From positions 9,611 through 73,610 of the IMG/VR virus record IMGVR_UViG_3300010392_005355: 64,000 nucleotides of DNA. The stretch is one strand, 5' to 3'. The position numbers and the translations under genes are program-made. Shown here in pieces: positions 1-64,000 of the stretch. Each line of letters opens with the position of its first letter. Positions within the stretch are counted from its first letter, which is position 1. The notes below the pieces were generated by a model. The model was not told where the DNA came from and searched no databases. It worked only from the letters and a program-made list of their open reading frames with translations. The DNA comes from a virus.

Positions 1-224
1 TCCATCTGCCGGAGGATCGACTCTTCAGTCAGCTCCTCCGGCAGTCTCTCTGCGAACGCTTGGTTCATGATGGCTTGAGCTTCAGAAGCACCAGGCAGGC
101 CTGCCACGATGTGAGTGACGGCCATGCCTGCAGCCGCTTCAAGCTTGCGGATCGCATCGTCGCGGTTCGTCTCTTCGATGCGGGCTCTGCGCTCGGCCAT
201 GAAGTCGATGACGAAGTCGGTCAT
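1..224 (-). CDS. Phage early protein, runs off left edge; paralog of 1967-2200
   Basis: Own translation MTDFVIDFMAERRARIEE...GLPGASEAQAI; ATGA overlap with upstream gene stop. Confidence 0.7.
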   Translation of the reverse strand, partial: MTDFVIDFMAERRARIEETNRDDAIRKLEAAAGMAVTHIVAGLPGASEAQAIMNQAFAERLPEELTEESILRQM

Positions 225-418
225 TGCACCAGCCCCCAGACAGCCCCGATGGTAAGCGATGCAAAGATCGCCGCCCCGAGGGAGAGACCAGCGCCGGCGG
301 TTCGATTGCCCTCCTCAGAATAGAGGTAGGCCAGCACCGCCCAGACGGTCGTCATGTACCCGCCAGCGAGGCCGATGATGATGATCGCCGTCCATGTGAA
401 GAACGCTTCCGGTGTCAT
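221..418 (-). CDS. Small two-TM phage membrane protein
   Basis: 65 aa, two hydrophobic segments, ATGA-coupled on both sides. Confidence 0.7.
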   Translation of the reverse strand: MTPEAFFTWTAIIIIGLAGGYMTTVWAVLAYLYSEEGNRTAGAGLSLGAAIFASLTIGAVWGLVQ

Positions 419-888
419 GCCGCCTGCTCCTCTGTCTGCTGGACCGGGAAGCGGAACATGTTGGGGCAGGTGCCGGTATGCATGTCCGGCTTGCGCAGGC
501 CGAATTCGGACTCCACGACGACGCCGTTCTTCAGTTCGATGAAGCGTGTGCCATCGCTGTGAACGCGGCCCCGCGCGTACTCAGGACGTGTCTCCACGCT
601 CTCCGTCACGATGAAGGCGCGCCATGGATTGCCACCGCCTTTGCGCTGCAGGAAGAGATCGCCCGCGCGAATGTCGGTGCGGTGACCAAGTTCGGAAATC
701 TCGTAGGCCTGCAGGCGCACGGTCCACGCGCCGACCTGGTCCCGGTGCTCTTCAAGGAAGGAGCTGCGCTCAATCGGGATGCCGAGCCGGAGCAGGTAGC
801 CTTCGAGGAAGGCCTTGTTGCTGGCGTAGCGCTTGCCGATGAGGGTGCGGGCAATGTCTGCCGGGTGGGTTGCTGTGTCGAAGGCCAT
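415..888 (-). CDS. Hypothetical phage protein
   Basis: ATG at 888 overlaps upstream TGA (TGATG); tightly packed operon. Confidence 0.65.
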   Translation of the reverse strand: MAFDTATHPADIARTLIGKRYASNKAFLEGYLLRLGIPIERSSFLEEHRDQVGAWTVRLQAYEISELGHRTDIRAGDLFLQRKGGGNPWRAFIVTESVETRPEYARGRVHSDGTRFIELKNGVVVESEFGLRKPDMHTGTCPNMFRFPVQQTEEQAA

Positions 889-1193
889 CAGTCGTCCCCC
901 TCTTCGCCATAGGGATTGGTATCGAGTTCGGCGGCGGTCATTTTCACCGCGAGGTCCGTGGAAGCCGTGACGAGGCCGAAGGGCACAGGCGGTTGAATGC
1001 CGCGCGCTTTGTGCCGCTCCTCCCACCGCGCATGGCGCTCGCGGTCGACATCTGCGAAGTCGCGCCGCCAGAGCCAGAAGCATCCCGGCGTAGAGCTTGT
1101 TTCCTTCCACCCATGGGCGCGAAGGTAGGATGTCCGGAGGCTGTTGAGCTCGCTCTCGGCTTCCGCGATCTGGTGAAAGTGAACGGCCATCAC
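888..1193 (-). CDS. Hypothetical phage protein
   Basis: Coupled start/stop in leftward operon. Confidence 0.65.
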   Translation of the reverse strand: MMAVHFHQIAEAESELNSLRTSYLRAHGWKETSSTPGCFWLWRRDFADVDRERHARWEERHKARGIQPPVPFGLVTASTDLAVKMTAAELDTNPYGEEGDD

Positions 1194-1690
1194 GCGACCT
1201 CCAGATTGCAGGCGCCGGTGAACTCGACCTCGAACGGCTTGCCGTCGCTCATCTCATTGGCGAGCTGGGCAGCGCGCTCATGGATTGCGGTGATGCATTC
1301 CTGCGTGAAGCCGTCCATGCGAAGGGCACGGTCAGTGACGACGCCATCCGTGTGCTTGATCCGGATGATGGCTAGAGCCAGACGCTCGATGTCCGTGCCG
1401 AACATATCTTCCTTGTAGGCCTTAATGTCAGCGAGAACCTGATCGCAGAGGGCGTCGAAGTCGGTGCCTTCGTGCCGGGAGCCCCAATCCGGTCGGCCAT
1501 CGGCCCGGAATTTCGTTTCGAAATCAGAGTGAATGTAGATGTCACCATCATGGTTGAGCGCCGAGAAGACGCTGACATATGCATTGGGGCGGCAGTCACG
1601 CATCGCCGCTTCAATCTCTTTCTCCCGCATCCGTTTGTGCTCAAGCGCGGCACGGATCATTTCTGATGTTAGTTCAATGTCAGCCATCAC
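1190..1690 (-). CDS. Hypothetical phage protein
   Basis: 166 aa, coupled in leftward operon. Confidence 0.7.
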   Translation of the reverse strand: MMADIELTSEMIRAALEHKRMREKEIEAAMRDCRPNAYVSVFSALNHDGDIYIHSDFETKFRADGRPDWGSRHEGTDFDALCDQVLADIKAYKEDMFGTDIERLALAIIRIKHTDGVVTDRALRMDGFTQECITAIHERAAQLANEMSDGKPFEVEFTGACNLEVA

Positions 1691-1974
1691 GCGGCCCTTT
1701 CCAAATCGATTGCGTAAAGTTCTGCAGCCACTGCTGCGCGATACTGCCCATCCAGCCGTGCATGGAAGAATCGGGCGAGTTCCAAATCCTCATCAGAGAC
1801 CGGAGCACCACGCTCTCGGGCCAGTTCCAGCTGGTCACGGTGGACGCGCTGGAATTCAAGCGACTGCTTTGCCCAGCGGAGGCGTTCTGCCGCTTCATTA
1901 CCCTCGTGGGCTGCACGGGTGACAGGATCATTGATCCGGTCGCGGGTGGCTGTGTGGTGGAAGAGGTCAAACAT
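1687..1974 (-). CDS. Hypothetical phage protein
   Basis: GGAGG RBS before ATG at 1974 (MFDLFHH). Confidence 0.6.
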   Translation of the reverse strand: MFDLFHHTATRDRINDPVTRAAHEGNEAAERLRWAKQSLEFQRVHRDQLELARERGAPVSDEDLELARFFHARLDGQYRAAVAAELYAIDLERAA

Positions 1975-2200
1975 TGGAGCCTCCCTTGATAATATCGAAT
2001 ATCGCATCTTCCGTGAGGTGATTTTCCTCGCCCAGAGCGCGGTCACAAATGGCGCGGGCTTCATCTGCACCGGGAAGGCCCTCAGAGATGCTGGCGGCCA
2101 CGGCAGATGCCACCAGACGCAGCTGAGTGCGGGCCTTTGTGGCACGCTGCTGCTCCTCACGGGCGCGGCGCTTGGCGGCGTAGTCGATGATGTTGGTCAT
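1967..2200 (-). CDS. Hypothetical phage protein; paralog of <1-224
   Basis: GGAG RBS, ATGA coupling, shared motifs with left-edge ORF. Confidence 0.7.
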   Translation of the reverse strand: MTNIIDYAAKRRAREEQQRATKARTQLRLVASAVAASISEGLPGADEARAICDRALGEENHLTEDAIFDIIKGGSNV

Positions 2201-2535
2201 GCTGCGGCTCCGCGCGCCCGCTTGGCGTCGTCTTCAAGGGCGGAGAAGCGGGCAGACCCGTCACGCAGTCCGGCGTGATACTGGAAGGTGTCCAGCCTTT
2301 CGCCTTCGAGGGCCTCCGCAAGGCGTTCGTAAAATGCTTCGGTGAAGCTCTCTTCGAGATATTCGACCTCGCGCCACATGATGGGGAAATCAAAGTCCTG
2401 CTCCATGCTGGCGAGCGCCATCTCAATGGCCCGGCCAATGCGGCGGCCATGATCGTAGGAACGCTGCGCCGCTTTATCGCGGGCCTCACGTTCGCGCACT
2501 TCAGCCATCCTGCAGTCTGGGGTGTTGGTCAGCAT
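2197..2535 (-). CDS. First gene of leftward early operon, hypothetical
   Basis: GAGGAAA RBS, directly downstream of PL-like promoter. Confidence 0.7.
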   Translation of the reverse strand: MLTNTPDCRMAEVREREARDKAAQRSYDHGRRIGRAIEMALASMEQDFDFPIMWREVEYLEESFTEAFYERLAEALEGERLDTFQYHAGLRDGSARFSALEDDAKRARGAAA

Positions 2536-2560
2536 GTCTTGTTTCCTCTTCGATGAGGAA

Positions 2561-2631
2561 ACAATGCATTATGCATTATGCGTAGTCAACAGATAATTCT
2601 GCAAAACGCATAATATTCGCTTTTGTGAAAG
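2561..2631 (-). promoter_or_regulatory. PL-like promoter with repressor operators (consensus ATTATGC-N5-GCATAAT)
   Basis: Minus-strand TTGACT -35 (2584-2589); imperfect palindromes ACAATGC-ATTAT-GCATTAT (2561-2579) and ATTCTGC-AAAAC-GCATAAT (2596-2614). Confidence 0.75.
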
Positions 2632-2680
2632 CTATTCGCCTTGCGCGATTTGCGAATTCAGAATCGTCAGGGAGCTTGGG

Positions 2681-3247
2681 TTATTGGGCTTCAGATGGCT
2701 CAGACGCCATGCATTGCTCCACCCAATTAGAAGCCTTTCTTGCGCCAGTCATATCGATAACAAAGGTTTCATCGAACGGCTTGGCACCCAATAAAGACAT
2801 GCGTTGGCCCGCCAAGTGAAATTCAACTTTTGCGCCGTCATAATTTACCCAGTTGGCTGAACGGAAATTGTATTGCTCGAAGAACCTTGCCCCAGAGGCG
2901 CGATACTCCTTAGCTGCTGAGGGATCGCCAGAGGTATACACGTTGGAAATTGTTCTGGACCTGACTTTCAATATTGAAACGTAGGGAGCGGGATTATCAA
3001 AAATCCCGTAGAGCGCAGGGGTAGGTATTTCGCCAGGGTCATCAGACTTTATCGCGTTGCAGACGCGTCCTGATGCGATTTCAATCTGCCAAAGGTGCCA
3101 ACCCTCTACCTCCCCCCAGTGCGTGGAGTAACTGCCTGGAGAGTGCTCTCTTTCTTCCCCGTAAAGCCAGCCTTCAGGTTCGGCAAATGCGCTCAAGTGA
3201 AAACAGCTGAGCGATATTAATAGCGCTGCAGGGGGTAAAACCCTCAT
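2681..3247 (-). CDS. Exported protein co-transcribed with cI (lysogenic accessory, possible superinfection exclusion)
   Basis: ATGA overlap with cI stop; N-terminal signal peptide (…HLSAFA|E); more AT-rich than flanks. Confidence 0.7.
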   Translation of the reverse strand: MRVLPPAALLISLSCFHLSAFAEPEGWLYGEEREHSPGSYSTHWGEVEGWHLWQIEIASGRVCNAIKSDDPGEIPTPALYGIFDNPAPYVSILKVRSRTISNVYTSGDPSAAKEYRASGARFFEQYNFRSANWVNYDGAKVEFHLAGQRMSLLGAKPFDETFVIDMTGARKASNWVEQCMASEPSEAQ

Positions 3248-3897
3248 CCCAAGACCCTCCCAATCCAAATCACCCGCCCTAGAACTTCCATACGCTCGGC
3301 ATCGGTCACCGTCATTGTTTCATAAGCGGAATTGTCGGACTTCACGATAATATGCCGCGTCTGCAGATCGACTTGGCACCGCTTCACAAGCAAATCATCT
3401 TCTAAAGCGATAATGTAGATGCCGTCGCGGCCGACCTTGCGAATAGATCTATCGACAAGAACTTGATCGGCATTTGCTAGCGTTGGCTCCATGCTGTCAC
3501 CAGCAACACGAATCACGGCCAAATTCTCCTCTGCTGTTCGCGTAATTCTGCCAAGCTCCTGTTGCCTATAAGGCTGGTATCCAATTGGTTCGCCGTCTTC
3601 AGCCATCGCGCCAGGGCCCGCACTGGCTCTAATGTCGTAGATCGGAATGGTGGTAATAGCTTCCCGATGCGATGGCTTCAAAGCGGTCTGCGCACCCGTC
3701 AGCAACCATTCAATTGGCACCCGAAACGCCGTGGCGTAGCGCTTGAGAGAGTCGGCTTTGACTCCCCTCGATCCATTCTCGTGGCCTGCATATGTGGCAT
3801 ATTTGAACCCAAATGCTTCGCATGCCTCCATTACGGTTTCGTACCCCGCATTGATGCGGGCTTCTCTCAATCGTGCTGCTATTGCGGAATCAGTCAT
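3244..3897 (-). CDS. cI: CI-like repressor, XRE HTH + peptidase S24
   Basis: RLREAR…YAGHENG HTH; GDSMEP serine and VKR lysine; ASAG cleavage region. Confidence 0.93.
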   Translation of the reverse strand: MTDSAIAARLREARINAGYETVMEACEAFGFKYATYAGHENGSRGVKADSLKRYATAFRVPIEWLLTGAQTALKPSHREAITTIPIYDIRASAGPGAMAEDGEPIGYQPYRQQELGRITRTAEENLAVIRVAGDSMEPTLANADQVLVDRSIRKVGRDGIYIIALEDDLLVKRCQVDLQTRHIIVKSDNSAYETMTVTDAERMEVLGRVIWIGRVLG

Positions 3898-3918
3898 ACC
3901 TAATCAGTAGCGCGTTGT

Positions 3919-3985
3919 ATTATGCATTAGGCATTGACTTTGCAGAATGCATAACGCATAGCGGTATTATGCGTTTTGTGAAAGA
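3919..3985. promoter_or_regulatory. PR/PRM region with operators
   Basis: ATTATGC-ATTAG-GCATTGA (3919-3937), ACTTTGC-AGAAT-GCATAAC (3937-3955), TTGACT at 3934; same motif as left operators. Confidence 0.75.
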
Positions 3986-4250
3986 CATCTTCCAGGCATT
4001 TGGTGGGAACAGCGAGATCGCTGAAATCACGGGCGAGAAATACCCGACGGTTTCCAGCTGGCTTCTTCGCTGCAGTATTCCGCCCAAGCACTGGGGCGCT
4101 CTCGTGGAGGCCGCATCGGCACGCGGGATCGATCTTGATTTCGCCGGGCTTGCCCAAATCGCCGCCAACCGCGCGAAGGAGAAGGCCCTCCGGTCGAAGG
4201 AGGCGCGAGCGGCACAAAGCGCGCGCGTCAGACCGGAGCCAGCCCAATGA
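3969..4250 (+). CDS. cro: Cro-like HTH protein
   Basis: Divergent from cI; IFQAFGG…TVSSWLLRCSIPPKHW Cro-type pattern. Confidence 0.85.
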   Translation: MRFVKDIFQAFGGNSEIAEITGEKYPTVSSWLLRCSIPPKHWGALVEAASARGIDLDFAGLAQIAANRAKEKALRSKEARAAQSARVRPEPAQ

Positions 4251-4552
4251 CTCCGGCCGACCGCATCCATTGTTCGTGCGCTTCGTGCGCAACGTCGAAA
4301 ACGGCCTCAGCATCCGTCCCCCCTTATGCTGCGCGCCGGAGCAGGGCGGGCATTGCGTCCCCCACCCAGCCTGTCCGCCCTGCTCAATCTTTCCATCTGC
4401 TCGGCAAGGTCGATCTTGCGCCGTGCGCTGACGATGAGAAACGAGGCCGCCGCCAGCAAGTGGTCAACCTCGTTTCTCAGTTCTTCCGGTCTGTTGTGTT
4501 GCATCTATTGCGCAAAGCCTCCTTTCCGAAACGGATATGGAGCGAATGAGCC

Positions 4553-4951
4553 ATGCAACACAATGCAGAAGATTACCAAAAATTGTCACTGGGCGAGCGG
4601 GTTCGGAAGCTCCTGCGCCAGCGATATGGGCCGAACGCCGCGAAGAAACTGGCATCCCTGACCGGGGTCGACCTTCGAACGGCCAATGGGTGGGTAACCG
4701 AGGGCAGGGAGCCGCGTGGGGCGGCCCTGCTGAAAATCATCGCGGATATGGGCCGCGACGGACTTCTGGCGCTGTTTTCGCCGGAGGTCGAGGAACATGA
4801 AGAGCGCCTGCGGAGGAAAATCAGTGAGCACACGAACGAGGTTGCGCGCCTTAAAGCGCAGCTGGCAGGCGGGGAGCCTGTCCCTGCAGGTCTGGTGGCT
4901 CAGAGCCCTGATCCGTCTCCGGAGCACGCGCATCTGGCGCAGCATGGTTAA
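4553..4951 (+). CDS. HTH DNA-binding protein (CII position)
   Basis: AAKKLASLTGVDLRTANGWV HTH, C-terminal coiled coil. Confidence 0.75.
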   Translation: MQHNAEDYQKLSLGERVRKLLRQRYGPNAAKKLASLTGVDLRTANGWVTEGREPRGAALLKIIADMGRDGLLALFSPEVEEHEERLRRKISEHTNEVARLKAQLAGGEPVPAGLVAQSPDPSPEHAHLAQHG

Positions 4952-5084
4952 TCCGGCTGCTGCAAAGCGCTGGGAACCCCTGACGATCATTCCCGGCGCG
5001 GCCCTGAGCTGGGGCCTGATCGCGTTGATGGTGTGGGCCTGCTTCATGCTGGGCCGGACGGTTGCAGGCGAGGTGGCGAGATGA
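4944..5084 (+). CDS. Small single-TM protein
   Basis: Coupled ORF, one hydrophobic helix. Confidence 0.5.
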   Translation: MVNPAAAKRWEPLTIIPGAALSWGLIALMVWACFMLGRTVAGEVAR

Positions 5085-5410
5085 CCTCCAAGCAGAAGCA
5101 GGTTCTCCAATTCATCATCGACTATCAGGCCAGACATGGGGGCGTGTCCCCCAGCTTTATGGAAATGCGTGGGTCCACGGGCGTGAACTCAAATAGCGGC
5201 GTTCACCGGGTGCTCATCTCCCTTGAAGAGCGAGGATACATACGGCGAGCGGGGGGCAGGGCACGTGAAATCACTGTCCTGAGAACCCCTGACCAGCTGC
5301 CGAAACTGAGCCGTTCCGAGAACATCCTCGCCCTCAGCGACTACCTCTCCAGCAAGCTGGATGTGGACGCAGCACATGTTCGTAAGGCGCTGATGGATCT
5401 GCCGTCATGA
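5081..5410 (+). CDS. LexA DNA-binding-domain-like protein without peptidase domain
   Basis: TSKQKQVLQFI…SPSFMEMR…SGVHRVLISLEERGYIRR…RAREI matches the LexA winged HTH. Confidence 0.85.
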   Translation: MTSKQKQVLQFIIDYQARHGGVSPSFMEMRGSTGVNSNSGVHRVLISLEERGYIRRAGGRAREITVLRTPDQLPKLSRSENILALSDYLSSKLDVDAAHVRKALMDLPS

Positions 5411-6165
5411 CCGCCACCACCAAACATAATCCGGGGGCAATCCTCCCAACCACTGAGCCGGGCAACAGACTGGTCAATGGGAATCCTGCCTCGAAAGCCG
5501 TGAGTGCAAGCACGGCCCAAGAGGTCAAATCCGTGCCCCCGGCACCTGAGGGCGTCCCTCAGTCGCTCGATGACGGTGCTTATATTGCGGTCAAGGATTC
5601 CAACCCGGCGTCTGTTTTCAGCGGGCTTCGTCCGTTTTCGTATGATCTGATCGTTGCGGATCCGCCATGGACGTTTGAGACATATTCAGACAAGGGCCAT
5701 GGTAAGGCTGCGCAGGCGCAATACGACTGCATGCCTCTCGACCAGATCAAGGCACTTCCGGTGGGTGAACTCGCCGCCGGTGATTCCCTATTATGGCTGT
5801 GGGCCACGAATCCAATGCTACCGCAGGCGTTCGAAGTCATCGCTGCCTGGGGCTTTCGGTTCGTCACGGCCGGCACATGGGTCAAGACCACGGCCAAGGG
5901 CAAGCTCGCCTTCGGAACCGGCTATCGCTTGCGCAGCGCCAATGAGCCCTTCCTGATCGCCACGAATGGTAATCCTCAAACCGCGAAGAATGTCCGCTCC
6001 GTAATTATGGCAGAGGCGCGAGAGCATTCACGCAAGCCCGACGAGGCTTTCGCTGCGGCTGAGGCGCTGGTGCCCAATGCCCGTCGGCTTGAACTGTTCA
6101 GCAGGCAGTCTCGGGAGGGTTGGGATACCTGGGGCTTTGAAGCGGGGAAATTCGATGACCTGTGA
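5407..6165 (+). CDS. MT-A70 family adenine methyltransferase
   Basis: IVADPPW, LWLWATNP, HSRKP, RLELFSR motifs. Confidence 0.92.
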   Translation: MTATTKHNPGAILPTTEPGNRLVNGNPASKAVSASTAQEVKSVPPAPEGVPQSLDDGAYIAVKDSNPASVFSGLRPFSYDLIVADPPWTFETYSDKGHGKAAQAQYDCMPLDQIKALPVGELAAGDSLLWLWATNPMLPQAFEVIAAWGFRFVTAGTWVKTTAKGKLAFGTGYRLRSANEPFLIATNGNPQTAKNVRSVIMAEAREHSRKPDEAFAAAEALVPNARRLELFSRQSREGWDTWGFEAGKFDDL

Positions 6166-6346
6166 AGACTGCGCTTTCCACGACATCACCACCCCGGCCA
6201 CCAAGGTCGTAAGATCATGGACGTGGAACAACACGGACGATTTCCGCCATGTGTGTAACCGCCACTTTGACCTGCAGTTTGAGCTGACAAAGCGGCTGAA
6301 CGCGGCGGGGCTGGGCGGGCATCAGGGACGCGAGGTGAGGGTATGA
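6155..6346 (+). CDS. Small Cys/His-rich protein
   Basis: CxxC…CxxH; coupled on both sides. Confidence 0.55.
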   Translation: MTCEDCAFHDITTPATKVVRSWTWNNTDDFRHVCNRHFDLQFELTKRLNAAGLGGHQGREVRV

Positions 6347-7233
6347 GCAGGTTCGCAGCCGTCCCAACCGCTGCTTTGGATGACCCTCGCCTTGAGGCGA
6401 TGCACATTCGTGTTCTTACGTCCCTGTGCAGCTTTGCCGACAAGGACGGGTGGTGCCGGGTCGGACAGGACAAGATTGCCGAAAGGGCGCGTACAAATAA
6501 CGCGCGCGTATCAAGCTCGCTTTCCGACCTCTGCAAGTGGGGATGGGTCAACAAAAAACGCATCGGAAAAATGAAGGCGAATGTCTATCAGGTTTTGATG
6601 GATAGGGAGCTTGATGAGAGCCTTCCGATGCCTGATGAGAATGAGTGTTTTGCTGACACGGCAAAACATGTGAATTGCCAAGACAGCAAATCAGAATTGC
6701 CACCAGAGCAAATCACGTTTGCTCACACGGCAAATCCATTAGGAACACCGTTCTCTAACACCGTTCTTAACACCAATATTGTTGGCGCGCAGAGCGCGCA
6801 ACCACCCCCGGAGCCAGACCAACCGAAACGGAAATCCGTCCCGAGAGGGTCAGCACGCGGAGCGCGCATCCCTGAAAACTGGTCACCCACCACGAAAGAC
6901 TACGCCTTTGCCGCAGAGCAGGGCCTCAGCCGTGAGGAAATCAACCATGAGCACGAACAATTCCGGGACCACTGGGTTTCGGCCACTGGCAAGGGTTCTA
7001 CCAAGCGAGACTGGTCAGCAGCGTGGCGAACCTGGGTCCGAAACACGATCAAATGGCGCACTGAGCGTGCAGCCAGATCGGCTTCTCGCCCGCAGCCCGC
7101 AGGACAATCTCGCGGCGGCGGTCTCGTCGCTGCAGGCCTGCGGAGTATCCGTGAAACACGAGGTTACGGGGAGCAGGTTTCCGAAGAAGGGCGGGTGGGA
7201 GCCCATCATGGACCTGACCGTGAAGCTGGCTGA
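6343..7233 (+). CDS. Replication initiator (O-like; N-terminal HTH, C-terminal DnaT-like domain)
   Basis: N-terminal wHTH, C-terminal FRDHW…DWSAAWRTWVRN, internal iterons. Confidence 0.8.
   Translation: MSRFAAVPTAALDDPRLEAMHIRVLTSLCSFADKDGWCRVGQDKIAERARTNNARVSSSLSDLCKWGWVNKKRIGKMKANVYQVLMDRELDESLPMPDENECFADTAKHVNCQDSKSELPPEQITFAHTANPLGTPFSNTVLNTNIVGAQSAQPPPEPDQPKRKSVPRGSARGARIPENWSPTTKDYAFAAEQGLSREEINHEHEQFRDHWVSATGKGSTKRDWSAAWRTWVRNTIKWRTERAARSASRPQPAGQSRGGGLVAAGLRSIRETRGYGEQVSEEGRVGAHHGPDREAG
6648..6783. repeat. Iteron array, putative phage origin of replication
   Basis: Four TTGC-N7-GCAAA units at 6650, 6675, 6697, 6719, then AACACCGTTCT x2 and an AT-rich tract. Confidence 0.8.
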
Positions 7234-7567
7234 TCAGGTTGATGTTGACCGCGTAAATGGCGTGCTCAAGGGACTGTCTGCACCCGCACCAAAGAGCAAG
7301 ATTATCGAGTGGCTAACGATCTGTGCAGTGAAGACCGGGCACGCAAAGCAGGACGATATGTCCAGCGAGTTGAAGCTGAAGGTTTATGCTGACGATCTGT
7401 CCAAATTTCCCGGCGATATTGTGCGGCACGTTCTGGCCGAGTGGCCCAGCAAGAGTAGCTGGTTTCCCCACTGGAAGGAACTGGAGGACGAGATTGCCTC
7501 GCTCTCCGGCATCCGACCTCAGATCATAAGCCGCGTCAGCGCACGGATACAGGAGGCCCGCTCATGA
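7208..7567 (+). CDS. Replication-associated protein (P/helicase-loader position); start uncertain
   Basis: YADDLSKFP…WFPHWKEL pattern typical of genes following phage initiators. Confidence 0.6.
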   Translation: MDLTVKLADQVDVDRVNGVLKGLSAPAPKSKIIEWLTICAVKTGHAKQDDMSSELKLKVYADDLSKFPGDIVRHVLAEWPSKSSWFPHWKELEDEIASLSGIRPQIISRVSARIQEARS

Positions 7568-7926
7568 CGCTTTCACCCAAACTCGCAGAGGCCTGCCGTG
7601 TAGCAGACATCTCTCTGGAAGACCTGCGTTCAACGTCAAAGCTGAAGCGCCTCACAGACAAGCGCGCTGTCGCCTATCACTATCTGTGCGTTGTCCGGGG
7701 CATGAGCTGGCCGTCAGCCGCCCGTCTCGTTCGCCGTGATCACTCAACCCTGATCTACGGGGCACAGAAGCATTCGCATGAGGCTTACGGCACGCGCCCC
7801 AAGGCGACAACTCAGGAAATGCGGGACGCTTTCGAGGCGAAAGAGGCGGCCGCTCTGAAGGCATGCCCATGGGTTCAGGCCTATGACCTCAACACACAGC
7901 CAGCAAAGGAGACTGCTGATGTTTAA
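7564..7926 (+). CDS. DnaA domain-IV-like HTH protein
   Basis: ISLEDLRS…KRAVAYHY…RRDHSTLIYG resembles the DnaA C-terminal RDHTTV signature. Confidence 0.75.
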   Translation: MTLSPKLAEACRVADISLEDLRSTSKLKRLTDKRAVAYHYLCVVRGMSWPSAARLVRRDHSTLIYGAQKHSHEAYGTRPKATTQEMRDAFEAKEAAALKACPWVQAYDLNTQPAKETADV

Positions 7927-8266
7927 GCTTGGGGAACTTGTTATCTGCATTGATGACAGTCCGGACACTGGCTGCCCATGCAATGTGAAGAAGGGGGCGG
8001 TTTACACCGTCAAGGCTTTCTACCCGGCTGGGTTCGGCTTCCCGCTTGGGTACACAGCGAACAGGGATTTGCTCGGCGTTGGTGTTCCCAACGAGGCGCT
8101 CAAGAAGCATTGGGACTGCAAGGGTCTAAGCGACGGCCCAGTCGATCTATGGGATAGCACCCGTTTTCAGCGCCTAGAGCGCAACGAGGACTCTATCCAG
8201 CAATCCAAGACCATATTCCGCAAGATGGCGGATGACGTCAAAGCTTTGGAGGTGGTCGGGAAATGA
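7919..8266 (+). CDS. Hypothetical phage protein
   Basis: AAGGAG RBS; MFKLGELVICIDD start typical of small phage beta-barrel proteins. Confidence 0.65.
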   Translation: MFKLGELVICIDDSPDTGCPCNVKKGAVYTVKAFYPAGFGFPLGYTANRDLLGVGVPNEALKKHWDCKGLSDGPVDLWDSTRFQRLERNEDSIQQSKTIFRKMADDVKALEVVGK

Positions 8267-8658
8267 GCTGGAGAGAGTACGAGCCCGCAACTAGCCAACA
8301 TCATGAGCGATATGGCGTGTGGGTCAGCTGTGAAAAGAATTCTAAATCCCAGCACAAACCCATCATTGTCATCAGGATTTATCCAGACGTCCTTGAGAAA
8401 GCAGAAATACTGACAGAGGGGTCTGCCGTTCGCGTATTCTTTGGTGAGGGAGAGCACGTAGGTAAGCTTCGCATCGAGACAGACAGAAGCGCCAAGCTGA
8501 AGCTGCGCAGAGAAACCAAGCTCAAGACCTATGCACTCTATGTTAGAGTGCGACACCCAGACTTTAGAGAAAAATTCCCGTACAGAAATGTTCAGTACAC
8601 CGTGAACGCCCCTGATCGAATTACCCTAGATCTTGGTACCGATGGAGGGGCATCATGA
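8263..8658 (+). CDS. Hypothetical phage protein
   Basis: ATGA-coupled on both sides. Confidence 0.65.
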   Translation: MSWREYEPATSQHHERYGVWVSCEKNSKSQHKPIIVIRIYPDVLEKAEILTEGSAVRVFFGEGEHVGKLRIETDRSAKLKLRRETKLKTYALYVRVRHPDFREKFPYRNVQYTVNAPDRITLDLGTDGGAS

Positions 8659-9164
8659 GCGCCTGGACGCCAGCCGAGGACCGGCTTCTCAAAAACGAGT
8701 GGATCGCAGGAAAGCGTGCGCTGGATGTGATGGCATCAATCAATCGGGAGTTCGGGACCAACCGTAGCCGGAACTCCGTCCTGGGGAGGGTTCATCGTCT
8801 CGGCCTGTCTGGCCGCGCGAAGACGCCCACACGCCCCGTTCGGGTGAAACCGCCCCGCAAGCCGCGACAAACCAACCGCCAGCGCCCGAAAGCGGCCCAG
8901 TCCTTGCCACCGGCCCCAAAACCACAAAAGCCGGCTCCCGAGCCAATCGCTGCCGACATGCTGCTGGTAGAGATCACGGAGCTGACCCGGAACCAATGCC
9001 GATGGCCGGTGGATGAGCGCACCGATGGCACGCACCTGTTCTGTGGCCTGAGGCAAGCGGAGGGGGCGTCATATTGCGCCGGTCATCTGGCCAAAAGCAT
9101 ATCCCCCCTCTCTGAATCGACCTTGAAGCGTGCACCCGTCAGCATGAAGAAGGCCATGTCATGA
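8655..9164 (+). CDS. gcrA: GcrA-like cell-cycle regulator
   Basis: WT…SRNSVLGRVHRLGLSGR N-terminus; LTRNQCRWP…FCG…SYCAGH C-terminus. Confidence 0.88.
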   Translation: MSAWTPAEDRLLKNEWIAGKRALDVMASINREFGTNRSRNSVLGRVHRLGLSGRAKTPTRPVRVKPPRKPRQTNRQRPKAAQSLPPAPKPQKPAPEPIAADMLLVEITELTRNQCRWPVDERTDGTHLFCGLRQAEGASYCAGHLAKSISPLSESTLKRAPVSMKKAMS

Positions 9165-9376
9165 AGAAGCCAGCCCCTGTGGATGTGAGAAGCCGCAAGG
9201 CCATGATCCAGCGTGAGGAGCGTCTTGCCTTCAAGATACGGGCCTTCTGGAATGCGCGAAATTACGAGGTCACGACCCGGATTGAAGACGCCGGTTTCAG
9301 CAACAAGGGCGGGCAGGCCCTCGTGATGGTTCGTTCAGACATGATCAATGGCCTGCCGGTTGCGAGGGTGAAGTAA
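9161..9376 (+). CDS. Hypothetical phage protein
   Basis: Coupled ORF; VRSDMINGLP motif. Confidence 0.65.
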   Translation: MKKPAPVDVRSRKAMIQREERLAFKIRAFWNARNYEVTTRIEDAGFSNKGGQALVMVRSDMINGLPVARVK

Positions 9377-9915
9377 TGGCAAAGCGACTGAAAAGCCGTG
9401 CCGGACGAAAACGCAGGCAGGCTGTGGCCAGAGAGCCAAGCGGCCGCGTTGCCAAGCGTGCACGTACGCCGCTTCAGGATACCAGGCCTACGCCGGAAAT
9501 CCGGAAACGCCGCGAAATACTGCTCGGCTCTCATGATGCGCAGGGGGAGCTTGAGTGCATCCTTGATGTTCTTGCGGCCCCGTCACGCCGCCTGATCACA
9601 TCAAAGCAGGCCGAGGCAGGCAGGCGCTACGCCATGGCCAAGCTCGCCCTTCAGCGTTCGATAGGCATCAGCCCGGACCCGGTTACTCCAAGTCTTTCCG
9701 AGTGGATCGACAATGGCCAAACGATTGGAGATGGCGCCGATGATGGTCTGGCCGCCTTCCGGTGGCGCAAGGCGTGGCTGTGCGTTCATGACTGCGGCGC
9801 TGATGTTAAGCGCATCATGGAGGCCGTGTGCATCGATAACCAGCCCCCAAAGACGCATCAGGTGACCAAGCTGAGGATTGGCTTGGATGCACTGATCAGG
9901 ATGTGGAGGCTGTGA
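9376..9915 (+). CDS. Putative late activator/antiterminator (Q position, DUF6456/GafZ-like)
   Basis: Near end of early operon, upstream of late promoter; QAEAGRRY…AVCID…LRIGLDALIRMW pattern. Confidence 0.55.
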   Translation: MAKRLKSRAGRKRRQAVAREPSGRVAKRARTPLQDTRPTPEIRKRREILLGSHDAQGELECILDVLAAPSRRLITSKQAEAGRRYAMAKLALQRSIGISPDPVTPSLSEWIDNGQTIGDGADDGLAAFRWRKAWLCVHDCGADVKRIMEAVCIDNQPPKTHQVTKLRIGLDALIRMWRL

Positions 9916-10127
9916 TGTCGCTACCTGACGAATGCCAACCAGGCCGCAGCTTTGACGTGTACTATGGGGACGGAAACCCACATAATCGCCTTTGGCATGT
10001 CCGCGCCATTGTGGATGGTCTTGCCGTCTGTCGCACATGGAGCCGGAACAAGCAGTACTGGCGATATGATTGCTTGGAGCCCGCATATTTCCACGCCTTC
10101 AGATCTCACATCAAGTGGAGGCTGTGA
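9915..10127 (+). CDS. Hypothetical phage protein
   Basis: GGAGG RBS, TGATG coupling. Confidence 0.6.
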   Translation: MSLPDECQPGRSFDVYYGDGNPHNRLWHVRAIVDGLAVCRTWSRNKQYWRYDCLEPAYFHAFRSHIKWRL

Positions 10128-10291
10128 TGGAAGGGTTTAAATCCAAGGGGACAGTTTACAGCTATAGCGCAAAGGAAAACACCTCTGTTTGCTTCCAGAT
10201 TTCATCGCCAGAATATGTGATCCGAGACTTCAACCGCCTTCGTAGGCTGTACCCTATCCGGCACAAGATGCGCCCAGGAAGCCGCAAGTAA
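10127..10291 (+). CDS. Small hypothetical protein
   Basis: GGAGG RBS, TGATG coupling. Confidence 0.45.
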   Translation: MEGFKSKGTVYSYSAKENTSVCFQISSPEYVIRDFNRLRRLYPIRHKMRPGSRK

Positions 10292-10315
10292 TCCACAGCA
10301 TCTTGATGGGATCGC

Positions 10316-10404
10316 TTGACACGCGAAATAACTCGCCCCATAAGTGTCCTCGAAATTCAGAATCGAAAGTTGCGCCCGTAGGTCACCCCTGCGGGCGCTT
10401 CTGA
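10316..10404 (+). promoter_or_regulatory. Late promoter (pR'-like) with following hairpin
   Basis: TTGACA (10316) -17 nt- CATAAG; 11-bp stem GCGCCCGTAGG/CCTGCGGGCGC (10372-10398). Confidence 0.7.
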
Positions 10405-10644
10405 TTCCTGCGGCGGCGTGGATAGACACGCAGTCGAGAACCTGTGACGAGATGACGTGGCGACACCCCACCAGAAAAACGGGGCAAGCGGCGTCGGCTT
10501 GAGAGTAGGTGAGTGACGACTATCGCCCCTGTCGTGTGTCCGTATCCAGAATTTGAAGTCTGGTTGGTGCATCACGGGGAATGAGCGGCCACTGCTCAAG
10601 AAAATCATCTCTAGCCGGTAACCAGCCCGGCCCGCAGGAAGCCA
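10405..10644 (+). ncRNA. tRNA-like structured ncRNA candidate with long insert
   Basis: 9-bp closing stem TTCCTGCGG/CCGCAGGAA followed by GCCA; D-arm-like GCGTG-GATAGA-CACGC; T-arm-like GCCGG-TAACCAGC-CCGGC; internal stems GAGATGA/TCATCTC and CTTGAG/CTCAAG; no credible ORF. Confidence 0.65.
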
Positions 10645-10792
10645 CCCCCCGCGCAGCGTGCTGCCGGGTCTCTGCCACTCGCGGAGCATTCGGCCCCGGC
10701 CTCTTCCCGTCTCAAACACGGGTACGCCGGGGCTATCTATTTCAGGGGATATCCATGTGCAGTCATTGCTTGGTAGAGGGAATGCTCGACTG

Positions 10793-10987
10793 ATGGCTAG
10801 TGACCGCCCCCTCTTGGTTCACCTCCGCATTGACCAAGCCTCGATGGAGGCCGCCATCCATGACCTGGAGCGCCACTACCTGAAATACGGCGATCCCCCG
10901 CAGCCCCACATGAAAGCGGAAGCCGAGCGCAACATGGCCCGCATTGTGAACTGCATCCACCAGTCGTGCTTTGACACCGAGATCTAA
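10793..10987 (+). CDS. Small hypothetical protein
   Basis: ATG overlaps stop of a 12-codon uORF; phage-like codon use. Confidence 0.5.
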   Translation: MASDRPLLVHLRIDQASMEAAIHDLERHYLKYGDPPQPHMKAEAERNMARIVNCIHQSCFDTEI

Positions 10988-11077
10988 CCCCCTTCACCGC
11001 CCGGCCCTGAAGCCGGCCCTCACCTTTCCTCCCTTGATAGAGGCCCTGAGCATCTGAGACGCCGGGCGGTGATCACT

Positions 11078-11701
11078 ATGACCCAAAGACCTAAACCACC
11101 AGAAACGCTATTCGATATCGAGAATATCGGAACATTCACCCCAGCCCCCGAGATTATTGACTGGGCGAGGCAGACCTTAATCAATGAGGGCGCCTCGCTT
11201 CATAATCCGGAGCATGCCCATCTTGAGCACGCAATTATCGGCGCCCTCTGGACCAATGTTCCTAATTCCAAGAATGGCCGCGTCATTCTTGCCCAAGCCG
11301 AACCTGGCGATCCGATGGCAATGGGCAAGTGGGCTAAAGCCCGTGCACGACAACAAGTCGAGCAATGGTTCGGCAATATCCCCGACTTCATCCTGACCTT
11401 TGATGCGGGGTATGCCGCGACCTGCAGTGACATCGAGTTTTGCGCTCTTGTTGATCACGAGCTTATGCACTGTGCTCAAGCAACAGACGAGTATGGGCAG
11501 CCCAAATTCAGCAGGACCACCGGCCTTCCAATATGGGCCATGAGAGGCCACGACATAGAGGAGTTTACCTCAATCGTTCGGCGATACGGTGCTGAGGCAG
11601 CTCATGCTGATGCGTTCATACAAGCCGCAAGGCAGGGGCCGGAGATCGGCGAGGCCAGTATCGCGCGCGCATGTGGTGTTTGCCTCCCTCGCGCCGCATG
11701 A
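11078..11701 (+). CDS. Phage putative metallopeptidase
   Basis: HELMH (HExxH) and HDIEEF…IVRRYG motifs; usual position before terS. Confidence 0.85.
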   Translation: MTQRPKPPETLFDIENIGTFTPAPEIIDWARQTLINEGASLHNPEHAHLEHAIIGALWTNVPNSKNGRVILAQAEPGDPMAMGKWAKARARQQVEQWFGNIPDFILTFDAGYAATCSDIEFCALVDHELMHCAQATDEYGQPKFSRTTGLPIWAMRGHDIEEFTSIVRRYGAEAAHADAFIQAARQGPEIGEASIARACGVCLPRAA

Positions 11702-11728
11702 GGCTTAGACGAGGTATAGACTGAATCA

Positions 11729-12211
11729 ATGGCAGAGCAGAAGTTAACCGACTCCGAAAAGGCCTTTATCGTCCAGCAGCTGGCCTGCTTTGACAGCCCC
11801 CTGACTGTCGCCAAGGCGGTCAAGGATGAGTTCGGCAAGGATATCAGCCGCCAACTTGTCGAAAGCCATGATCCAACAAAGAAGGCCGGACAATCCACAG
11901 CTAAGAAGTGGAAGGAGCTTTTCCAACAGACACGGAAGGCTTTTCTGGAGGACACTGCGGAGATCGGGATCAGCCACCGCTCTGTAAGACTGCGGGCCAT
12001 CCAGCGCATGGCCGACAAGGCTGAAAGCATGGGTAACATGGTCCTTGCTGCATCACTTCTGGAGCAGGCCGCCAAGGAAATGGGCGAGAGCTACACTAAC
12101 CGCCGCCTACACGAGCACTCCGGTAAGGATGGCGGCCCCATCCATACAGAGAACCGCACATGGCGAGACGTTCTGAGGCAGGAGGATCAGACAGAGGGCG
12201 AGAACAGCTAA
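11729..12211 (+). CDS. terS: Terminase small subunit (DUF2280-like)
   Basis: FIVQQLACFDSP…LLEQAAKEMG…EHSGKDGGPI; precedes terL. Confidence 0.85.
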   Translation: MAEQKLTDSEKAFIVQQLACFDSPLTVAKAVKDEFGKDISRQLVESHDPTKKAGQSTAKKWKELFQQTRKAFLEDTAEIGISHRSVRLRAIQRMADKAESMGNMVLAASLLEQAAKEMGESYTNRRLHEHSGKDGGPIHTENRTWRDVLRQEDQTEGENS

Positions 12212-13614
12212 AAGGCAGCACCTACCTTACCAACCCGAACCTGTGGGATTTCTGGGAGGAAGTCTTTCTGGGCGGTATTGATACGGCTGTTTTGCATGGC
12301 GGTCGTTCCAGCTCAAAAACGCGGGACACGGCCTGTCAGCTGGTCCGCCTGGTCAACCATGTTCGTGTGAAGATGAGGGTGCTCTGCATCCGGCGCTTCC
12401 AGAACCGCATTCAGGACTCAGTCTACACAGAGCTGAAATGGGCTATTGGGCACCTTGGCTTGAAGGATGAGTTCGAGGTCCAGAAGACCACAATCATTCA
12501 CCGGGCAACCGGATCTGAGTTCCTGTTCTACGGCATCGAACGGAACCTCGAAGAGATCAAGGGCATGTCCGATGTGGACATCCTCTGGATCGAGGAAGCG
12601 GAAAAGCTCACTGAAGACCAGTGGATGGTGATCGGGCCGACGATCCGTAAGGAAGGCAGTCTGGTCATCCTGCTGTTCAACCCGAAACTCGTCACCGATT
12701 ACGTCTGGAAGAACTTCGTGGTGAACCCGCCGCCTCACACGGTGGTCCGGAAGATCGACTATACGGAAAACCCGTTCCTTTCCAAGAAGGCCTTGCGTGA
12801 CATCGCAGCGATGCAAGAGCGCGACCCGGAGATGTTCGAGCACGTCTATGGCGGCGTTCCGCTCGGAGACAGTGAGCTCTCGATATTCAAGCGCCGCTGG
12901 CTGGACGCCTGCGTTGATGCTCACAAGGTGCTCAATCTGGAGCTGACAGGCCGGAACGTGGTCGGCTTTGACCCTGCAGATGGCGGGGAAGACAAGGCGG
13001 CTACGGCCAGCAAGGTTGACGGCGTCTTCACGGACTCTGACGACTGGCAGACAGACAAGGACGAGCTGGTTCAGAACACCCGAAAGGTCTGGGCAAAGGC
13101 GAGGCTGATCAATGCGACGGTCTCCTACGACACAGTCGGCATCGGTTCGTTTATCGGCGGGTATGTCGATGAGCTTAACCAGGCAGAGGGCGCGAGTGTC
13201 GAGCACTACGCCTTTCATGCTGGCGGCGGCGTCATGGACCCGGATCAGCCCAGCGACGCCTTGAACGACAACAGCCCGCTCAACAAAGACGAGTACCTGA
13301 ACCTGAAAGCGCAGGCTTGGGCGAACACGGCCCGGCGCGCCATGCTGACGTTCAACGCGGTCACACGTGGCCAGTCCATCAAGCCAGAGGATGTGCTGTC
13401 TTTCTCTTCCGAAATGGGCGAGCGCAAACTGGACGCGCTGTTCACGGAGCTCTGTGTACCCTGGTGGGTTGAGAGCGAGGGCAAGAAGCGCGTGGTACCA
13501 AAGCTGAAGCTGAAGAAAGACCTCGGCGTCAAGTCGCACAACCTCGCTGATGCGGTCATCGCCGCTGACAATATCAACATCGCCAAGACCGGCTATGACT
13601 GGGATAATTTCTGA
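12160..13614 (+). CDS. terL: Terminase large subunit (PBSX-like)
   Basis: GGRSSSKT Walker A, LWIEEAE Walker B, LFNP motif III, GFDPA nuclease motif, SHNLADA. Confidence 0.95.
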   Translation: MARRSEAGGSDRGREQLKGSTYLTNPNLWDFWEEVFLGGIDTAVLHGGRSSSKTRDTACQLVRLVNHVRVKMRVLCIRRFQNRIQDSVYTELKWAIGHLGLKDEFEVQKTTIIHRATGSEFLFYGIERNLEEIKGMSDVDILWIEEAEKLTEDQWMVIGPTIRKEGSLVILLFNPKLVTDYVWKNFVVNPPPHTVVRKIDYTENPFLSKKALRDIAAMQERDPEMFEHVYGGVPLGDSELSIFKRRWLDACVDAHKVLNLELTGRNVVGFDPADGGEDKAATASKVDGVFTDSDDWQTDKDELVQNTRKVWAKARLINATVSYDTVGIGSFIGGYVDELNQAEGASVEHYAFHAGGGVMDPDQPSDALNDNSPLNKDEYLNLKAQAWANTARRAMLTFNAVTRGQSIKPEDVLSFSSEMGERKLDALFTELCVPWWVESEGKKRVVPKLKLKKDLGVKSHNLADAVIAADNINIAKTGYDWDNF

Positions 13615-15461
13615 TGAGTGATGTGACCCGGACATATGACAGCCAGCAAAACGTCATCAGTGGACTGGGCACGGCGAGAGACAAGTCCGCCACAAACACC
13701 TTCGTCTTCACCGAGATGGACGAGGCCGAAATTGACGCCATGTATCGCGGCAACTGGATGGCTGCCAAAGCGGTCGATATCCCGGCATTTGACAGTATCC
13801 GGGCATGGCGAAACTGGCAGGCCAGCAATGACCAGATCGAGGCAATTGAAGAGGAAGAGAAGCGGCTGAACCTGAAGGGCAAGGTCAAGGAAGCCTTGAT
13901 CTTCGGGCGGCAGTATGGCGGCGGAGCGCTCGTCATTGGCCTGAAGGGCGACAATCCATCAGAGCCTCTCAATCTCGACGCAATCTCAAAGGGCGATCTT
14001 TCCTATGTGCACGCCTGCACCCGCTATGAGCTGACGCCCTCTGAAATGCGGCTAAATCCGGAAGACGAATGGTACGGCCAACCCGTCTACTGGACGCTGA
14101 ACACGGAGTCAGCGTTTCAGCTTAACATCCACCCGTCACGTGTGGTCGTGTTTCGTGGCAACCCTGTCAGCTCTCGCACGCGCCGCCAGACACCATGGGG
14201 TGACAGTGTGCTGCAGAGTATCAGGGACGCTGTCGCAAACGCGGCCCGGTCATCCAGTGTCATCGCCCAGCTGCTCGAAGAGGCGAAGGTTGACGTGGTG
14301 CGGATTCCGGAACTTGCCGAAAGATGGCTCGCCTCAAAGGAAACATCCCTGCGCCTGGCTGACCGTTTTACGGACGCCATGACGATCAAGTCGATCACGA
14401 ACGCCCTTATTCTCGACGGCAAGGACGAATATGACCAGAAGCAGCTGAGCTTTGCCCAGCTTCCGGAAGTGCTGCAGCAATACATGGTGATCGTCTGCGG
14501 AGCGGCTGACGTTCCTGCGACCCGGTTCCTCAGTCAGTCTCCTGCCGGCATGAACGCCACAGGCGAGAGCGACCTCAAGAACTACTATGACCGCCTGGGA
14601 GCTGACCAGGAGCTGACCCTTACACCAACGCTTGCCCCGCTGGATGAAGTGCTGATCCGGTCTGCTACGGGCGAACGTGACAAGTCCATCCACTATGCGT
14701 GGGCCCCATTGTTCCAGAAGGACGCCAAGGAACTGGCGGAGATCGAAGAGAAGCGCGCGAACACGTTTGGCAAGATCGCGGCGACTGGATTGATCAATGA
14801 CGGCGTGCTCGCCAAGGCGCTTGAAAACGCCATGATCGAGTCCGGGCAGTATCCGGGCATCGAGAACGCAATTGAAGAGTTCGGCTCTACCACAGAGGGG
14901 TTTGACCCTTCAGCGGGCGACCCGAACGATCCTGAGCAGAACCCGGAGCCGGAGATTGACCCGGAAACCGGCGAGCCCGTCCAGGACGCTGCGCCGCACA
15001 CGCTGTATGTTTATCGAAAGGTTCTCAACGCAAAAGCACTTGTGGCGTGGGCTAAGCGCAATGGGTTCAAGTCCACCCTTAAGGCCAGTGACATGCATGT
15101 CACCATCGCCTTCAGCCGCAAACCTGTCGACTGGATTAAGGCGGGCACAACTTGGGCGAGCGATGAAGACGGGAACCTGACCATCAAGCCGGGCGGACCC
15201 CGTATTGTGGAGCCTCTGGGCCCGAAAGGTGCGGTTGTCCTTCACTTTGCCAGCAATGACCTCGTCTGGCGGCACGAGGATATCCGGAGAAGTACCGGCG
15301 CGAGCTGGGATTGGGACGATTACCAGCCACACATCACGATTACCTATGAGGGCGCCGATGACGTCGATCTCAGCCAGATCAAGCCATTTTCAGGCAAGAT
15401 CGAACTCGGCCCTGAGGTGTTCGAAGAGGTCGTTGAAGACTGGGAGAAGGGAAAAGGGTGA
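13614..15461 (+). CDS. Portal protein (DUF1073-like) fused to C-terminal Acb1-like 2H phosphodiesterase
   Basis: Portal motifs (IHPSRVV, ADVPATRFL…GMNATGESDLKNYYD); after an acidic linker HVTIAFS…GASWDWDDYQPHITITY with two HxT motifs. Confidence 0.9.
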   Translation: MSDVTRTYDSQQNVISGLGTARDKSATNTFVFTEMDEAEIDAMYRGNWMAAKAVDIPAFDSIRAWRNWQASNDQIEAIEEEEKRLNLKGKVKEALIFGRQYGGGALVIGLKGDNPSEPLNLDAISKGDLSYVHACTRYELTPSEMRLNPEDEWYGQPVYWTLNTESAFQLNIHPSRVVVFRGNPVSSRTRRQTPWGDSVLQSIRDAVANAARSSSVIAQLLEEAKVDVVRIPELAERWLASKETSLRLADRFTDAMTIKSITNALILDGKDEYDQKQLSFAQLPEVLQQYMVIVCGAADVPATRFLSQSPAGMNATGESDLKNYYDRLGADQELTLTPTLAPLDEVLIRSATGERDKSIHYAWAPLFQKDAKELAEIEEKRANTFGKIAATGLINDGVLAKALENAMIESGQYPGIENAIEEFGSTTEGFDPSAGDPNDPEQNPEPEIDPETGEPVQDAAPHTLYVYRKVLNAKALVAWAKRNGFKSTLKASDMHVTIAFSRKPVDWIKAGTTWASDEDGNLTIKPGGPRIVEPLGPKGAVVLHFASNDLVWRHEDIRRSTGASWDWDDYQPHITITYEGADDVDLSQIKPFSGKIELGPEVFEEVVEDWEKGKG

Positions 15462-17212
15462 CCTATGATCTCCGCCAGCTTGCCCGTCAGGCTGGTCTTC
15501 GCCGCAATGTGACGCTGCGGCCCATCGAGATCACCGGCGCGCTCAAGCGCTCGCTCTATGGGCTCTGCGTCAGGCCCGTGCAGGCTTGGGAGCAAGAGGT
15601 CAGAGAGCGCATCCTGCCCGCATATGGCAGAGCCCTATCATCGCTGACGCAGGACGATGAGTCCGATGACATAGAGCAGATCATCAAAATTTCAGAGGCA
15701 CTGGTTGAGGGCCGCACGATACAGGTCAGCGCCGAGGTCGAGGATTGGCTGAAGACCGCTACGAAATGGCATGAAAAGCGCTGGGCCGACTCCATCAGGG
15801 CCGGAGCGGGCGTCGACGTGTTCCCGTTCATCAACCGCACTGAGAGCCTTCCAAAGGTCAATATCTTCCAGAAGCAGATCAGCGGGCTGATCAAGGATAT
15901 CGATGCCACGGCCCGCAAGGATATAGAGCAGGCCATCTGGCGCGGGCTCACGGAGCAGACGCCCCGCAAGGAAATGGGCAAACAGATTGCTGAGCGCCTG
16001 GGCATCCAGCGCCGCCGCGCCAACCGGATCGCTGTTGATCAGGCCCAGAAGCTGAATGGTGAACTCACCCGCCTTCGCATGGGCGAGGCAGGCCTCAAGA
16101 AGTACAAGTGGCGACACTCCGGAAAGGTCAATTACCGCAAGGAGCACAAGGCCCGGAACGACAAGGTGTACGAGCTGGGCAAGCCTGCGGGGGATCAACC
16201 CGGGATGAAAATTTTCTGCGCGTGCGTGGCGATGCCAATCATTGACGTGCAGGAAGTCGAGGCCGTTGCAGAAAACCCATATGTGGGACTTTCGCCAAAG
16301 GATCTGGATGAGCGACTTTCCAGCACCTTTGTGGAGAACAAGTTGTCGCCGGAGCGAAAGGTTGGGATCGCTGCCGAGATAATATCAACAGGCAAGCTGA
16401 CCAAGACGGCCTTGTCATTCCATAGGCCGAAATTCCTGCAGATTGCTGTACTCAACCGGCTTGATATTCCTCCGGTGCTACGGGTTGCTCCAACGCTTCC
16501 CAAGAAGTTTGGAGACAAGCTGAGCGCGCGCATTGCAGAAATGGCCCCCAAGTTCGGCGTCAGCGAAAGCAGGGTTCGCAGCTCGGTCGGCATGGTTCGC
16601 GGAGTTCTTTTTGAGGGAATGCCAGAATCCAGCCTGGCAATGATTGAGAGCAGGTCTGCCGCCGCAGTCAACCGCGTCCTGAAGAAGTGGGCGAAAGTCA
16701 AAGACGAGATTGATTTTGAAGACGCTGTTGCCCTGAACTTCTGGACCAAGACGGGTAATGATATTCTGCAGCGCGGGATTCGTAGCGGACGTCCGTCCCC
16801 GGCAGTTCTTGAATTCAAGGAGCAACTGCAAAGCGCCCTCGCAAAATGGAACGCATCTGGACAACCAGTCGCGGCCACCTATCGTGGCCTCGAAAGCGCA
16901 AACTATGTTGGCCGATCATGGAAGAAGGGCAGCATTATTGAACTGGATGCGTTCGAGGCAACATCCATGTCACGGTCGATTTCAGATTTCTTTGGCTTGG
17001 AACAGGCTGGCTGGAATGCCAATACTGCAATCATCGAGTATCGCGGAATCAGATACGGGCGGAGCCTAAACCCGATCTCAGAGTTTGCGGGCGAGAGCGA
17101 GGTCTTGCTTCCGCCTGGAACCCGCTTCCGGGTGATTGATATCACGAAGACCGATCCAGATCCTTTGTTCGGGACTGAAACGAAGATCGTTGTGGAGCTG
17201 CTTTATGACTGA
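15458..17212 (+). CDS. MuF minor head protein with C-terminal ADP-ribosyltransferase domain
   Basis: MuF RANRIAVDQ…YKWRHSG…PGMKIFCAC; ART R-S-E signature TYRG…ATSMS…ESEVLLPPGTRFRV. Confidence 0.88.
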   Translation: MTYDLRQLARQAGLRRNVTLRPIEITGALKRSLYGLCVRPVQAWEQEVRERILPAYGRALSSLTQDDESDDIEQIIKISEALVEGRTIQVSAEVEDWLKTATKWHEKRWADSIRAGAGVDVFPFINRTESLPKVNIFQKQISGLIKDIDATARKDIEQAIWRGLTEQTPRKEMGKQIAERLGIQRRRANRIAVDQAQKLNGELTRLRMGEAGLKKYKWRHSGKVNYRKEHKARNDKVYELGKPAGDQPGMKIFCACVAMPIIDVQEVEAVAENPYVGLSPKDLDERLSSTFVENKLSPERKVGIAAEIISTGKLTKTALSFHRPKFLQIAVLNRLDIPPVLRVAPTLPKKFGDKLSARIAEMAPKFGVSESRVRSSVGMVRGVLFEGMPESSLAMIESRSAAAVNRVLKKWAKVKDEIDFEDAVALNFWTKTGNDILQRGIRSGRPSPAVLEFKEQLQSALAKWNASGQPVAATYRGLESANYVGRSWKKGSIIELDAFEATSMSRSISDFFGLEQAGWNANTAIIEYRGIRYGRSLNPISEFAGESEVLLPPGTRFRVIDITKTDPDPLFGTETKIVVELLYD

Positions 17213-17357
17213 TGATTGGAAGTCGGTTTCGGCAGAAGACAGAAAGCTGGTGAGGCCGGAACTGCTCAAATACTCATTTGCGAAAATCGACTGGATGTGT
17301 CGCGTGTGGAATCTGCAGCTCACATATGATGAGCGAAGGATCGTGTTCGAGCTATGA
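17205..17357 (+). CDS. 50-aa protein, candidate immunity for MuF-ART
   Basis: GGAG RBS, overlaps MuF stop. Confidence 0.5.
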   Translation: MTDDWKSVSAEDRKLVRPELLKYSFAKIDWMCRVWNLQLTYDERRIVFEL

Positions 17358-17632
17358 CCCTTGAGGACCTTGCCACGCTTTTGTCAAAAGGCCTGAGCGC
17401 CCAGATGACAGAGAGCAGTGGATACATGGCCCCGCTGGATGAGGCGGGCCACGCCATTGAGTACGAGGGCCATATCGATTTGAGGGCGATGGCCACGCAT
17501 ATTATCCGGCATATTCCCCAGACGGATGGCGCAGAAGCCCGGACTCCGGAGCCGCTTGGTGCTGTCGAGATTGATGAAACCGGCGGCCTGCGCATCACGA
17601 TTTCACCAGCGGCCCTGAAACAGATTGGGTGA
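17354..17632 (+). CDS. Hypothetical phage protein
   Basis: ATGA-coupled ORF in late operon. Confidence 0.6.
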   Translation: MTLEDLATLLSKGLSAQMTESSGYMAPLDEAGHAIEYEGHIDLRAMATHIIRHIPQTDGAEARTPEPLGAVEIDETGGLRITISPAALKQIG

Positions 17633-17635
17633 TAC

Positions 17636-17938
17636 ATGGAACTACTGGACACAAAAGACCTGCTCGCCAAGGCACTCAAATCTGACGAGAAGGTCGACGC
17701 TCTCGCTTCCCTTATCGCGCAGGAACAAGCTGCACCGGTCTCCATGGATCAGATTATCGATCGCATGGCAGAGGCCATCTACAATGAAGAGGGCCGTGCT
17801 CGCAGAACCCACAAGTGGGAAACGGTCATGGCCAACGCCGAAGCCGGCAAAGAGGGCGCCATGTCCAAAATCGCCAAGTATCGACGCATGGCGCGCAAGG
17901 CGCACCGGACCTATCACGCGGCGCTGGAGGGAAAGTGA
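17636..17938 (+). CDS. Hypothetical phage protein
   Basis: Packed ORF in late operon. Confidence 0.65.
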   Translation: MELLDTKDLLAKALKSDEKVDALASLIAQEQAAPVSMDQIIDRMAEAIYNEEGRARRTHKWETVMANAEAGKEGAMSKIAKYRRMARKAHRTYHAALEGK

Positions 17939-18546
17939 TGCACCTGCCGCCTGACCTCTTCCAGGGTGAGGTGGTCCACATTCTTGGCGGCGGCCCCAGC
18001 CTGAATACATTAGAGCCCGCAGACCTTGGCCTTGACGCCGTCATCGCCGTGAATAATGCGGGCCTCGATTTCTTCCCGGATGCTGACATCCTGTTCGTCA
18101 TGGATCGCCGCTGGTGGACATGGAACCGCAGCAGGCTCGACCAGAATCGCAGCGAGTACCGGGTCGCCCGGCAATTCCACGGCCCTGAATTCGATGCGCC
18201 ATGGCCGGTCATCGAGATCGGTCATGACAAGTTCGGGGACCTCAGCGAAAGCCATGACAGGCTGGCTGGCACATCCGGCGGGGCAATGGCGCTGAACCTC
18301 GCCTATCTGCTCGGCGCTGCCACCATCTTCCTGCATGGCTTCGACATGCGCCCGACCGGCAACTATCACGAGGATCATCAGATCCCCACCCATACCCACC
18401 TTTACGAGAGCGAGTTCATCCCGTCGCTTGAACGCATGGCCGCGAGACTGGCGGGCAAGTGCACCGTCATCAACGCCACGCCAGACTCAGCGTTGAAGTG
18501 CTTTCCAACCCCGGAGACAGCCCCTCATGCTGGAGATCGAAAATGA
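17938..18546 (+). CDS. Glycosyltransferase-like protein (sialyltransferase/Maf-like Rossmann fold)
   Basis: ILGGGPSL…VIAVNNA…SGGAMALNLAYLLGA…LHGFDM…VINATPDSAL. Confidence 0.7.
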   Translation: MHLPPDLFQGEVVHILGGGPSLNTLEPADLGLDAVIAVNNAGLDFFPDADILFVMDRRWWTWNRSRLDQNRSEYRVARQFHGPEFDAPWPVIEIGHDKFGDLSESHDRLAGTSGGAMALNLAYLLGAATIFLHGFDMRPTGNYHEDHQIPTHTHLYESEFIPSLERMAARLAGKCTVINATPDSALKCFPTPETAPHAGDRK

Positions 18547-18730
18547 ACGGCCAAGGCCCACTCCAAATGAAATCGCTGAATGGGTAACAGCCCGGCTTGA
18601 TGAGGGTTATGTGCCCCTGAGAGCCCCCACCCGCGACGACAAGAGCGGAAAACGGGGCAGTCCAGTCCCCACGCATCAGCTATCCGTCGCTGCCATCTTA
18701 GGCGGTCCGGTGATGGTAAGGAAAGGTTGA
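18527..18730 (+). CDS. Small hypothetical protein
   Basis: GGAG RBS; fills gap between neighbours. Confidence 0.45.
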   Translation: MLEIENERPRPTPNEIAEWVTARLDEGYVPLRAPTRDDKSGKRGSPVPTHQLSVAAILGGPVMVRKG

Positions 18731-18733
18731 GGT

Positions 18734-19300
18734 ATGATCCATCCAGACGCCTTCATCCACCCGAAGGCCCATGTGGAAGGGGCAATGATTGGTGCGCGCT
18801 CGAAGGTCTGGCAGTTCGCCTCCGTCATTCGCGGCGCTGTGGTTGGGGAGGATTGCAACCTCGCCACTGGTGCGTGCCTGGATGGCTCGACCATCGGTGA
18901 CCGCACAATCATCTGCCACAATGTGGCCATGGGACCGGGGTTTCGGGTTGGCGATGACGTCTTCATCGGACCACAGGTGACGCTGTGTAATGACCGCTGG
19001 CCAAGGGCTCACAAGACGGGATTTGACATAGACCGGTATCGCGGCGACGACATGGCGGTCATCATTGAGGATGGCGCCAGCATCGGGGCGGGCGCGGTCA
19101 TCCTTCCCGGCGTTCATATCGGAGAGGGCGCCATGATCGGCGCGAATTCCGTGGTGACGGGAAATGTTCCGGCCCATCACGTCTGGATCGGAAACGGCCG
19201 CATCATCCCAATCAGAAACGAGGGCCGGGAACGCATTCGGTTCGCCCGGTCCGGACTTGATGACAGTCGCCAGTACATGGCAGAGCGTGGCTTTGGCTAG
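18734..19300 (+). CDS. Hexapeptide-repeat acyltransferase (sugar N/O-acetyltransferase-like)
   Basis: Left-handed beta-helix repeats IGARSKVWQF, VGEDCNL, IEDGASIGAGAVILPGVHIGEGAMIG. Confidence 0.9.
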   Translation: MIHPDAFIHPKAHVEGAMIGARSKVWQFASVIRGAVVGEDCNLATGACLDGSTIGDRTIICHNVAMGPGFRVGDDVFIGPQVTLCNDRWPRAHKTGFDIDRYRGDDMAVIIEDGASIGAGAVILPGVHIGEGAMIGANSVVTGNVPAHHVWIGNGRIIPIRNEGRERIRFARSGLDDSRQYMAERGFG

Positions 19301-19910
19301 GCTGGCGGTCTGCACCCTTCTATGGGACAGCAACAAACACAGCCGCAGCTTCTCTCAGGCCTATAACGAAACATGGGTGGAGCGCCTCTATCGCGGGTTT
19401 TCCAGAAACCTGACTGCCCCGTTTGATTTCATCTGCTTCACGGACAGGCTTCGGACATTCAGCGAGAGCATCAGCCAGCTGCGCCTGTCATCCGACCAGC
19501 CTGACTATGGGCATTGTATCGAACCCTATACGCTGGGCCGCCCCATGATCCTGGTAGGCCTCGACACAATCGTCACGGGGAATGTCGACCATCTGGCAAA
19601 CTACTGCCTGAGCGCAGAGAAATTCGCCCTTCCGCTTGACCCATACAATCCATCGCAGTGCTGCAACGGTGTGGCGCTGGTGCCGGAGGGCCACGGACAT
19701 ATCGGCACAAACTGGCGTGGCCAGAATGACATGGTCTGGGTCCGGCGCTTTGACCATGCCGTGATTGACCAGCTCTTTCCGGGGCAGGTGGTCTCCTACA
19801 AGGGTCACGTAAAGCAAAACGGCCTGGGGGACGCGCGGGTGGTGTATTTTCACGGCGATTCCAAGCCGCACGAGCTCGACGAGCGCTGGATCGACCAGCA
19901 CTGGAGATGA
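19260..19910 (+). CDS. GT-A fold glycosyltransferase-like protein
   Basis: WVERLYRG…FICFTD…GLDTIVTGNVD…VVYFHGDSKPH (GT8-like pattern). Confidence 0.75.
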   Translation: MTVASTWQSVALARLAVCTLLWDSNKHSRSFSQAYNETWVERLYRGFSRNLTAPFDFICFTDRLRTFSESISQLRLSSDQPDYGHCIEPYTLGRPMILVGLDTIVTGNVDHLANYCLSAEKFALPLDPYNPSQCCNGVALVPEGHGHIGTNWRGQNDMVWVRRFDHAVIDQLFPGQVVSYKGHVKQNGLGDARVVYFHGDSKPHELDERWIDQHWR

Positions 19911-19911
19911 C

Positions 19912-20226
19912 ATGACAACCAAGTTCACAGACGCAGCCCCGATCTCGGGGACGCGGCGCACCGAGGATCACAGCATTGATAGAGTCGACGTTGATGGTGA
20001 TTATGAGCCCGGCAATGTCAGATGGGCGACAAGAAGCGAGCAGGCCAGAAACACCAGAAATGCGAGAACCGTGAATTTGGCGGGCCGCACTTATCATGTA
20101 AGCGATATCGCTGAAAAATGCGGTCTACCTGCGGACGTGATAGCCGATAGATCGCGGCGTGGCTGGTCGGATGAAGACATCATTTCGGTTCCGCTGGGCG
20201 GCAAGCGGGCGCGCTCCCGGCGCTGA
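19912..20226 (+). pseudogene. Chimeric remnant: DUF2213-type N-terminus fused to C-terminal half of an HNH endonuclease
   Basis: MTTKFTDAAPISGTRRTED followed directly by HSIDRVDVDGDYEPGNVRWAT…EQARN. Confidence 0.65.
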
Positions 20227-20238
20227 ACGGAGAATATA

Positions 20239-21360
20239 ATGAAAATCACAGACAGTGTAACGCTCGGCGACGCCCGAGTGAACGATCGCGGCTATCTCGA
20301 AGCCAACGCGCGCACCGCCCGTACAGGCGTGCAGACTTATCTTGGCAGCGAGATGGGCAGGCCGGAACTCGACCGCGTGAACGTCTACCGTGACGAGGCG
20401 GAAGTCTTCTCCAAGACCTCGCTGGAGAGTTTTTCGAAAATCCCGATCACGCTCGACCATCCTGCCTCTGGGGTCAATGCGGAGAATTGGTCGAGGCTCG
20501 CTAAAGGCACGACTGGCGACGAAGTTCTCCGTGATGGCGAGTATCTTAAGATCGGCCTGAAGATTACAGATGCCGACGCCGTGAAAGCCGTGAAAGACGG
20601 CAAGCGTGAGCTTTCTGTCGGCTACTCAACGAACATCGTCTGGGAAGACGGCGTAGCCCCAGACGGTACCCCTTATCAAGCGCGGCAGACCGCGATTGTG
20701 GCTGATCATATTGCCATAGTCAGTCGCGGCCGTGCTGGCTCGGAATGCAGGATCGGCGATGGCGATCCGCATAACTGGGGCGCCAGCCCCGTAGTGGAAG
20801 ACCACAAAGGAAAGGAATCGGTCATGACCGACAAGACCACTCAAATCGTAAGGGACGGCCTTCCGGTCAATGTGCCGGAAGCGCAGGCCCCTGTAATCCA
20901 GAAATGGCTTGCCGATGCCGACAAGGCCCTCGCTGCCAAGCAGGCCGAACTCGACAAGGCGCTAGCCGACGCAAAGGCAAAGGACACCGAGCTCGGCAAG
21001 AAAGATGCTGAAATCGAAGACCTGAAGTCCAAGCAGTTTGACGACGCCAAGCTCGACCAGATGGCATCTGACCGCGCCGAGATCGTCGCCAAGGCGAAAA
21101 CCATTGCCCCGCAGCTGAAGACGGATGGTGTGAAAAACGCCGAAATCAAGAAGCAGGCGGTGGCCGCAAAACTCGGTGACGAGAAGGTCGCGGACAAGTC
21201 CGAGGAATATATCTCCGCTCTGTTCGACCACCTGACGCCGGACACCAAGCAGTCCAATCCTCTGTCTGACGCTATCGAAAGCTCTACCCCATCCAGCCCG
21301 GACGGCTGGGGCGGCAAAGTCTTTGATAGCGCTGGCGTTCCCATGAAGAAAGGAGCCTAA
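20239..21360 (+). CDS. DUF2213 head maturation protease/scaffold
   Basis: ARTGVQTY, PITLDHP, GKRELSVGY, DHIAIVSRGRAG; coiled-coil C-terminus. Confidence 0.9.
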   Translation: MKITDSVTLGDARVNDRGYLEANARTARTGVQTYLGSEMGRPELDRVNVYRDEAEVFSKTSLESFSKIPITLDHPASGVNAENWSRLAKGTTGDEVLRDGEYLKIGLKITDADAVKAVKDGKRELSVGYSTNIVWEDGVAPDGTPYQARQTAIVADHIAIVSRGRAGSECRIGDGDPHNWGASPVVEDHKGKESVMTDKTTQIVRDGLPVNVPEAQAPVIQKWLADADKALAAKQAELDKALADAKAKDTELGKKDAEIEDLKSKQFDDAKLDQMASDRAEIVAKAKTIAPQLKTDGVKNAEIKKQAVAAKLGDEKVADKSEEYISALFDHLTPDTKQSNPLSDAIESSTPSSPDGWGGKVFDSAGVPMKKGA

Positions 21361-21363
21361 TCC

Positions 21364-21744
21364 ATGGCCGCTCTTACCGAAGGCGCACGTAACGCGCAGT
21401 TCATTGTCTCGGAAGCCAATGGCTACCGCTCCCGCGCAAAAGGCACGGTTACAGTACCAGCCAACAGCACGATTCCTGCGGGCGCCATCCTTGGCTATGA
21501 CACGTCCGAAGAAAAGTACGTGAACCCTGACTTCAGCTTCGCTTCCGGCGATCTGCAGAACCAGGCGCTACTTTACGAGACGCTTGTCAATGAAACAGGC
21601 TCCGCCGTTGATCATGAGGTCACTCTGTTCATCCGTGACGCCGAAGTCACTGGCGCACACCTCACCTATGCGACGGGCGCAGATGACGCAGCCAAGGCTG
21701 CGGCGAACACTGCGCTTGCGTCTCTGGGAATCATCGTTCGCTAG
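21364..21744 (+). CDS. Head decoration protein
   Basis: FIVSEANGYRSR…RDAEV…LASLGIIVR; precedes MCP. Confidence 0.85.
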   Translation: MAALTEGARNAQFIVSEANGYRSRAKGTVTVPANSTIPAGAILGYDTSEEKYVNPDFSFASGDLQNQALLYETLVNETGSAVDHEVTLFIRDAEVTGAHLTYATGADDAAKAAANTALASLGIIVR

Positions 21745-21809
21745 CATAGCCTGGCTCCACAAATTGGCCCGCTGAGAAGCGCGCCCTTCCCATAGAAGGA
21801 TCTTTTACC

Positions 21810-22829
21810 ATGGCATCCATGGATATCTTCAACAGCTCCGCCTTCAACATGGTTTCGTTGACAGGCGCAGTGGAAAAAATCGACTACAAGCCCCAGCTTC
21901 TGGGTGAGCTTGGCATCTTTGAGGACATGCCGGTGCGTACCCGCACAGTCTTCATTGATGAGCGCAATGGACAGCTCGCGCTGATCCCGTCATCTCCAAC
22001 AGGGGCTCCGCCGGAAGAGCTGGTCAAGGATAACCGCTCTGCGCGGCCGTTCCAGACCACGCGTCTTGCGAAGGGCTTCACGCTCTATGCGGAAGAACTG
22101 CAGGGCATCCGTGCCTTTGGCTCTGAAACAGAGCTGATGCAGGTGCAGGCAGAGTACATGCGCCGCATGGCTCGCGTCATTGACGACATGGAACTGACCC
22201 ATGAGTTTCACCGCCTCGGCGCCCTGCAAGGCAAGCTGCTGGACGCTGATGGCACTTCGGTTCTGTATAACTACTTTACCGAGTTCGGAATCTCTGAGCC
22301 TTCAGCCATTGACTTCGCCTTGACGACAGATGCCACTGATGTTCGCGGCAAATGCCACGCGCTTACACGCAGCATGGCGCGGTCTTCCAAGGGCGCCTTC
22401 ACCCCGCAAACGGAAGTCCACGCTCTTGCCGGAGATACCTTCTACGACAACTTGATTAAGCATCCGAATGTCGAGAAGACCTATCTGAACTGGGCGGCAG
22501 CTGCAGAGCTGCGCGAGAACAGCGCCTTCGGAATGTTCCGCTTTGGCGGAATCGTGTGGCACAACTATCGCGGCACGGACGACAACTCGACGGTCGCAAT
22601 TGCGCCCAACGAGGCGAAGTTCTTCCCGGTCAATGCGCGAGGCGTCTTCAAGAAAGCGATGGCCCCGGCAGAGTTCGGACCATACATCAACACGCTGGGT
22701 CGCAACACTTACGCGATCAACGTGCTTGACCGTGATCGCCAGGCATGGACCCGTGGCGAGCAGTACAGCTATCCGCTGTATATGTGCGCCCGTCCGGACG
22801 TGCTGCGCAAGGCCGTTGGCAACACCTGA
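21810..22829 (+). CDS. Major capsid protein (lambda E family)
   Basis: MDIFNSSAF…EELQGIRAFGSE…THEFHRLGALQG…SYPLYMCARP. Confidence 0.93.
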   Translation: MASMDIFNSSAFNMVSLTGAVEKIDYKPQLLGELGIFEDMPVRTRTVFIDERNGQLALIPSSPTGAPPEELVKDNRSARPFQTTRLAKGFTLYAEELQGIRAFGSETELMQVQAEYMRRMARVIDDMELTHEFHRLGALQGKLLDADGTSVLYNYFTEFGISEPSAIDFALTTDATDVRGKCHALTRSMARSSKGAFTPQTEVHALAGDTFYDNLIKHPNVEKTYLNWAAAAELRENSAFGMFRFGGIVWHNYRGTDDNSTVAIAPNEAKFFPVNARGVFKKAMAPAEFGPYINTLGRNTYAINVLDRDRQAWTRGEQYSYPLYMCARPDVLRKAVGNT

Positions 22830-22838
22830 TGAAACCAT

Positions 22839-22863
22839 GAGCGGGGGCTACTAGCCCCCGCTC
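22839..22863 (+). terminator. Hairpin after MCP
   Basis: GAGCGGGGGCTA-C-TAGCCCCCGCTC inverted repeat. Confidence 0.55.
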
Positions 22864-22883
22864 CCTATCCGGAGACAGAAATC

Positions 22884-23162
22884 ATGAAGTACGAAATTAC
22901 CAATGGCGCGTCATGCGGCAAGGTCTTCAAGGTATTTGGCGGCACTTACGAGGTGAAGCGCGGAAAGACCGAAATTGTTGATGTTGAGGGCGGCCTTACG
23001 AAAGCGCAAATTGAGTATCACAAGGCGTCTGGTGTCGAGATTGTCGAGGCACCAGACGAGGACTCCAAGCAGTCCAAGCCTGCCAAAGACGACAAATCGT
23101 CCTCTGACACCAAGGACGATGCAAAATCGTCTACCTCGAAAAGCTCCGGCACTGGAAAATAG
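22884..23162 (+). CDS. Head-associated small protein with low-complexity tail
   Basis: GGAG RBS; position after MCP. Confidence 0.7.
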   Translation: MKYEITNGASCGKVFKVFGGTYEVKRGKTEIVDVEGGLTKAQIEYHKASGVEIVEAPDEDSKQSKPAKDDKSSSDTKDDAKSSTSKSSGTGK

Positions 23163-23165
23163 GCC

Positions 23166-23534
23166 ATGGCTTACACCGCCGCCACAGCCGCCACGTTCAA
23201 GGCGCGCTTTCCGGTCTTTGTGGATGTCGATGACGCGATCATCACGTCTGCTTTGGACCGGGCGCGCCTTGTCGTGGATGACAGCTGGATAGAGGCCTAC
23301 CGTCAGGAAGCAGAGCACCTCCACGCCGCCCATGAGCTGACACTTGATGGCCTTGGGGCCACGCGAGACGCACAGCTGCAGGGGTTCCGGCGCCTGAAAC
23401 TCGGCTCTCTGGAGCTTGAGCGTGAATCCGGTTCAAGCAGCACATCAACGACATACGCTCTCACCACATATGGCCAGAGGTTCCGCGATCTTCTTCAGCG
23501 CAATCATCCTGGCGTTTTGGCACTGGGGGGCTGA
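23166..23534 (+). CDS. Head-tail adaptor (DUF4054-like)
   Basis: FKARFPVF…AAHEL…TTYGQRF. Confidence 0.8.
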   Translation: MAYTAATAATFKARFPVFVDVDDAIITSALDRARLVVDDSWIEAYRQEAEHLHAAHELTLDGLGATRDAQLQGFRRLKLGSLELERESGSSSTSTTYALTTYGQRFRDLLQRNHPGVLALGG

Positions 23535-23535
23535 C

Positions 23536-23901
23536 ATGGGCTTGCTGGACGGTGACCTCAAGGAAGTGTTTGGCTCTGTTTTTGCTCCACTTCTTCTGGA
23601 TGCGACCATCTCCAATACCGGCCTCGTCCCTGACGGCAAGGGCGGCTGGACAGAGGGCGCTGAAAACTCGTCGGCAGCGAAAGGCATGGTCGAGGAGTAC
23701 AAGGCGTATGAGCGGGCCCAGGCCAACATCCCCAGCACGGACGTCAAGCTGATCATCCTGCAGAAGGATGTCACTGTCACGCCCACTCTGGACAGCGTTA
23801 TCACCATCCGGAGCCAGACATATTCCGTGCAAGCCATTGATCAGGACCCGGCGCAAGCCTCTTGGACAATCCAGGGAAGGCCGGTCAAAAATGCGGATTA
23901 A
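23536..23901 (+). CDS. Head closure/neck protein
   Basis: DGKGGW…DPAQASWTIQGR; synteny. Confidence 0.7.
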   Translation: MGLLDGDLKEVFGSVFAPLLLDATISNTGLVPDGKGGWTEGAENSSAAKGMVEEYKAYERAQANIPSTDVKLIILQKDVTVTPTLDSVITIRSQTYSVQAIDQDPAQASWTIQGRPVKNAD

Positions 23902-24298
23902 GGGCGCCGAGAGTCACAAGCGCCGCCTTCGCAAGATGCGGGGCCGGGAGCTGGTCACCGCTTTGACAAGAGACACATTCATCGCCGCAGATAGCGTGCG
24001 CGGCGTGGCGCAATTTCTGATCTCTCAAGGCTCCATACAGGGCAAGGGGCATGTCCCCTCAAAGCCCGGTGAGCCGCCCAATCTCGATACAGGCGTCCTG
24101 TCTGCCGGGATTACCGCGCGTATTACAGGCCCGCTCAAAGCGGTTGCCGAGAGCGCCGCCCCCTACGCCGTGCCGCTTGAAGTCGGCACATCAAAAATGG
24201 CTGAGCGCCCTTACATGGCCCCGGCGGCACAGAAGGTCCGCAAGGAATACACCGTCAACGTCCGCGCGACGGTCAACCGCGTCAACAGGAAAGGATAG
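23891..24298 (+). CDS. HK97 gp10-like neck protein
   Basis: PSKPGEPPNLDTGVL…LEVGTSKMAERPYM. Confidence 0.85.
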   Translation: MRIKGAESHKRRLRKMRGRELVTALTRDTFIAADSVRGVAQFLISQGSIQGKGHVPSKPGEPPNLDTGVLSAGITARITGPLKAVAESAAPYAVPLEVGTSKMAERPYMAPAAQKVRKEYTVNVRATVNRVNRKG

Positions 24299-24302
24299 CC
24301 CT

Positions 24303-24557
24303 ATGGTTTGGGTCAGATTCACCGAAGACTATGATTTTCGCGCCACCAAACGCGCCACAGTCAGCTACAAGGCTGGCACTAAAATGAACGTCACACGCGA
24401 GTGTGCAGACCGTGCGATCGCAGCTGGCAAGGCTTTCCCTGAGGGACGCAAAGAAGAGCCCGCGACAGATTTTGAGGCAGATGAAGGCACGTCCGTCTTC
24501 CTGACGGAAGTCTCCAAAGTCGAAGAGACGGCGGAAACAGATGCTGAAGCCGACTGA
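24303..24557 (+). CDS. Small hypothetical virion-module protein
   Basis: WVRFTEDYDF…YKAG…AIAAGKA; AGGA RBS. Confidence 0.65.
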   Translation: MVWVRFTEDYDFRATKRATVSYKAGTKMNVTRECADRAIAAGKAFPEGRKEEPATDFEADEGTSVFLTEVSKVEETAETDAEAD

Positions 24558-24960
24558 CCACACGCTGCCCCTGCGGCGCGCCATCATCATGAAGCTATTG
24601 GCGACCAGCGCGGTCACAGACCTGCTTGGCACGCGCTTTTACGGAATGCGCACACCAGATAGCCCTGAATGGCCTTTCGGCAGGTATGGCGCGCCGGACA
24701 CGCGGCCCTATGAGGCAACAGGTCTTGGCGGAAGTGACAGCGATATCACGCTGCACGTGTTTGCGCGCGGTCCGGATGAGGGGCCATGCGCCACGATTGC
24801 GGACACCATCGTGGATGCACTCTCAGACGACATGCTTCCGCTTGAGGGCGGGGTCGGACTCGTCTCCCTCGATTGGCAGGGAACCCAGATCATCGAAGAT
24901 GGCGGGGAGTCCACGGACTATCACGCGATCATACGGTTTTCAGTGATCACCACTGAATAA
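24541..24960 (+). CDS. Tail terminator (DUF3168-like)
   Basis: Synteny before tail tube; WPFGRYG…TLHVF…HAIIRF. Confidence 0.8.
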   Translation: MLKPTDHTLPLRRAIIMKLLATSAVTDLLGTRFYGMRTPDSPEWPFGRYGAPDTRPYEATGLGGSDSDITLHVFARGPDEGPCATIADTIVDALSDDMLPLEGGVGLVSLDWQGTQIIEDGGESTDYHAIIRFSVITTE

Positions 24961-25062
24961 AGGCTCCGCCCGGCCCAGGTGGATGAATTCAAACATGGGG
25001 TGTGGGCAACCCCGTGACGCACCGTCGTGAGACGGCGCAGCCCAATAGAAGGATGCCCATTT

Positions 25063-25515
25063 ATGGCACAAGCAAAGACCATGAAGTTCGGCGCAGCAAT
25101 GATTATGCTGGGCGACGGAGCTTCCTCTGAAACGTTCGCCGCGCCCTGCGGGTTCACCGAACTGACCATGACGGTGAACATCGAGAGCAACACGACAAAT
25201 ATCCCTGACTGTGCAGACCCGGACTTTCCGGCCTGGCTGATCTCTGATGTCGTGTCCAAGCAGATGACCCTGCAGGGCTCTGGTGTCCTCGATACCGACG
25301 CCATGCAGACGTGGCAGGACTGGTGGTTCGGCAATGAGTCCGAGATCAATGTCCGTTGGTTCCGTGACCTCAGCTCTGCCGAAGGTGGCGGCTATTTCGA
25401 GGCCCCGGCGATCCTGACCTCCTATGAGGAAACCGGCTCACGTGGCCAGCGCTGGCAGGTCAGTGTCGCCATCGCAATGAACGGCAAGCCGACTTTCACG
25501 CCCGGTAACTCTTAA
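25063..25515 (+). CDS. Major tail tube protein
   Basis: GDGASSETFAAPCG…PDCADPD; synteny. Confidence 0.88.
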   Translation: MAQAKTMKFGAAMIMLGDGASSETFAAPCGFTELTMTVNIESNTTNIPDCADPDFPAWLISDVVSKQMTLQGSGVLDTDAMQTWQDWWFGNESEINVRWFRDLSSAEGGGYFEAPAILTSYEETGSRGQRWQVSVAIAMNGKPTFTPGNS

Positions 25516-25952
25516 TGCCGGGACCGTACCGAAGCTGTGAGGTCGAACTGACCTTTGCAGATGCCGACTATACCTTCCGGCTCCCGATCAAACGGATCGC
25601 GGAGCTGGAAGAGAAGTGCCAAGCCCCCATTGGTACGATCTGGAAGCGCGTTCTGACAAGTGAATATCACGCCGTTGATCTGGTCGAGACCGTCCGTATC
25701 GGCTTGATCGGCGGCGGCCTTGAGGCCCAGGAAGCGCGCACTCTGATCGAGCGGTATTGCGATGTCTGGCCGCTCGAAATCTGGCATGCCCACGCAACCG
25801 CGATCCTGTCGGCCTGCATCATTGGATATGAGGCTGGGGAGGAAAGCGACGCCCCAAAGGACGAGGCGGCGGGGGAGGATACTTCAACCTCGCCGCAGCC
25901 TACGCGGTCGGCCTCGAAAAAGGCATCAGCCCGAAAGAAATCGGCAACCTGA
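25515..25952 (+). CDS. Tail assembly chaperone (G-like)
   Basis: FADADYTFRL…ELEEKC…ETVRIGLIGGG. Confidence 0.85.
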   Translation: MPGPYRSCEVELTFADADYTFRLPIKRIAELEEKCQAPIGTIWKRVLTSEYHAVDLVETVRIGLIGGGLEAQEARTLIERYCDVWPLEIWHAHATAILSACIIGYEAGEESDAPKDEAAGEDTSTSPQPTRSASKKASARKKSAT

Positions 25953-26095
25953 CGCTTTGGGAGTGGCAGGGAATGGTGGCTGAGCACAGCCGCATGATGA
26001 AGCCCGCTGGCCAGTCTGATCCGCCTACGGATGCGGAGTTTGAGGCCATGAAAGACCGCATTCGGGGCATGAATCTGCCGGATGTGAAGATCTGA
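25853..26095 (+). other. -1 programmed frameshift (C CCA AAG) giving GT-like chaperone extension
   Basis: Slippery heptamer in correct phase at 25853-25859; -1 frame open to TGA 26093-26095, encodes GISPKEIGNLTLWEW. Confidence 0.85.
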
Positions 26096-26100
26096 CACTG

Positions 26101-26129
26101 AGGCCGCCCTTCGGGGCGGCTTTTTCTTT
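26101..26129 (+). terminator. Intrinsic terminator before tape measure gene
   Basis: GGCCGCCC-TTCG-GGGCGGCT + T-tract. Confidence 0.75.
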
Positions 26130-26148
26130 GAGATGAAAGAGCGCTGAC

Positions 26149-29100
26149 ATGGCCATTACTGCAGACCGCGTCATCGTTGAGCTTCAGGCCAAGCTGGACA
26201 AATACCAGCGCGACATTGCGGCGGGTGAGCGCACCTTTGATCGCAGCATGAAGAATGTCCGCAAGCAGGCCGGGATCACGGAAGCGCAGGCGACGAAATC
26301 CCTGAATGCAATTGGCCGGGCTGGTCGGTCCATGGCGGACTCGCTTCGTTCTTCGGCGCTCGCGCTCGCCACAGTTGCGGGTGCCACGGCGGGCGTTCGT
26401 GTGCTTGCGGACTTTGCGCAGGCCATGTCCACGGTCAAGGCTGTGTCGCAGGCCACAGAAAGCCAGTTTGAAGCGCTTGAGGCGCGTGCGCGATCCCTTG
26501 GGGCAACGACCCGTTTCAGCGCCACTCAGGCCGCAGAGGGCATGCTGTTCCTTGCTCGCGCCGGTTTCGAGACCGACGAAATCCTGGGCTCCATTGAAGG
26601 CACCCTGAAGCTGGCACAGGCCGGCAATCTGGATCTGGGCCGCGCGGCCGACATCGCCTCGAACGTCTTGCAGGGATTCCGTCTGGAAGTCTCGGAGACA
26701 GCTCGCGTTGTCGATGTGCTTGCCCTGGCGGCCAATTCGTCCAACACGGATGTCGGCCAGCTTGGCGAGGCCATGAAATATGCCGCGCCCGTCGCTGCGG
26801 GCCTTGGCGTTGGCGTCGAAGACACGGCGGCTGCCGTCTCCGCACTTTCAGATGCCGGCCTGCAAGCCGAAATGGCGGGCACCGGGCTCCGCCGCGTCAT
26901 GATCGGCCTCGAAAAGCAATCCAGCCAGGGCGAGAAGGTGCTGAAGAAGTACGGACTCACCATGGAGGACGTATCGCTCTCTGCCACGGGCTCGCTTGCC
27001 AACTCTCTAGAGCGGCTGGCCGAGGCCGGGGTCACGACCGCAGACGCCATTACCCTGTTCGGACTTCGCGGCGGACCCGCATTCGAGGTGCTGCAATCCT
27101 CTATCCCCAAAGTGCGCGAGCTGACCGGCGCCTATGAAGAGGCAGGCGGCACAGCCAGCCGCATTGCGGAAATCATGGACGAGAACCTCAACGGTGCGCT
27201 GCTGGCCACCCGGTCACGCCTTGAGGAGCTGGTTCTTGCGCTGGGTGATGCGGGCGCTGAGGATGGCCTCATCATCGCGCTGGAGGGCCTACAGCAGTTG
27301 CTGGTGATCGCCGCAGAGAATGCGGACGTCCTCAGCATTGCCCTGATTGCGCTGACGATCAAGGCTCTGCTTCCGATGGCGGCATCTATTGGCGGGCGTG
27401 TGCTGCCCCTGCTCGGCACCCTCAGCACCAGCCTGCAGCTGCTCACGGTGCGCGGTGGCGCGGCGCTGGTCACGACACAGGCGCTGGCTGGTGGAATGTC
27501 GCTGCTTGCCGCTTCACTTCCCACTTTGGCCATTATCGCTGCGGCGGGTGCGTTCATCGCGCTGGCGAGAGACGCACGCGAGGGCCGGGAGGTCATTGAC
27601 GACGCCAAGCGGGCAATCGAGGGCATGAACGCAGCGCTCGAACAGACTGAGAAGTATACCTCATTTGCCGATCTATCAAAGGATGCCAATTTTGCGCTTC
27701 CGGTCATGAACAGACTGAAAGGCGCAATCGAGGGGATCGCTGAAGCCATCCGTGATGTCACGACCGCATCCCTTGTGCAGGATCTGAACTCTATCAATGC
27801 CCAAATTCAAGAGGGCGAGGCCGCCCTTGAGCGGCTCAGGAAGCGGCGTGATGAAGAGGTTCGCACCGTTGCTGGCGTAACGGGCGACCAGGCCGGTGCC
27901 GAGGCACGCATCGACAACAGTGATCTGGGGCGGGAAATCCTTGCCGCAGAGCAGAAGGTCTCATATCTCCGAAGCCAGCTCAAGGAAAGCGCCAAAGTCG
28001 CCTTCGGAGATGGCGGCGTCAATATCGTCAAGGCGTTTCAAGACGGGGGCGTCGAGGCGGTAGAAAAGGCGCTGAACAAGCGCTTCACCGAGATCACGAA
28101 TGCGGGCCTTATTGAGAAGGAACTGGAGCGCATCAAGGCGCTTTCCGAGTCCCTCGAAGACGCGAAGTCGAAAGGGCTCGACCGGGCCTCAGCTCGCTTT
28201 GAACAGCAGATCGCCATCGCTGAAGAGACTATTCGCCTTCTTCAGGCGGGTCTCGATGAGGCCACAGCACGCCAAGAGGCGCAGGCGACTGTGCGTGAGG
28301 GGGGGCGGGGCGGTGACGGCCTGGACAAGCGCACCAAGAAGGCTCTTGATGAAATCAGGTCCGCCTATAACGACACGTTTGAAACCGAGCGTGAGCAGAT
28401 CGTCCGCATCCGTGATGAGCGGTTGGCGGCGATCGATGCGGCAAAGGTCGGGCAGGCGGAAGCCGACGAACTGCGCCGCCAGGCAAACGAGACCTATAAG
28501 CAACAGCTCAGCGAGATCCGCGCTGCTGAGTTTGATGACTTCAACGAGTATCTGGCAGAGCAGGAAGCCAAGGCCGACAAGGAGCGCGACCTTGTTGAGG
28601 AGATCACGCGCGCCCGCGACGAAATGCTGGGGCGAACGTCCGCCCTGCTCGAACGCGAATACCAGCTCAAGCGCGCTCTCATCGATAAGGAAATCGAGGA
28701 TGAGACCCGCAAGAATGAGGCTATCGCCGCGCTCGATGAGGAGTATGCCGCCCGGCGCCAAGAGCTTGAGGACAAGGCGCTCGGCAAGGGGGAGTATTCT
28801 GATAGCGCAATAGAGCAGGTTCGTGCCCGTCAGGAAGAGGAACTGCAGCTTCTTGAAGAATGGTTTCAGGATAAGCTGGACCGTGAAGCCGAATACCTTG
28901 AGCGGCGCAAAGAGATCAATGCTGATGCCGAGGCCGCGATTACGGCCATCAAGCAGGAGGCAGCAGTTGCCCAGCTGGATGCCGCAGAGCGTGGATTCGA
29001 CGCAGCAGCGGACCTTGCGAAGAAGTTCGCCGGCGAAAACAAGGGCATCTATAAGGCCCTGTTCCTGGCCGAGAAGGCCGCGGCACTCGCCAGCGCATAC

Positions 29101-29637
29101 GTTCAGATGAACCTAGCCGTGGCCAAGGCCGCCGCCGCCGCCCCACCGCCTTTGAATGCCCCTCTGATTGCGTCTGCCAAGGTGACTGGTCTGGCCACAA
29201 TTGCCGGCATTGCCGCCTCTGCCATCTCCGGCTTCAAAGATGGTGTTGTCGACCTTCAGGGGCCTGGGTCCCACCGGTCAGACAGTATTCCGGCACGCCT
29301 GTCACGCGGCGAAAGTGTCATGACAGCGGACGCGACCAGAAAGAATGAAGACCTGCTTCGCGCGATGAACCAAGGCGTTGATGTAGAGGCCCAGCTGGCA
29401 CGGATCACGCAGCCCGTCAGTGTGGCTCCGTCCTTCTTCACCGGAGGCGGCCGGCAGGTGAATGTCGCTGGCGCTCAGCTCAATTTCAACGGCCCTGTTG
29501 ATCGGGACACCCTTCCTGACCTCAAGGCCATGATTGATCAGATGCGGCGTGAGCAGGAAGACACCATTCGATCCGTGATCGCCAGCGAGCAGACCGCAAC
29601 CACCCCGCGCTACCGGCGCGACCGCTTCATCAGGTGA
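26149..29637 (+). CDS. Tape measure protein
   Basis: 1162 aa, Ala-rich helical; TP901-type core TRFSATQAAEGM…LGEAMKYAAPVA. Confidence 0.95.
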   Translation: MAITADRVIVELQAKLDKYQRDIAAGERTFDRSMKNVRKQAGITEAQATKSLNAIGRAGRSMADSLRSSALALATVAGATAGVRVLADFAQAMSTVKAVSQATESQFEALEARARSLGATTRFSATQAAEGMLFLARAGFETDEILGSIEGTLKLAQAGNLDLGRAADIASNVLQGFRLEVSETARVVDVLALAANSSNTDVGQLGEAMKYAAPVAAGLGVGVEDTAAAVSALSDAGLQAEMAGTGLRRVMIGLEKQSSQGEKVLKKYGLTMEDVSLSATGSLANSLERLAEAGVTTADAITLFGLRGGPAFEVLQSSIPKVRELTGAYEEAGGTASRIAEIMDENLNGALLATRSRLEELVLALGDAGAEDGLIIALEGLQQLLVIAAENADVLSIALIALTIKALLPMAASIGGRVLPLLGTLSTSLQLLTVRGGAALVTTQALAGGMSLLAASLPTLAIIAAAGAFIALARDAREGREVIDDAKRAIEGMNAALEQTEKYTSFADLSKDANFALPVMNRLKGAIEGIAEAIRDVTTASLVQDLNSINAQIQEGEAALERLRKRRDEEVRTVAGVTGDQAGAEARIDNSDLGREILAAEQKVSYLRSQLKESAKVAFGDGGVNIVKAFQDGGVEAVEKALNKRFTEITNAGLIEKELERIKALSESLEDAKSKGLDRASARFEQQIAIAEETIRLLQAGLDEATARQEAQATVREGGRGGDGLDKRTKKALDEIRSAYNDTFETEREQIVRIRDERLAAIDAAKVGQAEADELRRQANETYKQQLSEIRAAEFDDFNEYLAEQEAKADKERDLVEEITRARDEMLGRTSALLEREYQLKRALIDKEIEDETRKNEAIAALDEEYAARRQELEDKALGKGEYSDSAIEQVRARQEEELQLLEEWFQDKLDREAEYLERRKEINADAEAAITAIKQEAAVAQLDAAERGFDAAADLAKKFAGENKGIYKALFLAEKAAALASAYVQMNLAVAKAAAAAPPPLNAPLIASAKVTGLATIAGIAASAISGFKDGVVDLQGPGSHRSDSIPARLSRGESVMTADATRKNEDLLRAMNQGVDVEAQLARITQPVSVAPSFFTGGGRQVNVAGAQLNFNGPVDRDTLPDLKAMIDQMRREQEDTIRSVIASEQTATTPRYRRDRFIR

Positions 29638-29641
29638 CATT

Positions 29642-30256
29642 ATGAGCGCAGGCGAACAGGCACCGTGCCTCGGTATCATCGAGGCGCGCTGGACCCCTAT
29701 TGAAAATCAGACGGCAGTCACCTCGAACAGCGGAGAGGCCGATGTCATCGAGATCGGCGATCCGTTCTGGATGATCGAGGTAGGTGTCAACATCATCAAC
29801 CGCGCCCACTTCGATGAGTGGGACACGTTTCTTACGCGCCGCCGCCTGGCTGATCTCACGTTTACCATGTGGCGGTCCATGCGTCCGAACCCGCGCGACC
29901 CGGCAATCACGTCGGATGCCGTGCTTTCCATCGTCAGCATTGACAGCGCCAACTCCACCGTAACTGTCAGCGATGCCCTGAGCGTGGGCCGCAAGGCCTA
30001 TCCCGGAGACATGATTTCCTACCGGACCCTGAACAATGGCTACTGGATCGGGCAGGTTTTGGCAGAGGCAACCTATAACGGGTCCGGCCAGGCAACTTTG
30101 TCCGTGTGGCCGCGCCCTGTCACACCCCACGCCAGCGTCACTGCACCCCGCAGGATTGCCGCCCTTGGAGAGTTCCGCCTGACGGAGACCCCGCGCGTGC
30201 GTGAGGGATTCAAGCGCTGGGATGTCCAGTTCAAGGCTGAGCAGGTGCTGCGATGA
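29642..30256 (+). CDS. Distal tail protein-like
   Basis: Position after TMP; beta-rich, 204 aa. Confidence 0.65.
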   Translation: MSAGEQAPCLGIIEARWTPIENQTAVTSNSGEADVIEIGDPFWMIEVGVNIINRAHFDEWDTFLTRRRLADLTFTMWRSMRPNPRDPAITSDAVLSIVSIDSANSTVTVSDALSVGRKAYPGDMISYRTLNNGYWIGQVLAEATYNGSGQATLSVWPRPVTPHASVTAPRRIAALGEFRLTETPRVREGFKRWDVQFKAEQVLR

Positions 30257-33200
30257 CGCGTATTTCACGCTGGTTCCTTGAAATCACGCTGGATAGCGAG
30301 ACGCTGCGCTGGTGCAATGGCCGCGACAGCCTCACGCTTGATGATAATACCTATACGCCGCTGGGAACGCGCTGGACGCCGCCAGACCGCCTGAAGCGCA
30401 GAGCAGGCCTGAAATCAGAGAAGTTCGAACTGGACTTTGACAGCTCTCGTCAGTCTGACAACACAGATCCTGTCGGCGCGCTTCTAGATAAGACATGGAG
30501 GCGGAGACAAATCCGCTTGCGCCGCATTGTCTGGAATTCCGGGCAGGTGCCGGATGACGGCACGGTTCTGGAAGATGAGCGCGGAAGGCTTCGTAACCTG
30601 TCCGACAGCCTGAAGGCCGGGCAAGCTGCCCGCCTGACCATGGAGATTGAAAGCGGCGCTCTGGCCTATCTTGAGCGGCGCATGGAGACCCGGACACCTG
30701 CAAGCCAAAATGCTGCCTACCCCGGAGACAAGGGCTTTGACCTGATTGCCCAGTTGGAAGGGGTTACGCTGCCGTGGCGGACAAAGTTCAAGAAGTCTGG
30801 CACAGTCCAGCTTGAACTTCAGGAAGAGTACGAGCCGTATCCGCGTGAATTGGCACTTGGCCGATTTGTAACGTCCGGCAGCTTTGTGGCTGCGTTCACA
30901 AATGGGCAACAGCGCAAGTACATGCAGCGCGTTTACGCTATCGCCGATCACAAGATCAACAAGCTGGACAAGGTATGGATAAATGGTTACCAGGTGCGCA
31001 ATTCTGCGCTGACCCATGGTGTGCGAACCCTTGTTTACCTTGAGGGCAATAGCGAGCAGCGCTGCTGGATTACCTTCCACCAAGGCGGACATGGGCAGAC
31101 AGCGGACGCTTACCTTCAGGCTGCTGCGTCTGAATGGACTGCAGATCACCGCCTGCGCGGTGTCGCTTATGTGGTGATTGAACACCTCTGGGATAGCGAC
31201 CTCCCGGAAAGCTTCGACTATCGCTTCAGCGGCGAGGGCGCGCTTCTTTATGACCGCAGAAAAGACAGCACCGCAGGCGGGTCAGGTTCGCACCGATGGA
31301 GCAACCCGACGACTTGGGAGTATTCAACAAACGCAATGGTCGCGGCGGATCATTATCGCAGCGGGATTAGGGTCACGTTTGATTCTGACGTCATGTGGTT
31401 CGGCGTCGGGGAGGCTGTTGACGCGGTTCCATACGCTGAATTCAAGGCCCTCGCGGACCTGTGCGATCAGAATGTTGCGCTAAAGGGCGGCGGCACGCAG
31501 AAGCGTTATGAGGTTAACGGAATTCTTTCCGCTGCTGAAAGCCATGATAAAAACCTGCAGAGGCTGGCAGACCAAATGGCGGCCCGTGCGATTGACCAGG
31601 GAGGGCGCATTTCCTTCAGGCCCCCGATTGTCCGCACGCCCGTCATCACCCTGACGGATGATGATATGGTGCGTGACAGCGAAAGCCGTGCCGATCCGGG
31701 TGGTGGTCTCGATGACATGCTCAATGGTATTGAGGGACGGTTTATTAATCCCGCCAACGACTACAAGAAGGACGACTATCCGCGCGTCCAGATCGCCGCC
31801 TACATTGGTGATGACAATGGCGAGATCACAGACACGCTGAACCTCGATCTTGAGATCAACGCGGAACGCTGTCAGCGTATCGCCAAGCTCAAGATTGAAG
31901 ACAGCCGACGCATCTTCTATCTCGAAGAAACCTACAAGACCGCTGCGCGCGTGATCGAGCCGGGCGAGTGGTATGTGCGGAAAAGTGTGATTCGCGGGTT
32001 CCCGTCCGGCAAAACCTTTGTGGCGGAAGAGGTGGAGCGCTTCATTGACGGCTCTATCCGGGTGCGCGGATCAGAGGTCTACCCCGATGAGCTGGTCTGG
32101 GACGAAACCACGGCTGTGGACTTGTCTGTTCCGCCTGCCTTCCCGTCCACCAATCGGGATGCCTTGGCCAATCCAGATGTGACGATAACCCCCGGGCAGG
32201 TGGGTGACTCCGGGGATGTGACATGGCCGGGGCTGAAACTTGAATTTGATTATGGCACTGATCCGGTTCCATCTGAAACGCAAATCGAGGTGGCGAGGGA
32301 CGACGGAACGGGGCAGCCCGACTATAGTTATGAGGTTCAGGCAGAAACTGTTCCCGCAGGGGCTGCTTATGTCTGGTTGAGCAGCATTTTGCAGCCCGGC
32401 GTTAATTATGTGATCCGGGTTAGATCTGTCTATGATGGCCGACATAGTGAATGGTCTGACTGGGTCCAATTCACGGCTACCAGTGAATTTACCTCTAAGT
32501 CCTCGCTATATGCTGAGCAGCTATCAGCAGAGGCCTTGGCTGCTCTAAACACGCTCGTAAACGATTTGGTAGACGCCGAAGCGGAGGCGCGCGAGACGGC
32601 GGACGATCTGCTCTCGCAGGGGCTCGGCATTGCTCAACAGGCAGGCTACACCAACTGGTACAGAGACCCGCTGATTACGCTTGGCACGCTTGAGGGCTAT
32701 GGCTCGAATGGTCTTCCGCTTTACATGCTCACAGGTGCGACCTATCGCTCTGCCGGGGTGGAGCGTGATAGCGGTGCAGATGGTCAGGAGATGATCCTCT
32801 ACCTGCCGGGCAATCATCCGATCCAGCCCGGCGCGCGGGGGCAGGCATCTGTCACCATTGAGGAAGTGCTGAATACTGCCGCCCTCGAATTGCGCGCCTA
32901 TTATTACGATGATGCGGGCGACCCTGTTACGCCAGCATTTCATGCAGTCGCGTCCGGGGCGTCAGGTCGCATTGGCGGGTTTTTTGGTCTGGACGGGACG
33001 GATGCCGGAGCTATCCCGGCAGGGACAGCTTCCTGCAAGATTGCGGTACGGACCATTGCCGATGGCACAGGGGACGCGCGCTTTGCCGTGTCCCAGATGC
33101 TTGGGGCTTTCGCTGGCCTGAACGACACGGCACTTGCCGAGTTTGTTGACCCGGCAGATGAGCAGGTCGCTCGCCAGCTCGACTACGCCGTGACCGATAT

Positions 33201-34308
33201 TCAGAATTCGTACCAGCTGCGCGGCCTCTCGTGGGAGCAGGGAGAGGCCCGCTCGGAGATCACGCGTCTCGATACGGTTCAGCAGGATCAGGCATCGACA
33301 CTTACCACTCTGCAGACCAGCTATGGCGAGGTCAGCGCGAACGCGACCTTCCGGATGGTCACAGGCTACACGCCATCAGCCGGATGGGACGCCAGAATTG
33401 GACTGCAGGCACGGGTTTCGACCGGATCAGTTTACCGGGATGGCGGCCTGTATCTGGAAGTCACTGAAAGTGCAAGTCGCCTGATCCTGAATGCGGATCA
33501 GGTGGCCATTACAGACGGGGACAACGTCTCAGCCTTATTCCAGAGCGGGACGACATATCTGAATGCAGCCATTATTCAGTCATTAAGTGCTGACAAGATT
33601 TCTGCAGGAATCATCCGCAACTTCGACAATTCAATGCAGATAGACCTGCAAAATTATCGCATCCATTTTGACAACGGATCGATCATGAAGGTCGACGGCC
33701 TTGGCTTTGGAACAAGCAACCAATTCATTGAATGGGTGGGGCCTTCGAAGGCTATCAGCCTCTGCGATGAGGCCTCTGCTATTCGTTACGTGAAGACCAA
33801 TGGAGACGCCTATTTTGGCGGGTCCTTGTCAGCGGGTGTTCTGAACACGTCCATATCGACATCAAGCATCGCCCAATACCCGACGGTTGAGACGCCAGTT
33901 TTTGGCTCAAACGGCAATATCATAAGTGTGACATCGGGGTTCAACTCCGTCTACGCGGAGAGCGCGTATCAGCCGACGCCCCCAGGAGTCCCCATCGGGT
34001 CTGAAATCGACAGCGGCTCGGCTCCATGCCAAATCAAGCTCTACCGATCCGTTGCAGGCGGAGCTTACAGCTTGGTGGCCACCTATGATGGCACGTGGGA
34101 GTGGAGTCGAACCTTCGTGGAATACGATCCAAGCGATGGATATCTGGTCTCATCTGATGGCGCGGTATCAATATCGGCCACATACACAGACTCTCTGGAA
34201 GTCGCCAGCGATAGGCAATTCAAGCTGGAGGTTTCTGTCCGGGGTTATGGCGGTAGTCCCTTCACCCAAAACTATCAGCGCCTCAGTATTGTCTGCGTCG
34301 AGGAGTAG
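30253..34308 (+). CDS. Tail tip/hub-central fibre protein (multidomain)
   Basis: 1351 aa; WTADHRLRGVAY…LYDRRKDSTAGGSG tail-tip motif; FN3-like YVIRVRSV…SEWSDW; DUF1983-like LILNADQVAI. Confidence 0.85.
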   Translation: MTRISRWFLEITLDSETLRWCNGRDSLTLDDNTYTPLGTRWTPPDRLKRRAGLKSEKFELDFDSSRQSDNTDPVGALLDKTWRRRQIRLRRIVWNSGQVPDDGTVLEDERGRLRNLSDSLKAGQAARLTMEIESGALAYLERRMETRTPASQNAAYPGDKGFDLIAQLEGVTLPWRTKFKKSGTVQLELQEEYEPYPRELALGRFVTSGSFVAAFTNGQQRKYMQRVYAIADHKINKLDKVWINGYQVRNSALTHGVRTLVYLEGNSEQRCWITFHQGGHGQTADAYLQAAASEWTADHRLRGVAYVVIEHLWDSDLPESFDYRFSGEGALLYDRRKDSTAGGSGSHRWSNPTTWEYSTNAMVAADHYRSGIRVTFDSDVMWFGVGEAVDAVPYAEFKALADLCDQNVALKGGGTQKRYEVNGILSAAESHDKNLQRLADQMAARAIDQGGRISFRPPIVRTPVITLTDDDMVRDSESRADPGGGLDDMLNGIEGRFINPANDYKKDDYPRVQIAAYIGDDNGEITDTLNLDLEINAERCQRIAKLKIEDSRRIFYLEETYKTAARVIEPGEWYVRKSVIRGFPSGKTFVAEEVERFIDGSIRVRGSEVYPDELVWDETTAVDLSVPPAFPSTNRDALANPDVTITPGQVGDSGDVTWPGLKLEFDYGTDPVPSETQIEVARDDGTGQPDYSYEVQAETVPAGAAYVWLSSILQPGVNYVIRVRSVYDGRHSEWSDWVQFTATSEFTSKSSLYAEQLSAEALAALNTLVNDLVDAEAEARETADDLLSQGLGIAQQAGYTNWYRDPLITLGTLEGYGSNGLPLYMLTGATYRSAGVERDSGADGQEMILYLPGNHPIQPGARGQASVTIEEVLNTAALELRAYYYDDAGDPVTPAFHAVASGASGRIGGFFGLDGTDAGAIPAGTASCKIAVRTIADGTGDARFAVSQMLGAFAGLNDTALAEFVDPADEQVARQLDYAVTDIQNSYQLRGLSWEQGEARSEITRLDTVQQDQASTLTTLQTSYGEVSANATFRMVTGYTPSAGWDARIGLQARVSTGSVYRDGGLYLEVTESASRLILNADQVAITDGDNVSALFQSGTTYLNAAIIQSLSADKISAGIIRNFDNSMQIDLQNYRIHFDNGSIMKVDGLGFGTSNQFIEWVGPSKAISLCDEASAIRYVKTNGDAYFGGSLSAGVLNTSISTSSIAQYPTVETPVFGSNGNIISVTSGFNSVYAESAYQPTPPGVPIGSEIDSGSAPCQIKLYRSVAGGAYSLVATYDGTWEWSRTFVEYDPSDGYLVSSDGAVSISATYTDSLEVASDRQFKLEVSVRGYGGSPFTQNYQRLSIVCVEE

Positions 34309-34316
34309 AAGAAAAA

Positions 34317-34979
34317 ATGGCCACCAAGACATACTATTTCAAATCTGCTTTCTCGACGACAGACCCCGTCACGGGACAGGTCATTGCCTGGAGGCCAGGC
34401 ATTGTGGATAGAATAACTAATATAGACTTGCAGGACGTTCTTGATGCCGCAACAGGCGCCTATGGCGAAAAGGTCGCAATCGACCTCGGAGCAACCTTTG
34501 TAGAGGACACGGACTTTAATTCATGGCCACTTTCGGCAGATGTCCTCAGCTTCCTCGCGCAGGCGAACAAGGCCGCAATGCTCGCCACGGGGCTTGGCGG
34601 CGGGGCCTCTGGCGTCGCCGCGTTCCAAGCAGCTGATCGCTATAATTTCCTCGGCAATAGCGGGCTTCGATATGGGCCTGTGACAGTCGGGATCGGAGCG
34701 GCGGTGTCGTTCCCTTTGCGGCAATCGGGCGGCCGTCATATCGTGATGGTCAATGGGTCTGGCGGCGCTTTCGGGATCGTCCTCGTCCGCGCCCTTTCTG
34801 GGGGCCTGGCGGCCGATGCTGTTGCAAGCTTCTCCAACTTCACTGCGCAGACGGGCGCACTGACAGGCAGCACGGGACCGAACGGCAATATCAATTTCGG
34901 CGTCAGCGCAGGGCTTGGCTATCTGGAAAACCGGGGCGCCTATCCGAACCCGTTGCAGGCCGTGATCTTCGAAGGATAG
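34317..34979 (+). CDS. Tail fibre/receptor-binding-like protein
   Basis: Gly/beta-rich C-terminus, position after tail tip. Confidence 0.6.
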   Translation: MATKTYYFKSAFSTTDPVTGQVIAWRPGIVDRITNIDLQDVLDAATGAYGEKVAIDLGATFVEDTDFNSWPLSADVLSFLAQANKAAMLATGLGGGASGVAAFQAADRYNFLGNSGLRYGPVTVGIGAAVSFPLRQSGGRHIVMVNGSGGAFGIVLVRALSGGLAADAVASFSNFTAQTGALTGSTGPNGNINFGVSAGLGYLENRGAYPNPLQAVIFEG

Positions 34980-34983
34980 GAAC

Positions 34984-35463
34984 ATGACGACATCTCTTGA
35001 TAATCTCTGGACAATTGATGGCCAGCGCTTTGCGCTCGACGCTTCCGTCACGACGCAGGCCGAAGCAGATGCCTGGTATGCGGCGAACACCGCGAACGGG
35101 CCGCCTCCACCACAGCCGTCCGACGTCTATGCCGAGCGTGACCGACGCTTGTCGCTGGGCTTCGATTACGATTTCGAAGATGAGCGCGGCGTCCACCGGA
35201 TCGGCACGACAGACGCTGACATGCGCAGCTGGAACGAAGTGACCACGGCATTCAATGCCGCTGACAAGCTCGGCCACCCGCTCCAGCTCCAGATCATGAC
35301 GGATACAGGCCCGGCTCAGGTCAACAGTGCGGAGTGGGCGGCCATACTTTTGCGCTCAGCGCAGGTTCGTCAGGACATATGGAAGGCCAGCTTTGTGCTT
35401 CAGTCTGCTGATCCGATCCCGGAGGACTTCGCAGATGACCAATATTGGACCGCCCCTGAATAA
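34984..35463 (+). CDS. Tail fibre assembly-associated protein (DUF4376-like)
   Basis: AERDRRL…PIPEDFADDQYW. Confidence 0.75.
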   Translation: MTTSLDNLWTIDGQRFALDASVTTQAEADAWYAANTANGPPPPQPSDVYAERDRRLSLGFDYDFEDERGVHRIGTTDADMRSWNEVTTAFNAADKLGHPLQLQIMTDTGPAQVNSAEWAAILLRSAQVRQDIWKASFVLQSADPIPEDFADDQYWTAPE

Positions 35464-35490
35464 GGCGTCCGAAATGATCCGCCATTTGTC

Positions 35491-35518
35491 CGCCACGTTC
35501 ACAGCGTGGCTTTTTTTG
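35491..35518 (+). terminator. Intrinsic terminator before lysin
   Basis: GCCACGTT…AGCGTGGC + T7. Confidence 0.65.
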
Positions 35519-35539
35519 TACCTGAAACCGGAGCCCCCA

Positions 35540-36100
35540 ATGTCCGACCCCAGCGTTTTTGACCGCCTTATAGATCCCCTTCTCGACCGCGAAGGCGGCT
35601 ATGTGGACCATCCGTCTGACCCTGGCGGCGCCACCAGATACGGGATCACGGAGCGTGTCGCGCGCCGCCATGGATACCGCGGGCACATGCGCGACCTGCC
35701 ACGCGAAGTGGCAAAGCATATCTACGCCGTGGACTATTGGGATGGGCCCGGATTTGCGGGCGTTGCCGCCCTGGCAGAAGACGTTGCGGCCGAGATGTTC
35801 GATACCGGCGTCAACATGGGTGTGGGTGTGGCGTCCACTTTCCTGCAGCGCGCCCTGAATGGCTTCAATCTACGGGGCAAGCTGTATCCGGATATCGTGG
35901 AGGACGGCAATGTCGGCCCCGCCACACTCTCTGCACTGAAGGCCTACCTTAAAAATCGTGGTGTCGATGCCGAGCGCGTGCTCGTCTCGGCCCTGAACTG
36001 CTTTCAGGGTGAGCGCTACTTCCTGATCTGCGAGGGCAGGGAGCCGAGTGAAGACTTCCTCTATGGCTGGATGCGCACCCGAGTCGCTGACCCGGCCTGA
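35540..36100 (+). CDS. Endolysin, glycoside hydrolase family 108 + PG-binding domain
   Basis: EGGYVDHPSDPGGATRYGIT; FDTGVNMG; FLYGWMRTR. Confidence 0.93.
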   Translation: MSDPSVFDRLIDPLLDREGGYVDHPSDPGGATRYGITERVARRHGYRGHMRDLPREVAKHIYAVDYWDGPGFAGVAALAEDVAAEMFDTGVNMGVGVASTFLQRALNGFNLRGKLYPDIVEDGNVGPATLSALKAYLKNRGVDAERVLVSALNCFQGERYFLICEGREPSEDFLYGWMRTRVADPA

Positions 36101-36137
36101 TCCCGAACACCAGAATGCCCGGCTGTGTACTGGCCGG

Positions 36138-36497
36138 TCACTCCTCTGCAGGAATGCCGCTCTGTAAGGCGACGAGCGCTGCAGTATTTTCGGCAACACG
36201 CAGGCTTGGCCATTCAGAGGCCCGCCCATAGCTGCCGAAGTCGAGGCTTTCGGGTGGCTCGCCATGCGCGTCGGCCAGCTCGTCTATCAGGTCAAGCGCC
36301 TCATCGGCGGCGGCAAGCTGCTGCTGATGCAGGCTCGACAAAGCGGCCCAAACATCCGGATGCGCTTTCGAGCGACCAGAAGACATGTCTTTGATGGTCT
36401 GCAGCGAGACGGACCGGCACAGCTGGTCACTCAACCAGTCGGCGGCCTCCGGCTGCGACAGGCCCGTCAGGCGCAGGGCGGCGGCGAAAAGGCTCAT
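36138..36497 (-). CDS. HTH protein (moron gene 2)
   Basis: LTGLSQPEAADWL…SLQTIKDMSSGR HTH. Confidence 0.75.
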   Translation of the reverse strand: MSLFAAALRLTGLSQPEAADWLSDQLCRSVSLQTIKDMSSGRSKAHPDVWAALSSLHQQQLAAADEALDLIDELADAHGEPPESLDFGSYGRASEWPSLRVAENTAALVALQSGIPAEE

Positions 36498-36516
36498 TGG
36501 GAAAATCCTGTTCGGG

Positions 36517-36552
36517 AAGAAAAAAGCGGCAGGCCAAACCGCCTGCCGCTAT
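36517..36552 (-). terminator. Terminator between the two moron genes
   Basis: Minus strand AGCGGCAGGC…GCCTGCCGCT + T-tract. Confidence 0.7.
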
Positions 36553-36558
36553 CGATAA

Positions 36559-36831
36559 TTACGAGATCACAATTGCGCTGTCTTTCCCGCCGCGACCGCG
36601 ACCGCTCATGTCATTGGTGTAGTGAGCCATTTTAACCTCGCCAACGCAGCCGTGGCGGCGAGCATAGCGCAGTGCGGTTTCCGCTTTCCAGTGACCGCTA
36701 AGCGCGACTGAGAAGTTGTAAGGCTTGTTGCGTTCAACTTGGGCGAACCGCTCCTCGGTCATCGGCTCGGCGGTCGGCTCGATGTAGCCTTGCTTGTGAC
36801 CGGTGATGATTGTGCATTTCGAGTAAGCCAT
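36559..36831 (-). CDS. Small hypothetical protein (moron gene 1)
   Basis: AGGAGAG RBS before MAYSKC; own promoter. Confidence 0.7.
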   Translation of the reverse strand: MAYSKCTIITGHKQGYIEPTAEPMTEERFAQVERNKPYNFSVALSGHWKAETALRYARRHGCVGEVKMAHYTNDMSGRGRGGKDSAIVIS

Positions 36832-36880
36832 TTGTCTCTCCTGTGAGTGGACGATGGAGCCAATCCCCGTGTCCATGAGT

Positions 36881-36911
36881 TCAATATATACACTTTTAGT
36901 GTATCGTCAAG
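36881..36911 (-). promoter_or_regulatory. Moron promoter with palindromic operator
   Basis: TTGACG…TATATT on minus strand; ATACACT-TTT-AGTGTAT (36888-36904) between -35 and -10. Confidence 0.75.
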
Positions 36912-37034
36912 AGACTTTTTTAAAATAATCCAGATGCCCGCCCGTGCGTAATTGCGGGCGGTCAGCGTACCCCGCCCCGCCATGTCAGGCAGGCGGGTTT
37001 TTTTGTGTCTACAACCCCCGAAAGGACAAGTCCC

Positions 37035-37499
37035 ATGTTTGGATTCCTTAAGAAGCACGCGACACTCGCGACGGCATGCGCCGCCCTTGTGCTGTCTGCT
37101 TGCAATACCTTCACGGATCTTCGGCCGATGCCGGACATCTACGAAAACGCATCTGCCCCTGCCGACAAGGCGCTCGTCACGCTGAAGGCCTTCGGTGCCG
37201 CTCAGGATACGGTTCTAACCACCTGTGAGCCCGCTGAAGTCGGCACCGACCTGGCCAAGATGTGTGTTCCGCTCCTGAAAGCAGAGCAGACCCTTCGGCC
37301 CGGCGTGAATGCTGCCGGCCTGATTGCTGCAGAATATGCAGACGTCGACGCCCGCATTCGCGAGGTTGGCCCGGATGCTCCGGCTGAATGGCTGGCACTC
37401 TCCGCAGAGCTGGCCGGTCGCCTGGCCACCTCCTACGCGCCGATCAAGGCAGAAATCGATGACTTCATCGCCAAAGCAGGAGACCTGACCAATGGCTAA
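37035..37499 (+). CDS. Lipoprotein, possible spanin component
   Basis: AAAGGA RBS; LSAC lipobox; lysis region. Confidence 0.7.
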   Translation: MFGFLKKHATLATACAALVLSACNTFTDLRPMPDIYENASAPADKALVTLKAFGAAQDTVLTTCEPAEVGTDLAKMCVPLLKAEQTLRPGVNAAGLIAAEYADVDARIREVGPDAPAEWLALSAELAGRLATSYAPIKAEIDDFIAKAGDLTNG

Positions 37500-37806
37500 T
37501 CTCACAACAATTCTGGCGACAGCAGAGCGCACCCTCGGCGTGCTCAAGATGCTGGAGCCAATCCTTTCTGACACTCCATATGTCTCTGATGTCCTGGGCG
37601 TAATTGCCCGCGTCCTCGACGGTGCCCGCACCGGTAAGGTCGCATACGAGACGCTCGTGACGGAGCTGGAAGAACTGAATGTCGAGATGGAGGCGATCCG
37701 CGCGCGCGGTGAAGTCACCGGTGACGACATTCGTGACGAGGTTTCTGCCATCAAGCAGCGCGGCGAGCGTATCGACGCCCTGCTGGCACGCCTCGACGCC
37801 GAATGA
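37492..37806 (+). CDS. Helical hypothetical protein (lysis region)
   Basis: AGGAG RBS, overlaps upstream gene. Confidence 0.65.
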   Translation: MANLTTILATAERTLGVLKMLEPILSDTPYVSDVLGVIARVLDGARTGKVAYETLVTELEELNVEMEAIRARGEVTGDDIRDEVSAIKQRGERIDALLARLDAE

Positions 37807-37947
37807 CGCCTGACTAATCCGGCGTCGGAGTGTGGCCGGGCAGGGGCTTGGGGGCTTGTTTGCCCGGCCACACTCAACTCTCAACGGAGGATGCCATGCT
37901 GCATGCGGGACTCATCAGCGGCAATGGCGCTAAAGACGGGGTGTCAT

Positions 37948-38364
37948 ATGCCACCAATCAAATTCGTAGCCTATGGCATCAATCTGGCGATTGGGGCCAC
38001 GGCAGGCGCAGCCGCGCCAACATTTCCCTCGATGGTGGTTGCGGCCGCATGCGCCGGTTCTGCCTCTGCCATCGCATTCAACGCATTCAACGGCAAGGAC
38101 AGGCCGGTAGAGACAATCGTCTGGCGTGTGGTCAAGTCCTTCATCTTCTTTCTGATCGGTGTGGCGTTTGGTCTGTTCATGGGCAACTCAATCGCCGGGA
38201 TGCTGCCGGGTGTGGATCTGATCGGCGGAACCTTTCTAGGCGGCCTGCTTGGCTACGCGCTGACGGCCGTGCTTCTGAGCGGAAAGATAAGGGAGGCATA
38301 TTTGGAAGCCATTCTGGCCGTCCTGCGTATTATGTCAAAGGACAAGCCAAATGACGATCACTGA
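37948..38364 (+). CDS. Multi-TM membrane protein, holin-like
   Basis: Three to four hydrophobic helices; lysis region. Confidence 0.6.
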   Translation: MPPIKFVAYGINLAIGATAGAAAPTFPSMVVAAACAGSASAIAFNAFNGKDRPVETIVWRVVKSFIFFLIGVAFGLFMGNSIAGMLPGVDLIGGTFLGGLLGYALTAVLLSGKIREAYLEAILAVLRIMSKDKPNDDH

Positions 38365-38773
38365 TCTGATTAACGCCCATGAGAGCCCGCTCGTGATGGT
38401 CGCCTGCTTTGTTCAGGTGATCTTCGCGTTCTCAATCCTGTTTGCAACGGCAGAGCAGCCCGCCATGACGCCGCACATGCCATGGGTGGGCCGGGGGCAT
38501 GTGAGGATTCCGCTGCGCCGTATGCTGCGCTTTGTCCTGTGCCTCGGCTGGGTTGGCGTCATTTTCGGCGCGATGCTGTCCGGCATCGGAATTCTTTCCG
38601 ATCTGTCGCACTGGTCCGGCCCGGTCATCAGCCAGGCTCAAAACGATTTCGGGGTGATGGTCTCGCGTATATCCGGCGCGATCATCCTGCCCCATGTGAG
38701 CTACATTGTCTGGAAGCTCGCAACTGTCTGGGTGAGCTGTGGATTTCACATCCACGGCCCTCACCGGAAGTAA
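38351..38773 (+). CDS. Three-TM membrane protein
   Basis: Hydrophobic segments; AAGGA RBS. Confidence 0.65.
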   Translation: MTITDLINAHESPLVMVACFVQVIFAFSILFATAEQPAMTPHMPWVGRGHVRIPLRRMLRFVLCLGWVGVIFGAMLSGIGILSDLSHWSGPVISQAQNDFGVMVSRISGAIILPHVSYIVWKLATVWVSCGFHIHGPHRK

Positions 38774-38838
38774 CCGCGTAGAGTTCGTTACCCCCACAAT
38801 TTGACCCCCAAACTCAGGCCTGCAAAGGAGACTATCCC

Positions 38839-39261
38839 ATGCCTGTTACTCACTATCCCGTTCCAGATCAGGAATCCGCTAAGCGCCAACTTACAATTGC
38901 TGAAGCGATCTATCAGCTTCGCGCAGAGCGTGAGCAGCACGCCAATCGCATTGACGAGATCGACGCGGAAGAACCGGCCCTGATCAAGGAGTACCTCGAA
39001 CTGCAAGCTGCCCAGACATACGCCCTGATCGGCAAGGTTATTGAGCTGGAAGACCCCAAGCCCGAACCGGAGCCGGAGATTGACCCGGTCGAAGACCCGG
39101 CCCCTGACACGCCAGCTGAAGGCAGCGAAACACCAGAGGCCGAAGCAGAGGGAACGTCTGAAGCTGAGGTCACAGACGGCGAAGAAGCCGCAGAAACGCC
39201 CACTGATGGCGAAAGCGGCGATCCGGCACCAGAACAGCCGGAGACTGCAGAAACGGCCTGA
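38839..39261 (+). CDS. Coiled-coil protein with very acidic disordered tail
   Basis: AAGGAG RBS; E/D/P/T-rich C-terminal half. Confidence 0.75.
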   Translation: MPVTHYPVPDQESAKRQLTIAEAIYQLRAEREQHANRIDEIDAEEPALIKEYLELQAAQTYALIGKVIELEDPKPEPEPEIDPVEDPAPDTPAEGSETPEAEAEGTSEAEVTDGEEAAETPTDGESGDPAPEQPETAETA

Positions 39262-39293
39262 CGCGCCACGACATCGCGATTATTCGCTATTTG

Positions 39294-39376
39294 CTCCCCC
39301 CTGGCCGTGTGGCTGGGGGGGAGTTTTTGCGTTTCTGAGCACAAAAAAAGCCCCCGCGTCCGGAGACAACGGGGGC
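39294..39376. terminator. Convergent terminators
   Basis: CTCCCCCCTGGCC…GGCTGGGGGGGAG + TTTTT (+ strand); A7-GCCCCCG…CGGGGGC (- strand). Confidence 0.75.
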
Positions 39377-39380
39377 AAGT

Positions 39381-40196
39381 TTACGCCGCAGCGCGGCTAT
39401 CCATCCACTTCACGAAGTCAAATACCTCGCTTTCGAACTCGTCCATGGTTTGCTCAAGCTGGTCGAGTTCTTCCTCGGCGCTCATCTTTTTGCCAACCAT
39501 GAGCGGCAGTCCGATGGCCGAGGCGGCCATAGAGAGCGAAGAAAGCAGGAAGGCGATAAGCCATGCAAATCCTTCTGCGTGCTCTCCGGGGGCTTCAGGG
39601 CGGCCCTGTGAGGTGGTCTTTACTGCCTCGGACTCCTGATCTCCCAAATCCTTCAGTGTGGCGACAAGCGCCGCTCCAAAGTCATTCATGGCCTGTTCTG
39701 TTTTTCCGCCTGCTATCCCGTCCAGTTTGCCGAGATAGAGCCCTTTGCCCTTCAAGAGGCGCTGGGCCTTCAGGATATCATCGCCGGTGACTATGGCGAG
39801 TTCTTCCTTGGCGGTTGCGATACGCTGCCGAATGACTGGCAGGGCATCGGTAGCAGAGTCGTACGCGGCCTGGCTCTCAATGGCGGCGTCCCGGTTCGCC
39901 TTGATCTCTCCGACCGTGGCGAGTGAGTTGCCGTAGACGTCGCCCGCGTAACAGACCACCGCCATGACGGCGGCAATGATCGCAACGTCTTTCATTCCGA
40001 TCCTGCTGGCAACGCCGATAGCGCCTGCGCAGAGGAAGGCGAGACCGGCAATGCCGATCCCGATAAGTCCGGCCCCAGAGAGGCCGTCGAACGCGCGTTC
40101 ATATCCCTGATAGGACATGCTCGCTGAGTTCAGGAGCACGAGACAACCGCAAGCGGTGATCGCGGCTCCGATGATGATACGGATAAAGCCGTTCAT
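39381..40196 (-). CDS. Membrane protein with peptidoglycan-binding domain and acidic tail
   Basis: Three N-terminal TMs; AQRLLKGKGLYLGKLDGIAGGKTEQAM (PG_binding_1 pattern); C-terminal TM. Confidence 0.8.
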   Translation of the reverse strand: MNGFIRIIIGAAITACGCLVLLNSASMSYQGYERAFDGLSGAGLIGIGIAGLAFLCAGAIGVASRIGMKDVAIIAAVMAVVCYAGDVYGNSLATVGEIKANRDAAIESQAAYDSATDALPVIRQRIATAKEELAIVTGDDILKAQRLLKGKGLYLGKLDGIAGGKTEQAMNDFGAALVATLKDLGDQESEAVKTTSQGRPEAPGEHAEGFAWLIAFLLSSLSMAASAIGLPLMVGKKMSAEEELDQLEQTMDEFESEVFDFVKWMDSRAAA

Positions 40197-40272
40197 TTCG
40201 TCGCTCCTTTCGTATGCTGACGGGGAAGCCCACCCTCAGAAAGAATGGGCTCTGCCGGTCAGCACCGGCTGG

Positions 40273-40464
40273 CTAGTTTGCTGCATTTGCCGACTCTGGC
40301 TGCGTAGTGATCAGCGACAGGTCTTCATTGAAGGTCTCGATCTCTTCGGCGCGACGGTCGAAGTAATCGGCTGTCAGTTGATCCGTGACCTGGATCGCTG
40401 CCCGAATGCGGGCGAAGCGGGCTTTGAGGTCAGCAGCGCGTTGAGCCTTGTTTGCTTTAGCCAT
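40273..40464 (-). CDS. 63-aa hypothetical protein
   Basis: AGGAG RBS before MAKANK. Confidence 0.7.
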   Translation of the reverse strand: MAKANKAQRAADLKARFARIRAAIQVTDQLTADYFDRRAEEIETFNEDLSLITTQPESANAAN

Positions 40465-40549
40465 GGTATTCTCCTGATTGTCAAAGAACTCCGGGAGGGT
40501 TCCCGGCACCCCAAAACCCGGCCTGATTTCTCAGGTCCGGGCGGTTGGT

Positions 40550-40660
40550 CTATTTTCTGCGCTTCGTTCGCAGTTGTATTTCGTACATTATTGAGCTGAA
40601 GATTGACCCAGCCACTGAGCCGATGATCAGCCCGCAAATCACGCCAAGTTCGTAGTCCAT
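40550..40660 (-). CDS. 36-aa single-TM peptide MDYELGVICGLIIGSVAGSIFSSIMYEIQLRTKRRK
   Basis: Own translation; AAAGGAG RBS; TM helix plus basic tail. Confidence 0.7.
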   Translation of the reverse strand: MDYELGVICGLIIGSVAGSIFSSIMYEIQLRTKRRK

Positions 40661-40739
40661 TTGAATTCTCCTTTTTGGCACCCCAAAACCCCACCGCCAT
40701 GACGCGAAGTGGGGCTGGTTGGGCGAGGGCCTTGGCCCT

Positions 40740-40826
40740 CTATTTCCCGGTTCTGAAGCACTTGCGGCCGAAGTATCTGGGCTTCTCTTCGGTGGGCTCT
40801 TGGGTCGGCGTTTGGTCTTCGTTCAT
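40740..40826 (-). CDS. 28-aa peptide MNEDQTPTQEPTEEKPRYFGRKCFRTGK, matches C-terminus of host protein 50315-50800
   Basis: Own translation; AAAGGAG RBS; first ORF after a TTGACA promoter; hairpin right after stop. Confidence 0.75.
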   Translation of the reverse strand: MNEDQTPTQEPTEEKPRYFGRKCFRTGK

Positions 40827-40848
40827 CGGGGTCTCCTTTGCTTCCGAT

Positions 40849-40903
40849 ACGTGTGATATACGTGTTACCTACGGCATTGTCAACGTGTTATTTGCGTGTT
40901 ACC
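40849..40903 (-). promoter_or_regulatory. Promoter of small-ORF operon with CGTGTTA direct repeats
   Basis: Minus-strand TTGACA (40878-40883) -17 nt- TATATC; CGTGTTA at 40861, 40884, 40895. Confidence 0.75.
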
Positions 40904-40929
40904 GAGAAAAAAGATGCAGAGGAGCCCGC

Positions 40930-41184
40930 ATGGCGAAGAAATCGCGATCACAGGTAACAGCTGAGTATGAGGCCAGGGTCTCAGAGAAGGGGGGCGGGCG
41001 CTTCCCGACTATGACCTTGCAGCCGGACGAAATGGCGGCGTGGGAACGCGCTATGGCGCAGGATACCGGGCCGGATCGTGGCAAGGCGAAGCGAACGTTG
41101 ATGCGCGCATTGGCGGCGCTTGAGCAGCGCAATGAGCCATCGAACGCCGAAATCATCGAGATGTTGAAGGCGCGCCTGAAATGA
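40930..41184 (+). CDS. Small DNA-binding protein (RHH-like), probable regulator of the divergent operon
   Basis: GAGGAG RBS; strand-helix-helix pattern (PTMTLQPDEMAAWE). Confidence 0.6.
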   Translation: MAKKSRSQVTAEYEARVSEKGGGRFPTMTLQPDEMAAWERAMAQDTGPDRGKAKRTLMRALAALEQRNEPSNAEIIEMLKARLK

Positions 41185-41220
41185 CGCGCAAACTGTAGTA
41201 ACTATCGAAGGAGTAGCCGG

Positions 41221-41520
41221 ATGAAAGAGTCGTCAAAATGTCTCCACATGGCAGTCCTGACTTCGCCAGAGACGGCTGCGCGAATGGCCGAAGCCGAGCG
41301 AATCAATAGGTATATGGCCACCGACGATTTCAGCGATGAGGAGGTGGCACGAGTCGATGATCTCGCTCTAACAACGCGCTTGAGCCGCCTTGAGGCGTAC
41401 TATCGTGTGCGGGCGGAGCGCCACATGACGCCTGCGCAAGTTCAGGCTTTCGATGAGTTGACCCGGAAGACGGGGATGAGGCTTGACGATTTTCTAGAGG
41501 TTACGGGCGGCAAACTGTAA
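41221..41520 (+). CDS. Hypothetical protein, last prophage gene
   Basis: AAGGAG RBS, 99 aa. Confidence 0.6.
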   Translation: MKESSKCLHMAVLTSPETAARMAEAERINRYMATDDFSDEEVARVDDLALTTRLSRLEAYYRVRAERHMTPAQVQAFDELTRKTGMRLDDFLEVTGGKL

Positions 41521-41595
41521 TCAGGGCGAGCGATCCGTCCCCGCGAGTGAGGATGTGATCACGTATGGCGCGGGGGAGAACGTCCCGGCAACGTC

Positions 41596-41619
41596 TTGGA
41601 AAAACAGTTGGAAAAACAG
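41596..41619. repeat. Tandem 12-bp repeat, candidate integrase arm-type sites
   Basis: TTGGAAAAACAG x2 plus a degenerate third copy (41622-41633), about 60 bp before the tRNA. Confidence 0.6.
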
Positions 41620-41635
41620 CACCGCAAAAACGGGG

Positions 41636-41664
41636 TTGCGATTGGGGCGGATCACCAGTAGTTA
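41636..41664 (+). promoter_or_regulatory. tRNA promoter
   Basis: TTGCGA -17 nt- TAGTTA. Confidence 0.6.
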
Positions 41665-41676
41665 CTGCACTTCGGC

Positions 41677-41750
41677 GCGGGTATAGCACAATGGTAGTGC
41701 AGCAGCCTTCCAAGCTGAGTATGTCGGTTCGATTCCGTCTACCCGCTCCA
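41677..41750 (+). tRNA. tRNA-Gly(TCC)
   Basis: GCGGGTA/TACCCGC acceptor stem, CTTCCAA anticodon loop, GGTTCGATTCC T-arm, encoded CCA. Confidence 0.97.
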
Positions 41751-41968
41751 AGCCTTTCTCTCTCACATCGATAAGTTTTTCCGCAGGACCATCAGCAGGG
41801 CCTCGATCAGGCCGATGGCGATTCGAGCCCTCGCCTCACCCTCAAGCACGCCGCCCTGCCGGGCGGTTTTTGGGGTGAAGAAAGTGTGAATGAAAGGTTT
41901 TGGAGTGACTTTGAATTATTGGTCCATTTAGGAGTAAAATTAATTCCGCTTCCCGTAAGATAGACGTC

Positions 41969-43792
41969 ATGCGTTTATCGACCATCACCAATGTCGCCTA
42001 TGTCACCACGGTAGCGCTTTCCATGATTGCGGGCGCCGCCATGCTGATGGCCTCCAATTCCATGCGAGCCGAGCGCGCCGCCGTGCAGCAGCGCCATGTG
42101 CTGGACAAGGCCACGTCAGGGCTGGACCGCGAGATATTCTACCAGTCTGAAAAGGCCCGGGAATATGTCATCTCCGGCAATTCGGAATATCTGGAAGACT
42201 TCAAGGCAGGCGTCGTCAATCTGAATGACACGCAGGCCATGCTGAGCCGTGTCACAGATGCGGGGGCGAGCCAGGAAGAATTGTCCACTTTGGTGACGGC
42301 AGTCGACATGGCGAAGACGCTGGTCAACGACCAGCAGCGCGCCATTGAGGCCTTTCAGGCCGGTGACATTGAAACGGCACGCAAGATGCTGTTTAGCGAC
42401 CATTATGAAGGCGAACTGGGCCTGATCGATTCCACCATTCTGCGCTTTCAGAGCCTGCTGGACCAGCGCACACAGGCGGAGGTGGAGGAGTCCATCCGCC
42501 GCTCGCACTTCTGGCGGGTGCTGTCTGAAGTGGTTCTGGCCGTAACGGCCCTGATGTTCCTGTGTGTTCTGTATTTCATCCTGAAGCGCCGTATCCTGCG
42601 CCCGGTGGTCAAGCTGAGCGATGTGGTCACCCGTCTGGCGGCGGAGGATTACACCGTCGAGATGAGTGAATTCCACCAGATGGACGAGATCGGCGACATG
42701 GCCGAGGCGGTGAAGGTCTTCCGCGAAAACGGCCTGGAGCGCCTGCGCCTTGAGAAGAAGCTGGAACGGGATCTGAAGCTGCGCAATCTGCTGAGCCGCA
42801 TGACGCACCGGATGCAGGCGTGTGAGAGCAAGCAGGAGGTGGCCAATGTTGTGCGCCTGTTCCTGCCGGTTATCCTGCCGGGCTATGCGGGCAGGATGTA
42901 CCTGTTTGACGAGAGCGATACCGTCATGCGCCAGGTTTGCGACTGGCTTGAGCCGGTCGGCTCGGCAGCGACATTCGCTCCCGGTGACTGCTGGGCGATC
43001 CGGCGAGGCGCGCCGCATCGTCAGGGCGGGGATCAAACCGACATGCCCTGCCAGCATATGTTCTCGCCGGGCCATGTGGAGGGCGAACTGGAAAACAATG
43101 TCGCCACACTCTGTGTTCCGCTGACAGCGCAGCGCGAGGTGATCGGCCTGTTGTATTGCGAGATCCCGGAAGGCCTGATCAGCATCGAGGAAGAGCACTA
43201 TGTGTTCATGATGGCAGAGAATATCTCCCTGTCGCTGGCCAACATGCATCTGCGTGAGGAGCTGCAAGAGCAGGCCATGGAAGACGCCCTGACGGGCCTG
43301 TCCAATCGCCGCAAGATGGAGCAGCGCCTCGGCACATTATTGTATGATGCGCGCGAAACCGGCCAGCCGGTCAGCTGTATCATGCTGGATGTGGATAATT
43401 TCAAATCCTTCAACGACACATATGGCCACGAAATGGGCGACCGTGTGCTGAAGGAAGTGGCCAATGTGCTGACATCCCATACGCGGGAAGACGGCCTGGC
43501 TTTCCGCTATGGCGGGGAGGAGTTTGTCATCCTGCTGCCAGGCGTCGAGCCGGGCGATGCGGTGCGCCGGGCCGAGAGCATGCGCAAGGCTATTGCTGCG
43601 CTGCACTTCAATTTCAACGACACGCCTGTCGACAAGGTCACCGCCTCTTTCGGGGTCGCAACTTCGCCTAATCACTGTTCTGGCAACAGGCTGATCATGA
43701 CGGCGGATGCGGCGCTGTACGAGTCCAAGGAACAGGGCCGTAACCGCGTTACCAAGGCCCTGCTCAGCGCGAATGAGGGCATGGTGGCGTAA
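41969..43792 (+). CDS. Membrane diguanylate cyclase (periplasmic sensor-HAMP-GAF-GGDEF)
   Basis: Two TMs; DEIGDMA HAMP; DALTGLSNRR, DVDNFK, RYGGEEF. Confidence 0.93.
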   Translation: MRLSTITNVAYVTTVALSMIAGAAMLMASNSMRAERAAVQQRHVLDKATSGLDREIFYQSEKAREYVISGNSEYLEDFKAGVVNLNDTQAMLSRVTDAGASQEELSTLVTAVDMAKTLVNDQQRAIEAFQAGDIETARKMLFSDHYEGELGLIDSTILRFQSLLDQRTQAEVEESIRRSHFWRVLSEVVLAVTALMFLCVLYFILKRRILRPVVKLSDVVTRLAAEDYTVEMSEFHQMDEIGDMAEAVKVFRENGLERLRLEKKLERDLKLRNLLSRMTHRMQACESKQEVANVVRLFLPVILPGYAGRMYLFDESDTVMRQVCDWLEPVGSAATFAPGDCWAIRRGAPHRQGGDQTDMPCQHMFSPGHVEGELENNVATLCVPLTAQREVIGLLYCEIPEGLISIEEEHYVFMMAENISLSLANMHLREELQEQAMEDALTGLSNRRKMEQRLGTLLYDARETGQPVSCIMLDVDNFKSFNDTYGHEMGDRVLKEVANVLTSHTREDGLAFRYGGEEFVILLPGVEPGDAVRRAESMRKAIAALHFNFNDTPVDKVTASFGVATSPNHCSGNRLIMTADAALYESKEQGRNRVTKALLSANEGMVA

Positions 43793-43808
43793 CAGCCCGC
43801 CAGACATG

Positions 43809-43842
43809 AAAACGCCCCCCGAATTCGTCGGAGGGCGCTTTC
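43809..43842. terminator. Bidirectional terminator
   Basis: AAAACGCCCCCCGA…TCGGAGGGCGCTTT between convergent genes. Confidence 0.7.
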
Positions 43843-43869
43843 TGCAAGACTGCGATATCTGAAAGCCGT

Positions 43870-44901
43870 TTACGGACGGTCGTTCAGGCGCGCGGCGGCT
43901 TCGATGTCGACCCAGTCGATAATCTTGAAGTTCTGGTCGACTTCCGATTCCGGATTGGCGTCATCCTGAACGATCATCACGCCTTTCGGGAAACCGGGCA
44001 GAGGCGTGGAATTGACGTCCAGGCCATCGGTATGGGTCACGCCGTCCACGCTGCCATCCGGGCTGGCAACGATGGTGATGACGCCGACTCGGGCATGCGG
44101 AGGTTCCAGATCATAGATGACATAGCGGTCAGCGGCCTGGGCGGAGGCGACGAGATAGCCATAGCCTTCCTCACCCTTCCAGATGCTGATGCCTTCGACA
44201 TCCGCGACAAGACCCTGACGGGCGGCGATCGTATCTACGGAGAGGGCGATGCTCTCATCATTGACGAGATCCAGCTTCCAGATGCCGTGCTCTTCCTCGC
44301 CGACAAAGACCTGGCGGCCATCATCTTCCACGACGCAGCCTTCCAGCTGGCTGTCGAATTTGTAGGTGCGGACCAGCTCTGCATTCAGGCCTTTGGCTTC
44401 GGCATAGGGCAGGGACCAGATCTGGATCGTGCCGTCCTTGTAGGTCGGCATGGCCAGGAAATTGCCATCGATCAGGCCGGCGCAGATGCCGTAGGGCTCA
44501 TCCTTCAGGGTGGGCGTGTCACCGATATGCGTTACGGTCTGCGTCGCCGGATCGATGGAGAACCAGCTGACGGACTTCGTTTCGTCATTGGAGGCAATAG
44601 CAATATTGCCGCGCACATCCACATTGTTGATGCGGCCGGTATCGACGAATTGCGTCTTCTTGCCGGTCAGATCGTAGACATAGAGGCCTTCATCCTTGTT
44701 GGTGCCGAGGATCAGGCTTTTGGAGGCGTCCAGCGGATTGACCCACAGGGCCGGATCATCGGCGGTGTCGCCCCGGGTCGGCATCGGGTCTGTTTCGAAG
44801 GCGGCATAGACGTTTGCCGTCTCGACTTCGTAGATGTCCTGCGCTGGCTCGGTCGCACATGCGGCGACCAGCAGGGCGGCGAGGGGAAGATAGCGTTTCA
44901 T
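43870..44901 (-). CDS. Beta-propeller 3-phytase (lipoprotein)
   Basis: ADDPALW, GRINNVD, EPYGIC, QLEGCV, ADVEG, TDGLD, QNFK; LVAAC lipobox. Confidence 0.93.
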   Translation of the reverse strand: MKRYLPLAALLVAACATEPAQDIYEVETANVYAAFETDPMPTRGDTADDPALWVNPLDASKSLILGTNKDEGLYVYDLTGKKTQFVDTGRINNVDVRGNIAIASNDETKSVSWFSIDPATQTVTHIGDTPTLKDEPYGICAGLIDGNFLAMPTYKDGTIQIWSLPYAEAKGLNAELVRTYKFDSQLEGCVVEDDGRQVFVGEEEHGIWKLDLVNDESIALSVDTIAARQGLVADVEGISIWKGEEGYGYLVASAQAADRYVIYDLEPPHARVGVITIVASPDGSVDGVTHTDGLDVNSTPLPGFPKGVMIVQDDANPESEVDQNFKIIDWVDIEAAARLNDRP

Positions 44902-44992
44902 GACGTGTCAGCTCCTTGAGGAGGGGAAAAGGAAGAGGCCGGGCAAGGGTGTGTCCTGCCCGGCCTCAGAGATCAAGCTCTATCCGAGCGAA

Positions 44993-47791
44993 CTAGTAGG
45001 TGTAGCGGACGCCGAAGACGTAGCGGGAACCGAACTCGTCATACTGGGACAGACGGTTCTTGGAGCCGTGATAGTAGTATTCCGGCTCGTCCGTCAGGTT
45101 CTTGCCTTCGACATAGACCTGCAGATGGTCGTTCACGTCATATTTGGCAGACGCTTCGACGCTCATATGGTCGTCTGTGTAACGGTCGATGCCTGCGCCG
45201 AACAACTCGTCCAGATAAGCAGAGCGGTAGTTGGCAGAGACGCGGATGTCCCACGGGCCCTTGTCGTAGCCGATGGCGACGTTCCAGACGCGGTCATTCT
45301 GCTTCAGCATCGGGACATCGCGGGTCTTGGCGGCGTCTTCCTCATCCTGGACGGAGGTTTCGGAGTCGGCCAGGGTGAGGTTGCCGGAGACCAGCAGGCC
45401 TTCCCAGGCCTCGCCGAGGAAATCGAGCTGCTGGACATAGTTGAACTCAATCCCCTTCACCGTGGCGCTGCCGCCATTGATATAGGTGGTGACTTCTTCC
45501 AGCGAACCCAGCGTTTCAGCATCCAGGAAGGACAGGTCAACCGAGCTTGGCAGCTGGTCGATATCATAGGTCGCCTCGAAGATCGGGTTGGAGATGTCCT
45601 TGTAGAACAGGCCGGCCGACAGCACGGACAATTTCGTCGGATAGTATTCGATGGAAAGATCGAAATTGTTGGCTTCGTACGGATCGAGTGCCGGGTTGCC
45701 GAGCTCTGCCTCGTCGCGGTCTTCATTCAGGGCGATGGTCGGGCGCATTTCGCCAAAGGCAGGGCGCACGATGGAGGCATAATACGCCGCGCGGCCGATG
45801 AGGTTGTCCGCAAAGGCATATTTCAGGTTCAGGCTGGGCAGGAAGTGGGCATATTCATCATCATACTGACGTGTGCCAACATTTGCCGGATCGTCTTCCT
45901 CAGCGAAGATGTTACCCTTGGCGGAGACATCGGTGGCCTCGATACGGGCACCTGCCACAACGGTCAGGTTCTGCATCTGGAACGTACCCATGCCGTAACC
46001 GGCGATGATCATCTCATCGATCGTGTAGTCTTCGGCCAGGCTGTCAAAGTTCGAACCATCCTCATCCAGCTCGTCTGCCGTAAAGGTGCCGCGCAGGGCA
46101 TTAGTCAGTCCTGCAGACGGCCACTGGAACATCGGATTGGCCATGCGCCAGCCGGAGATCTGGGAGTTTGCGGTGATGTAGTCTGTCAGCAGAACGTCGT
46201 CACGCTCATAGATTTTCAGGTTCACATCCCGCACCTTTTCGCGGTCACGCACCTTCACACCCATTTTCCAGGTGACCGGTGTGTTACCCAGGACGGTATC
46301 GTTGGTCAGGTCCAGCTTGTAGGCCCATTCGGTGTCTTCATTGGTGGTAAATTCCCGTTCGAAGGAATCCATCGTGTAGTTGGACGGGTCGAGCAGGAAG
46401 TCATAGCCGGTGCCGGAGAATTTCGGCTTTTGGGGGTCCGAATTATCCCAGACCAGGATGCCGTCACCTTCCAGATCATCAGAGCGGAAGGTCACATCGT
46501 GATTGTTGGAGTCGTCTTCTTCGGCATAGGCGTAGGAGACTTCGTAATCGAACGTCCAGTTGCCAGCATAGGTCTTGCCGCCGAGGGCGTAGGTCTGGAT
46601 GTTGCGAACTTCTTCGCGCTGGCGCACTTCGGCATCGGCCTCGGCATAGTCGAAGCTGAAGCCCGTATCGGTGACGGTCGGGTCTTCTTCGTCCAGGCTG
46701 CGGATTTCGAACTTGTTGCGAACTTCGTCATCCTTGTAGCGATTGTACAGGGTGCGGAGGTAAAGCTCTGTATTCTCTGTGGCCTTGTAGTCCACATTGA
46801 AGACAAGACCGACGCGCTCGCGGGTCAGATCGTACCAGCGCATTTCGTAGTCATCGTCCGGAATGATGGCGCCGACATCTTCGTTGAAGCCCCAGCCGCC
46901 GGTTTCGTTATTGTGGGCCTGGATCTGCAGATCCTGATAGTTGATGGAGGCGGCGACACCCAGTTTTTCGCCGAACACGTTGGAATAGGTCAGCGTGGCT
47001 TTCGGGGAAATCTCTTCGGTGATTTCGTTGTAGGAGCCCTCGACCTTGGCGCGGATGAACTGGCCATCGCGGTCAAAGGCGGAGATGGTTTTCAGATTGA
47101 TCACACCACCGATGGTGTCGGCGTCGACATTCGGGGTCAGGGATTTCTGAACCTCGATACCGTCGAGAAGGTCAGACGGCACACCATCCAGCAGAACGCC
47201 GCGGCGGTCTTCCGGGGAGGGGGTGCGCACGCCGTTGATGGTGGCGGAGATGAGGTCTGTGTTGATGCCGCGGATGGAGACGTAGCGGCCTTCGCCCTGG
47301 TCGTTCTCGATGGACAGGCCCGGCACGCGGGAAAGGCTGTCAGCAACGGTCGTGTCGGGGAAGTTGCCGAGGCCGTCGGAGTCGATCACGTTGATGATGG
47401 CATCGGAGGCGCGCTGCTGGTTGATGGCGCCGGCCTGGGCCGCAGCAGAGCCGACGACCAGAACGTTGTCGAGATAGCGCACATCGCCGCCGAGCACGAT
47501 GTCATAGGTGGAGTCGCCGGAGATGTTCACCGTGTCCGTGACCGTGTCTGCGCCGACATAGGAGATCGAAAGCGTGTAGTCGCCAGCCGGAATGCTGGTG
47601 AAGCGGTATGCGCCAAAACGGTCTGAGGAGGCGCTGCGGCCGAGTTCCTCAATCGTCACAATGGCGCCCTGCAGCGGCGCTTCGCCGGTCGCGTCGGTGA
47701 CAACACCTTTGAGGATGTCGGCGGAAGCAGCCTGGACCAGGGTGGCCGTGGCGGCACCCAGGAGCAATAGCTTGCGGGTGGTTGAAGTCAT
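44993..47791 (-). CDS. TonB-dependent receptor (phytase-associated)
   Basis: Signal peptide; plug region DSLSRVPGLSIENDQGEGRYVSIRG; C-terminal GVRYTY. Confidence 0.95.
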   Translation of the reverse strand: MTSTTRKLLLLGAATATLVQAASADILKGVVTDATGEAPLQGAIVTIEELGRSASSDRFGAYRFTSIPAGDYTLSISYVGADTVTDTVNISGDSTYDIVLGGDVRYLDNVLVVGSAAAQAGAINQQRASDAIINVIDSDGLGNFPDTTVADSLSRVPGLSIENDQGEGRYVSIRGINTDLISATINGVRTPSPEDRRGVLLDGVPSDLLDGIEVQKSLTPNVDADTIGGVINLKTISAFDRDGQFIRAKVEGSYNEITEEISPKATLTYSNVFGEKLGVAASINYQDLQIQAHNNETGGWGFNEDVGAIIPDDDYEMRWYDLTRERVGLVFNVDYKATENTELYLRTLYNRYKDDEVRNKFEIRSLDEEDPTVTDTGFSFDYAEADAEVRQREEVRNIQTYALGGKTYAGNWTFDYEVSYAYAEEDDSNNHDVTFRSDDLEGDGILVWDNSDPQKPKFSGTGYDFLLDPSNYTMDSFEREFTTNEDTEWAYKLDLTNDTVLGNTPVTWKMGVKVRDREKVRDVNLKIYERDDVLLTDYITANSQISGWRMANPMFQWPSAGLTNALRGTFTADELDEDGSNFDSLAEDYTIDEMIIAGYGMGTFQMQNLTVVAGARIEATDVSAKGNIFAEEDDPANVGTRQYDDEYAHFLPSLNLKYAFADNLIGRAAYYASIVRPAFGEMRPTIALNEDRDEAELGNPALDPYEANNFDLSIEYYPTKLSVLSAGLFYKDISNPIFEATYDIDQLPSSVDLSFLDAETLGSLEEVTTYINGGSATVKGIEFNYVQQLDFLGEAWEGLLVSGNLTLADSETSVQDEEDAAKTRDVPMLKQNDRVWNVAIGYDKGPWDIRVSANYRSAYLDELFGAGIDRYTDDHMSVEASAKYDVNDHLQVYVEGKNLTDEPEYYYHGSKNRLSQYDEFGSRYVFGVRYTY

Positions 47792-47837
47792 GGGAGGAAG
47801 TCCTTCTCTCTGGATGGCGGCCCGTTCCCACGGCTCC

Positions 47838-47877
47838 GTTACGCCTGAATGACAGATGCGTAATGTTTTTGTGACGC
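47838..47877 (-). promoter_or_regulatory. Pho box array (PhoB)
   Basis: Minus-strand GTCAC, ATTAC, (CT)GTCAT, GTAAC at exact 11-bp period upstream of the TBDR-phytase operon. Confidence 0.75.
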
Positions 47878-48069
47878 TCCCCGGTTTCATTAGGTTTTTG
47901 GGCCAAGCCCCGGTCATGCGGGGAGAAATTCGTGCTTTTCCTGCAACACATCTGTGTCCGGATGGGCGGCCGCGCGGGAGAATCATACGGGATTCATGAA
48001 GTCTACCCACGCGCGAATCCGATGGGGACGGGCATGGGGGAAACTGCCCTCATGAGACGGGAGGGACGC

Positions 48070-48888
48070 ATGTCACATCATCCGAAGAGGGAACGTTTGA
48101 AGCGCCAGATCCGGCTCTGCTGGCTGCTCGGCTGGAGCGTTACGCGCATTGCGGCGCAGGTGGGGCTGCACCGCACAAGCGTCTACCGCCTGATGCGCGA
48201 ACATGAGCTGAACGAGCCGGAAAAGCCGCTGGAGCGCCTGCAGCTGGCCATGGATGAAGCGCAGGACCAGGCGACGGAACAGATGCTGGCCGCCGCCGCG
48301 GCGGGCGAGGACATCGCGCCGAGAGTGACGCAGCTGGTGCGGGTCAGCACGGAAGTGCGCCAGCTGGAAATGGCAGGAATCAAGGTCGGGGGGATCGCCC
48401 ATGAACGGGAGGCCGCAAATCAAGCCGCAGACGAGGAAGAGGACATCTATGCCTTCCTCTCCGATGAAGGGGCCCAGACGGGCGGCCATGAGAGGAAAGG
48501 GCGACCAGCTGATGGATCCGGACTTCCGCCGAAAGGTGCGCCGGGCCTGCGAGACGGGGGACTGGAGCGACCTGCCGCCGAAGACGGGCGAACTGGTGGC
48601 GGAGAATCCGTGGTTGCGCCTGGCCCGCGATACACAGGTTCCACCGCGGGCGGGCTGGCGGACATGTCTGTTCATGGGCGGACGCGGCGCTGGCAAGACA
48701 CGGGCCGGGGCGGAATGGCTGCGCTGGAGCCTGCTGCACGGCGGGCGGAGGCGTGCGGCGCTGGTGGGCCCGGCCCTGCACGATGTGCGCGAAGTGATGA
48801 TCGACGGACCGAGCGGCCTGAAATGGATCGAGCCCAGGCAGGATCTTCGCCCGGTCTATCATGCGAGCCGGCGTATCCTGCGCTTTGA
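48070..48888 (+). CDS. GTA small terminase candidate (N-terminal HTH); 3' end overlaps terL
   Basis: GWSVTRIAAQVGLHRTSVYR HTH; first gene of cluster. Confidence 0.55.
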   Translation: MSHHPKRERLKRQIRLCWLLGWSVTRIAAQVGLHRTSVYRLMREHELNEPEKPLERLQLAMDEAQDQATEQMLAAAAAGEDIAPRVTQLVRVSTEVRQLEMAGIKVGGIAHEREAANQAADEEEDIYAFLSDEGAQTGGHERKGRPADGSGLPPKGAPGLRDGGLERPAAEDGRTGGGESVVAPGPRYTGSTAGGLADMSVHGRTRRWQDTGRGGMAALEPAARRAEACGAGGPGPARCARSDDRRTERPEMDRAQAGSSPGLSCEPAYPAL

Positions 48889-49810
48889 CAATGGCGCAGA
48901 GGCGCATGTCTTCTCCGCCGAAGACCCGGACAGTCTGCGCGGCCCGCAATTCGATGTCGCCTGGTGTGACGAGATTGCCGCCTGGGCGAAGGGAGAGGCA
49001 GTGTGGGACACGCTGCAGATGGGTCTGCGCCTGGGGGCGGCTCCGCGCTGCTTTGCGTCCACGACGCCGCGGGCGGTGGGCCTGATGCGCCGCCTGCTGT
49101 CTGCGGGAGAGGATGAGGCCGTGCATGTGCTGCGCGCCGGGACGCAGGAGAATGCCGGCAATCTGTCACCGGATTTCCTGCGCGCCATGAAGGCCGCCTA
49201 TGGCGATAGCCAGCTGGCTCGGCAGGAGCTGAACGGCGAATTCATGGAAGACCCCGAAGGCGCCTTGTTCCGTAGGGGGATGATTGACGGCGCCCGTGTC
49301 GATGCCCCGCCCATGATGGAGGATGTGATCGTCGCGGTCGACCCGCCGGCGACCAGCGGTCCGGCGGCGGATGCGTGCGGCATCATCGCGGCGGGCGTGC
49401 GCAGCGGCCATGCCTATGTGCTGGCGGATGCGTCTGCGCCGGGGCTGAAGCCGCTGGACTGGGCCCGGCGCGCGGTGGCGGTTTGCCGCGAGACCGGCGC
49501 GCGGGAGATTATCGCGGAGGCCAATCAGGGCGGCGAAATGGTGCGGCAGATTTTGGAGAGCGCCGGGGCGGGCGTGCCGGTGCGGCTGGTGCATGCGCGG
49601 CTGGGCAAGCGGGCGCGGGCGGCCCCGGTGGCAACATTGTACGCACAGGGACGGGTCAGCCATGTCGGCCTGCTGCCCACGCTGGAAGACCAGATGTGCC
49701 GGTTTGGCGCGGAAGGGTTCCGCGGCTCACCGGACCGCGTGGACGCGCTGGTCTGGGCGGTGTGGGCGTTGGTGCTGGAAGGTGCCGGGCCATGGGTGCG
49801 GGTGTTGTGA
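48512..49810 (+). CDS. terL: GTA large terminase (start uncertain)
   Basis: GGRGAGKTRAGAEW, LRGPQFD…WCDE, STTPR, VAVDPP, SPDRVDALVWA. Confidence 0.95.
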   Translation: MDPDFRRKVRRACETGDWSDLPPKTGELVAENPWLRLARDTQVPPRAGWRTCLFMGGRGAGKTRAGAEWLRWSLLHGGRRRAALVGPALHDVREVMIDGPSGLKWIEPRQDLRPVYHASRRILRFDNGAEAHVFSAEDPDSLRGPQFDVAWCDEIAAWAKGEAVWDTLQMGLRLGAAPRCFASTTPRAVGLMRRLLSAGEDEAVHVLRAGTQENAGNLSPDFLRAMKAAYGDSQLARQELNGEFMEDPEGALFRRGMIDGARVDAPPMMEDVIVAVDPPATSGPAADACGIIAAGVRSGHAYVLADASAPGLKPLDWARRAVAVCRETGAREIIAEANQGGEMVRQILESAGAGVPVRLVHARLGKRARAAPVATLYAQGRVSHVGLLPTLEDQMCRFGAEGFRGSPDRVDALVWAVWALVLEGAGPWVRVL

Positions 49811-49826
49811 GGGGGGAGTCCGCAGG

Positions 49827-49926
49827 AACCCCCTCTGTCTCCCCCTTTTCAAGGGGGAGGACGCAGATAGCAGGCGCCTTGCTTGGGGACACTCTCCCCC
49901 CTGCAAGGGGGGAGTTGGAGGGGGTT
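49827..49926. repeat. Double-hairpin palindromic (REP/CIR-like) element
   Basis: CTCCCCCTT…AAGGGGGAG and CTCCCCCCTGCAAGGGGGGAG inside AACCCCCTC/GAGGGGGTT; related copy at 53322-53422. Confidence 0.8.
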
Positions 49927-49945
49927 AAGCGGAGGTTCGGGAAGG

Positions 49946-50311
49946 TTAGTCTTGCTGGCGCAGGCGCGACTCCACCTCTCGCTTGATCGTGTCAGCCACG
50001 GCATCCAGAGAGTCGTCTATATAGGAGACAGGGATGCGCAGGACGGTGATGCCCTTGCTGGCGAGGAAGGCATCGCGGCGGGCGTCTGCGGCCTCATCAT
50101 GCCAGTCGCCATCGACCTCGACGGCGAGCTTCAGGGAGGGGCAGTAATAATCGAGGAAATAGGGGCCGACAGGATGTTGGCGGCGGAAGGAAGCGCCCAT
50201 TTGCCCGCGGCTGAGTACAGGCCAAAGACGGCGCTCTGTCTGAGTGGCGGATTGGCGAAGTGCACGGGCGCGGCGTGTCTGTTCAGGCTTGCGCGAGAAC
50301 GGCGCCGCCAT
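49946..50311 (-). CDS. DUF559 (Vsr-like) endonuclease
   Basis: ARALRQSAT…FRRQHPVGPYFLDYYC…LAVEVDG…RDAFL…GITVLR. Confidence 0.92.
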   Translation of the reverse strand: MAAPFSRKPEQTRRARALRQSATQTERRLWPVLSRGQMGASFRRQHPVGPYFLDYYCPSLKLAVEVDGDWHDEAADARRDAFLASKGITVLRIPVSYIDDSLDAVADTIKREVESRLRQQD

Positions 50312-50314
50312 GCA

Positions 50315-50800
50315 TCAGCCCCCCGTGCGGAAGGCTTTGCGGCCGAAATAGGCGTTTTTGGGGGGCGTGGGTTTGTCGTCGTCGGAGGCCGTTTCCTCCG
50401 TGGACGTTTCTTCTGCTGCGGTTTCCGCCTCTGCCGGTTTGGCTTCCGCTGCGGATTCTAGCGGGGCGGGCATGTTGCCGGTCATCAGGCCGCGAATCCA
50501 GGCGCAGGCGGCGCCGGCGGTGGAGACTTCGATGTCCGGGACGGTCTTGTCCATGCGGCGGGCGAGCTGGCGCGCCTGGTGGGCGGTCAGGGATTTCAGC
50601 ACCTTGTCGAAGATCTCCGGCCCGACTGTTTCGCGGAGGGCCTTCATGTCTTCCGTGGTCTGACCCGCGGAGACCATCAGTCTCTTGACGAGAATTTCTG
50701 TGGCGGCGGAGAAGTCTTTCTCCCCCAGCTTGCCGAAGCGGTCTTTCTGGCCGAGCAGGGCGCCGAGGGCGTTGGCGCTGTCCTTGGGGGCGTCGGTCAT
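50315..50800 (-). CDS. ParA-partner hypothetical protein (helical domain, acidic linker, basic C-terminal motif)
   Basis: ATGA-coupled to parA; ends YFGRKAFRTGG. Confidence 0.8.
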   Translation of the reverse strand: MTDAPKDSANALGALLGQKDRFGKLGEKDFSAATEILVKRLMVSAGQTTEDMKALRETVGPEIFDKVLKSLTAHQARQLARRMDKTVPDIEVSTAGAACAWIRGLMTGNMPAPLESAAEAKPAEAETAAEETSTEETASDDDKPTPPKNAYFGRKAFRTGG

Positions 50801-51681
50801 TGGATTTTCTCCCGCACTTCCTTGAGAAGGCTTTCCACAACGCCGAGCGCTTCGCCTGGCCATTTTGCCTTCAGGGTCGGTTCCGGGCCGAGCTCGATCG
50901 GGTTTGTGGCAAAGCCCTGTTTCATCGGCACAACGGTCTTGAACATGGTGAATTCGGTTTCCTTGGCGTTCGCCGCCTCGCGCATGGCATTGAGGACCAC
51001 TTGCTGGTGCGGTGTGCCATCATAGCGAGTCGCCAGAACGCAGGGGAGGCTGTCAATGTCCCGCCCGCGCAGATTGCGCATGATGTCGCCTGTGAAGAGG
51101 TCGAGGCCGAGTGTGGACATGAAGTCCGGAATGGTGGGCACGATGATCAGGTGGCTGGCGGCCAGGACGGTTTCGGTCATCACGGAAATGCCGGGCGGGC
51201 AGTCACAGATGATGACGTCATAATCGGCTTTCAGCTTTTCAAAGTCATCGCGCATGCGGCGGCCGACCTGGCCCTGCAGGGCCTCCATGGAATAGCCCTT
51301 GGCGGTCAGCTCATAGATCAGCTCGCGCTCTGTCTTGCGCAGGCGCGGTGAGGAGGGGATCAGGTCCAGCTCCAGCGGCTTGCCATTGTAGGAGACATCG
51401 GACGCGTCGGTGACGATGAAGTCTGAGAGGCGCTTGTGCTCACCGGCGAAGAAATTCTCCAGCAGCCAGTCAGAAATCGTGACGTATTCATTGATCGCGC
51501 GGAACAGATGTTCGTCGCCCTCATGGCCGAAAACGAGCAGCGAGGCGTTGGCCTGCGTATCCAGATCCACGACCAGCGTGCGGAAGCCATTGGCGGCAAA
51601 TGCCTCTGCAAGGCTGACACAAGTGGTGGTTTTGCCGACCCCGCCCTTGGAGTTGGCAATGGAAATGACACGTGCTGACAT
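50797..51681 (-). CDS. parA: ParA/Soj-family ATPase, no adjacent parB
   Basis: KGGVGKTT deviant Walker A, VDLDTQANAS, DCPPG. Confidence 0.92.
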   Translation of the reverse strand: MSARVISIANSKGGVGKTTTCVSLAEAFAANGFRTLVVDLDTQANASLLVFGHEGDEHLFRAINEYVTISDWLLENFFAGEHKRLSDFIVTDASDVSYNGKPLELDLIPSSPRLRKTERELIYELTAKGYSMEALQGQVGRRMRDDFEKLKADYDVIICDCPPGISVMTETVLAASHLIIVPTIPDFMSTLGLDLFTGDIMRNLRGRDIDSLPCVLATRYDGTPHQQVVLNAMREAANAKETEFTMFKTVVPMKQGFATNPIELGPEPTLKAKWPGEALGVVESLLKEVREKIQ

Positions 51682-51898
51682 TCTGTTAGCTCCCTGGCGC
51701 CTGATAGTTCGGCGAAAAAGCAGATTTGCGCCGGTCTGGCTATGCCTGCACGGGAATAAAATACAGGGAAAAATTCGGCGCTTTCCCTGATGTTTTAGCG
51801 GTAGGCCGCTGTTTTTGGAAGGGTTTTCCAAACTGAATCCGATGGGGATGTCAGGGATTTAATTTCTGCTCATCGAACGAAACAGAGCGGAGCCCTTC

Positions 51899-53065
51899 AT
51901 GAAACCCATCTGGCCTTTCCGATTGCCCCAGCGCGAGGCGAAAGCGGCGGTGCCTCTGGTCGCGCTATCAGAAATCGGGACGGCCAGATGGGGCGCCCGC
52001 GATGGCGCGGCGTTGACGCGGGACGGGTATCTGCAGAATGCCGTGGCCTATCGCGCGGTGCGCATGGTGGCCGAGGCGGCGGCGTCCGTTCCGCTGGTGA
52101 CGGCGCACGATGGCGCGGCGCGGCTGATCCGCAGGCCGCAGCCGGACGGCGTGGCGGCGGAACTGTTCGAGGCGGTCTATTCCCAGCTTCAGCTGACCGG
52201 CAATGCCTTTCTGGAAGGCGTCTGCCTGGAGGCTGTGGGGGCGGCGGCCAGTGGGGCGGCCAGTGGGGCGGATGGGGCGGGGGTGTCTGCGCTGTATGCG
52301 CTGGCCCCGTCCGCCATGCGGCCGCTGAAGGATGCGCGCGGCTGGGTGGAGGCCTGGGCCGTGAAGGAACGCCATGGCGAGCGGGTGATCCGCCGCGATG
52401 CAGAGACGGGCTGGAGCCCGGTGCTGCACCTGAAACTGTTCAACCCGGTGAATGACACGTTGGGCCTGGCCCCGCTGGGCGCGGCGCGGCGGGCGCTGGA
52501 CCTGCACAATGCGAGCGCGGACTGGGCGAAGGCGCTGATCGATAATTCGGCCAAGCCCTCCGGCGCGCTGGTCTATGGCGGGCATGGGCGGATGCCGCCG
52601 GACCAGTTCGAGGCGCTGAAGACGGAGCTGGAGAGCATGTATTCCGGCGCCAGCAATGCGGGGCGGCCCCTGCTGCTGGAGGGCGGGTTGGAGTGGCGGC
52701 CGATGTCTCTGTCGCCAGCGGAGATGGATTTTCTGGAGGCGCGGCATGGCGCGGCGCGGGAGATTGCGCTGGCGCTGGGCGTGCCGCCCATGCTGTTGGG
52801 GATTCCGGGGGATAATACGTATTCGAACTATAAGGAGGCGAACCTCGCCTTCTGGCGGATGACGATTTTGCCGCTGGTGCAGAAATTCGCGGGCGCGCTG
52901 TCGGCCTGGCTGGATGTGCCATTCGGGCAGGATGTGGAGATCCGCGCAGACATTGACCGCGTGCCGGCCCTGTCGGCCGAGAGGGATGCGCTGTGGGCGC
53001 GGCTGGAAGGCGCGAGCTTTGCGACCGCAGAGGAGAAGCGACGTCTGGCGGGGCTGCAATCATGA
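51899..53065 (+). CDS. GTA portal protein (HK97 family)
   Basis: GYLQNAVAYRAV…VLHLKLFNP…LGIPGDNTYSNYKEAN. Confidence 0.95.
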   Translation: MKPIWPFRLPQREAKAAVPLVALSEIGTARWGARDGAALTRDGYLQNAVAYRAVRMVAEAAASVPLVTAHDGAARLIRRPQPDGVAAELFEAVYSQLQLTGNAFLEGVCLEAVGAAASGAASGADGAGVSALYALAPSAMRPLKDARGWVEAWAVKERHGERVIRRDAETGWSPVLHLKLFNPVNDTLGLAPLGAARRALDLHNASADWAKALIDNSAKPSGALVYGGHGRMPPDQFEALKTELESMYSGASNAGRPLLLEGGLEWRPMSLSPAEMDFLEARHGAAREIALALGVPPMLLGIPGDNTYSNYKEANLAFWRMTILPLVQKFAGALSAWLDVPFGQDVEIRADIDRVPALSAERDALWARLEGASFATAEEKRRLAGLQS

Positions 53066-53292
53066 AGATGGAGCAGAAAGTGACGGCAGGCTTTGTGCTG
53101 GCCGTGATGGTGCAGACCGGCGGCGCGCTGGTCTGGGCCGGGGCAGCGGCGGAGCGGATTTCGCACCTGGAGCAAACCGTCCGGGAACGGCGCACAATGG
53201 TGGAACGGCTGGCGCGCCTGGAAGAGGGCGTCGACCGGATGGAAAGCCAGCTGGACCGGATAGAGCGGAAGATGGAGGCGGGGGATGAGTAG
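53062..53292 (+). CDS. Small GTA protein (TM + coiled coil)
   Basis: ATGA-coupled; QTGGALVWAG…ERLARLEE. Confidence 0.7.
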   Translation: MKMEQKVTAGFVLAVMVQTGGALVWAGAAAERISHLEQTVRERRTMVERLARLEEGVDRMESQLDRIERKMEAGDE

Positions 53293-53836
53293 GCGTTTTT
53301 GCGAAGATGCGCGTGCGCATTACCCCCCTCTACCTCCCCCCTTTCAGGGGGGAGAATGGCCCTCAAGCAAGGCGGCTGCTGTTCGGGTTCCTCCCCCTGC
53401 AAGGGAGAGGACAGGTGGGGGTCATGATACGAGACGCGACCTCCTCATCGAAGGCTATGCCTCTCTCTTCGGGGTACCGGATGCGAGCGGGGATGTGGTG
53501 CGGGCCGGAGCGTTTACGCGGAGCCTGCAGCGGGCGGCGCGTGTGCCGATGCTGTTGCAGCACAGGCCGGGCGCGATTGCCGGGCGCTGGGTGCGCATGG
53601 TGGAGGATGGACGCGGGCTGTACGTGCGTGGGCTGATCGAAAGCGAGGCGGCGCGCAGCATGGCGAAGAGCGGCCTGAGCGGCCTGTCCATCGGCTTTCG
53701 CCCGCGTATCTGGAACCGTTTGAGGGCGGACGGGCGGGAACTGATCGAGGTGGATCTGGTGGAAGTGTCCCTGGTGGGCAGCCCGATGCAGGCCCGTGCC
53801 CGGTTTGCCCTGATGGGCGCGGCGGTGGCGGCGTGA
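53285..53836 (+). CDS. GTA prohead protease with repeat-derived N-terminal insert
   Basis: IEGYASLFG…PMLLQH…GLSIGF…LVEVSLV. Confidence 0.9.
   Translation: MSRRFCEDARAHYPPLPPPFQGGEWPSSKAAAVRVPPPARERTGGGHDTRRDLLIEGYASLFGVPDASGDVVRAGAFTRSLQRAARVPMLLQHRPGAIAGRWVRMVEDGRGLYVRGLIESEAARSMAKSGLSGLSIGFRPRIWNRLRADGRELIEVDLVEVSLVGSPMQARARFALMGAAVAA
53322..53422. repeat. REP/CIR-like palindromic element inside protease ORF
   Basis: Same double hairpin as 49827-49926. Confidence 0.8.
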
Positions 53837-53874
53837 GGGATGACAAGCGGATGAGTAGTTTAACAGGAGAGAGC

Positions 53875-55044
53875 ATGACCAAGGAAACGAAAATGGCGGG
53901 CGGGTCTGATACGGCCGAGCTGATGGCGGCATTTGCGGCCTATACAGAGGCCAATGATGCGCGCCTTGCAGAGATGGAACAGAAGGGCGAAAGCGATCCG
54001 CTGACGGATGAGCGCCTGGCGCGAATTGATCGCCGCCTTGAGGCGCTGAGCCTGAAGATGGCGAGGCCGGAGGCGGGGAATGTGAAGAGTGCGGACGAAG
54101 ACGCCCGTAGTGACGCCTGGACGCGTTACCTGCGCAGCGGCGATGATAGCGGGCTAGCCCGGCTGGACGTGAAAGCGCTGAATACGGGTACGGACGAGCA
54201 GGGCGGCTATATTGCGCCGCCGGAGCTGGACCGGCTGATCGAGTCCCGCCTGATGGCGGCGAGCCCGATGCGCCAGATTGCGACCGTGCGACAAACCTCT
54301 GCCGGGGTGTATCGCAAGCCGGTGGGCCTTGGCGCGGCGGCAAGCTGGGTGGGCGAACAGGCGGCGCGGACGGAGACGGCTCATTCCGGTCTCTCTCTGC
54401 TGGAATTCCCGGCGGGGGAACTCTACGCCATGCCGGCGGCGACGCAGACCCTGCTGGAAGACAGCTATGCCGACATTGATGCCTGGCTGGCCGATGAGGT
54501 GGAGGCCGCCTTTGCGGCGCAGGAATCGGCGGCCTTTGTCAGCGGCGATGGCAGCGGCAAACCGCGCGGCTTTCTGGATTATGATATCGTGGCCGAGACG
54601 AGCCATGTGTGGGGCAAGATCGGCTCTGTGGCCGGGGATTTCGGCGCGGCAAATGCGGCCGACCAGCTGATCGACCTGATCTACACGCCAAAGGCGCAGT
54701 TTCGCACCAATGGCCGCTTTGTGATGAACCGTCGGACTGTGGCATCTGTCCGCAAGCTGAAGGATGGCGACGGGCGCTATCTGTGGCAACCCGGCACGGG
54801 CGGCGAGGCGGCGACGATTCTCGGCTATCCGGTGACGGAAGTGGAGGACATGCCGGACATTGGCACGGGCAATGCGGCCATTGCCTTCGGGGATTTCCGT
54901 CGCTTCTATCTGATCGCCGACCGGCAGGGCGCCCGCGTGCTGCGCGACCCATACTCCGCCAAGCCGTACGTGCTGTTCTACACGACGAAGCGCGTTGGCG
55001 GCGGCGTACAGAATTTCGACGCGGCGAAAGTGATGGTGTTTTAG
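53875..55044 (+). CDS. GTA major capsid protein
   Basis: AGGAG RBS; ELYAMPAATQTLLED…RDPYSAKPYVLFYTTKRVGGGV. Confidence 0.96.
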   Translation: MTKETKMAGGSDTAELMAAFAAYTEANDARLAEMEQKGESDPLTDERLARIDRRLEALSLKMARPEAGNVKSADEDARSDAWTRYLRSGDDSGLARLDVKALNTGTDEQGGYIAPPELDRLIESRLMAASPMRQIATVRQTSAGVYRKPVGLGAAASWVGEQAARTETAHSGLSLLEFPAGELYAMPAATQTLLEDSYADIDAWLADEVEAAFAAQESAAFVSGDGSGKPRGFLDYDIVAETSHVWGKIGSVAGDFGAANAADQLIDLIYTPKAQFRTNGRFVMNRRTVASVRKLKDGDGRYLWQPGTGGEAATILGYPVTEVEDMPDIGTGNAAIAFGDFRRFYLIADRQGARVLRDPYSAKPYVLFYTTKRVGGGVQNFDAAKVMVF

Positions 55045-55163
55045 CTTTTTAATTTGCGCGGGGGGCGGTTCCTCACTGCGTTCGGGCGCTCAACACTTAC
55101 GCGGACCCCGGCCTTCGCCGGGGTGAGCGGAGCTGATTTTTTCAAAACAAGAAAGGAAACACG

Positions 55164-55367
55164 ATGTTTGAATCCATTATCACGACCCTTATCAAACAGG
55201 TCGCAATGCTGACCGGCCCGCAGCAGGAGGACTTCACCACGAAAGTGGCCGAGGCGATCTCCACGCTGATCAATTCGACCGAAACCGAGATCGATAATGA
55301 GCTTGTCCGCTCCATCGGCCTGCCGCTGGGCGGCGCGGTGATCGAAAAGCTGAAAGTGCTGGTCTAA
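55164..55367 (+). CDS. 67-aa hypothetical protein inserted after GTA MCP
   Basis: AAAGGA RBS; C-ending codon bias unlike flanking GTA genes. Confidence 0.7.
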   Translation: MFESIITTLIKQVAMLTGPQQEDFTTKVAEAISTLINSTETEIDNELVRSIGLPLGGAVIEKLKVLV

Positions 55368-55373
55368 GCCTAA

Positions 55374-55443
55374 TTGTCATCCCGGACGCTGCGTAGCCAG
55401 GCACAGGTCCCGGATAAATCCTGCAGATTTTCCGGGATGACAA
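55374..55443. repeat. GTCATCCCGG…CCGGGATGAC palindromic element
   Basis: TTGTCATCCCGGA/TCCGGGATGACAA terminal inverted repeat. Confidence 0.7.
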
Positions 55444-55464
55444 AATCTCTAAGGAAAATGGGAA

Positions 55465-56013
55465 ATGAGCAATCTGACGGTGATCACGCCGCCAGCCGGG
55501 GAGGCTTTGTCTCTGCAGGCGGCGAAAGAGTATCTCCGCATCGGGCATGAGGGGGAAGACGCGCTGGTGGCGGGGCTGATCGCGGCGGCGCGGGCGCGGC
55601 TGGAGGCGGAGACGGGGCTGGCCCTGGTGACGCGGACGGTAAAGCGCAGCTTTGACCGCTGGCCGGTGGGGCTGATTCGCACTGGCGCGCGCCTGTTGCC
55701 GGGGCCAGCGACGGCGCTGGTCTCCGTTGAGGTGGCAGATGCTGAGGGGGCGGCGCAGCTGCATACGGCACGGTTTCAATTGGTAGGCGGACGGCTGCGG
55801 CTGAAGCCTTTTGTGACGCGGCCCTCCATTCCGCCGGGCGGGCGGGCCGATGTGACCTTCGTGACCGGCTATGGCGCAGCGACGGATGTGCCGGAGGACC
55901 TGGTGCAGGCGCTGAAGCGGCTGGTGCTGGCGGCCTATCGCCGTGAGGCGGGCGAGGCCCTGCCGCAGGAGGTGAGCGCCATATTGGCCGCGCGCCGGGA
56001 GCGTCGGATATGA
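55465..56013 (+). CDS. GTA head-tail adaptor (gp6-like)
   Basis: PPAGEALSLQAAKEYLRI…GYG…VPEDLVQA. Confidence 0.9.
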   Translation: MSNLTVITPPAGEALSLQAAKEYLRIGHEGEDALVAGLIAAARARLEAETGLALVTRTVKRSFDRWPVGLIRTGARLLPGPATALVSVEVADAEGAAQLHTARFQLVGGRLRLKPFVTRPSIPPGGRADVTFVTGYGAATDVPEDLVQALKRLVLAAYRREAGEALPQEVSAILAARRERRI

Positions 56014-56420
56014 GTGCGGAAGAAGCGGTGCAGACGGCGCTGATGGAAATGCTGCGCGCGAATGCCGGTGTGCAGGCCGTGTTCGGATCACCTGCGCGCG
56101 TGTTTGATGCCGAAAGCAAGGCGCCACTGTTTCCGCATGCCCTGCTGGAGCGGCATGAGGTGACGCCGGAAGATGCGGCGCTGGTGAAGGGCGCGGCGCA
56201 CCGGATTTCGCTGGCGGTTTATTCCCGTGAGGGCGGCGTGCGGGCTGCGAAGGCGGCGGTGGCGGCGCTGCGCCGCGCGGTGGAGGGCGCAAGCTGGAGC
56301 GTGCCCGGCGTGCATATCGTGCTGGCGCATGTCGTCTATGGCGATGTGATGCGCACGGCAGACAAGCGCGCGTTCCGGGGGCTGATCCGGATCAGGATTA
56401 TTTCAGAGGAGGTGGTGTGA
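56010..56420 (+). CDS. GTA tail terminator (DUF3168)
   Basis: Synteny; ARVFDA…RAFRGLIRIR. Confidence 0.82.
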   Translation: MSAEEAVQTALMEMLRANAGVQAVFGSPARVFDAESKAPLFPHALLERHEVTPEDAALVKGAAHRISLAVYSREGGVRAAKAAVAALRRAVEGASWSVPGVHIVLAHVVYGDVMRTADKRAFRGLIRIRIISEEVV

Positions 56421-56830
56421 TGGCTGGCCAGAGGGGCAGGGACATTCTGCTGAAGATTTCAGACGGTGCGGGCGGGGTTACGACGCTGGCTGGCGTGCGG
56501 GCGAGCCGCATTCAGCTGTCGGCCGGAAGTGTCGACGGGACGAGCGCGGACAGCGCAGAAGCCTGGCGGGAGCTGGTGGCCGGAGCGGGTGTGAAATCTG
56601 CCCGCGTGACCGGGCGCGGCGTGTTCAAGGATGCCGCAAGCGATGCGCGGATGCGGGCCGTGTTCTTTGCGGGCGAAGCGCCGGACTGGCAGCTGATCCT
56701 GCCGGATTTCGGCGTGCTGGAAGGCGCATTCCAGATCACCGAACTGAGCTGGAGCGGCGAGCATGATGGCGAGGCGGAATTCTCTGTCACGCTGGAAAGC
56801 GCCGGGCGCCTGAGCTTTGGAGTGCTGTAG
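56420..56830 (+). CDS. GTA major tail tube protein
   Basis: MAGQRGRDILLKI…WRELVAGAGV…PDFGVLEGAF. Confidence 0.93.
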   Translation: MAGQRGRDILLKISDGAGGVTTLAGVRASRIQLSAGSVDGTSADSAEAWRELVAGAGVKSARVTGRGVFKDAASDARMRAVFFAGEAPDWQLILPDFGVLEGAFQITELSWSGEHDGEAEFSVTLESAGRLSFGVL

Positions 56831-56831
56831 G

Positions 56832-57125
56832 ATGAATGCGGCGCGGGGAGAGACAGTGCTGGTAATTGGCGGGCGGGCGCGGCGGCTGTGCCTGACACTG
56901 GGCGCACTGGCAGAGATTGAGGCGGCTTTCGGCTGTGTGCGGATGAGTGAACTGGAGGCGCGGATGCGGGCGCTGTCTGCGGCAGACCTTGTGGTGGTGC
57001 TGGCGGCGTTGCTGCGCGGGGGCGGCGAGGCCCAGATGGCAGATGCGCTGCGCGAGAGCGATGTGACGCCGGGCGCGGCGGCGCGCGCCGTGGCGGAGGC
57101 GTTCCGGCTGGGGTTGGCAGGGTGA
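56832..57125 (+). CDS. GTA tail assembly chaperone 1
   Basis: MNAARGE…LCLTLGALAEIE. Confidence 0.88.
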   Translation: MNAARGETVLVIGGRARRLCLTLGALAEIEAAFGCVRMSELEARMRALSAADLVVVLAALLRGGGEAQMADALRESDVTPGAAARAVAEAFRLGLAG

Positions 57126-57370
57126 TGCGGGATGGCTTGCTGCCCTGGGGCGCGATGATGCGGGCGGCGCTGTCTGCCGGGATTGGGCCGGAGGCGTTCT
57201 GGCGGCTGTCTCTGAAGGAGTGGCGCTGGCTGGCGCGGGGAGGTGATGCAATGGGGCGTGGACGGATGGTTGATTTGATGGGGGCGTTTCCGGATGGGGT
57301 GGGGCGTGCAACTCCTGCCGCTTCATCCTTCGGCTTCGCTCAGGATGAGTCGGGAAGAGAGGAGGGGTAA
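57122..57370 (+). CDS. GTA tail assembly chaperone 2
   Basis: PEAFWRLSLKEW…LMGAFPD. Confidence 0.85.
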   Translation: MMRDGLLPWGAMMRAALSAGIGPEAFWRLSLKEWRWLARGGDAMGRGRMVDLMGAFPDGVGRATPAASSFGFAQDESGREEG

Positions 57371-57751
57371 ATGGCAGACTTCGAAAAGTATCTCGCCTCA
57401 GCGGGGGATGCGCTGCAGGCCCTGGCGGAGGGGCCGGGGGTGCAGGCAGCCGAAGCGCTGGAGGCGGCGTTCGGGCGGGCCGGGCAGAGCATTGAGACAG
57501 CGCTGGGACAGGCTGCGCGCTCTGGCGAGCTGAACTTTGAGCGCATGGCCGAGAGCATTCTGCGAGACCTGGCGCGCGTGGCGACAGAGAGCGTGGCGGC
57601 GATGGCCGGGCTGAACCAGGGCGCTGGGCAGGCGGTGACGCTGAACATGAATTATGCGCCGGGGGCGGAGGAGTCTGCCGGGCGCGAGAGCCAGGGCGCG
57701 ATGAGCGCTTTGCTGGCGCGGATTGTGGCGGGGGGAGGCCGGTTCCTGTGA
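57371..57751 (+). CDS. GTA tape measure protein (very short)
   Basis: AFGRAGQSIE…AARSGELNF; synteny. Confidence 0.8.
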   Translation: MADFEKYLASAGDALQALAEGPGVQAAEALEAAFGRAGQSIETALGQAARSGELNFERMAESILRDLARVATESVAAMAGLNQGAGQAVTLNMNYAPGAEESAGRESQGAMSALLARIVAGGGRFL

Positions 57752-58365
57752 GTTTGGCGAATTTTCATGAAGTGAGCTTTCCCGTGCCGCTGGCGCTGGC
57801 CGCGACGGGCGGGCCGGAGCGGCGCACGGACGTGGTGACGCTGGCGAGCGGCGGCGAAGCGCGCAATTCGGTGTGGGCCGGATCGCGCAGGCGCTGGGAT
57901 GTGGGCAGCGCGGCGTTGAAGCTGGACGCGGTGCAGGCGCTGACCGAATTCTTCGAGGCGCGGCGGGGGCGATTGCATGGCTTTCGCTTTCGGGATGCGA
58001 TGGATGACCGGTCCTGCGCTGTGGGCGAGGTGCCCTCTGAAGGCGATCAGCGGATTGGTGAAGGCGATGGGGCGACTACGGAGTTTCAGCTGGTGAAAGC
58101 TTATGGCGATTATATGCGGCGTATCGACAAGCCGGTGGCGGGCACAATTCTGGTGGGGGTGAATGGCGTGGCAGTGCCCTTCAGTGTGGATGTGACGCGG
58201 GGCCTTGTGACGCTGGAGAGTGCGCCGCCAAATGGCGCGGTGGTGACGGCGGGGTTCCGATTTGACTGCGCAGTGCGGTTCGATACCGACCGGCTGGACA
58301 TCACGCTGGAAGGCTTTGGTGCGGGCAAGGCGCTGCGTGTGCCACTGATGGAACTGACGGGGTAG
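57748..58365 (+). CDS. GTA distal tail protein (DUF2460)
   Basis: FHEVSFP…GGPERRT…FFEARRGRLHGFRFRD…VRFDTD. Confidence 0.93.
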   Translation: MSLANFHEVSFPVPLALAATGGPERRTDVVTLASGGEARNSVWAGSRRRWDVGSAALKLDAVQALTEFFEARRGRLHGFRFRDAMDDRSCAVGEVPSEGDQRIGEGDGATTEFQLVKAYGDYMRRIDKPVAGTILVGVNGVAVPFSVDVTRGLVTLESAPPNGAVVTAGFRFDCAVRFDTDRLDITLEGFGAGKALRVPLMELTG

Positions 58366-58368
58366 GGT

Positions 58369-59016
58369 ATGCGGATCATTGAAGCAGAGTTTGCCGCGCG
58401 GCTGGCGAGCGGTGCGGCGACGACGTGCCTTTGCTGGCGGCTGCGCCGAGCGGACGGATTTGAGCTGGCGGTGACGGAGCATGACCGGGCGCTGGAGGTG
58501 GACGGTGTGCCCTATCAGCCGGGCGCGGCGGTGGAGGCGGCGAGTTTTTCCCATTCGGCGGATCTGCGCCCTGGCCATGCGGCGGCGGGCGGGGCGTTGG
58601 CGCATGAGGCGATCACGGAGGCAGATCTTGCGAGCGGCCTGTGGGATGGCGCGCGGGTGGATGTGATCCGTTCTGACTGGGAGCGGCCCGATCTGTTCGT
58701 GCACGTCTGGAGCGGTCGACTGAGTGAGGTTTCGCGCGGGGCGGCGGGCTTTGAGGCGGAACTGGTCAGCCGGAAGGCGGAGCTGGAGCGACCTCTGGGG
58801 CGCGTCTATGCGCGGGCCTGCGACGCAGTACTGGGCGATGCGCGCTGCGGCGTGGAAACCGCAGCGTTTCCGGGGCAGACGTGTGATCAGCAATTTGCGA
58901 CCTGCACAGCCGTGTTTGGCAATCCGGAGAATTTTCGCGGCTTCCCGCATCTGCCGGGGGCGGACTTTGTGCTACTGGGGCCCGCCGCCAGCGGCAATGA
59001 TGGGGGCAAACGATGA
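58369..59016 (+). CDS. GTA baseplate hub (DUF2163)
   Basis: TTCLCWRLRRADG…CDAVLGDARC…NFRGFPHLPG. Confidence 0.9.
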   Translation: MRIIEAEFAARLASGAATTCLCWRLRRADGFELAVTEHDRALEVDGVPYQPGAAVEAASFSHSADLRPGHAAAGGALAHEAITEADLASGLWDGARVDVIRSDWERPDLFVHVWSGRLSEVSRGAAGFEAELVSRKAELERPLGRVYARACDAVLGDARCGVETAAFPGQTCDQQFATCTAVFGNPENFRGFPHLPGADFVLLGPAASGNDGGKR

Positions 59017-59444
59017 GACGGGCAGAGATTGTACATGCGGCGCGGGGCTGGATTGGCACGCCCTACCGGCATCAGGCGAGCTTGAAGGGTGCGGGCTGTG
59101 ACTGCCTGGGCCTGGTGCGCGGGGTGTGGCGGGAAATGGTCGGGCCGGAGCCGGAGCGGGCACCGCCCTATTCGCCGGACTGGGCGGAAGTGACCGGGGA
59201 GGAGACGCTGCTGGCGGCGGCGCGGCGGCATCTGGACGAGGTGATGTTGGGCGCGGCGCAGGCAGGCGATGTGCTGGTGTTCCGTATGGCAACGGGTGTG
59301 CCGGCAAAGCATTGCGGTGTGCTGACGGGCGAGGGCACGCTGGTGCATGCCTATTGGGGGCGGGCCGTGGTGGAGACGCGGCTGGTGCCATGGTGGCAGA
59401 GGCGGGCGGTGGCGGCCTTCACCTTTCCGGGCGTGGAGGACTAA
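59013..59444 (+). CDS. GTA NlpC/P60 peptidase
   Basis: WIGTPYRHQ…GCDCLGLVRGVW…AKHCG. Confidence 0.93.
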   Translation: MRRAEIVHAARGWIGTPYRHQASLKGAGCDCLGLVRGVWREMVGPEPERAPPYSPDWAEVTGEETLLAAARRHLDEVMLGAAQAGDVLVFRMATGVPAKHCGVLTGEGTLVHAYWGRAVVETRLVPWWQRRAVAAFTFPGVED

Positions 59445-59447
59445 GGC

Positions 59448-62400
59448 ATGGCGCAGATTGTATTTTCGACAGCAGGCCGGGTGATTGGTCAGCAGGCGCT
59501 GCCACAGGGGCTGAACCTGCTGGGGCGGCAAGTGTCTGGCGGGTCTCTCGGGCGGGCGCTGGGCAATCTGGCCGGGCAGGCGGTGAGCGATTATTTCGCC
59601 CCTGCGCAGGAAGGCCCGCGTATCAAGACGCTGCCCGTGATGGAGGCGCGCGAGGGCGCGGGTATTCCCTCTGTCTACGGCCGGATGCGGATAGGCGCGC
59701 AAGTGATCTGGGCGGCGCGCTTTCGTGAGACGAAGACGACCCGCCGGGCGAGCAGCAAGGGCGGATCAAGGATGACGGAGTATGACTACTCGGTCAGCTT
59801 TGCGGTGGCGCTGGGCGAGGGGCCGGTGCTGGCGGTGCGGCGGGCCTGGGCGAATGGTGAGCCGTTTGACCTGTCCGGTGTGGTGCACCGCCTCTATGCC
59901 GGAGACGAGACGCAGACGCCGGACCCGCTGATCGAGGTGATCGAGGGTGCGGGCAAAGCCCCGGCCTATCGCGGCACGGCCTATATCGTGTTCGAGGACT
60001 TGCCGTTGGAGGCGTTCGGCAACCGCCTGCCGCAGCTGTCTTTCGAGGTAGAGCGCGTGCCGCCCGGCGGGGACGAGGCGGGGCTTGCCGAAACGGTGAC
60101 GGGGGTGAACATGATCCCCGCATCCGGCGAGTTCGTCTATGCGACTGAGATTGTGCGAGAGCGGACTTTGCCAGGTCAGGAGCGGGCGCTGAATGCCTGG
60201 TCTGGCGAGGCGCGGGCGGATTTTCTGGTGGCGCTGGACCAGATGGAAGCGGCCCTGCCGCGGGCGAAGCATGTGGCGCTGACGGTCGGATGGTTCGGCA
60301 CGAATGTGATGGCGGGGGCGTGCGAGATCCACCCCGGTGTGGAGACAAAGGAGCGGCTGACGCGGCCCTATGCGTGGGAGGTGGCGGGCATATCCCGCGG
60401 CGATGCATATCTGATCTCCCGCGATGAGGACGGCAATGCCAATTATGGCGGCACACCAGCGGACCGGGCCGTGGTCAGCGCGATCCGAGAAATGGTGGCG
60501 CGGGGCATGAAAGTGACGGTGTCGCCCTTCCTGTTCATGGATACGCCGGGCTTTCCTTGGCGCGGGCGGATTGGGGTGAGTGCAGATGGCACGGCGGCGG
60601 CGCGCAGCGAGATAAATGCTTTCGTGAACGGAGCAAATGGCTTTCGCCGGTTTATTCTGCATCATGCACAGCTGGCGGCGGAGGCGGGCGGCGTTGAGGC
60701 GTTTCTGATTGGCAGCGAGATGTGCGGGCTGACGCGGGTGCGCGATGAGACGGGGGCGTTTCCGTTTGTCGAGGCGCTGGTCTCGCTGGCGGCAGAGGTG
60801 AAGGCGCTGTTGCCTGGCGTGAAAGTGTCTTATGCGGCGGACTGGACCGAGTATGGCGCCTATGTGCCGGGGGATGGTAGCGGCGATGTGCTGTTCCCGC
60901 TGGATACGCTGTGGGCGAGCGGCAATGTCGATTTTGTCGGCGTGGACTGGTATCCACCGATGGGGGATTGGCGCGACGGGGAGGCCCATCTGGACGCGCT
61001 GGCAGGCTATGGCGCGGCGGATGATCCGGATTATCTGGCGATGCAGATTACGGGCGGCGAGGCGTATGACTGGTACTATGCCAGTCCAGCAGACCGGGAC
61101 ACGCAGATCCGTACACCCATTACCGATGGGGCCTATGGGGAGCCTTGGATCTATCGGCAGAAGGATATTGCAGGCTGGGCGGGACACTCCCACCATGAGC
61201 GGCTGGGCGGTGTGCGGCAGGCCGTGCCGACGGGCTGGGTGCCGGGGGCAAAGCCGGTGCGCCTGTCCGAGATCGGCTTTGCAGCGGTCGACAAGGGCGG
61301 CAATGCGCCGAACGTGTTTTACGACCCGAAAAGCAGCGAAAGCGCGCTGCCGCCCTATTCGAGCGGGGCGCGGGACGAGGTGTTCCAGCGCCGGGCGCTG
61401 GCGGCGGTGCTGCCCTATTGGGAGGCGAGCCCACTGGTTGAGGCGGCGCATGTCTGGGCGTGGGACGGGCGGCCGTTTCCGGCCTGGCCACTGCGCGATG
61501 ATGTGTGGGGCGACGGAGACAATTGGGCGCGCGGGCACTGGCTGAACGGACGCAGCGGCCTGACCACGCTGGCGGCGGTGGTGGCAGACATCTGCGCACG
61601 CGGCGGCGTGGAGGGGGTCAGCACAAGTGGCCTCTCCGGTATTCTGGAAGGCTATACGCTGGAGGGGGTGCATTCGGTGCGGGCGGCGCTGGAGGCGCTG
61701 CGATCCGCTTACGGATTTGAATGCATGGAGCGGGATGGGCGGCTGGTGTTCCGAATGGCGGGCGATGGCCCTGTCGTGGAGGTGGAGACCGCCGCGCTGG
61801 TGGAGGGCGGTTTGCAGCGGACACGCAAGCTGCTGGACAAGGCGCCCGCGCGGCTGCGCCTGACGCATGTGGACCTTGAGGCGGACTATCAGCCCGGCAT
61901 GGCGGAGGCGCGGCTGGCGGGCGGCGATCCGCGTCTGGTGCAGGATGTGGAGCTGCCGCTGGCGCTGGGCCGGACGCGGGCCGGGGCGATTGCGCAGGCC
62001 TTGCTGGAGGCGGCATCAAGCCGGGAGAGCGCAAGTTGCGGCCTGCCGCTGTCCGGTCTGGCGTTGGAGCCGGGGGATGGCGTGCGTGTGGATGGCGGCC
62101 CGGTCTGGCGGATTACCGAGATCAGCGACCGGGGCATGGTGCGCACGCTGACCTGCCGGGAGGATGTCTCTGGCGCGACGCCTGTGCGGGCGGGAGAGAT
62201 CGGCACGCTGCCGCCGCCCGCGCCTGTCTTTGGCAATGTGGACCTGGTCGTGATGGACGCGCCTGGTATTCCGCAGGCGGACGGGATGGGGCCTCTGGTG
62301 GCCGCGTGGGCGGACCCGTGGCCGGGCGAAGTGGTTGTGAAGGCAGGGCTGGAGGCCGGCGCGATGACGGAGCGGGCGCGGCTGACACGGCCCTCTGTGA

Positions 62401-63077
62401 TCGGGCGGCTGACGGCGCCGTGCGAGGCCGGGCCAGTCGGGCGATGGGACCGGGCAAATGCGCTGGAACTGGTCTGCCCCGGCGGGGAGTTTGCGAGCCT
62501 GCCGGAACTACAGGTGCTGGGCGGCGGCAATGCCGCGCTGCTGGAGACCGGTCAGGGCTGGGAACTGATCCAGTTTGAGAAGGCTGCGCTGGTGGGAGAG
62601 GACATTTGGCAGCTGTCCGGCCTGTTGAGAGGGCAGCGCGGCAGTGTGCCGGGCGCGGCAGAGGCCGGGGCGCGTCTGGTGCTGCTGGACAGCGCTGTGG
62701 TGCAGGCGAGCGTTGGGCCTGAGGAAATCGGGCTGGACCTGATCTGGCAGGCGGCGGGCGATGATGAGGCCGAGACGCTGTTCTTTGAGGACTATGCCGG
62801 GAGGCCTTGGCCGGTGGCGCATCTGAAAGCCAATGGCGACGAGCTCAGCTGGACGCGGCGCGGGGCCGATCTGCCGGAAAGCTGGGCCTTGCCTGAAGGG
62901 GCAAATAGCGGAAATTTCGCGGTGCAGGCCGATACGGGAAGCGGATTTTCCGGCGGAATCACTGTCTCTGAAGCTCACGCGGCCGTGCCATCTGGCGCTG
63001 TGGCGGTGCGGGTTGCGGCGATTGGCGCAGATGGCCGATATGGCCCATGGGTTTCAATACGGCCCGGGACTTCCTAA
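59448..63077 (+). CDS. GTA megatron (TIM-barrel baseplate protein)
   Basis: PAYRGTAY…FGNRLPQLSFEV…SYAADWTEY…WDGRPFPAWP…GHWLNGR. Confidence 0.94.
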   Translation: MAQIVFSTAGRVIGQQALPQGLNLLGRQVSGGSLGRALGNLAGQAVSDYFAPAQEGPRIKTLPVMEAREGAGIPSVYGRMRIGAQVIWAARFRETKTTRRASSKGGSRMTEYDYSVSFAVALGEGPVLAVRRAWANGEPFDLSGVVHRLYAGDETQTPDPLIEVIEGAGKAPAYRGTAYIVFEDLPLEAFGNRLPQLSFEVERVPPGGDEAGLAETVTGVNMIPASGEFVYATEIVRERTLPGQERALNAWSGEARADFLVALDQMEAALPRAKHVALTVGWFGTNVMAGACEIHPGVETKERLTRPYAWEVAGISRGDAYLISRDEDGNANYGGTPADRAVVSAIREMVARGMKVTVSPFLFMDTPGFPWRGRIGVSADGTAAARSEINAFVNGANGFRRFILHHAQLAAEAGGVEAFLIGSEMCGLTRVRDETGAFPFVEALVSLAAEVKALLPGVKVSYAADWTEYGAYVPGDGSGDVLFPLDTLWASGNVDFVGVDWYPPMGDWRDGEAHLDALAGYGAADDPDYLAMQITGGEAYDWYYASPADRDTQIRTPITDGAYGEPWIYRQKDIAGWAGHSHHERLGGVRQAVPTGWVPGAKPVRLSEIGFAAVDKGGNAPNVFYDPKSSESALPPYSSGARDEVFQRRALAAVLPYWEASPLVEAAHVWAWDGRPFPAWPLRDDVWGDGDNWARGHWLNGRSGLTTLAAVVADICARGGVEGVSTSGLSGILEGYTLEGVHSVRAALEALRSAYGFECMERDGRLVFRMAGDGPVVEVETAALVEGGLQRTRKLLDKAPARLRLTHVDLEADYQPGMAEARLAGGDPRLVQDVELPLALGRTRAGAIAQALLEAASSRESASCGLPLSGLALEPGDGVRVDGGPVWRITEISDRGMVRTLTCREDVSGATPVRAGEIGTLPPPAPVFGNVDLVVMDAPGIPQADGMGPLVAAWADPWPGEVVVKAGLEAGAMTERARLTRPSVIGRLTAPCEAGPVGRWDRANALELVCPGGEFASLPELQVLGGGNAALLETGQGWELIQFEKAALVGEDIWQLSGLLRGQRGSVPGAAEAGARLVLLDSAVVQASVGPEEIGLDLIWQAAGDDEAETLFFEDYAGRPWPVAHLKANGDELSWTRRGADLPESWALPEGANSGNFAVQADTGSGFSGGITVSEAHAAVPSGAVAVRVAAIGADGRYGPWVSIRPGTS

Positions 63078-63121
63078 TTGAGGGCTGATAGAAGATTCTT
63101 TAACAGAAGGAATAACCGACT

Positions 63122-64000
63122 TTGGCTCTTGACCCTTACAAGGTGCTCGGCGTGGACCGCAAAGCCAGCGAGGCCGAGATCAAGAAGGCCTACCGGCAGA
63201 AGGCGAAAGCCCTGCACCCCGATTTGCACCCGGATGACGACAAGAAAGCGGAAGAGTTCAAGCGCGTCTCCCAGGCCTGGGATATTCTGGGCGACAAGGA
63301 GAAGCGCGCGAAATTCGACCGCGGCGAGATTGATGGCGACGGCAACCCGGCCGGCTTTGGCGGCGGTGGCTTCCCGGGCGGCGCGCCCGGTGGCGGCGGG
63401 TTCCGCTGGGAATCACGCAGCGGCGACCCGTTTGGCGGCGCGCAGGGAGACCCGTTCGAGGATATCCTGTCCGGCATGTTCGGCGGACGCGGACGGCGCA
63501 ATGCCGGCCCGATGAAGGGCCGCGACGTGCGCTATCGCGTGGCCATCGATTTTGCAGATGCCGTGACCGGCGCCCGCCGCCGCATGACCATGGCCGATGG
63601 CACGGCGCTGGATGTGAACATTCCCGCCGGCATCGAGAGTGGCCAGACGCTGCGCCTGAAAAGCCAGGGCCAGCAATCGCCGAATGGCGGCCCGCCCGGA
63701 GACGCGATGCTGGAGGTTGAAGTCAAACCCAGCAAAGTGTGGGAACGGGACGGCAAGGATATTCGCATGAGCGTGCCGGTCAGCCTGAAAGTGGCTGTGT
63801 TGGGCGGCAGTGTGGATGTGAAGACCCCCTCCGGCAGCGTGACACTGAAAGTGCCTGCGGGCTCCAATACCGGCTCTCAGCTGCGCCTGCGCGGGAAGGG
63901 CGTGCAATCCACCCCGCCCGGCAATCTCTATGCGCGGCTGGAGATCGTGCTGGATGACCCCAAGGATGAAAGCCTCAAGAAATGGGCAGAGGGGCAGTAA
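63122..64000 (+). CDS. DnaJ-family class II co-chaperone (no zinc finger)
   Basis: J domain with HPD, G/F-rich linker, DnaJ C-terminal domain; TTG start after AAGGA. Confidence 0.93.
   Translation: MALDPYKVLGVDRKASEAEIKKAYRQKAKALHPDLHPDDDKKAEEFKRVSQAWDILGDKEKRAKFDRGEIDGDGNPAGFGGGGFPGGAPGGGGFRWESRSGDPFGGAQGDPFEDILSGMFGGRGRRNAGPMKGRDVRYRVAIDFADAVTGARRRMTMADGTALDVNIPAGIESGQTLRLKSQGQQSPNGGPPGDAMLEVEVKPSKVWERDGKDIRMSVPVSLKVAVLGGSVDVKTPSGSVTLKVPAGSNTGSQLRLRGKGVQSTPPGNLYARLEIVLDDPKDESLKKWAEGQ

What the first reader, a model, noticed from the sequence alone, without database searches (positions are those of the whole stretch)
10405..10644. tRNA-shaped ~240-nt ncRNA ending in GCCA at the head of the phage late operon
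Seen: a 9-bp acceptor-like stem TTCCTGCGG (10405-10413)/CCGCAGGAA (10632-10640) followed by G-CCA. After a 2-nt linker comes a D-arm-like hairpin GCGT-GGATAGAC-ACGC. A 5-bp T-arm-like hairpin GCCGG-TAACCAGC-CCGGC is stacked directly on the acceptor strand. The anticodon arm is replaced by ~180 nt of nested stems (GAGATGA/TCATCTC, CTTGAG-AGT/ACT-G-CTCAAG, CCAGA/TCTGG). It lies just after the late promoter, where lambdoid phages often carry tRNAs. The T-loop is non-canonical, so tRNA scanners would probably miss it. Inference: a tRNA-mimic RNA (decoy for anticodon nucleases or tRNA-sensing defences, RNase P-processed leader, or antitermination element). I cannot assign it to a named family.
Basis: partly seen in the sequence, partly recalled or inferred. 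Interest (0 to 1): 0.78.

Follow-up and report, generated by a model that had tools for sequence, protein, structure and literature searches.

The report
Structured RNA cassette in phage late leader
A roughly 240-base folded non-coding RNA sits just behind the late promoter and its terminator in a marine prophage, has three relatives in sister phages at the same spot where others carry a methionine tRNA, but is not itself a recognisable tRNA.

Summary
Fold statistics alone are weak: among 52 stretches of the window bounded by a perfect 9-bp inverted repeat, this one ranks 8th by z-score.

Comparison decides it. A covariance model found the element in 3 of 7 sister IMG/VR phage loci. In all four cases it sits directly behind a promoter-plus-terminator leader that is conserved in 7 of 7.
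- L031: long form, 65 bits.
- L032 and L034: ~125-nt short forms.

The same slot holds tRNA-Met in three sister phages and a DUF6527 ORF in two.

The tRNA reading is only partly borne out:
- The 7-bp stem, 2-nt linker, 5' hairpin and stacked 5-bp 3' hairpin are kept in 3 of 4.
- The 3' hairpin is missing in L031.
- GCCA occurs only in the window.
- The loops are not tRNA-like.
- Rfam and ARAGORN find nothing.

One metatranscriptome contig covers only the element's core.

Verdict: a real, unnamed accessory RNA of the late leader. Its function is unknown and tRNA mimicry is unproven.

The parts
10316..10345 (+). Late promoter-like site: -35 TTGACA at 10316-10321 and -10-like CATAAG/ATAAGT at 10339-10345
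   Evidence: Read. TTGAC is invariant in 7 of 7 aligned leaders. The simple consensus scan did not call it (0 promoters) because the -10 is poor.
10372..10406 (+). T1: promoter-proximal intrinsic-terminator-like hairpin (11 pairs, 5-nt loop) followed by UUCUGAUU
   Evidence: Called by the scan. The hairpin and U-run are conserved in 7 of 7 leaders with varying arm sequence. In relatives the U-run is better (UUUUUCGUU).
10405..10413 (+). P1 5' strand (conserved core CCUGCGG at 10407-10413)
   Evidence: I4. Inner 6 pairs are invariant in 4 of 4. The 7th pair is C-G in the window and L032, U-A in L034 and U-G in L031.
10416..10431 (+). H1: 5' hairpin ('D-arm-like'), GCGUG-GAUAGA-CACGC
   Evidence: Pair probability 0.99. 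4 of 5 pairs change on both sides across the 4 sequences, 95% of cells paired. 3 compensatory pairs in the model-free L032/L034 alignment.
10433..10448 (+). Small hairpin Hx (GUCG...UGAC)
   Evidence: Forced fold. 100% paired in the window and L031, one pair changed on both sides (helix 3).
10449..10455 (+). P2 5' strand GAGAUGA, which pairs with 10605-10611
Evidence: L031 has GAAGUGA/UCACUUC, i.e. 2 compensatory pairs. Not in the window's MFE (probability about 0.001). Forcing P2 costs +4.6 kcal/mol.
10456..10493 (+). H2 hairpin with a CCCC/GGGG tip and an A/C-rich loop
   Evidence: Kept in L031 with one compensatory and one wobble change (helices 6-7).
10498..10503 (+). P3 5' strand CUUGAG, which pairs with CUCAAG at 10595-10600
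Evidence: L031 has ACUGAG/CUCGGU, predicted there at probability 0.84-0.91. Read by eye that is 2 compensatory changes and 1 wobble.
10527..10579 (+). H3 long hairpin; tip CCAGA-AUUUGAAG-UCUGG at 10546-10563 is the most conserved block
   Evidence: CCGUAUCCAGnAUUUGAAGnCUGGUUGG is identical in L031 except for one compensatory A-U to C-G change.
10595..10611 (+). 3' strands of P3 (10595-10600) and P2 (10605-10611)
10614..10631 (+). HT: 3' hairpin ('T-arm-like'), GCCGG-UAACCAGC-CCGGC, abutting the P1 3' strand
   Evidence: Probability 0.93-1.0. The stem is invariant in the window, L032 and L034, and the loops differ (8, 10 and 8 nt). Absent in L031.
10632..10640 (+). P1 3' strand CCGCAGGAA
10641..10644 (+). 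GCCA tail (not conserved)
   Evidence: relatives read. One DNA run shows an extra C in the following C-run.
10690..10747 (+). T2: long GC-rich hairpin (GGCCCCGGC...GCCGGGGCU) followed by AUCUAUUUC
   Evidence: Folded. 91% identical over 54 nt in L032. Not called by the simple scan because its loop is too long.
10793..10987 (+). Small ORF (64 aa), no family match
   Evidence: GC-phase signal is present from about 10800.
10995..11071 (+). Long-range stem CACCGCCCGG (10995-11004) / CCGGGCGGUG (11062-11071) that encloses a CCUCC-rich loop and overlaps the ribosome-binding site of the metallopeptidase-like gene (ATG at 11078)
   Evidence: Read. Variants CACCACCCGG/CCGGGUGGUG (L029, L030) and CACCGCCUG/CAGGCGGUG (L033) keep the pairing.

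Best explanation
It is an optional ('moron'-like) non-coding RNA cassette in the 5' leader of the phage's late (packaging and structural) operon.

The leader, as read from sequence:
- Transcription starts at a conserved promoter around 10316-10345.
- It meets a conserved intrinsic terminator T1 (10372-10406) within about 50 nt, laid out like the pR'-tR' unit of lambdoid phages.
- Only polymerases that read through T1 transcribe the element.

The element folds into a closed domain:
- a closing stem P1, with a conserved 7-bp core;
- a 5' hairpin H1 after a 2-nt linker;
- a nested rod P2-P3 carrying side hairpins H2 and H3;
- in 3 of 4 members, a 5-bp 3' hairpin stacked on P1.

I infer that this compact domain is a stable RNA that acts as RNA, probably after being cut out of the leader by host RNA-processing enzymes. 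It is not a protein-coding stretch or a double-stranded DNA site.

Shown:
- it is non-coding;
- homologues exist at the same site;
- covariation supports the structure, and the G-U pairs fit the + strand;
- the slot is shared with tRNA-Met and DUF6527 cassettes.

Inferred:
- promoter and terminator activity;
- read-through;
- processing;
- any downstream job.
For: Non-coding:
- There is no third-position GC signal across 10290-10790.
- No family matches the ORFs on either strand.

Homologues at the same site:
- L031:4929-5140, 65.1 bits, E 1.2e-18.
- L034:4174-4298, 17.0 bits, and L032:4117-4244, 12.5 bits, with filters off.
- Each begins 6-7 nt after T1, or in L031 directly after a tRNA-Met.

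Conserved leader: promoter, initial transcribed region, T1 and the 12 nt behind it align in 7 of 7.

Covariation:
- On the model-fitted alignment A3, 89.9% of cells are paired and 18 pairs change on both sides, with 0 of 500 shuffles reaching either value. Slid partners give 35-42% paired and 0-5 such pairs.
- The nested model gives 92.0% and 20 pairs.
- MAFFT plus RNAalifold, not fitted to my model, recover P1 (1 compensatory pair) and H1 (3) in L032/L034. They recover P2 (2) in window/L031.
- Many G-U pairs on the + strand (pair tables) would be A-C mismatches on the other strand.

Accessory nature:
- The element is in 3 of the 7 sister loci plus the window.
- The same slot holds tRNA-Met in L030, L031 and L033.
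- It holds a DUF6527 ORF in L029 and L033.

Expression hint: in one metatranscriptome run, the only contig on the 1001 nt laid covers 10429-10592, inside the element, at depth 9.
Against: - There are only four sequences, which form two similar pairs. The main alignment was fitted to a structure derived from the window itself, and that inflates the pairing counts.
- The short forms fold no better than shuffles: z is -0.56 and -1.08.
- The window's own ensemble does not favour P2/P3.
- The RNA contig is a single Logan contig. It shows no strand, no ends and no level, and DNA carry-over cannot be excluded.
- The promoter was not called by the consensus scan.
- No Q-like or other known late regulator was recognised upstream.
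- Nothing shows that the RNA is cut out of the leader or that it has any effect.
- None of the 23 IMG/VR and 2 GenBank phage loci sharing the downstream metallopeptidase gene carries it.
Confidence: 0.6

Rival explanations
1. It is a true tRNA mimic. The P1 plus 3'-hairpin stack (7 + 5 = 12 bp) with the 5' hairpin imitates the acceptor/T/D part of a tRNA, so host tRNA enzymes or tRNA-directed defence nucleases would bind it. Candidates are RNase P, the CCA-adding enzyme and anticodon nucleases. The variable interior would be cargo.
For: - The frame is kept in 3 of 4 members with exactly a 7-bp P1 core, a CG linker and a 5-bp hairpin abutting P1.
- The slot is used for tRNA-Met in sister phages, and in L031 the element directly follows a tRNA-Met.
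- From recall, not from a call: phage leader RNAs cut by RNase P are known (P4 CI RNA, P1/P7 C4 RNA).
- Bacterial Y RNAs with tRNA-like domains are RNase P and CCA-enzyme substrates (passages of PMC4201824).
Against: - The 3' hairpin is absent in L031.
- Its loops are 8-10 nt and unlike the T-loop.
- No D-loop GG/A pattern is conserved.
- GCCA occurs in 1 of 4.
- The Rfam tRNA and tmRNA models give nothing at E up to 10.
- ARAGORN finds nothing at default or intron-tolerant settings, and only inconsistent noise at very lax settings.
- There is no sequence similarity to the neighbouring tRNA-Met.
Confidence: 0.15
2. It is a cis-acting leader element. The folded RNA would act on its own transcript: as a put-like processive antiterminator for T2 and later terminators, as a 5' stabiliser, or as a processing site that uncouples the leader from the late mRNA.
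For: - It always lies in the leader between T1 and the first late gene.
- In the window and L032 it is followed directly by the conserved hairpin T2.
- Other conserved RNA stems lie in the same leader, for example 10995-11071.
Against: - It is optional: 4 of the 8 leaders compared lack it yet keep the promoter, T1 and the late genes.
- What follows it differs between members: T2 in two, no T2 in L031 and L034. So there is no constant expression platform.
- T1 lies upstream of it and cannot be affected by it.
Confidence: 0.15
3. It has no RNA function. It would be a recombination scar or a small inverted-repeat mobile insertion at a hot spot of the leader, or a chance fold kept by descent.
For: - The element is bounded by inverted repeats (P1) and sits at a junction (TTYCWGCGG) where different cassettes are found.
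- Fold statistics are unremarkable against matched controls.
- Few homologues are known.
Against: - Compensatory changes in H1, P1, P2, P3 and the H3 tip keep the pairing.
- Only one copy lies in each phage record searched.
- No target-site duplication is seen in the flanks.
- The neighbouring protein is only 54-59% identical between these phages, while the H3 tip is nearly identical.
Confidence: 0.1

Closest known systems
tRNA genes downstream of the late promoter pR' in lambdoid phages
   Same: - Same place in the genome: behind a promoter-proximal terminator and ahead of the late genes.
- Sister phages L030, L031 and L033 carry tRNA-Met exactly there.
- The pR'/terminator logic is described in passages of PMC6266700 and in the abstract listing of PMC7547250.
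- That Stx phages carry tRNA genes at this position is my recall, not a call.
   Different: - It is not a tRNA by any model.
- It is 125-240 nt long.
- It has no anticodon arm, no T-loop and no conserved CCA.
Bacterial Y RNAs (YrlA/Yrn1) with a tRNA-like domain
   Same: - It is a non-coding RNA in which stems are arranged like tRNA acceptor, D and T arms around other helices.
- Some Y RNAs are phage-encoded (passages of PMC4201824).
   Different: - YrlA keeps many invariant tRNA nucleotides and lies next to a Ro60 (TROVE) gene.
- Here no loop consensus is kept, no TROVE gene is in the 73.6-kb record, and there is no Rfam match.
- The paper's supplementary tables of phage YrlA could not be opened.
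Phage leader RNAs matured by RNase P (P4 CI RNA; P1/P7 C4 RNA) (recalled)
   Same: A small structured RNA cut from the leader of a phage operon. A closed stem with a 3' single-stranded tail could serve as an RNase P substrate.
   Different: - Those RNAs act by base pairing in immunity control.
- No match to Rfam's families was found at E up to 10.
- No complementary target was found: the conserved loop's complement CTTCAAAT occurs nowhere else in the window.
- Cleavage was not tested.
put RNA of phage HK022 and other cis-acting processive antitermination RNAs (recalled)
   Same: A structured RNA in a phage leader lying ahead of terminators.
   Different: - put consists of two stem-loops of about 70 nt lying before the first terminator.
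- This element is larger, lies after T1, and is dispensable in sister phages.

Membership tests
tRNA (Rfam RF00005 / ARAGORN) | Cloverleaf recognised by the covariance model or by ARAGORN | tested here: not met
   - No hit over 10405-10644 at gathering score or at E up to 10.
- None in L032, L034 or L031.
- ARAGORN with introns allowed finds none. At very lax thresholds it gives only inconsistent calls on varying strands.
tRNA (Rfam RF00005 / ARAGORN) | 7-bp acceptor stem, 2-nt linker, D-arm hairpin, and T-arm stacked on the acceptor | tested here: inconclusive
   The shape is kept in the window, L032 and L034: a 7-bp P1 core, CG, a 5-bp hairpin, and a 5-bp 3' hairpin abutting P1. The 3' hairpin is missing in L031.
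tRNA (Rfam RF00005 / ARAGORN) | Conserved D-loop and 7-nt T-loop sequences (consensus recalled) | tested here: not met
   - 3' hairpin loops read UAACCAGC, AGUUGAUCGC and AGUGACGC.
- 5' hairpin loops read GAUAGA, GAAAGCUCGAAGA, GAAAGUGGA and CUUG.
tRNA (Rfam RF00005 / ARAGORN) | Anticodon arm and encoded or addable 3' CCA after a discriminator | tested here: not met
   There is no anticodon arm; the interior is 60-180 nt of other helices. GCCA occurs in 1 of 4.
tmRNA | tRNA-like domain plus tag reading frame, found by ARAGORN or Rfam | tested here: not met
   (-m option).
Bacterial Y RNA (YrlA type) | Adjacent Ro60/TROVE gene and a conserved tRNA-like T and D arm | tested here: not met
   No TROVE match in the whole record, while the controls did ring. 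No Rfam match. The defining features come from passages of PMC4201824.
Lambdoid late control unit (pR'-tR' with Q antitermination) | Promoter followed within tens of bases by an intrinsic terminator, upstream of the late genes | tested here: met
   By sequence only. T1 was called, and the promoter and T1 are conserved in 7 of 7. The packaging genes follow.
Lambdoid late control unit (pR'-tR' with Q antitermination) | A Q-family antiterminator gene just upstream | tested here: not met
   - The upstream ORFs have no Pfam, PHROG or NCBIfam match to Q.
- The 179-aa neighbour resembles only uncharacterised phage proteins and DUF6456.
- Its model has no PDB fold match at E up to 0.001.
RNase P-processed phage leader RNA (C4 / CI type) | Match to the Rfam C4 family; cleavage by RNase P | not testable with these tools
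   No Rfam match at E up to 10. Cleavage needs an enzyme assay.
Miniature inverted-repeat mobile element | Terminal inverted repeats, target-site duplication, and many copies | tested here: not met
   Inverted ends are present (P1). No duplication is seen in the flanks. There is a single copy in the record and in five sister records. The host chromosome is not held.

The most novel reading that the evidence does not exclude
The conserved frame would be a phage-made tRNA-shaped scaffold. The frame is a 7-bp closing stem, a 2-nt linker, a 5' hairpin, and a 5-bp 3' hairpin stacked to a 12-bp helix.
- It would carry exchangeable cargo domains: about 60 nt in L032 and L034, and about 180 nt in the window.
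- It would be excised from the late leader by the host's tRNA-processing enzymes.
- It would then serve as a decoy or adaptor for tRNA-binding host factors or tRNA-directed defence nucleases.
- It would complement or replace the tRNA-Met that sister phages keep in the same slot.
Probability: 0.15. Interest if true: 0.8.

Novelty: new variant of a known kind. Interest (0 to 1): 0.5.

Why it matters
- Temperate phages of marine Alphaproteobacteria are poorly studied, and their late-gene control is unknown.
- This locus shows a lambda-like promoter-plus-terminator leader with a cassette slot. The slot holds a tRNA-Met, a small DUF6527 protein gene or this structured RNA.
- If the RNA is stable and made late in infection or by read-through in lysogens, it is a new phage accessory RNA with a tRNA-like outline.
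- It would then be a tractable case for asking what non-tRNA RNAs do in the 'tRNA slot' of phage late operons.
- If nothing comes of it, it is still one more candidate family for RNA databases.

Tried and rejected
DNA and collection searches that found no homologue:
- blastn against 50,697 phage records and 72,556 plasmids found no match to the window's region. The L032 region also found none. The L031 region hit only tRNA-Met genes.
- 23 IMG/VR loci and 2 GenBank Rhizobium phages share the downstream metallopeptidase gene. None has DNA or covariance-model similarity to the element.
- Exact-pattern scans of IMG/VR found nothing new. The scans used both closing-stem strands, the H2 loop, the leader (only L034's own contig) and the H3 tip (only L031's own contig).
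- Relatives cannot be drawn for a virus record. So host-family genomes could not be searched.

Ideas tested and dropped:
- Hidden ORF: no coding signal and no family match.
- Alternative pairing of the P1 3' strand with the T1 3' arm (I3): it is specific to the window and not possible in L034, so I treat it as chance.
- CCTGCGG as a repeated DNA motif: not enriched in the window, 21 found against 19.8 expected.
- Descent from tRNA-Met: local alignments are no better than shuffles except for the GCGGCGG heptamer. The best p is 0.02-0.03 for L032 and above 0.1 for the rest.
- A target for the conserved loop AUUUGAAG: no complementary site in the window.
- The upstream 179-aa protein as a Q-like regulator: no family or fold match.

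Sequencing runs:
- The DNA runs X2-X4 carry identical sequence, so they give no covariation.
- Parts of the stretch have no RNA cover in run X11. That says nothing by itself.

Full report
**What the window is**

The window is part of an IMG/VR provirus record of 73,610 bases. The finding lies in a roughly 500-base gap between two blocks of + strand genes.

Upstream are small genes:
- a GcrA-like gene at 8655-9164;
- an uncharacterised 179-aa gene at 9376-9915;
- two translationally coupled small ORFs ending at 10291.

Downstream is the packaging module:
- a 64-aa ORF at 10793-10987;
- a PhageMetallopep gene from 11078;
- a DUF2280 gene at 11729-12211;
- the large terminase at 12160-13614.

Two results point to a Hyphomonadaceae-like marine alphaproteobacterial host.
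- The named relatives of the 179-aa protein come from Henriciella.
- The named relatives of a gene-transfer-agent-type portal in the flank come from Hyphomonas.

Public runs holding the stretch are marine sediment and hydrothermal vent metagenomes.

**Checking the observation**

ViennaRNA gives -100 kcal/mol and z -3.59 against 200 shuffles. The closing stem and both flanking hairpins hold at probability 0.7-1.0 in all contexts from 240 to 501 nt. The inner long-range stems are not favoured in the window's own ensemble, at about 0.001. The corresponding line was one base out of register.

Two matched controls weaken the statistics.
- The window contains 52 stretches bounded by a perfect 9-bp inverted repeat 150-300 nt apart. 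This one is 8th of 52 by z.
- In a GC-corrected sliding scan of 1392 windows, the neighbouring frames rank 35th to 682nd.

So the fold alone would not persuade.

The region is non-coding. It has no third-position GC signal and no family match for any ORF on either strand. ARAGORN and Rfam find nothing there, even at E up to 10.

**Finding relatives**

Several routes gave nothing.
- DNA searches of the phage and plasmid collections found no match.
- 25 loci sharing the downstream metallopeptidase gene lack the element.

The route that worked started from the upstream 179-aa protein.
- Its homologues are 51-61% identical. I aligned them.
- The alignment retrieved 7 IMG/VR loci.
- I built a covariance model from the window sequence and its centroid fold.
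- It hit L031:4929-5140 at 65.1 bits, E 1.2e-18.
- With filters off it also hit L034:4174-4298 (17.0 bits) and L032:4117-4244 (12.5 bits).
- The other four loci (L029, L030, L033, L035) have no match.
- Each record holds a single copy.

**The conserved leader and its slot**

Reading the loci and aligning the leaders gives the same layout in 7 of 7.
- A -35 TTGAC.
- A conserved initially transcribed stretch.
- A GC-rich hairpin followed by a U-run (T1, called as terminator-like).
- The 12-mer TTYCWGCGGSRG.

What follows that 12-mer differs between phages.
- L030: a tRNA-Met.
- L031: a tRNA-Met and then, with no gap, the element.
- L029: a DUF6527 ORF.
- L033: a DUF6527 ORF and then a tRNA-Met.
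- The window, L032 and L034: the element directly.

This is the layout of a lambdoid late control region, with a promoter that is terminated immediately downstream. It is described in the abstract listing of PMC7547250 and in passages of PMC6266700. It has a cassette slot behind the terminator.

**Structure from comparison**

The four members come in two sizes:
- long forms in the window (236-240 nt) and L031 (212 nt);
- short forms in L032 (128 nt) and L034 (125 nt).

All four fold on their own with the closing stem and the 5' hairpin.

On the model-fitted alignment:
- 89.9% of cells pair and 18 pairs change on both sides;
- 0 of 500 shuffles reach either value;
- sliding the partners by 1-3 columns gives 35-42% paired and 0-5 such pairs.

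This alignment leans towards its own structure, so I also used MAFFT plus RNAalifold.
- For L032/L034 it recovers P1 (C-G to U-A at the 7th pair), H1 (3 compensatory pairs) and the invariant 3' hairpin.

Scoring the nested model on the same alignment gives 92.0% paired and 20 pairs changed on both sides. Forcing it costs +6.0 kcal/mol in the window and +2.1 in L031.

With only two long sequences, this choice is tentative.

The most conserved block is the tip of H3, CCGUAUCCAGnAUUUGAAGnCUGGUUGG, with one compensatory closing pair. Frequent G-U pairs fit the + strand.

**How tRNA-like is it?**

In the window, L032 and L034 the frame has these parts:
- a 7-bp P1 core;
- the linker CG;
- a 5-bp hairpin;
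- a 5-bp hairpin at the 3' side abutting P1.

The last of these makes a 12-bp continuous helix. These are the dimensions of a tRNA's acceptor, linker, D and T parts (dimensions recalled).

Several results speak against a tRNA.
- L031 lacks the 3' hairpin.
- The loops do not resemble D- or T-loops.
- The tail is GCCA only in the window.
- The tRNA and tmRNA models fail on all four.
- ARAGORN with introns allowed fails. Only very lax settings give calls, and those are mutually inconsistent.
- The elements share nothing with the adjacent tRNA-Met beyond GCGGCGG.
- No Ro60/TROVE gene is in the record, so the Y-RNA analogy is not supported by context.

**Expression**

One metatranscriptome run holds a single 164-nt contig of depth 9 on 10429-10592. 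That lies inside the element, and nothing else of the 1001 nt laid is covered. This is a weak hint of an abundant RNA. It shows no strand, no ends and no level.

Three DNA runs carry identical sequence, apart from one extra C in the C-run after 10644.

**Most likely working**

- Shown: a non-coding, conserved, covarying, + strand RNA structure that occurs as an optional cassette behind a conserved promoter-proximal terminator.
- Inferred: polymerases that pass T1 transcribe the element at the head of the late transcript. They may pass by an unidentified antitermination or activation factor, or by leak. Its closed, helix-rich fold makes it a stable species, probably freed by host nucleases. It then acts as an RNA.
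- Optional rather than core: half of the eight leaders lack it and carry other cargo in the slot. So I read it as an accessory function rather than part of the core control circuit.
- Rivals: strict tRNA mimicry (0.15), a cis-acting leader element (0.15), and no RNA function (0.10).

**Limits**

- The family has four members.
- The one genome scan went to a chance hit.
- Supplementary tables of PMC4201824, which list phage Y RNAs, could not be opened.
- I found no paper describing this element in two full-text searches. Those searches were about tRNA-like phage RNAs in general and cannot show absence.

Noticed in passing
window 10995-11004 with 11062-11071: A 10-bp long-range stem CACCGCCCGG/CCGGGCGGUG encloses a CCUCC-rich loop and covers the ribosome-binding site of the metallopeptidase-like gene (ATG 11078). 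Sister leaders keep it with compensatory variants: CACCACCCGG/CCGGGUGGUG in L029 and L030, CACCGCCUG/CAGGCGGUG in L033. It may be a translational control element of the first late gene.
   Followed up: partly
L010-L013 about 2127-2183; L018 1961-2054: Phages related through the metallopeptidase gene carry a tRNA-Met-like sequence that matches the tRNA model only at positions 9-63 and has no acceptor stem. L018 has a 94-nt ARAGORN 'tRNA-Met' whose 3' half diverges. These look like decayed or truncated tRNA genes in the same general region.
   Followed up: partly
window 8655-9164 and 10361-10365; leaders of L029-L033: The phage encodes a GcrA-like protein (Pfam PF07750). A GANTC site lies in the initially transcribed region of 6 of 7 leaders: GAATC in the window, GAGTC in L029-L033. 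From recalled Caulobacter biology, this suggests a methylation-reading GcrA-type activator could drive the late promoter.
   Followed up: no
window 9376-9915: The 179-aa protein next to the late promoter has an arginine-rich N-terminus (MAKRLKSRAGRKRRQ...), is linked to the conserved leader in 7 loci, and has no family or fold match. It is a candidate late regulator or RNA-binding protein.
   Followed up: partly
window 51899-53065 and surroundings (about 48-64 kb): Beyond the prophage the GC content rises to 0.64-0.68. The 388-aa ORF there is an HK97-family portal, up to 69% identical to proteins named from Hyphomonas genomes. It is probably a gene-transfer-agent-like cluster of the host.
   Followed up: no
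window 41677-41750: A tRNA-Gly(UCC) gene lies near the right end of the phage genes and is probably the integration site. A strongly folding stretch follows at 41789-42050 (z -4.3).
   Followed up: no
window 37651-38040, 25470-25806, 2532-2802, 4229-4493: These stretches fold much better than background or shuffles: residual z down to -4.15 in the sliding scan, and z -5.5 to -7.0 among the inverted-repeat-bounded controls. I did not examine them.
   Followed up: no
window 10388-10396 with 10630-10638: The 3' strand of the closing stem is also perfectly complementary (9 nt) to the 3' arm of terminator T1 (I3). This is not possible in L034, so it is probably chance.
   Followed up: yes
L029 4091-4402; L033 4828-5139: A 103-aa DUF6527 protein gene occupies the slot behind T1 in two sister phages. 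This shows the slot takes protein-coding as well as RNA cargo.
   Followed up: partly

What the first reader, a model, noticed from the sequence alone, without database searches (positions are those of the whole stretch)
40740..50800. Prophage 28-aa peptide mimics the C-terminal motif of the host ParA-partner protein inside the GTA cluster
Seen: a minus-strand mini-ORF at 40740-40826, missed by the ORF track, has an AAAGGAG RBS and is the first ORF after a TTGACA promoter. It encodes MNEDQTPTQEPTEEKPR-YFGRKCFRTGK*. The host gene 50315-50800, translationally coupled to a parA with no parB, ends EETASDDDKPTPPKNA-YFGRKAFRTGG*. Nine of the last 11 residues are identical, both end at the same position relative to the stop, and both follow an acidic Pro/Thr linker. 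The codons differ synonymously (TAC/TAT, AAG/AAA, AGA/CGC, ACC/ACG), so the match is kept at protein level and is not a recent DNA duplication. Known: ParA/MinD ATPases are stimulated by short basic peptides on flexible tails of their partners (ParB, ParG, MinE, McdB). Inference: the phage expresses only the interaction motif, as a decoy or deregulator of a host ParA-partner system (antiphage, DNA positioning or GTA-related), or as a competitor for whatever binds that tail. I know of no description of this.
Basis: partly seen in the sequence, partly recalled or inferred. Interest (0 to 1): 0.92.

Follow-up and report, generated by a model that had tools for sequence, protein, structure and literature searches.

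The report
Phage mini-gene copies host protein tail
A group of related Hyphomonas phages carries a tiny gene whose 28-33 residue product is little more than a copy of the conserved C-terminal motif of a host protein that is paired with a ParA-type ATPase, which looks like molecular mimicry whose target is still unproven.

Summary
The minus-strand ORF 40740-40826 encodes MNEDQTPTQEPTEEKPRYFGRKCFRTGK. Its last 11 residues match 9 of 11 the C-terminus of the 161-aa protein at 50315-50800, which overlaps parA by ATGA. That tail is invariant in 42 of 42 aligned Hyphomonas homologues, although the linker before it is hypervariable. In 596 Gb of genomes the motif occurs almost only in this family.

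Five more variants of the mini-ORF turned up in related phages or prophages, one of them a complete 48.6-kb phage. All keep YFGRKCFRT behind a diverged acidic linker. All share a ribosome-binding site, a positionally aligned promoter-like element and a terminator-like hairpin, next to a small divergent regulator. So this is a genuine stand-alone phage gene.

The mechanism is not shown. Binding to ParA is inferred by analogy with basic ParA-activating peptides, and the one complex prediction gave no verdict. The parA-partner pair is highly conserved and usually lies between GTA terminase and portal, but not always, and it matches no known defence system. The cassette sits in the accessory end of the prophage, not the immunity region. 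My reading is a phage microprotein that competes for the tail's receptor, most plausibly ParA. My five literature searches found no description of this.

The parts
40740..40826 (-). Phage mini-ORF, 28 codons plus stop: an acidic Pro/Thr/Glu linker followed by the tail YFGRKCFRTGK
   Evidence: Five further variants with the same tail occur in related phages. The tail codons differ only synonymously among the 6 variants, but 4 of the 6 were found with a pattern that demands this tail.
40833..40839 (-). Shine-Dalgarno AAAGGAG, 6 nt before the ATG. It is part of a conserved 5' leader (ATCGGAAG...GGAG) shared by the variants.
   Evidence: alignment of six cassettes.
40855..40883 (-). Putative sigma-70-like promoter: TTGACA, 17 nt, TATATC. 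It is overlapped by TAACACG-type repeats that look like operators.
   Evidence: TTGnnn and TAnAnn elements align at the same distance from the leader in the other cassettes. The generic scan did not call it. Inference only.
40685..40716 (-). GC-rich hairpin followed by TTTT, terminator-like, directly after the mini-ORF
   Evidence: Consensus fold of six variants: 11 pairs, 3 of them with compensatory changes.
40930..41184 (+). Divergently transcribed 84-aa gene, probably the cassette's DNA-binding regulator
   Evidence: The other cassettes have a small divergent gene at the same place. By my reading these are ribbon-helix-helix-like in L076, L080, L057 and L087, and helix-turn-helix-like in L059. 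No profile hit.
50315..50800 (-). Host partner gene, 161 aa: helical domain 1-110, disordered acidic linker, tail YFGRKAFRTGG
   Evidence: No Pfam, NCBIfam or PADLOC family.
50318..50350 (-). Codons for the conserved C-terminal tail of the partner
   Evidence: Y151, F152, G153, R154, F157 and R158 are invariant in 42 of 42 sequences.
50797..51681 (-). parA-like ATPase gene, 294 aa, Walker A SKGGVGKT, ATGA overlap with the partner gene
   Evidence: It is adjacent to the partner in 47 of 47 loci.
49946..50311 (-). DUF559 (Vsr-like endonuclease fold) gene downstream of the partner. It is a variable add-on, not part of the conserved pair.
   Evidence: Matches to it occur in only 5 of the 47 other loci, and two of those five are only short partial matches.
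48401..49810 (+). GTA-type large terminase flanking the pair
51899..53065 (+). GTA-type portal, divergent from parA
   Evidence: GTA_TIM tail protein further right at 59448-63077.

Best explanation
**What it is.** The mini-ORF is a genuine, stand-alone phage gene. It is a moron-like cassette made of a regulated promoter, a ribosome-binding site, a 28-33 codon ORF and a terminator-like hairpin. Its only recognisable content is a copy of the C-terminal short linear motif of the Hyphomonas ParA-partner protein.

**Likely origin (inferred).** It was probably captured once from the 3' end of a partner gene of the YFGRKSFRTGN type. It has since diversified in the linker while the tail stayed fixed.

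**Most likely mechanism (inferred, not shown).**
- In the host, the partner's folded N-terminal domain holds a cargo or a DNA site.
- Its basic-aromatic tail, on a flexible acidic linker, docks on the cognate ParA-like ATPase. This would parallel the basic peptides of ParB, ParG, MinE and McdB.
- The free phage peptive has the tail but no cargo domain. It would occupy the same site and uncouple ParA from partner-bound cargo, either as a blocker or as an untethered weak activator that strips ParA from its matrix.
- The prophage would thereby disable or retune whatever this ParA module does.
For: **Shown**
- The tail match is exact in position and 9 of 11 in sequence. There were 0 chance hits in 100 shuffles.
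- The host tail is a conserved motif behind a hypervariable linker. The model has pLDDT under 50 for residues 112-146 and 148-150.
- In host genomes the motif is essentially private to this family. 38 of 41 strict-pattern hits in genome contigs are partner genes. In the 262 family genomes, 84 have a match to the looser pattern, nearly always a single one per genome within the run of consecutive genomes I take to be Hyphomonas. Of the 14 extra hits I checked, 2 are distant partner homologues and none is another mini-ORF.
- Six peptide variants in 9 loci keep YFGRKCFRT while the linkers diverge.
  - L057 was found by DNA similarity, not by the motif.
  - One carrier is a complete phage with terminal repeats.
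- The leader, ribosome-binding site and hairpin are conserved across cassettes.
- The partner is always next to the ParA gene, in 47 of 47 loci, and the two genes overlap as ATGA here. The same pairing holds in two distant family members.
- Neither phage encodes a ParA of its own, so any ParA target is the host's.

**From the literature (passages read)**
- Partner proteins engage ParA/MinD ATPases through a positively charged disordered terminal peptide (PMC10241942).
- A short peptide suffices to bind and stimulate ParA, but far less well than the dimeric partner (PMC12462528). That is what a competitive free peptide would need.
Against: - No evidence here shows that the tail touches ParA.
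- Known ParA/MinD partner peptides are N-terminal. This one is C-terminal.
- The function of the ParA-partner pair is unknown, so the benefit to the phage is speculative.
- The pair looks like housekeeping rather than defence. ParA is 79-100% identical across Hyphomonas, and PADLOC gives only weak partial P-loop hits.
- Its GTA location is common but not universal.
- A close relative of the prophage, in G117, lacks the cassette although that host has the partner gene. The peptide is therefore dispensable for this phage group.
- Four of the six variants were found with a pattern that requires the tail, so the complete absence of non-synonymous change is partly by construction.
- There are no expression data.
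- The promoter is inferred from alignment only, and the generic scan did not call it.
Confidence: 0.42

Rival explanations
1. The peptide is still a mimic, but the receptor of the tail is not ParA. The tail could be a docking or recognition signal for another host factor: a protease or adaptor reading a C-terminal tag, a polar hub, DNA, the membrane, or a GTA or phage head protein such as terminase or portal. The phage peptide would then compete for that factor.
For: - All the evidence for mimicry applies equally here.
- Nothing ties the tail specifically to ParA.
- The folded N-terminal domain, not the tail, could be the ParA-binding part.
- The pair usually lies between terminase and portal: 30 loci have portal adjacent and 14 have terminase adjacent.
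- Known ParA-binding peptides are N-terminal.
Against: - No other host protein carries the tail. A general hub, degron or membrane signal would be expected on several proteins.
- The only invariant genomic companion of the tail-bearing protein is ParA, in 47 of 47 loci.
- The pair also occurs away from GTA genes.
Confidence: 0.27
2. The mini-ORF is a cis-acting leader peptide. Its translation would modulate the hairpin that follows and hence read-through into the downstream membrane-protein gene. The peptide itself would have no function in trans.
For: - The ORF sits between a regulated promoter and a terminator-like hairpin, upstream of further genes on the same strand.
- In the G117 relative, the same promoter region runs straight into the membrane-protein gene, without the ORF or the hairpin.
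- In L076, L080 and L075 the hairpin starts about 8-10 nt after the stop codon.
Against: - It does not explain why the peptide ends in the exact conserved tail of a 161-aa host protein.
- The distance from stop codon to hairpin ranges from about 8 to about 30 nt among variants.
- No alternative anti-terminator pairing stands out. The fold of the whole transcript has a z-score of -1.36.
- The linker sequence is free to vary while the last residues are fixed.
Confidence: 0.08
3. The mini-ORF is a functionless remnant of a partner-gene 3' end picked up by illegitimate recombination, kept by chance in a few closely related phages.
For: - The tail-coding DNA is closest to partner genes of other Hyphomonas lineages: 29 of 32 nt to L011 and L027, against 23 of 30 to the resident host gene. 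That fits capture.
- The cassette is missing from one related prophage.
- Only 9 loci are known.
Against: - The carriers have diverged. Flanking proteins are 56-58% identical between the window and the complete phage, and the peptide linkers are barely alignable.
- Yet every variant keeps an ATG with a ribosome-binding site, an open frame, the tail at the very C-terminus and a hairpin.
- Homology to partner genes does not extend beyond the tail codons, so only the functional motif has been retained.
Confidence: 0.1

Closest known systems
ParA/MinD-activating peptides of partner proteins (ParB N-terminus, ParG tail, MinE, McdB, PomX)
   Same: A short motif of hydrophobic and positively charged residues on a disordered terminal extension of a small partner protein, encoded right after the ATPase gene. 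A free synthetic peptide can bind and stimulate ParA (passages of PMC12462528 and PMC10241942).
   Different: Those motifs are N-terminal; here the motif is at the extreme C-terminus behind an acidic linker. The partner has no ParB, ribbon-helix-helix or other recognisable family. Binding is untested here.
Viral short-linear-motif mimicry and dominant-negative microproteins (known mainly from eukaryotic viruses, plants and animals; recalled, plus the search listing)
   Same: A parasite- or regulator-encoded product carries only the interaction motif of a larger host protein, and so can titrate the motif's receptor.
   Different: Here the mimic is a free-standing 28-33 residue phage gene product with nothing but a linker and the motif. 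The host is a bacterium and the mimicked protein belongs to a ParA-type system. My five literature searches showed no phage example of this kind.
Anti-CRISPR/anti-defence loci with an Aca-type regulator (recalled)
   Same: A very small phage gene with a strong ribosome-binding site, next to a small DNA-binding regulator gene. The regulator's type differs between otherwise homologous loci. The cassette lies in an accessory region and is present or absent among relatives.
   Different: The regulator is divergent rather than co-transcribed. No profile match confirms the regulator folds. The presumed target is not a recognised defence system.
Plasmid/prophage type I partition cassettes (parA followed by a small centromere-binding protein gene)
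   Same: The gene order parA then small partner with translational coupling. The ParA's best named relatives are RepA/SopA-type partition ATPases, though far below their cut-offs.
   Different: The pair is chromosomal, fixed in place and conserved across a bacterial family. No repeat array resembling a centromere was found nearby. The partner fold is unassigned.

Membership tests
ParA/MinD (deviant Walker A) ATPases - for the gene at 50797-51681 | Deviant Walker A with signature lysine (KGGxGK[ST]) and a profile match to the family | tested here: met
   SKGGVGKT lies near the N-terminus. Pfam AAA_31 E=1.6e-33 and CbiA E=7.2e-18. PHROG 164 ParA-like E=3.4e-48. It falls below the cut-offs of every named NCBIfam equivalog (RepA, SopA, MinD and others), so the subfamily is unnamed.
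ParB/centromere-binding proteins - for the partner at 50315-50800 | ParB/Srx domain, or a ribbon-helix-helix or helix-turn-helix DNA-binding fold recognisable by profile or structure | tested here: inconclusive
   No Pfam, NCBIfam or PADLOC hit. The model is an all-helical domain, residues 1-110. Foldseek gave no hit at E<=0.001. VIA-align's best Z was 5.7, with weak TrpR- and TetR-like rows at Z 4-5, within the noise for helical bundles.
ParA-activating partner peptide | Short hydrophobic-plus-basic motif on a disordered terminal extension of the protein encoded next to the ATPase | tested here: met
   The tail YFGRK[AS]FR is invariant. The linker is disordered. The partner is adjacent to ParA in 47 of 47 loci. 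Caveat: the motif is C-terminal, whereas described cases are N-terminal.
ParA-activating partner peptide | Binds the ATPase dimer and stimulates ATP hydrolysis | not testable with these tools
   This needs a binding and ATPase assay. See Tried and rejected for the one prediction attempted.
Known anti-phage defence systems (PADLOC) - for parA, partner and DUF559 | Profile match of the component proteins to a catalogued system | tested here: not met
   ParA gives only partial P-loop matches to PDC-M28B (E=5.5e-8 over residues 53-150) and mad8. The partner gives none. DUF559 gives weak nuclease-fold hits. The library dates from 2023, so newer systems are not covered.
Transcription-attenuation leader peptide | Mutually exclusive terminator and anti-terminator structures coupled to translation of the leader | tested here: inconclusive
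   The hairpin is conserved, but no competing structure stands out (z -1.36), and the spacing from stop codon to hairpin varies.
Acr/Aca-like anti-defence locus | Small effector gene plus an adjacent helix-turn-helix or ribbon-helix-helix autoregulator controlling its promoter | tested here: inconclusive
   A small divergent gene and palindromic or repeated operator-like sequences lie at every cassette with enough flank. I judged the regulator fold types by eye only. The window's regulator has no profile hit.

The most novel reading that the evidence does not exclude
Temperate Hyphomonas phages make a microprotein that is a free copy of a ParA-activating tail. With it they switch off, or hijack, a previously unrecognised and highly conserved ParA-partner positioning module that is usually embedded in the gene-transfer-agent head cluster. 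This would be the first viral mimic of a ParA/MinD partner peptide. It would also be the first ParA partner known to act through a C-terminal motif. It would imply a conflict between prophages and this host module (GTA production, or an unknown ParA-positioned cargo).
Probability: 0.3. Interest if true: 0.9.

Novelty: new variant of a known kind. Interest (0 to 1): 0.8.

Why it matters
If the peptide works as read, three things follow.
- It gives phage biology a bacterial counterpart of the motif mimicry used by eukaryotic viruses: a gene reduced to a linker plus one host interaction motif.
- It flags an uncharacterised ParA-partner pair, conserved across Hyphomonadaceae and usually wedged between GTA terminase and portal, as something phages care about. 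That makes its function experimentally approachable.
- It would show that ParA-type ATPases can be addressed through a C-terminal tail.

It also hands over a ready-made tool. An 11-residue natural peptide, with natural variants (Ala or Ser in hosts, Cys in phages), can be used to probe or perturb the system. Even if ParA is not the receptor, the peptide is a bait for finding what the tail binds.

Tried and rejected
**Attempts that gave nothing usable**
- Complex prediction of a ParA dimer with ATP and partner residues 122-161: no verdict, scores 0.16 and 0.01 against a mark of 0.32. This is evidence neither way. The phage peptide itself (28 aa) is below the tool's 30-residue advice and was not sent.
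- RNA evidence: no RNA holder listed among 15 runs.
- Fold of the partner: Foldseek against the PDB found nothing at E<=0.001. VIA-align wide gave a best Z of 5.7, which is noise level for helical bundles. The Atlas returned only unnamed clusters.
- Short-protein search with the tail region found no candidates. Gene callers rarely report ORFs under 30 codons.
- Distant partner relatives (P0119-P0145) have other basic tails and no useful Pfam family or names. Their context could not be examined.
- Looking for related phages motif-blind:
  - The 84-aa regulator gave only three weak 39% hits.
  - The 140-aa neighbour gave none in viral contigs.
  - The hairpin pattern gave only L059.
  - The same 140-aa protein across 262 family genomes gave G002, G117 and a remote G091.
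- A centromere-like repeat array around parA was not found.
- Literature: searches turned up no paper on a ParA inside a GTA cluster or on a phage mimic of a ParA partner. I read only search listings, plus 'find' passages of PMC7200025, PMC10241942 and PMC12462528. Supplements were not opened.

**Readings rejected**
- That the cassette lies in the immunity region: rejected, because the CI-like repressor is at 3244-3897.
- That the 108-aa ORF 40374-40700 is a gene: rejected. It spans two short ORFs and hairpins.
- That the match is a recent DNA duplication of the resident gene: rejected. Identity is 23 of 30 nt, with no homology beyond the tail.
- That the peptide serves a phage-encoded ParA: rejected, because neither phage has one.

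Full report
**1.

The minus-strand ORF at 40826..40740 translates to MNEDQTPTQEPTEEKPRYFGRKCFRTGK. AAAGGAG lies 6 nt before the ATG. A TTGACA-17 nt-TATATC element lies upstream, although the generic promoter scan did not call it.

The host gene really starts at M22 of the long ORF, giving 50800..50315 and 161 aa, identical to database protein P0004. Its ATG overlaps the parA stop as ATGA. It ends KNAYFGRKAFRTGG.

Nine of the last eleven residues match the phage peptide, and both sequences end at the stop. The back-translated pattern for YFGRKxFRTG hits the window exactly twice, and none of 100 shuffles gave a hit.

**2. The host tail is a conserved linear motif private to one protein family**

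A homology search found 84 relatives, all Hyphomonas or unnamed.
- 81 of the 84 end in YFG[RW][KR][AS]FR. The three exceptions (P0030, P0076, P0087) diverge before the C-terminus and look truncated or frameshifted.
- In an alignment of 42 of these, Y151, F152, G153, R154, F157 and R158 are invariant. The 40 residues before them are an unalignable Pro/Glu/Thr/Ala-rich linker.
- The structure model gives a confident helical domain (residues 1-110) and a disordered stretch (pLDDT under 50 for 112-146 and 148-150).
- A profile search of 1.8 billion representatives found 61 relatives. Nearer ones keep Y[FLIV]GRK[AS]FR tails; the most distant have other basic tails.

Scans for the motif itself gave the same picture.
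- All 9 viral-contig hits are partner homologues.
- 38 of 41 genome-contig hits are partner homologues. One of the rest is a 13-codon frame, and the other two did not encode the motif in my scan.
- Across 262 genomes of the family, a looser pattern matched 84 genomes. Within the run of consecutive genomes I take to be Hyphomonas, nearly every genome has exactly one match. The reversed-pattern control matched at a lower rate, scattered across the genomes.
- Of 14 extra hits inspected, 2 are distant partner homologues, 1 (L070) did not match my scan, and the other 11 lie in frames that do not look coding. None is another mini-ORF.

**3. The ParA-partner pair**

ParA (294 aa, SKGGVGKT) is a generic ParA/MinD-family ATPase, below the cut-offs of all named subfamilies.
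- It is adjacent to the partner in 47 of 47 loci.
- It is strikingly conserved: 32 distinct Hyphomonas sequences are all 294 aa and 79-100% identical. Homologues at about 60% identity are named Henriciella or Hyphomonadaceae. The partner is only 41-87% identical.

In this window the pair, plus a DUF559 nuclease-fold gene, lies between GTA-type terminase and portal. The rest of the GTA cluster follows to the right.

Across the 47 loci:
- Portal is adjacent in 30.
- Terminase is adjacent in 14.
- Matches to DUF559 occur in only 5, two of them only short partial matches.
- Nine have at least 1.4 kb beyond parA but no portal.
- Eight are cut too short to tell.

Of the four flanks I annotated, L013 and L016 hold a DnaJ-like gene with two-component or c-di-GMP genes, L028 holds a TPR protein, and the one ORF scanned in L012 gave no Pfam hit. 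Two distant family members also have the pair next to terminase.

So the GTA address is frequent and old but not obligatory. The partner matches no family or solved fold. PADLOC gives no system. I found no centromere-like repeats. The pair's function is unknown. Its conservation argues for a housekeeping or GTA-linked role rather than a typical defence island (inference).

**4. The phage gene is real and conserved**

Five further variants were found.
- A DNA search of five related genomes found a second mini-ORF in G002, a close relative whose ParA is 100% identical. It reads MMTDQKETEQQEPEQQTNPYFGRKCFRTS and sits in a syntenic prophage region.
- Pattern scans for the Cys-type tail then found four more:
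  - MTMTDSKTAEHQPDHEHEKEAPKYFGRKCFRTS, in the IMG/VR record of L059 and in two metagenome contigs of about 2 Mb;
  - MNEDQTPTETEEKPTNPYFGRKCFRTGK, in L076 and L077;
  - MKEDQTPTETEEKPTNPYFGRKCFRTGK, in L080;
  - a variant in L075 ending KNPYFGRKCFRTGR.

The L059 record is a complete 48.6-kb phage with terminal repeats. It shares a 98% identical CI-like repressor and many other proteins with the window's prophage.

Aligning the six cassettes shows the following:
- a variable operator region;
- aligned TTGnnn and TAnAnn elements;
- a conserved leader ATCGGAAG...GGAG;
- the ORF;
- a GC-rich hairpin followed by a T-run, with 11 consensus pairs, 3 of them compensatory.

Each cassette with enough flank has a small divergent gene. 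By my reading these are ribbon-helix-helix-like or helix-turn-helix-like, but there is no profile support.

In the 27 bases encoding YFGRKCFRT there are 7 variable sites, all synonymous. Four of the six variants were found with a pattern that demands this peptide, so only the window-L057 pair is an unbiased comparison. In that pair the tail is identical with one synonymous change, and the linkers are barely alignable.

A motif-blind search with a neighbouring phage protein found one more close relative, in G117. It lacks the ORF and the hairpin: the start codon region runs straight into the segment that normally follows the hairpin. The cassette is therefore a discrete accessory module.

Only G002 among the 262 family genomes has the Cys-type tail.

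**5. Origin**

The tail-coding DNA of the window's peptide is closer to partner genes of other Hyphomonas lineages (29 of 32 nt to L011 and L027, of the YFGRKSFRTGN type) than to the resident gene (23 of 30). The two amino-acid differences from that type are single-base changes (read). Homology does not extend past the tail.

A single capture of a partner 3' end, followed by retention of only the motif, is the simplest reading (inference). All six phage variants have Cys where hosts have Ala or Ser. This may be a founder effect or an adaptation.

**6. Position in the phage**

The cassette lies at the right end of the prophage, beside tRNA-Gly(UCC) at 41677-41750. It is far from the CI-like repressor at 3244-3897. 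In the complete phage it lies about 0.9 kb from the right end of the record as deposited.

It is a moron-like unit. Whether it is expressed in the lysogen, on induction, or early in infection is unknown.

**7. Mechanism**

What is shown:
- The phage product is essentially a linker plus the host motif.
- The motif is private to a protein that is always paired with one ParA.
- Neither phage has its own ParA.

What is inferred: the tail is the ParA-contacting peptide, and the free peptide competes with it. The analogy is explicit in the literature passages I read.
- Partners use positively charged disordered termini (PMC10241942).
- A short peptive alone binds and stimulates ParA, but much more weakly than the dimeric partner (PMC12462528).

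The C-terminal position is a departure from those cases.

Rivals:
- A different receptor for the tail is a serious rival.
- A cis-acting leader peptide and a dead remnant are less likely, for the reasons given in the rival entries.

**8. Comparison and novelty**

The closest concepts are ParA/MinD partner peptides, viral linear-motif mimicry and microproteins, and Acr/Aca-style small-gene loci. It can be filed as a member of none of them. My five literature searches found no description of a phage mimic of a ParA partner or of a ParA pair in a GTA cluster. I read search listings and passages only, and supplements were closed.

I rate it a new variant of a known kind (mimicry by a microprotein).

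Noticed in passing
window 40549-40659 (-): A second mini-ORF of 36 codons, with its own AAAGGAG, follows the peptide cassette. It encodes a hydrophobic helix followed by a basic end (MDYELGVICGLIIGSVAGSIFSSIMYEIQLRTKRRK). It is flanked on both sides by the motif GGTTTTGGGGTGCC and is absent from the other five cassettes. It looks like an inserted small membrane-peptide gene.
   Followed up: partly
L012, L013, L016, L023, L027, L028, L031, L049, L050: In these nine loci the parA-partner pair has no portal within at least 1.4 kb. L013 and L016 have a divergent DnaJ-like gene plus two-component or GGDEF-EAL genes instead, L028 a TPR protein, and the one ORF scanned in L012 gave no Pfam hit. The pair is therefore not tied to the GTA cluster in every lineage.
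   Followed up: partly
L087 about 2880-3060 (G117:C2): A close relative of the prophage keeps the divergent regulator, the operator region and the downstream membrane-protein gene. It lacks the mini-ORF and its hairpin. The junction lies right after an ATG in the position of the peptide's start codon, which suggests a deletion.
   Followed up: partly
window 49805-49926: Nested inverted and direct repeats (TCTCCCCC...GGGGGAG units; 33-nt arms, 82% complementary) lie between the terminase stop and the DUF559 gene. They resemble REP or terminator elements.
   Followed up: no
window 51764-51789 (-): A palindrome, CAGGGAAA-N10-TTTCCCTG, lies in the parA-portal intergenic region. It is a candidate operator for the divergent parA and portal promoters. 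Its conservation was not checked.
   Followed up: no
window 41677-41750; L057 19106-19179; L087 3681-3754: The window's prophage ends beside tRNA-Gly(UCC), with the tRNA's 5' end facing the phage. The relatives in G002 and G117 abut tRNA-Gly(CCC) in the canonical orientation. The integration sites therefore differ.
   Followed up: partly
L012, L023, L031, L032, L034: Records titled Acidobacteria, Sulfopaludibacter or Rhodobacterales carry parA-partner loci that are 81-83% identical in ParA to the window's. Mis-binned contigs are the likely explanation.
   Followed up: no
window 49946-50311 (-): The DUF559 (Vsr-like nuclease fold) gene starts 4 nt after the partner's stop. Matches to it occur in only 5 of the 47 other loci, two of them only short partial matches. 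It looks like a selfish or accessory insertion rather than part of the module.
   Followed up: partly
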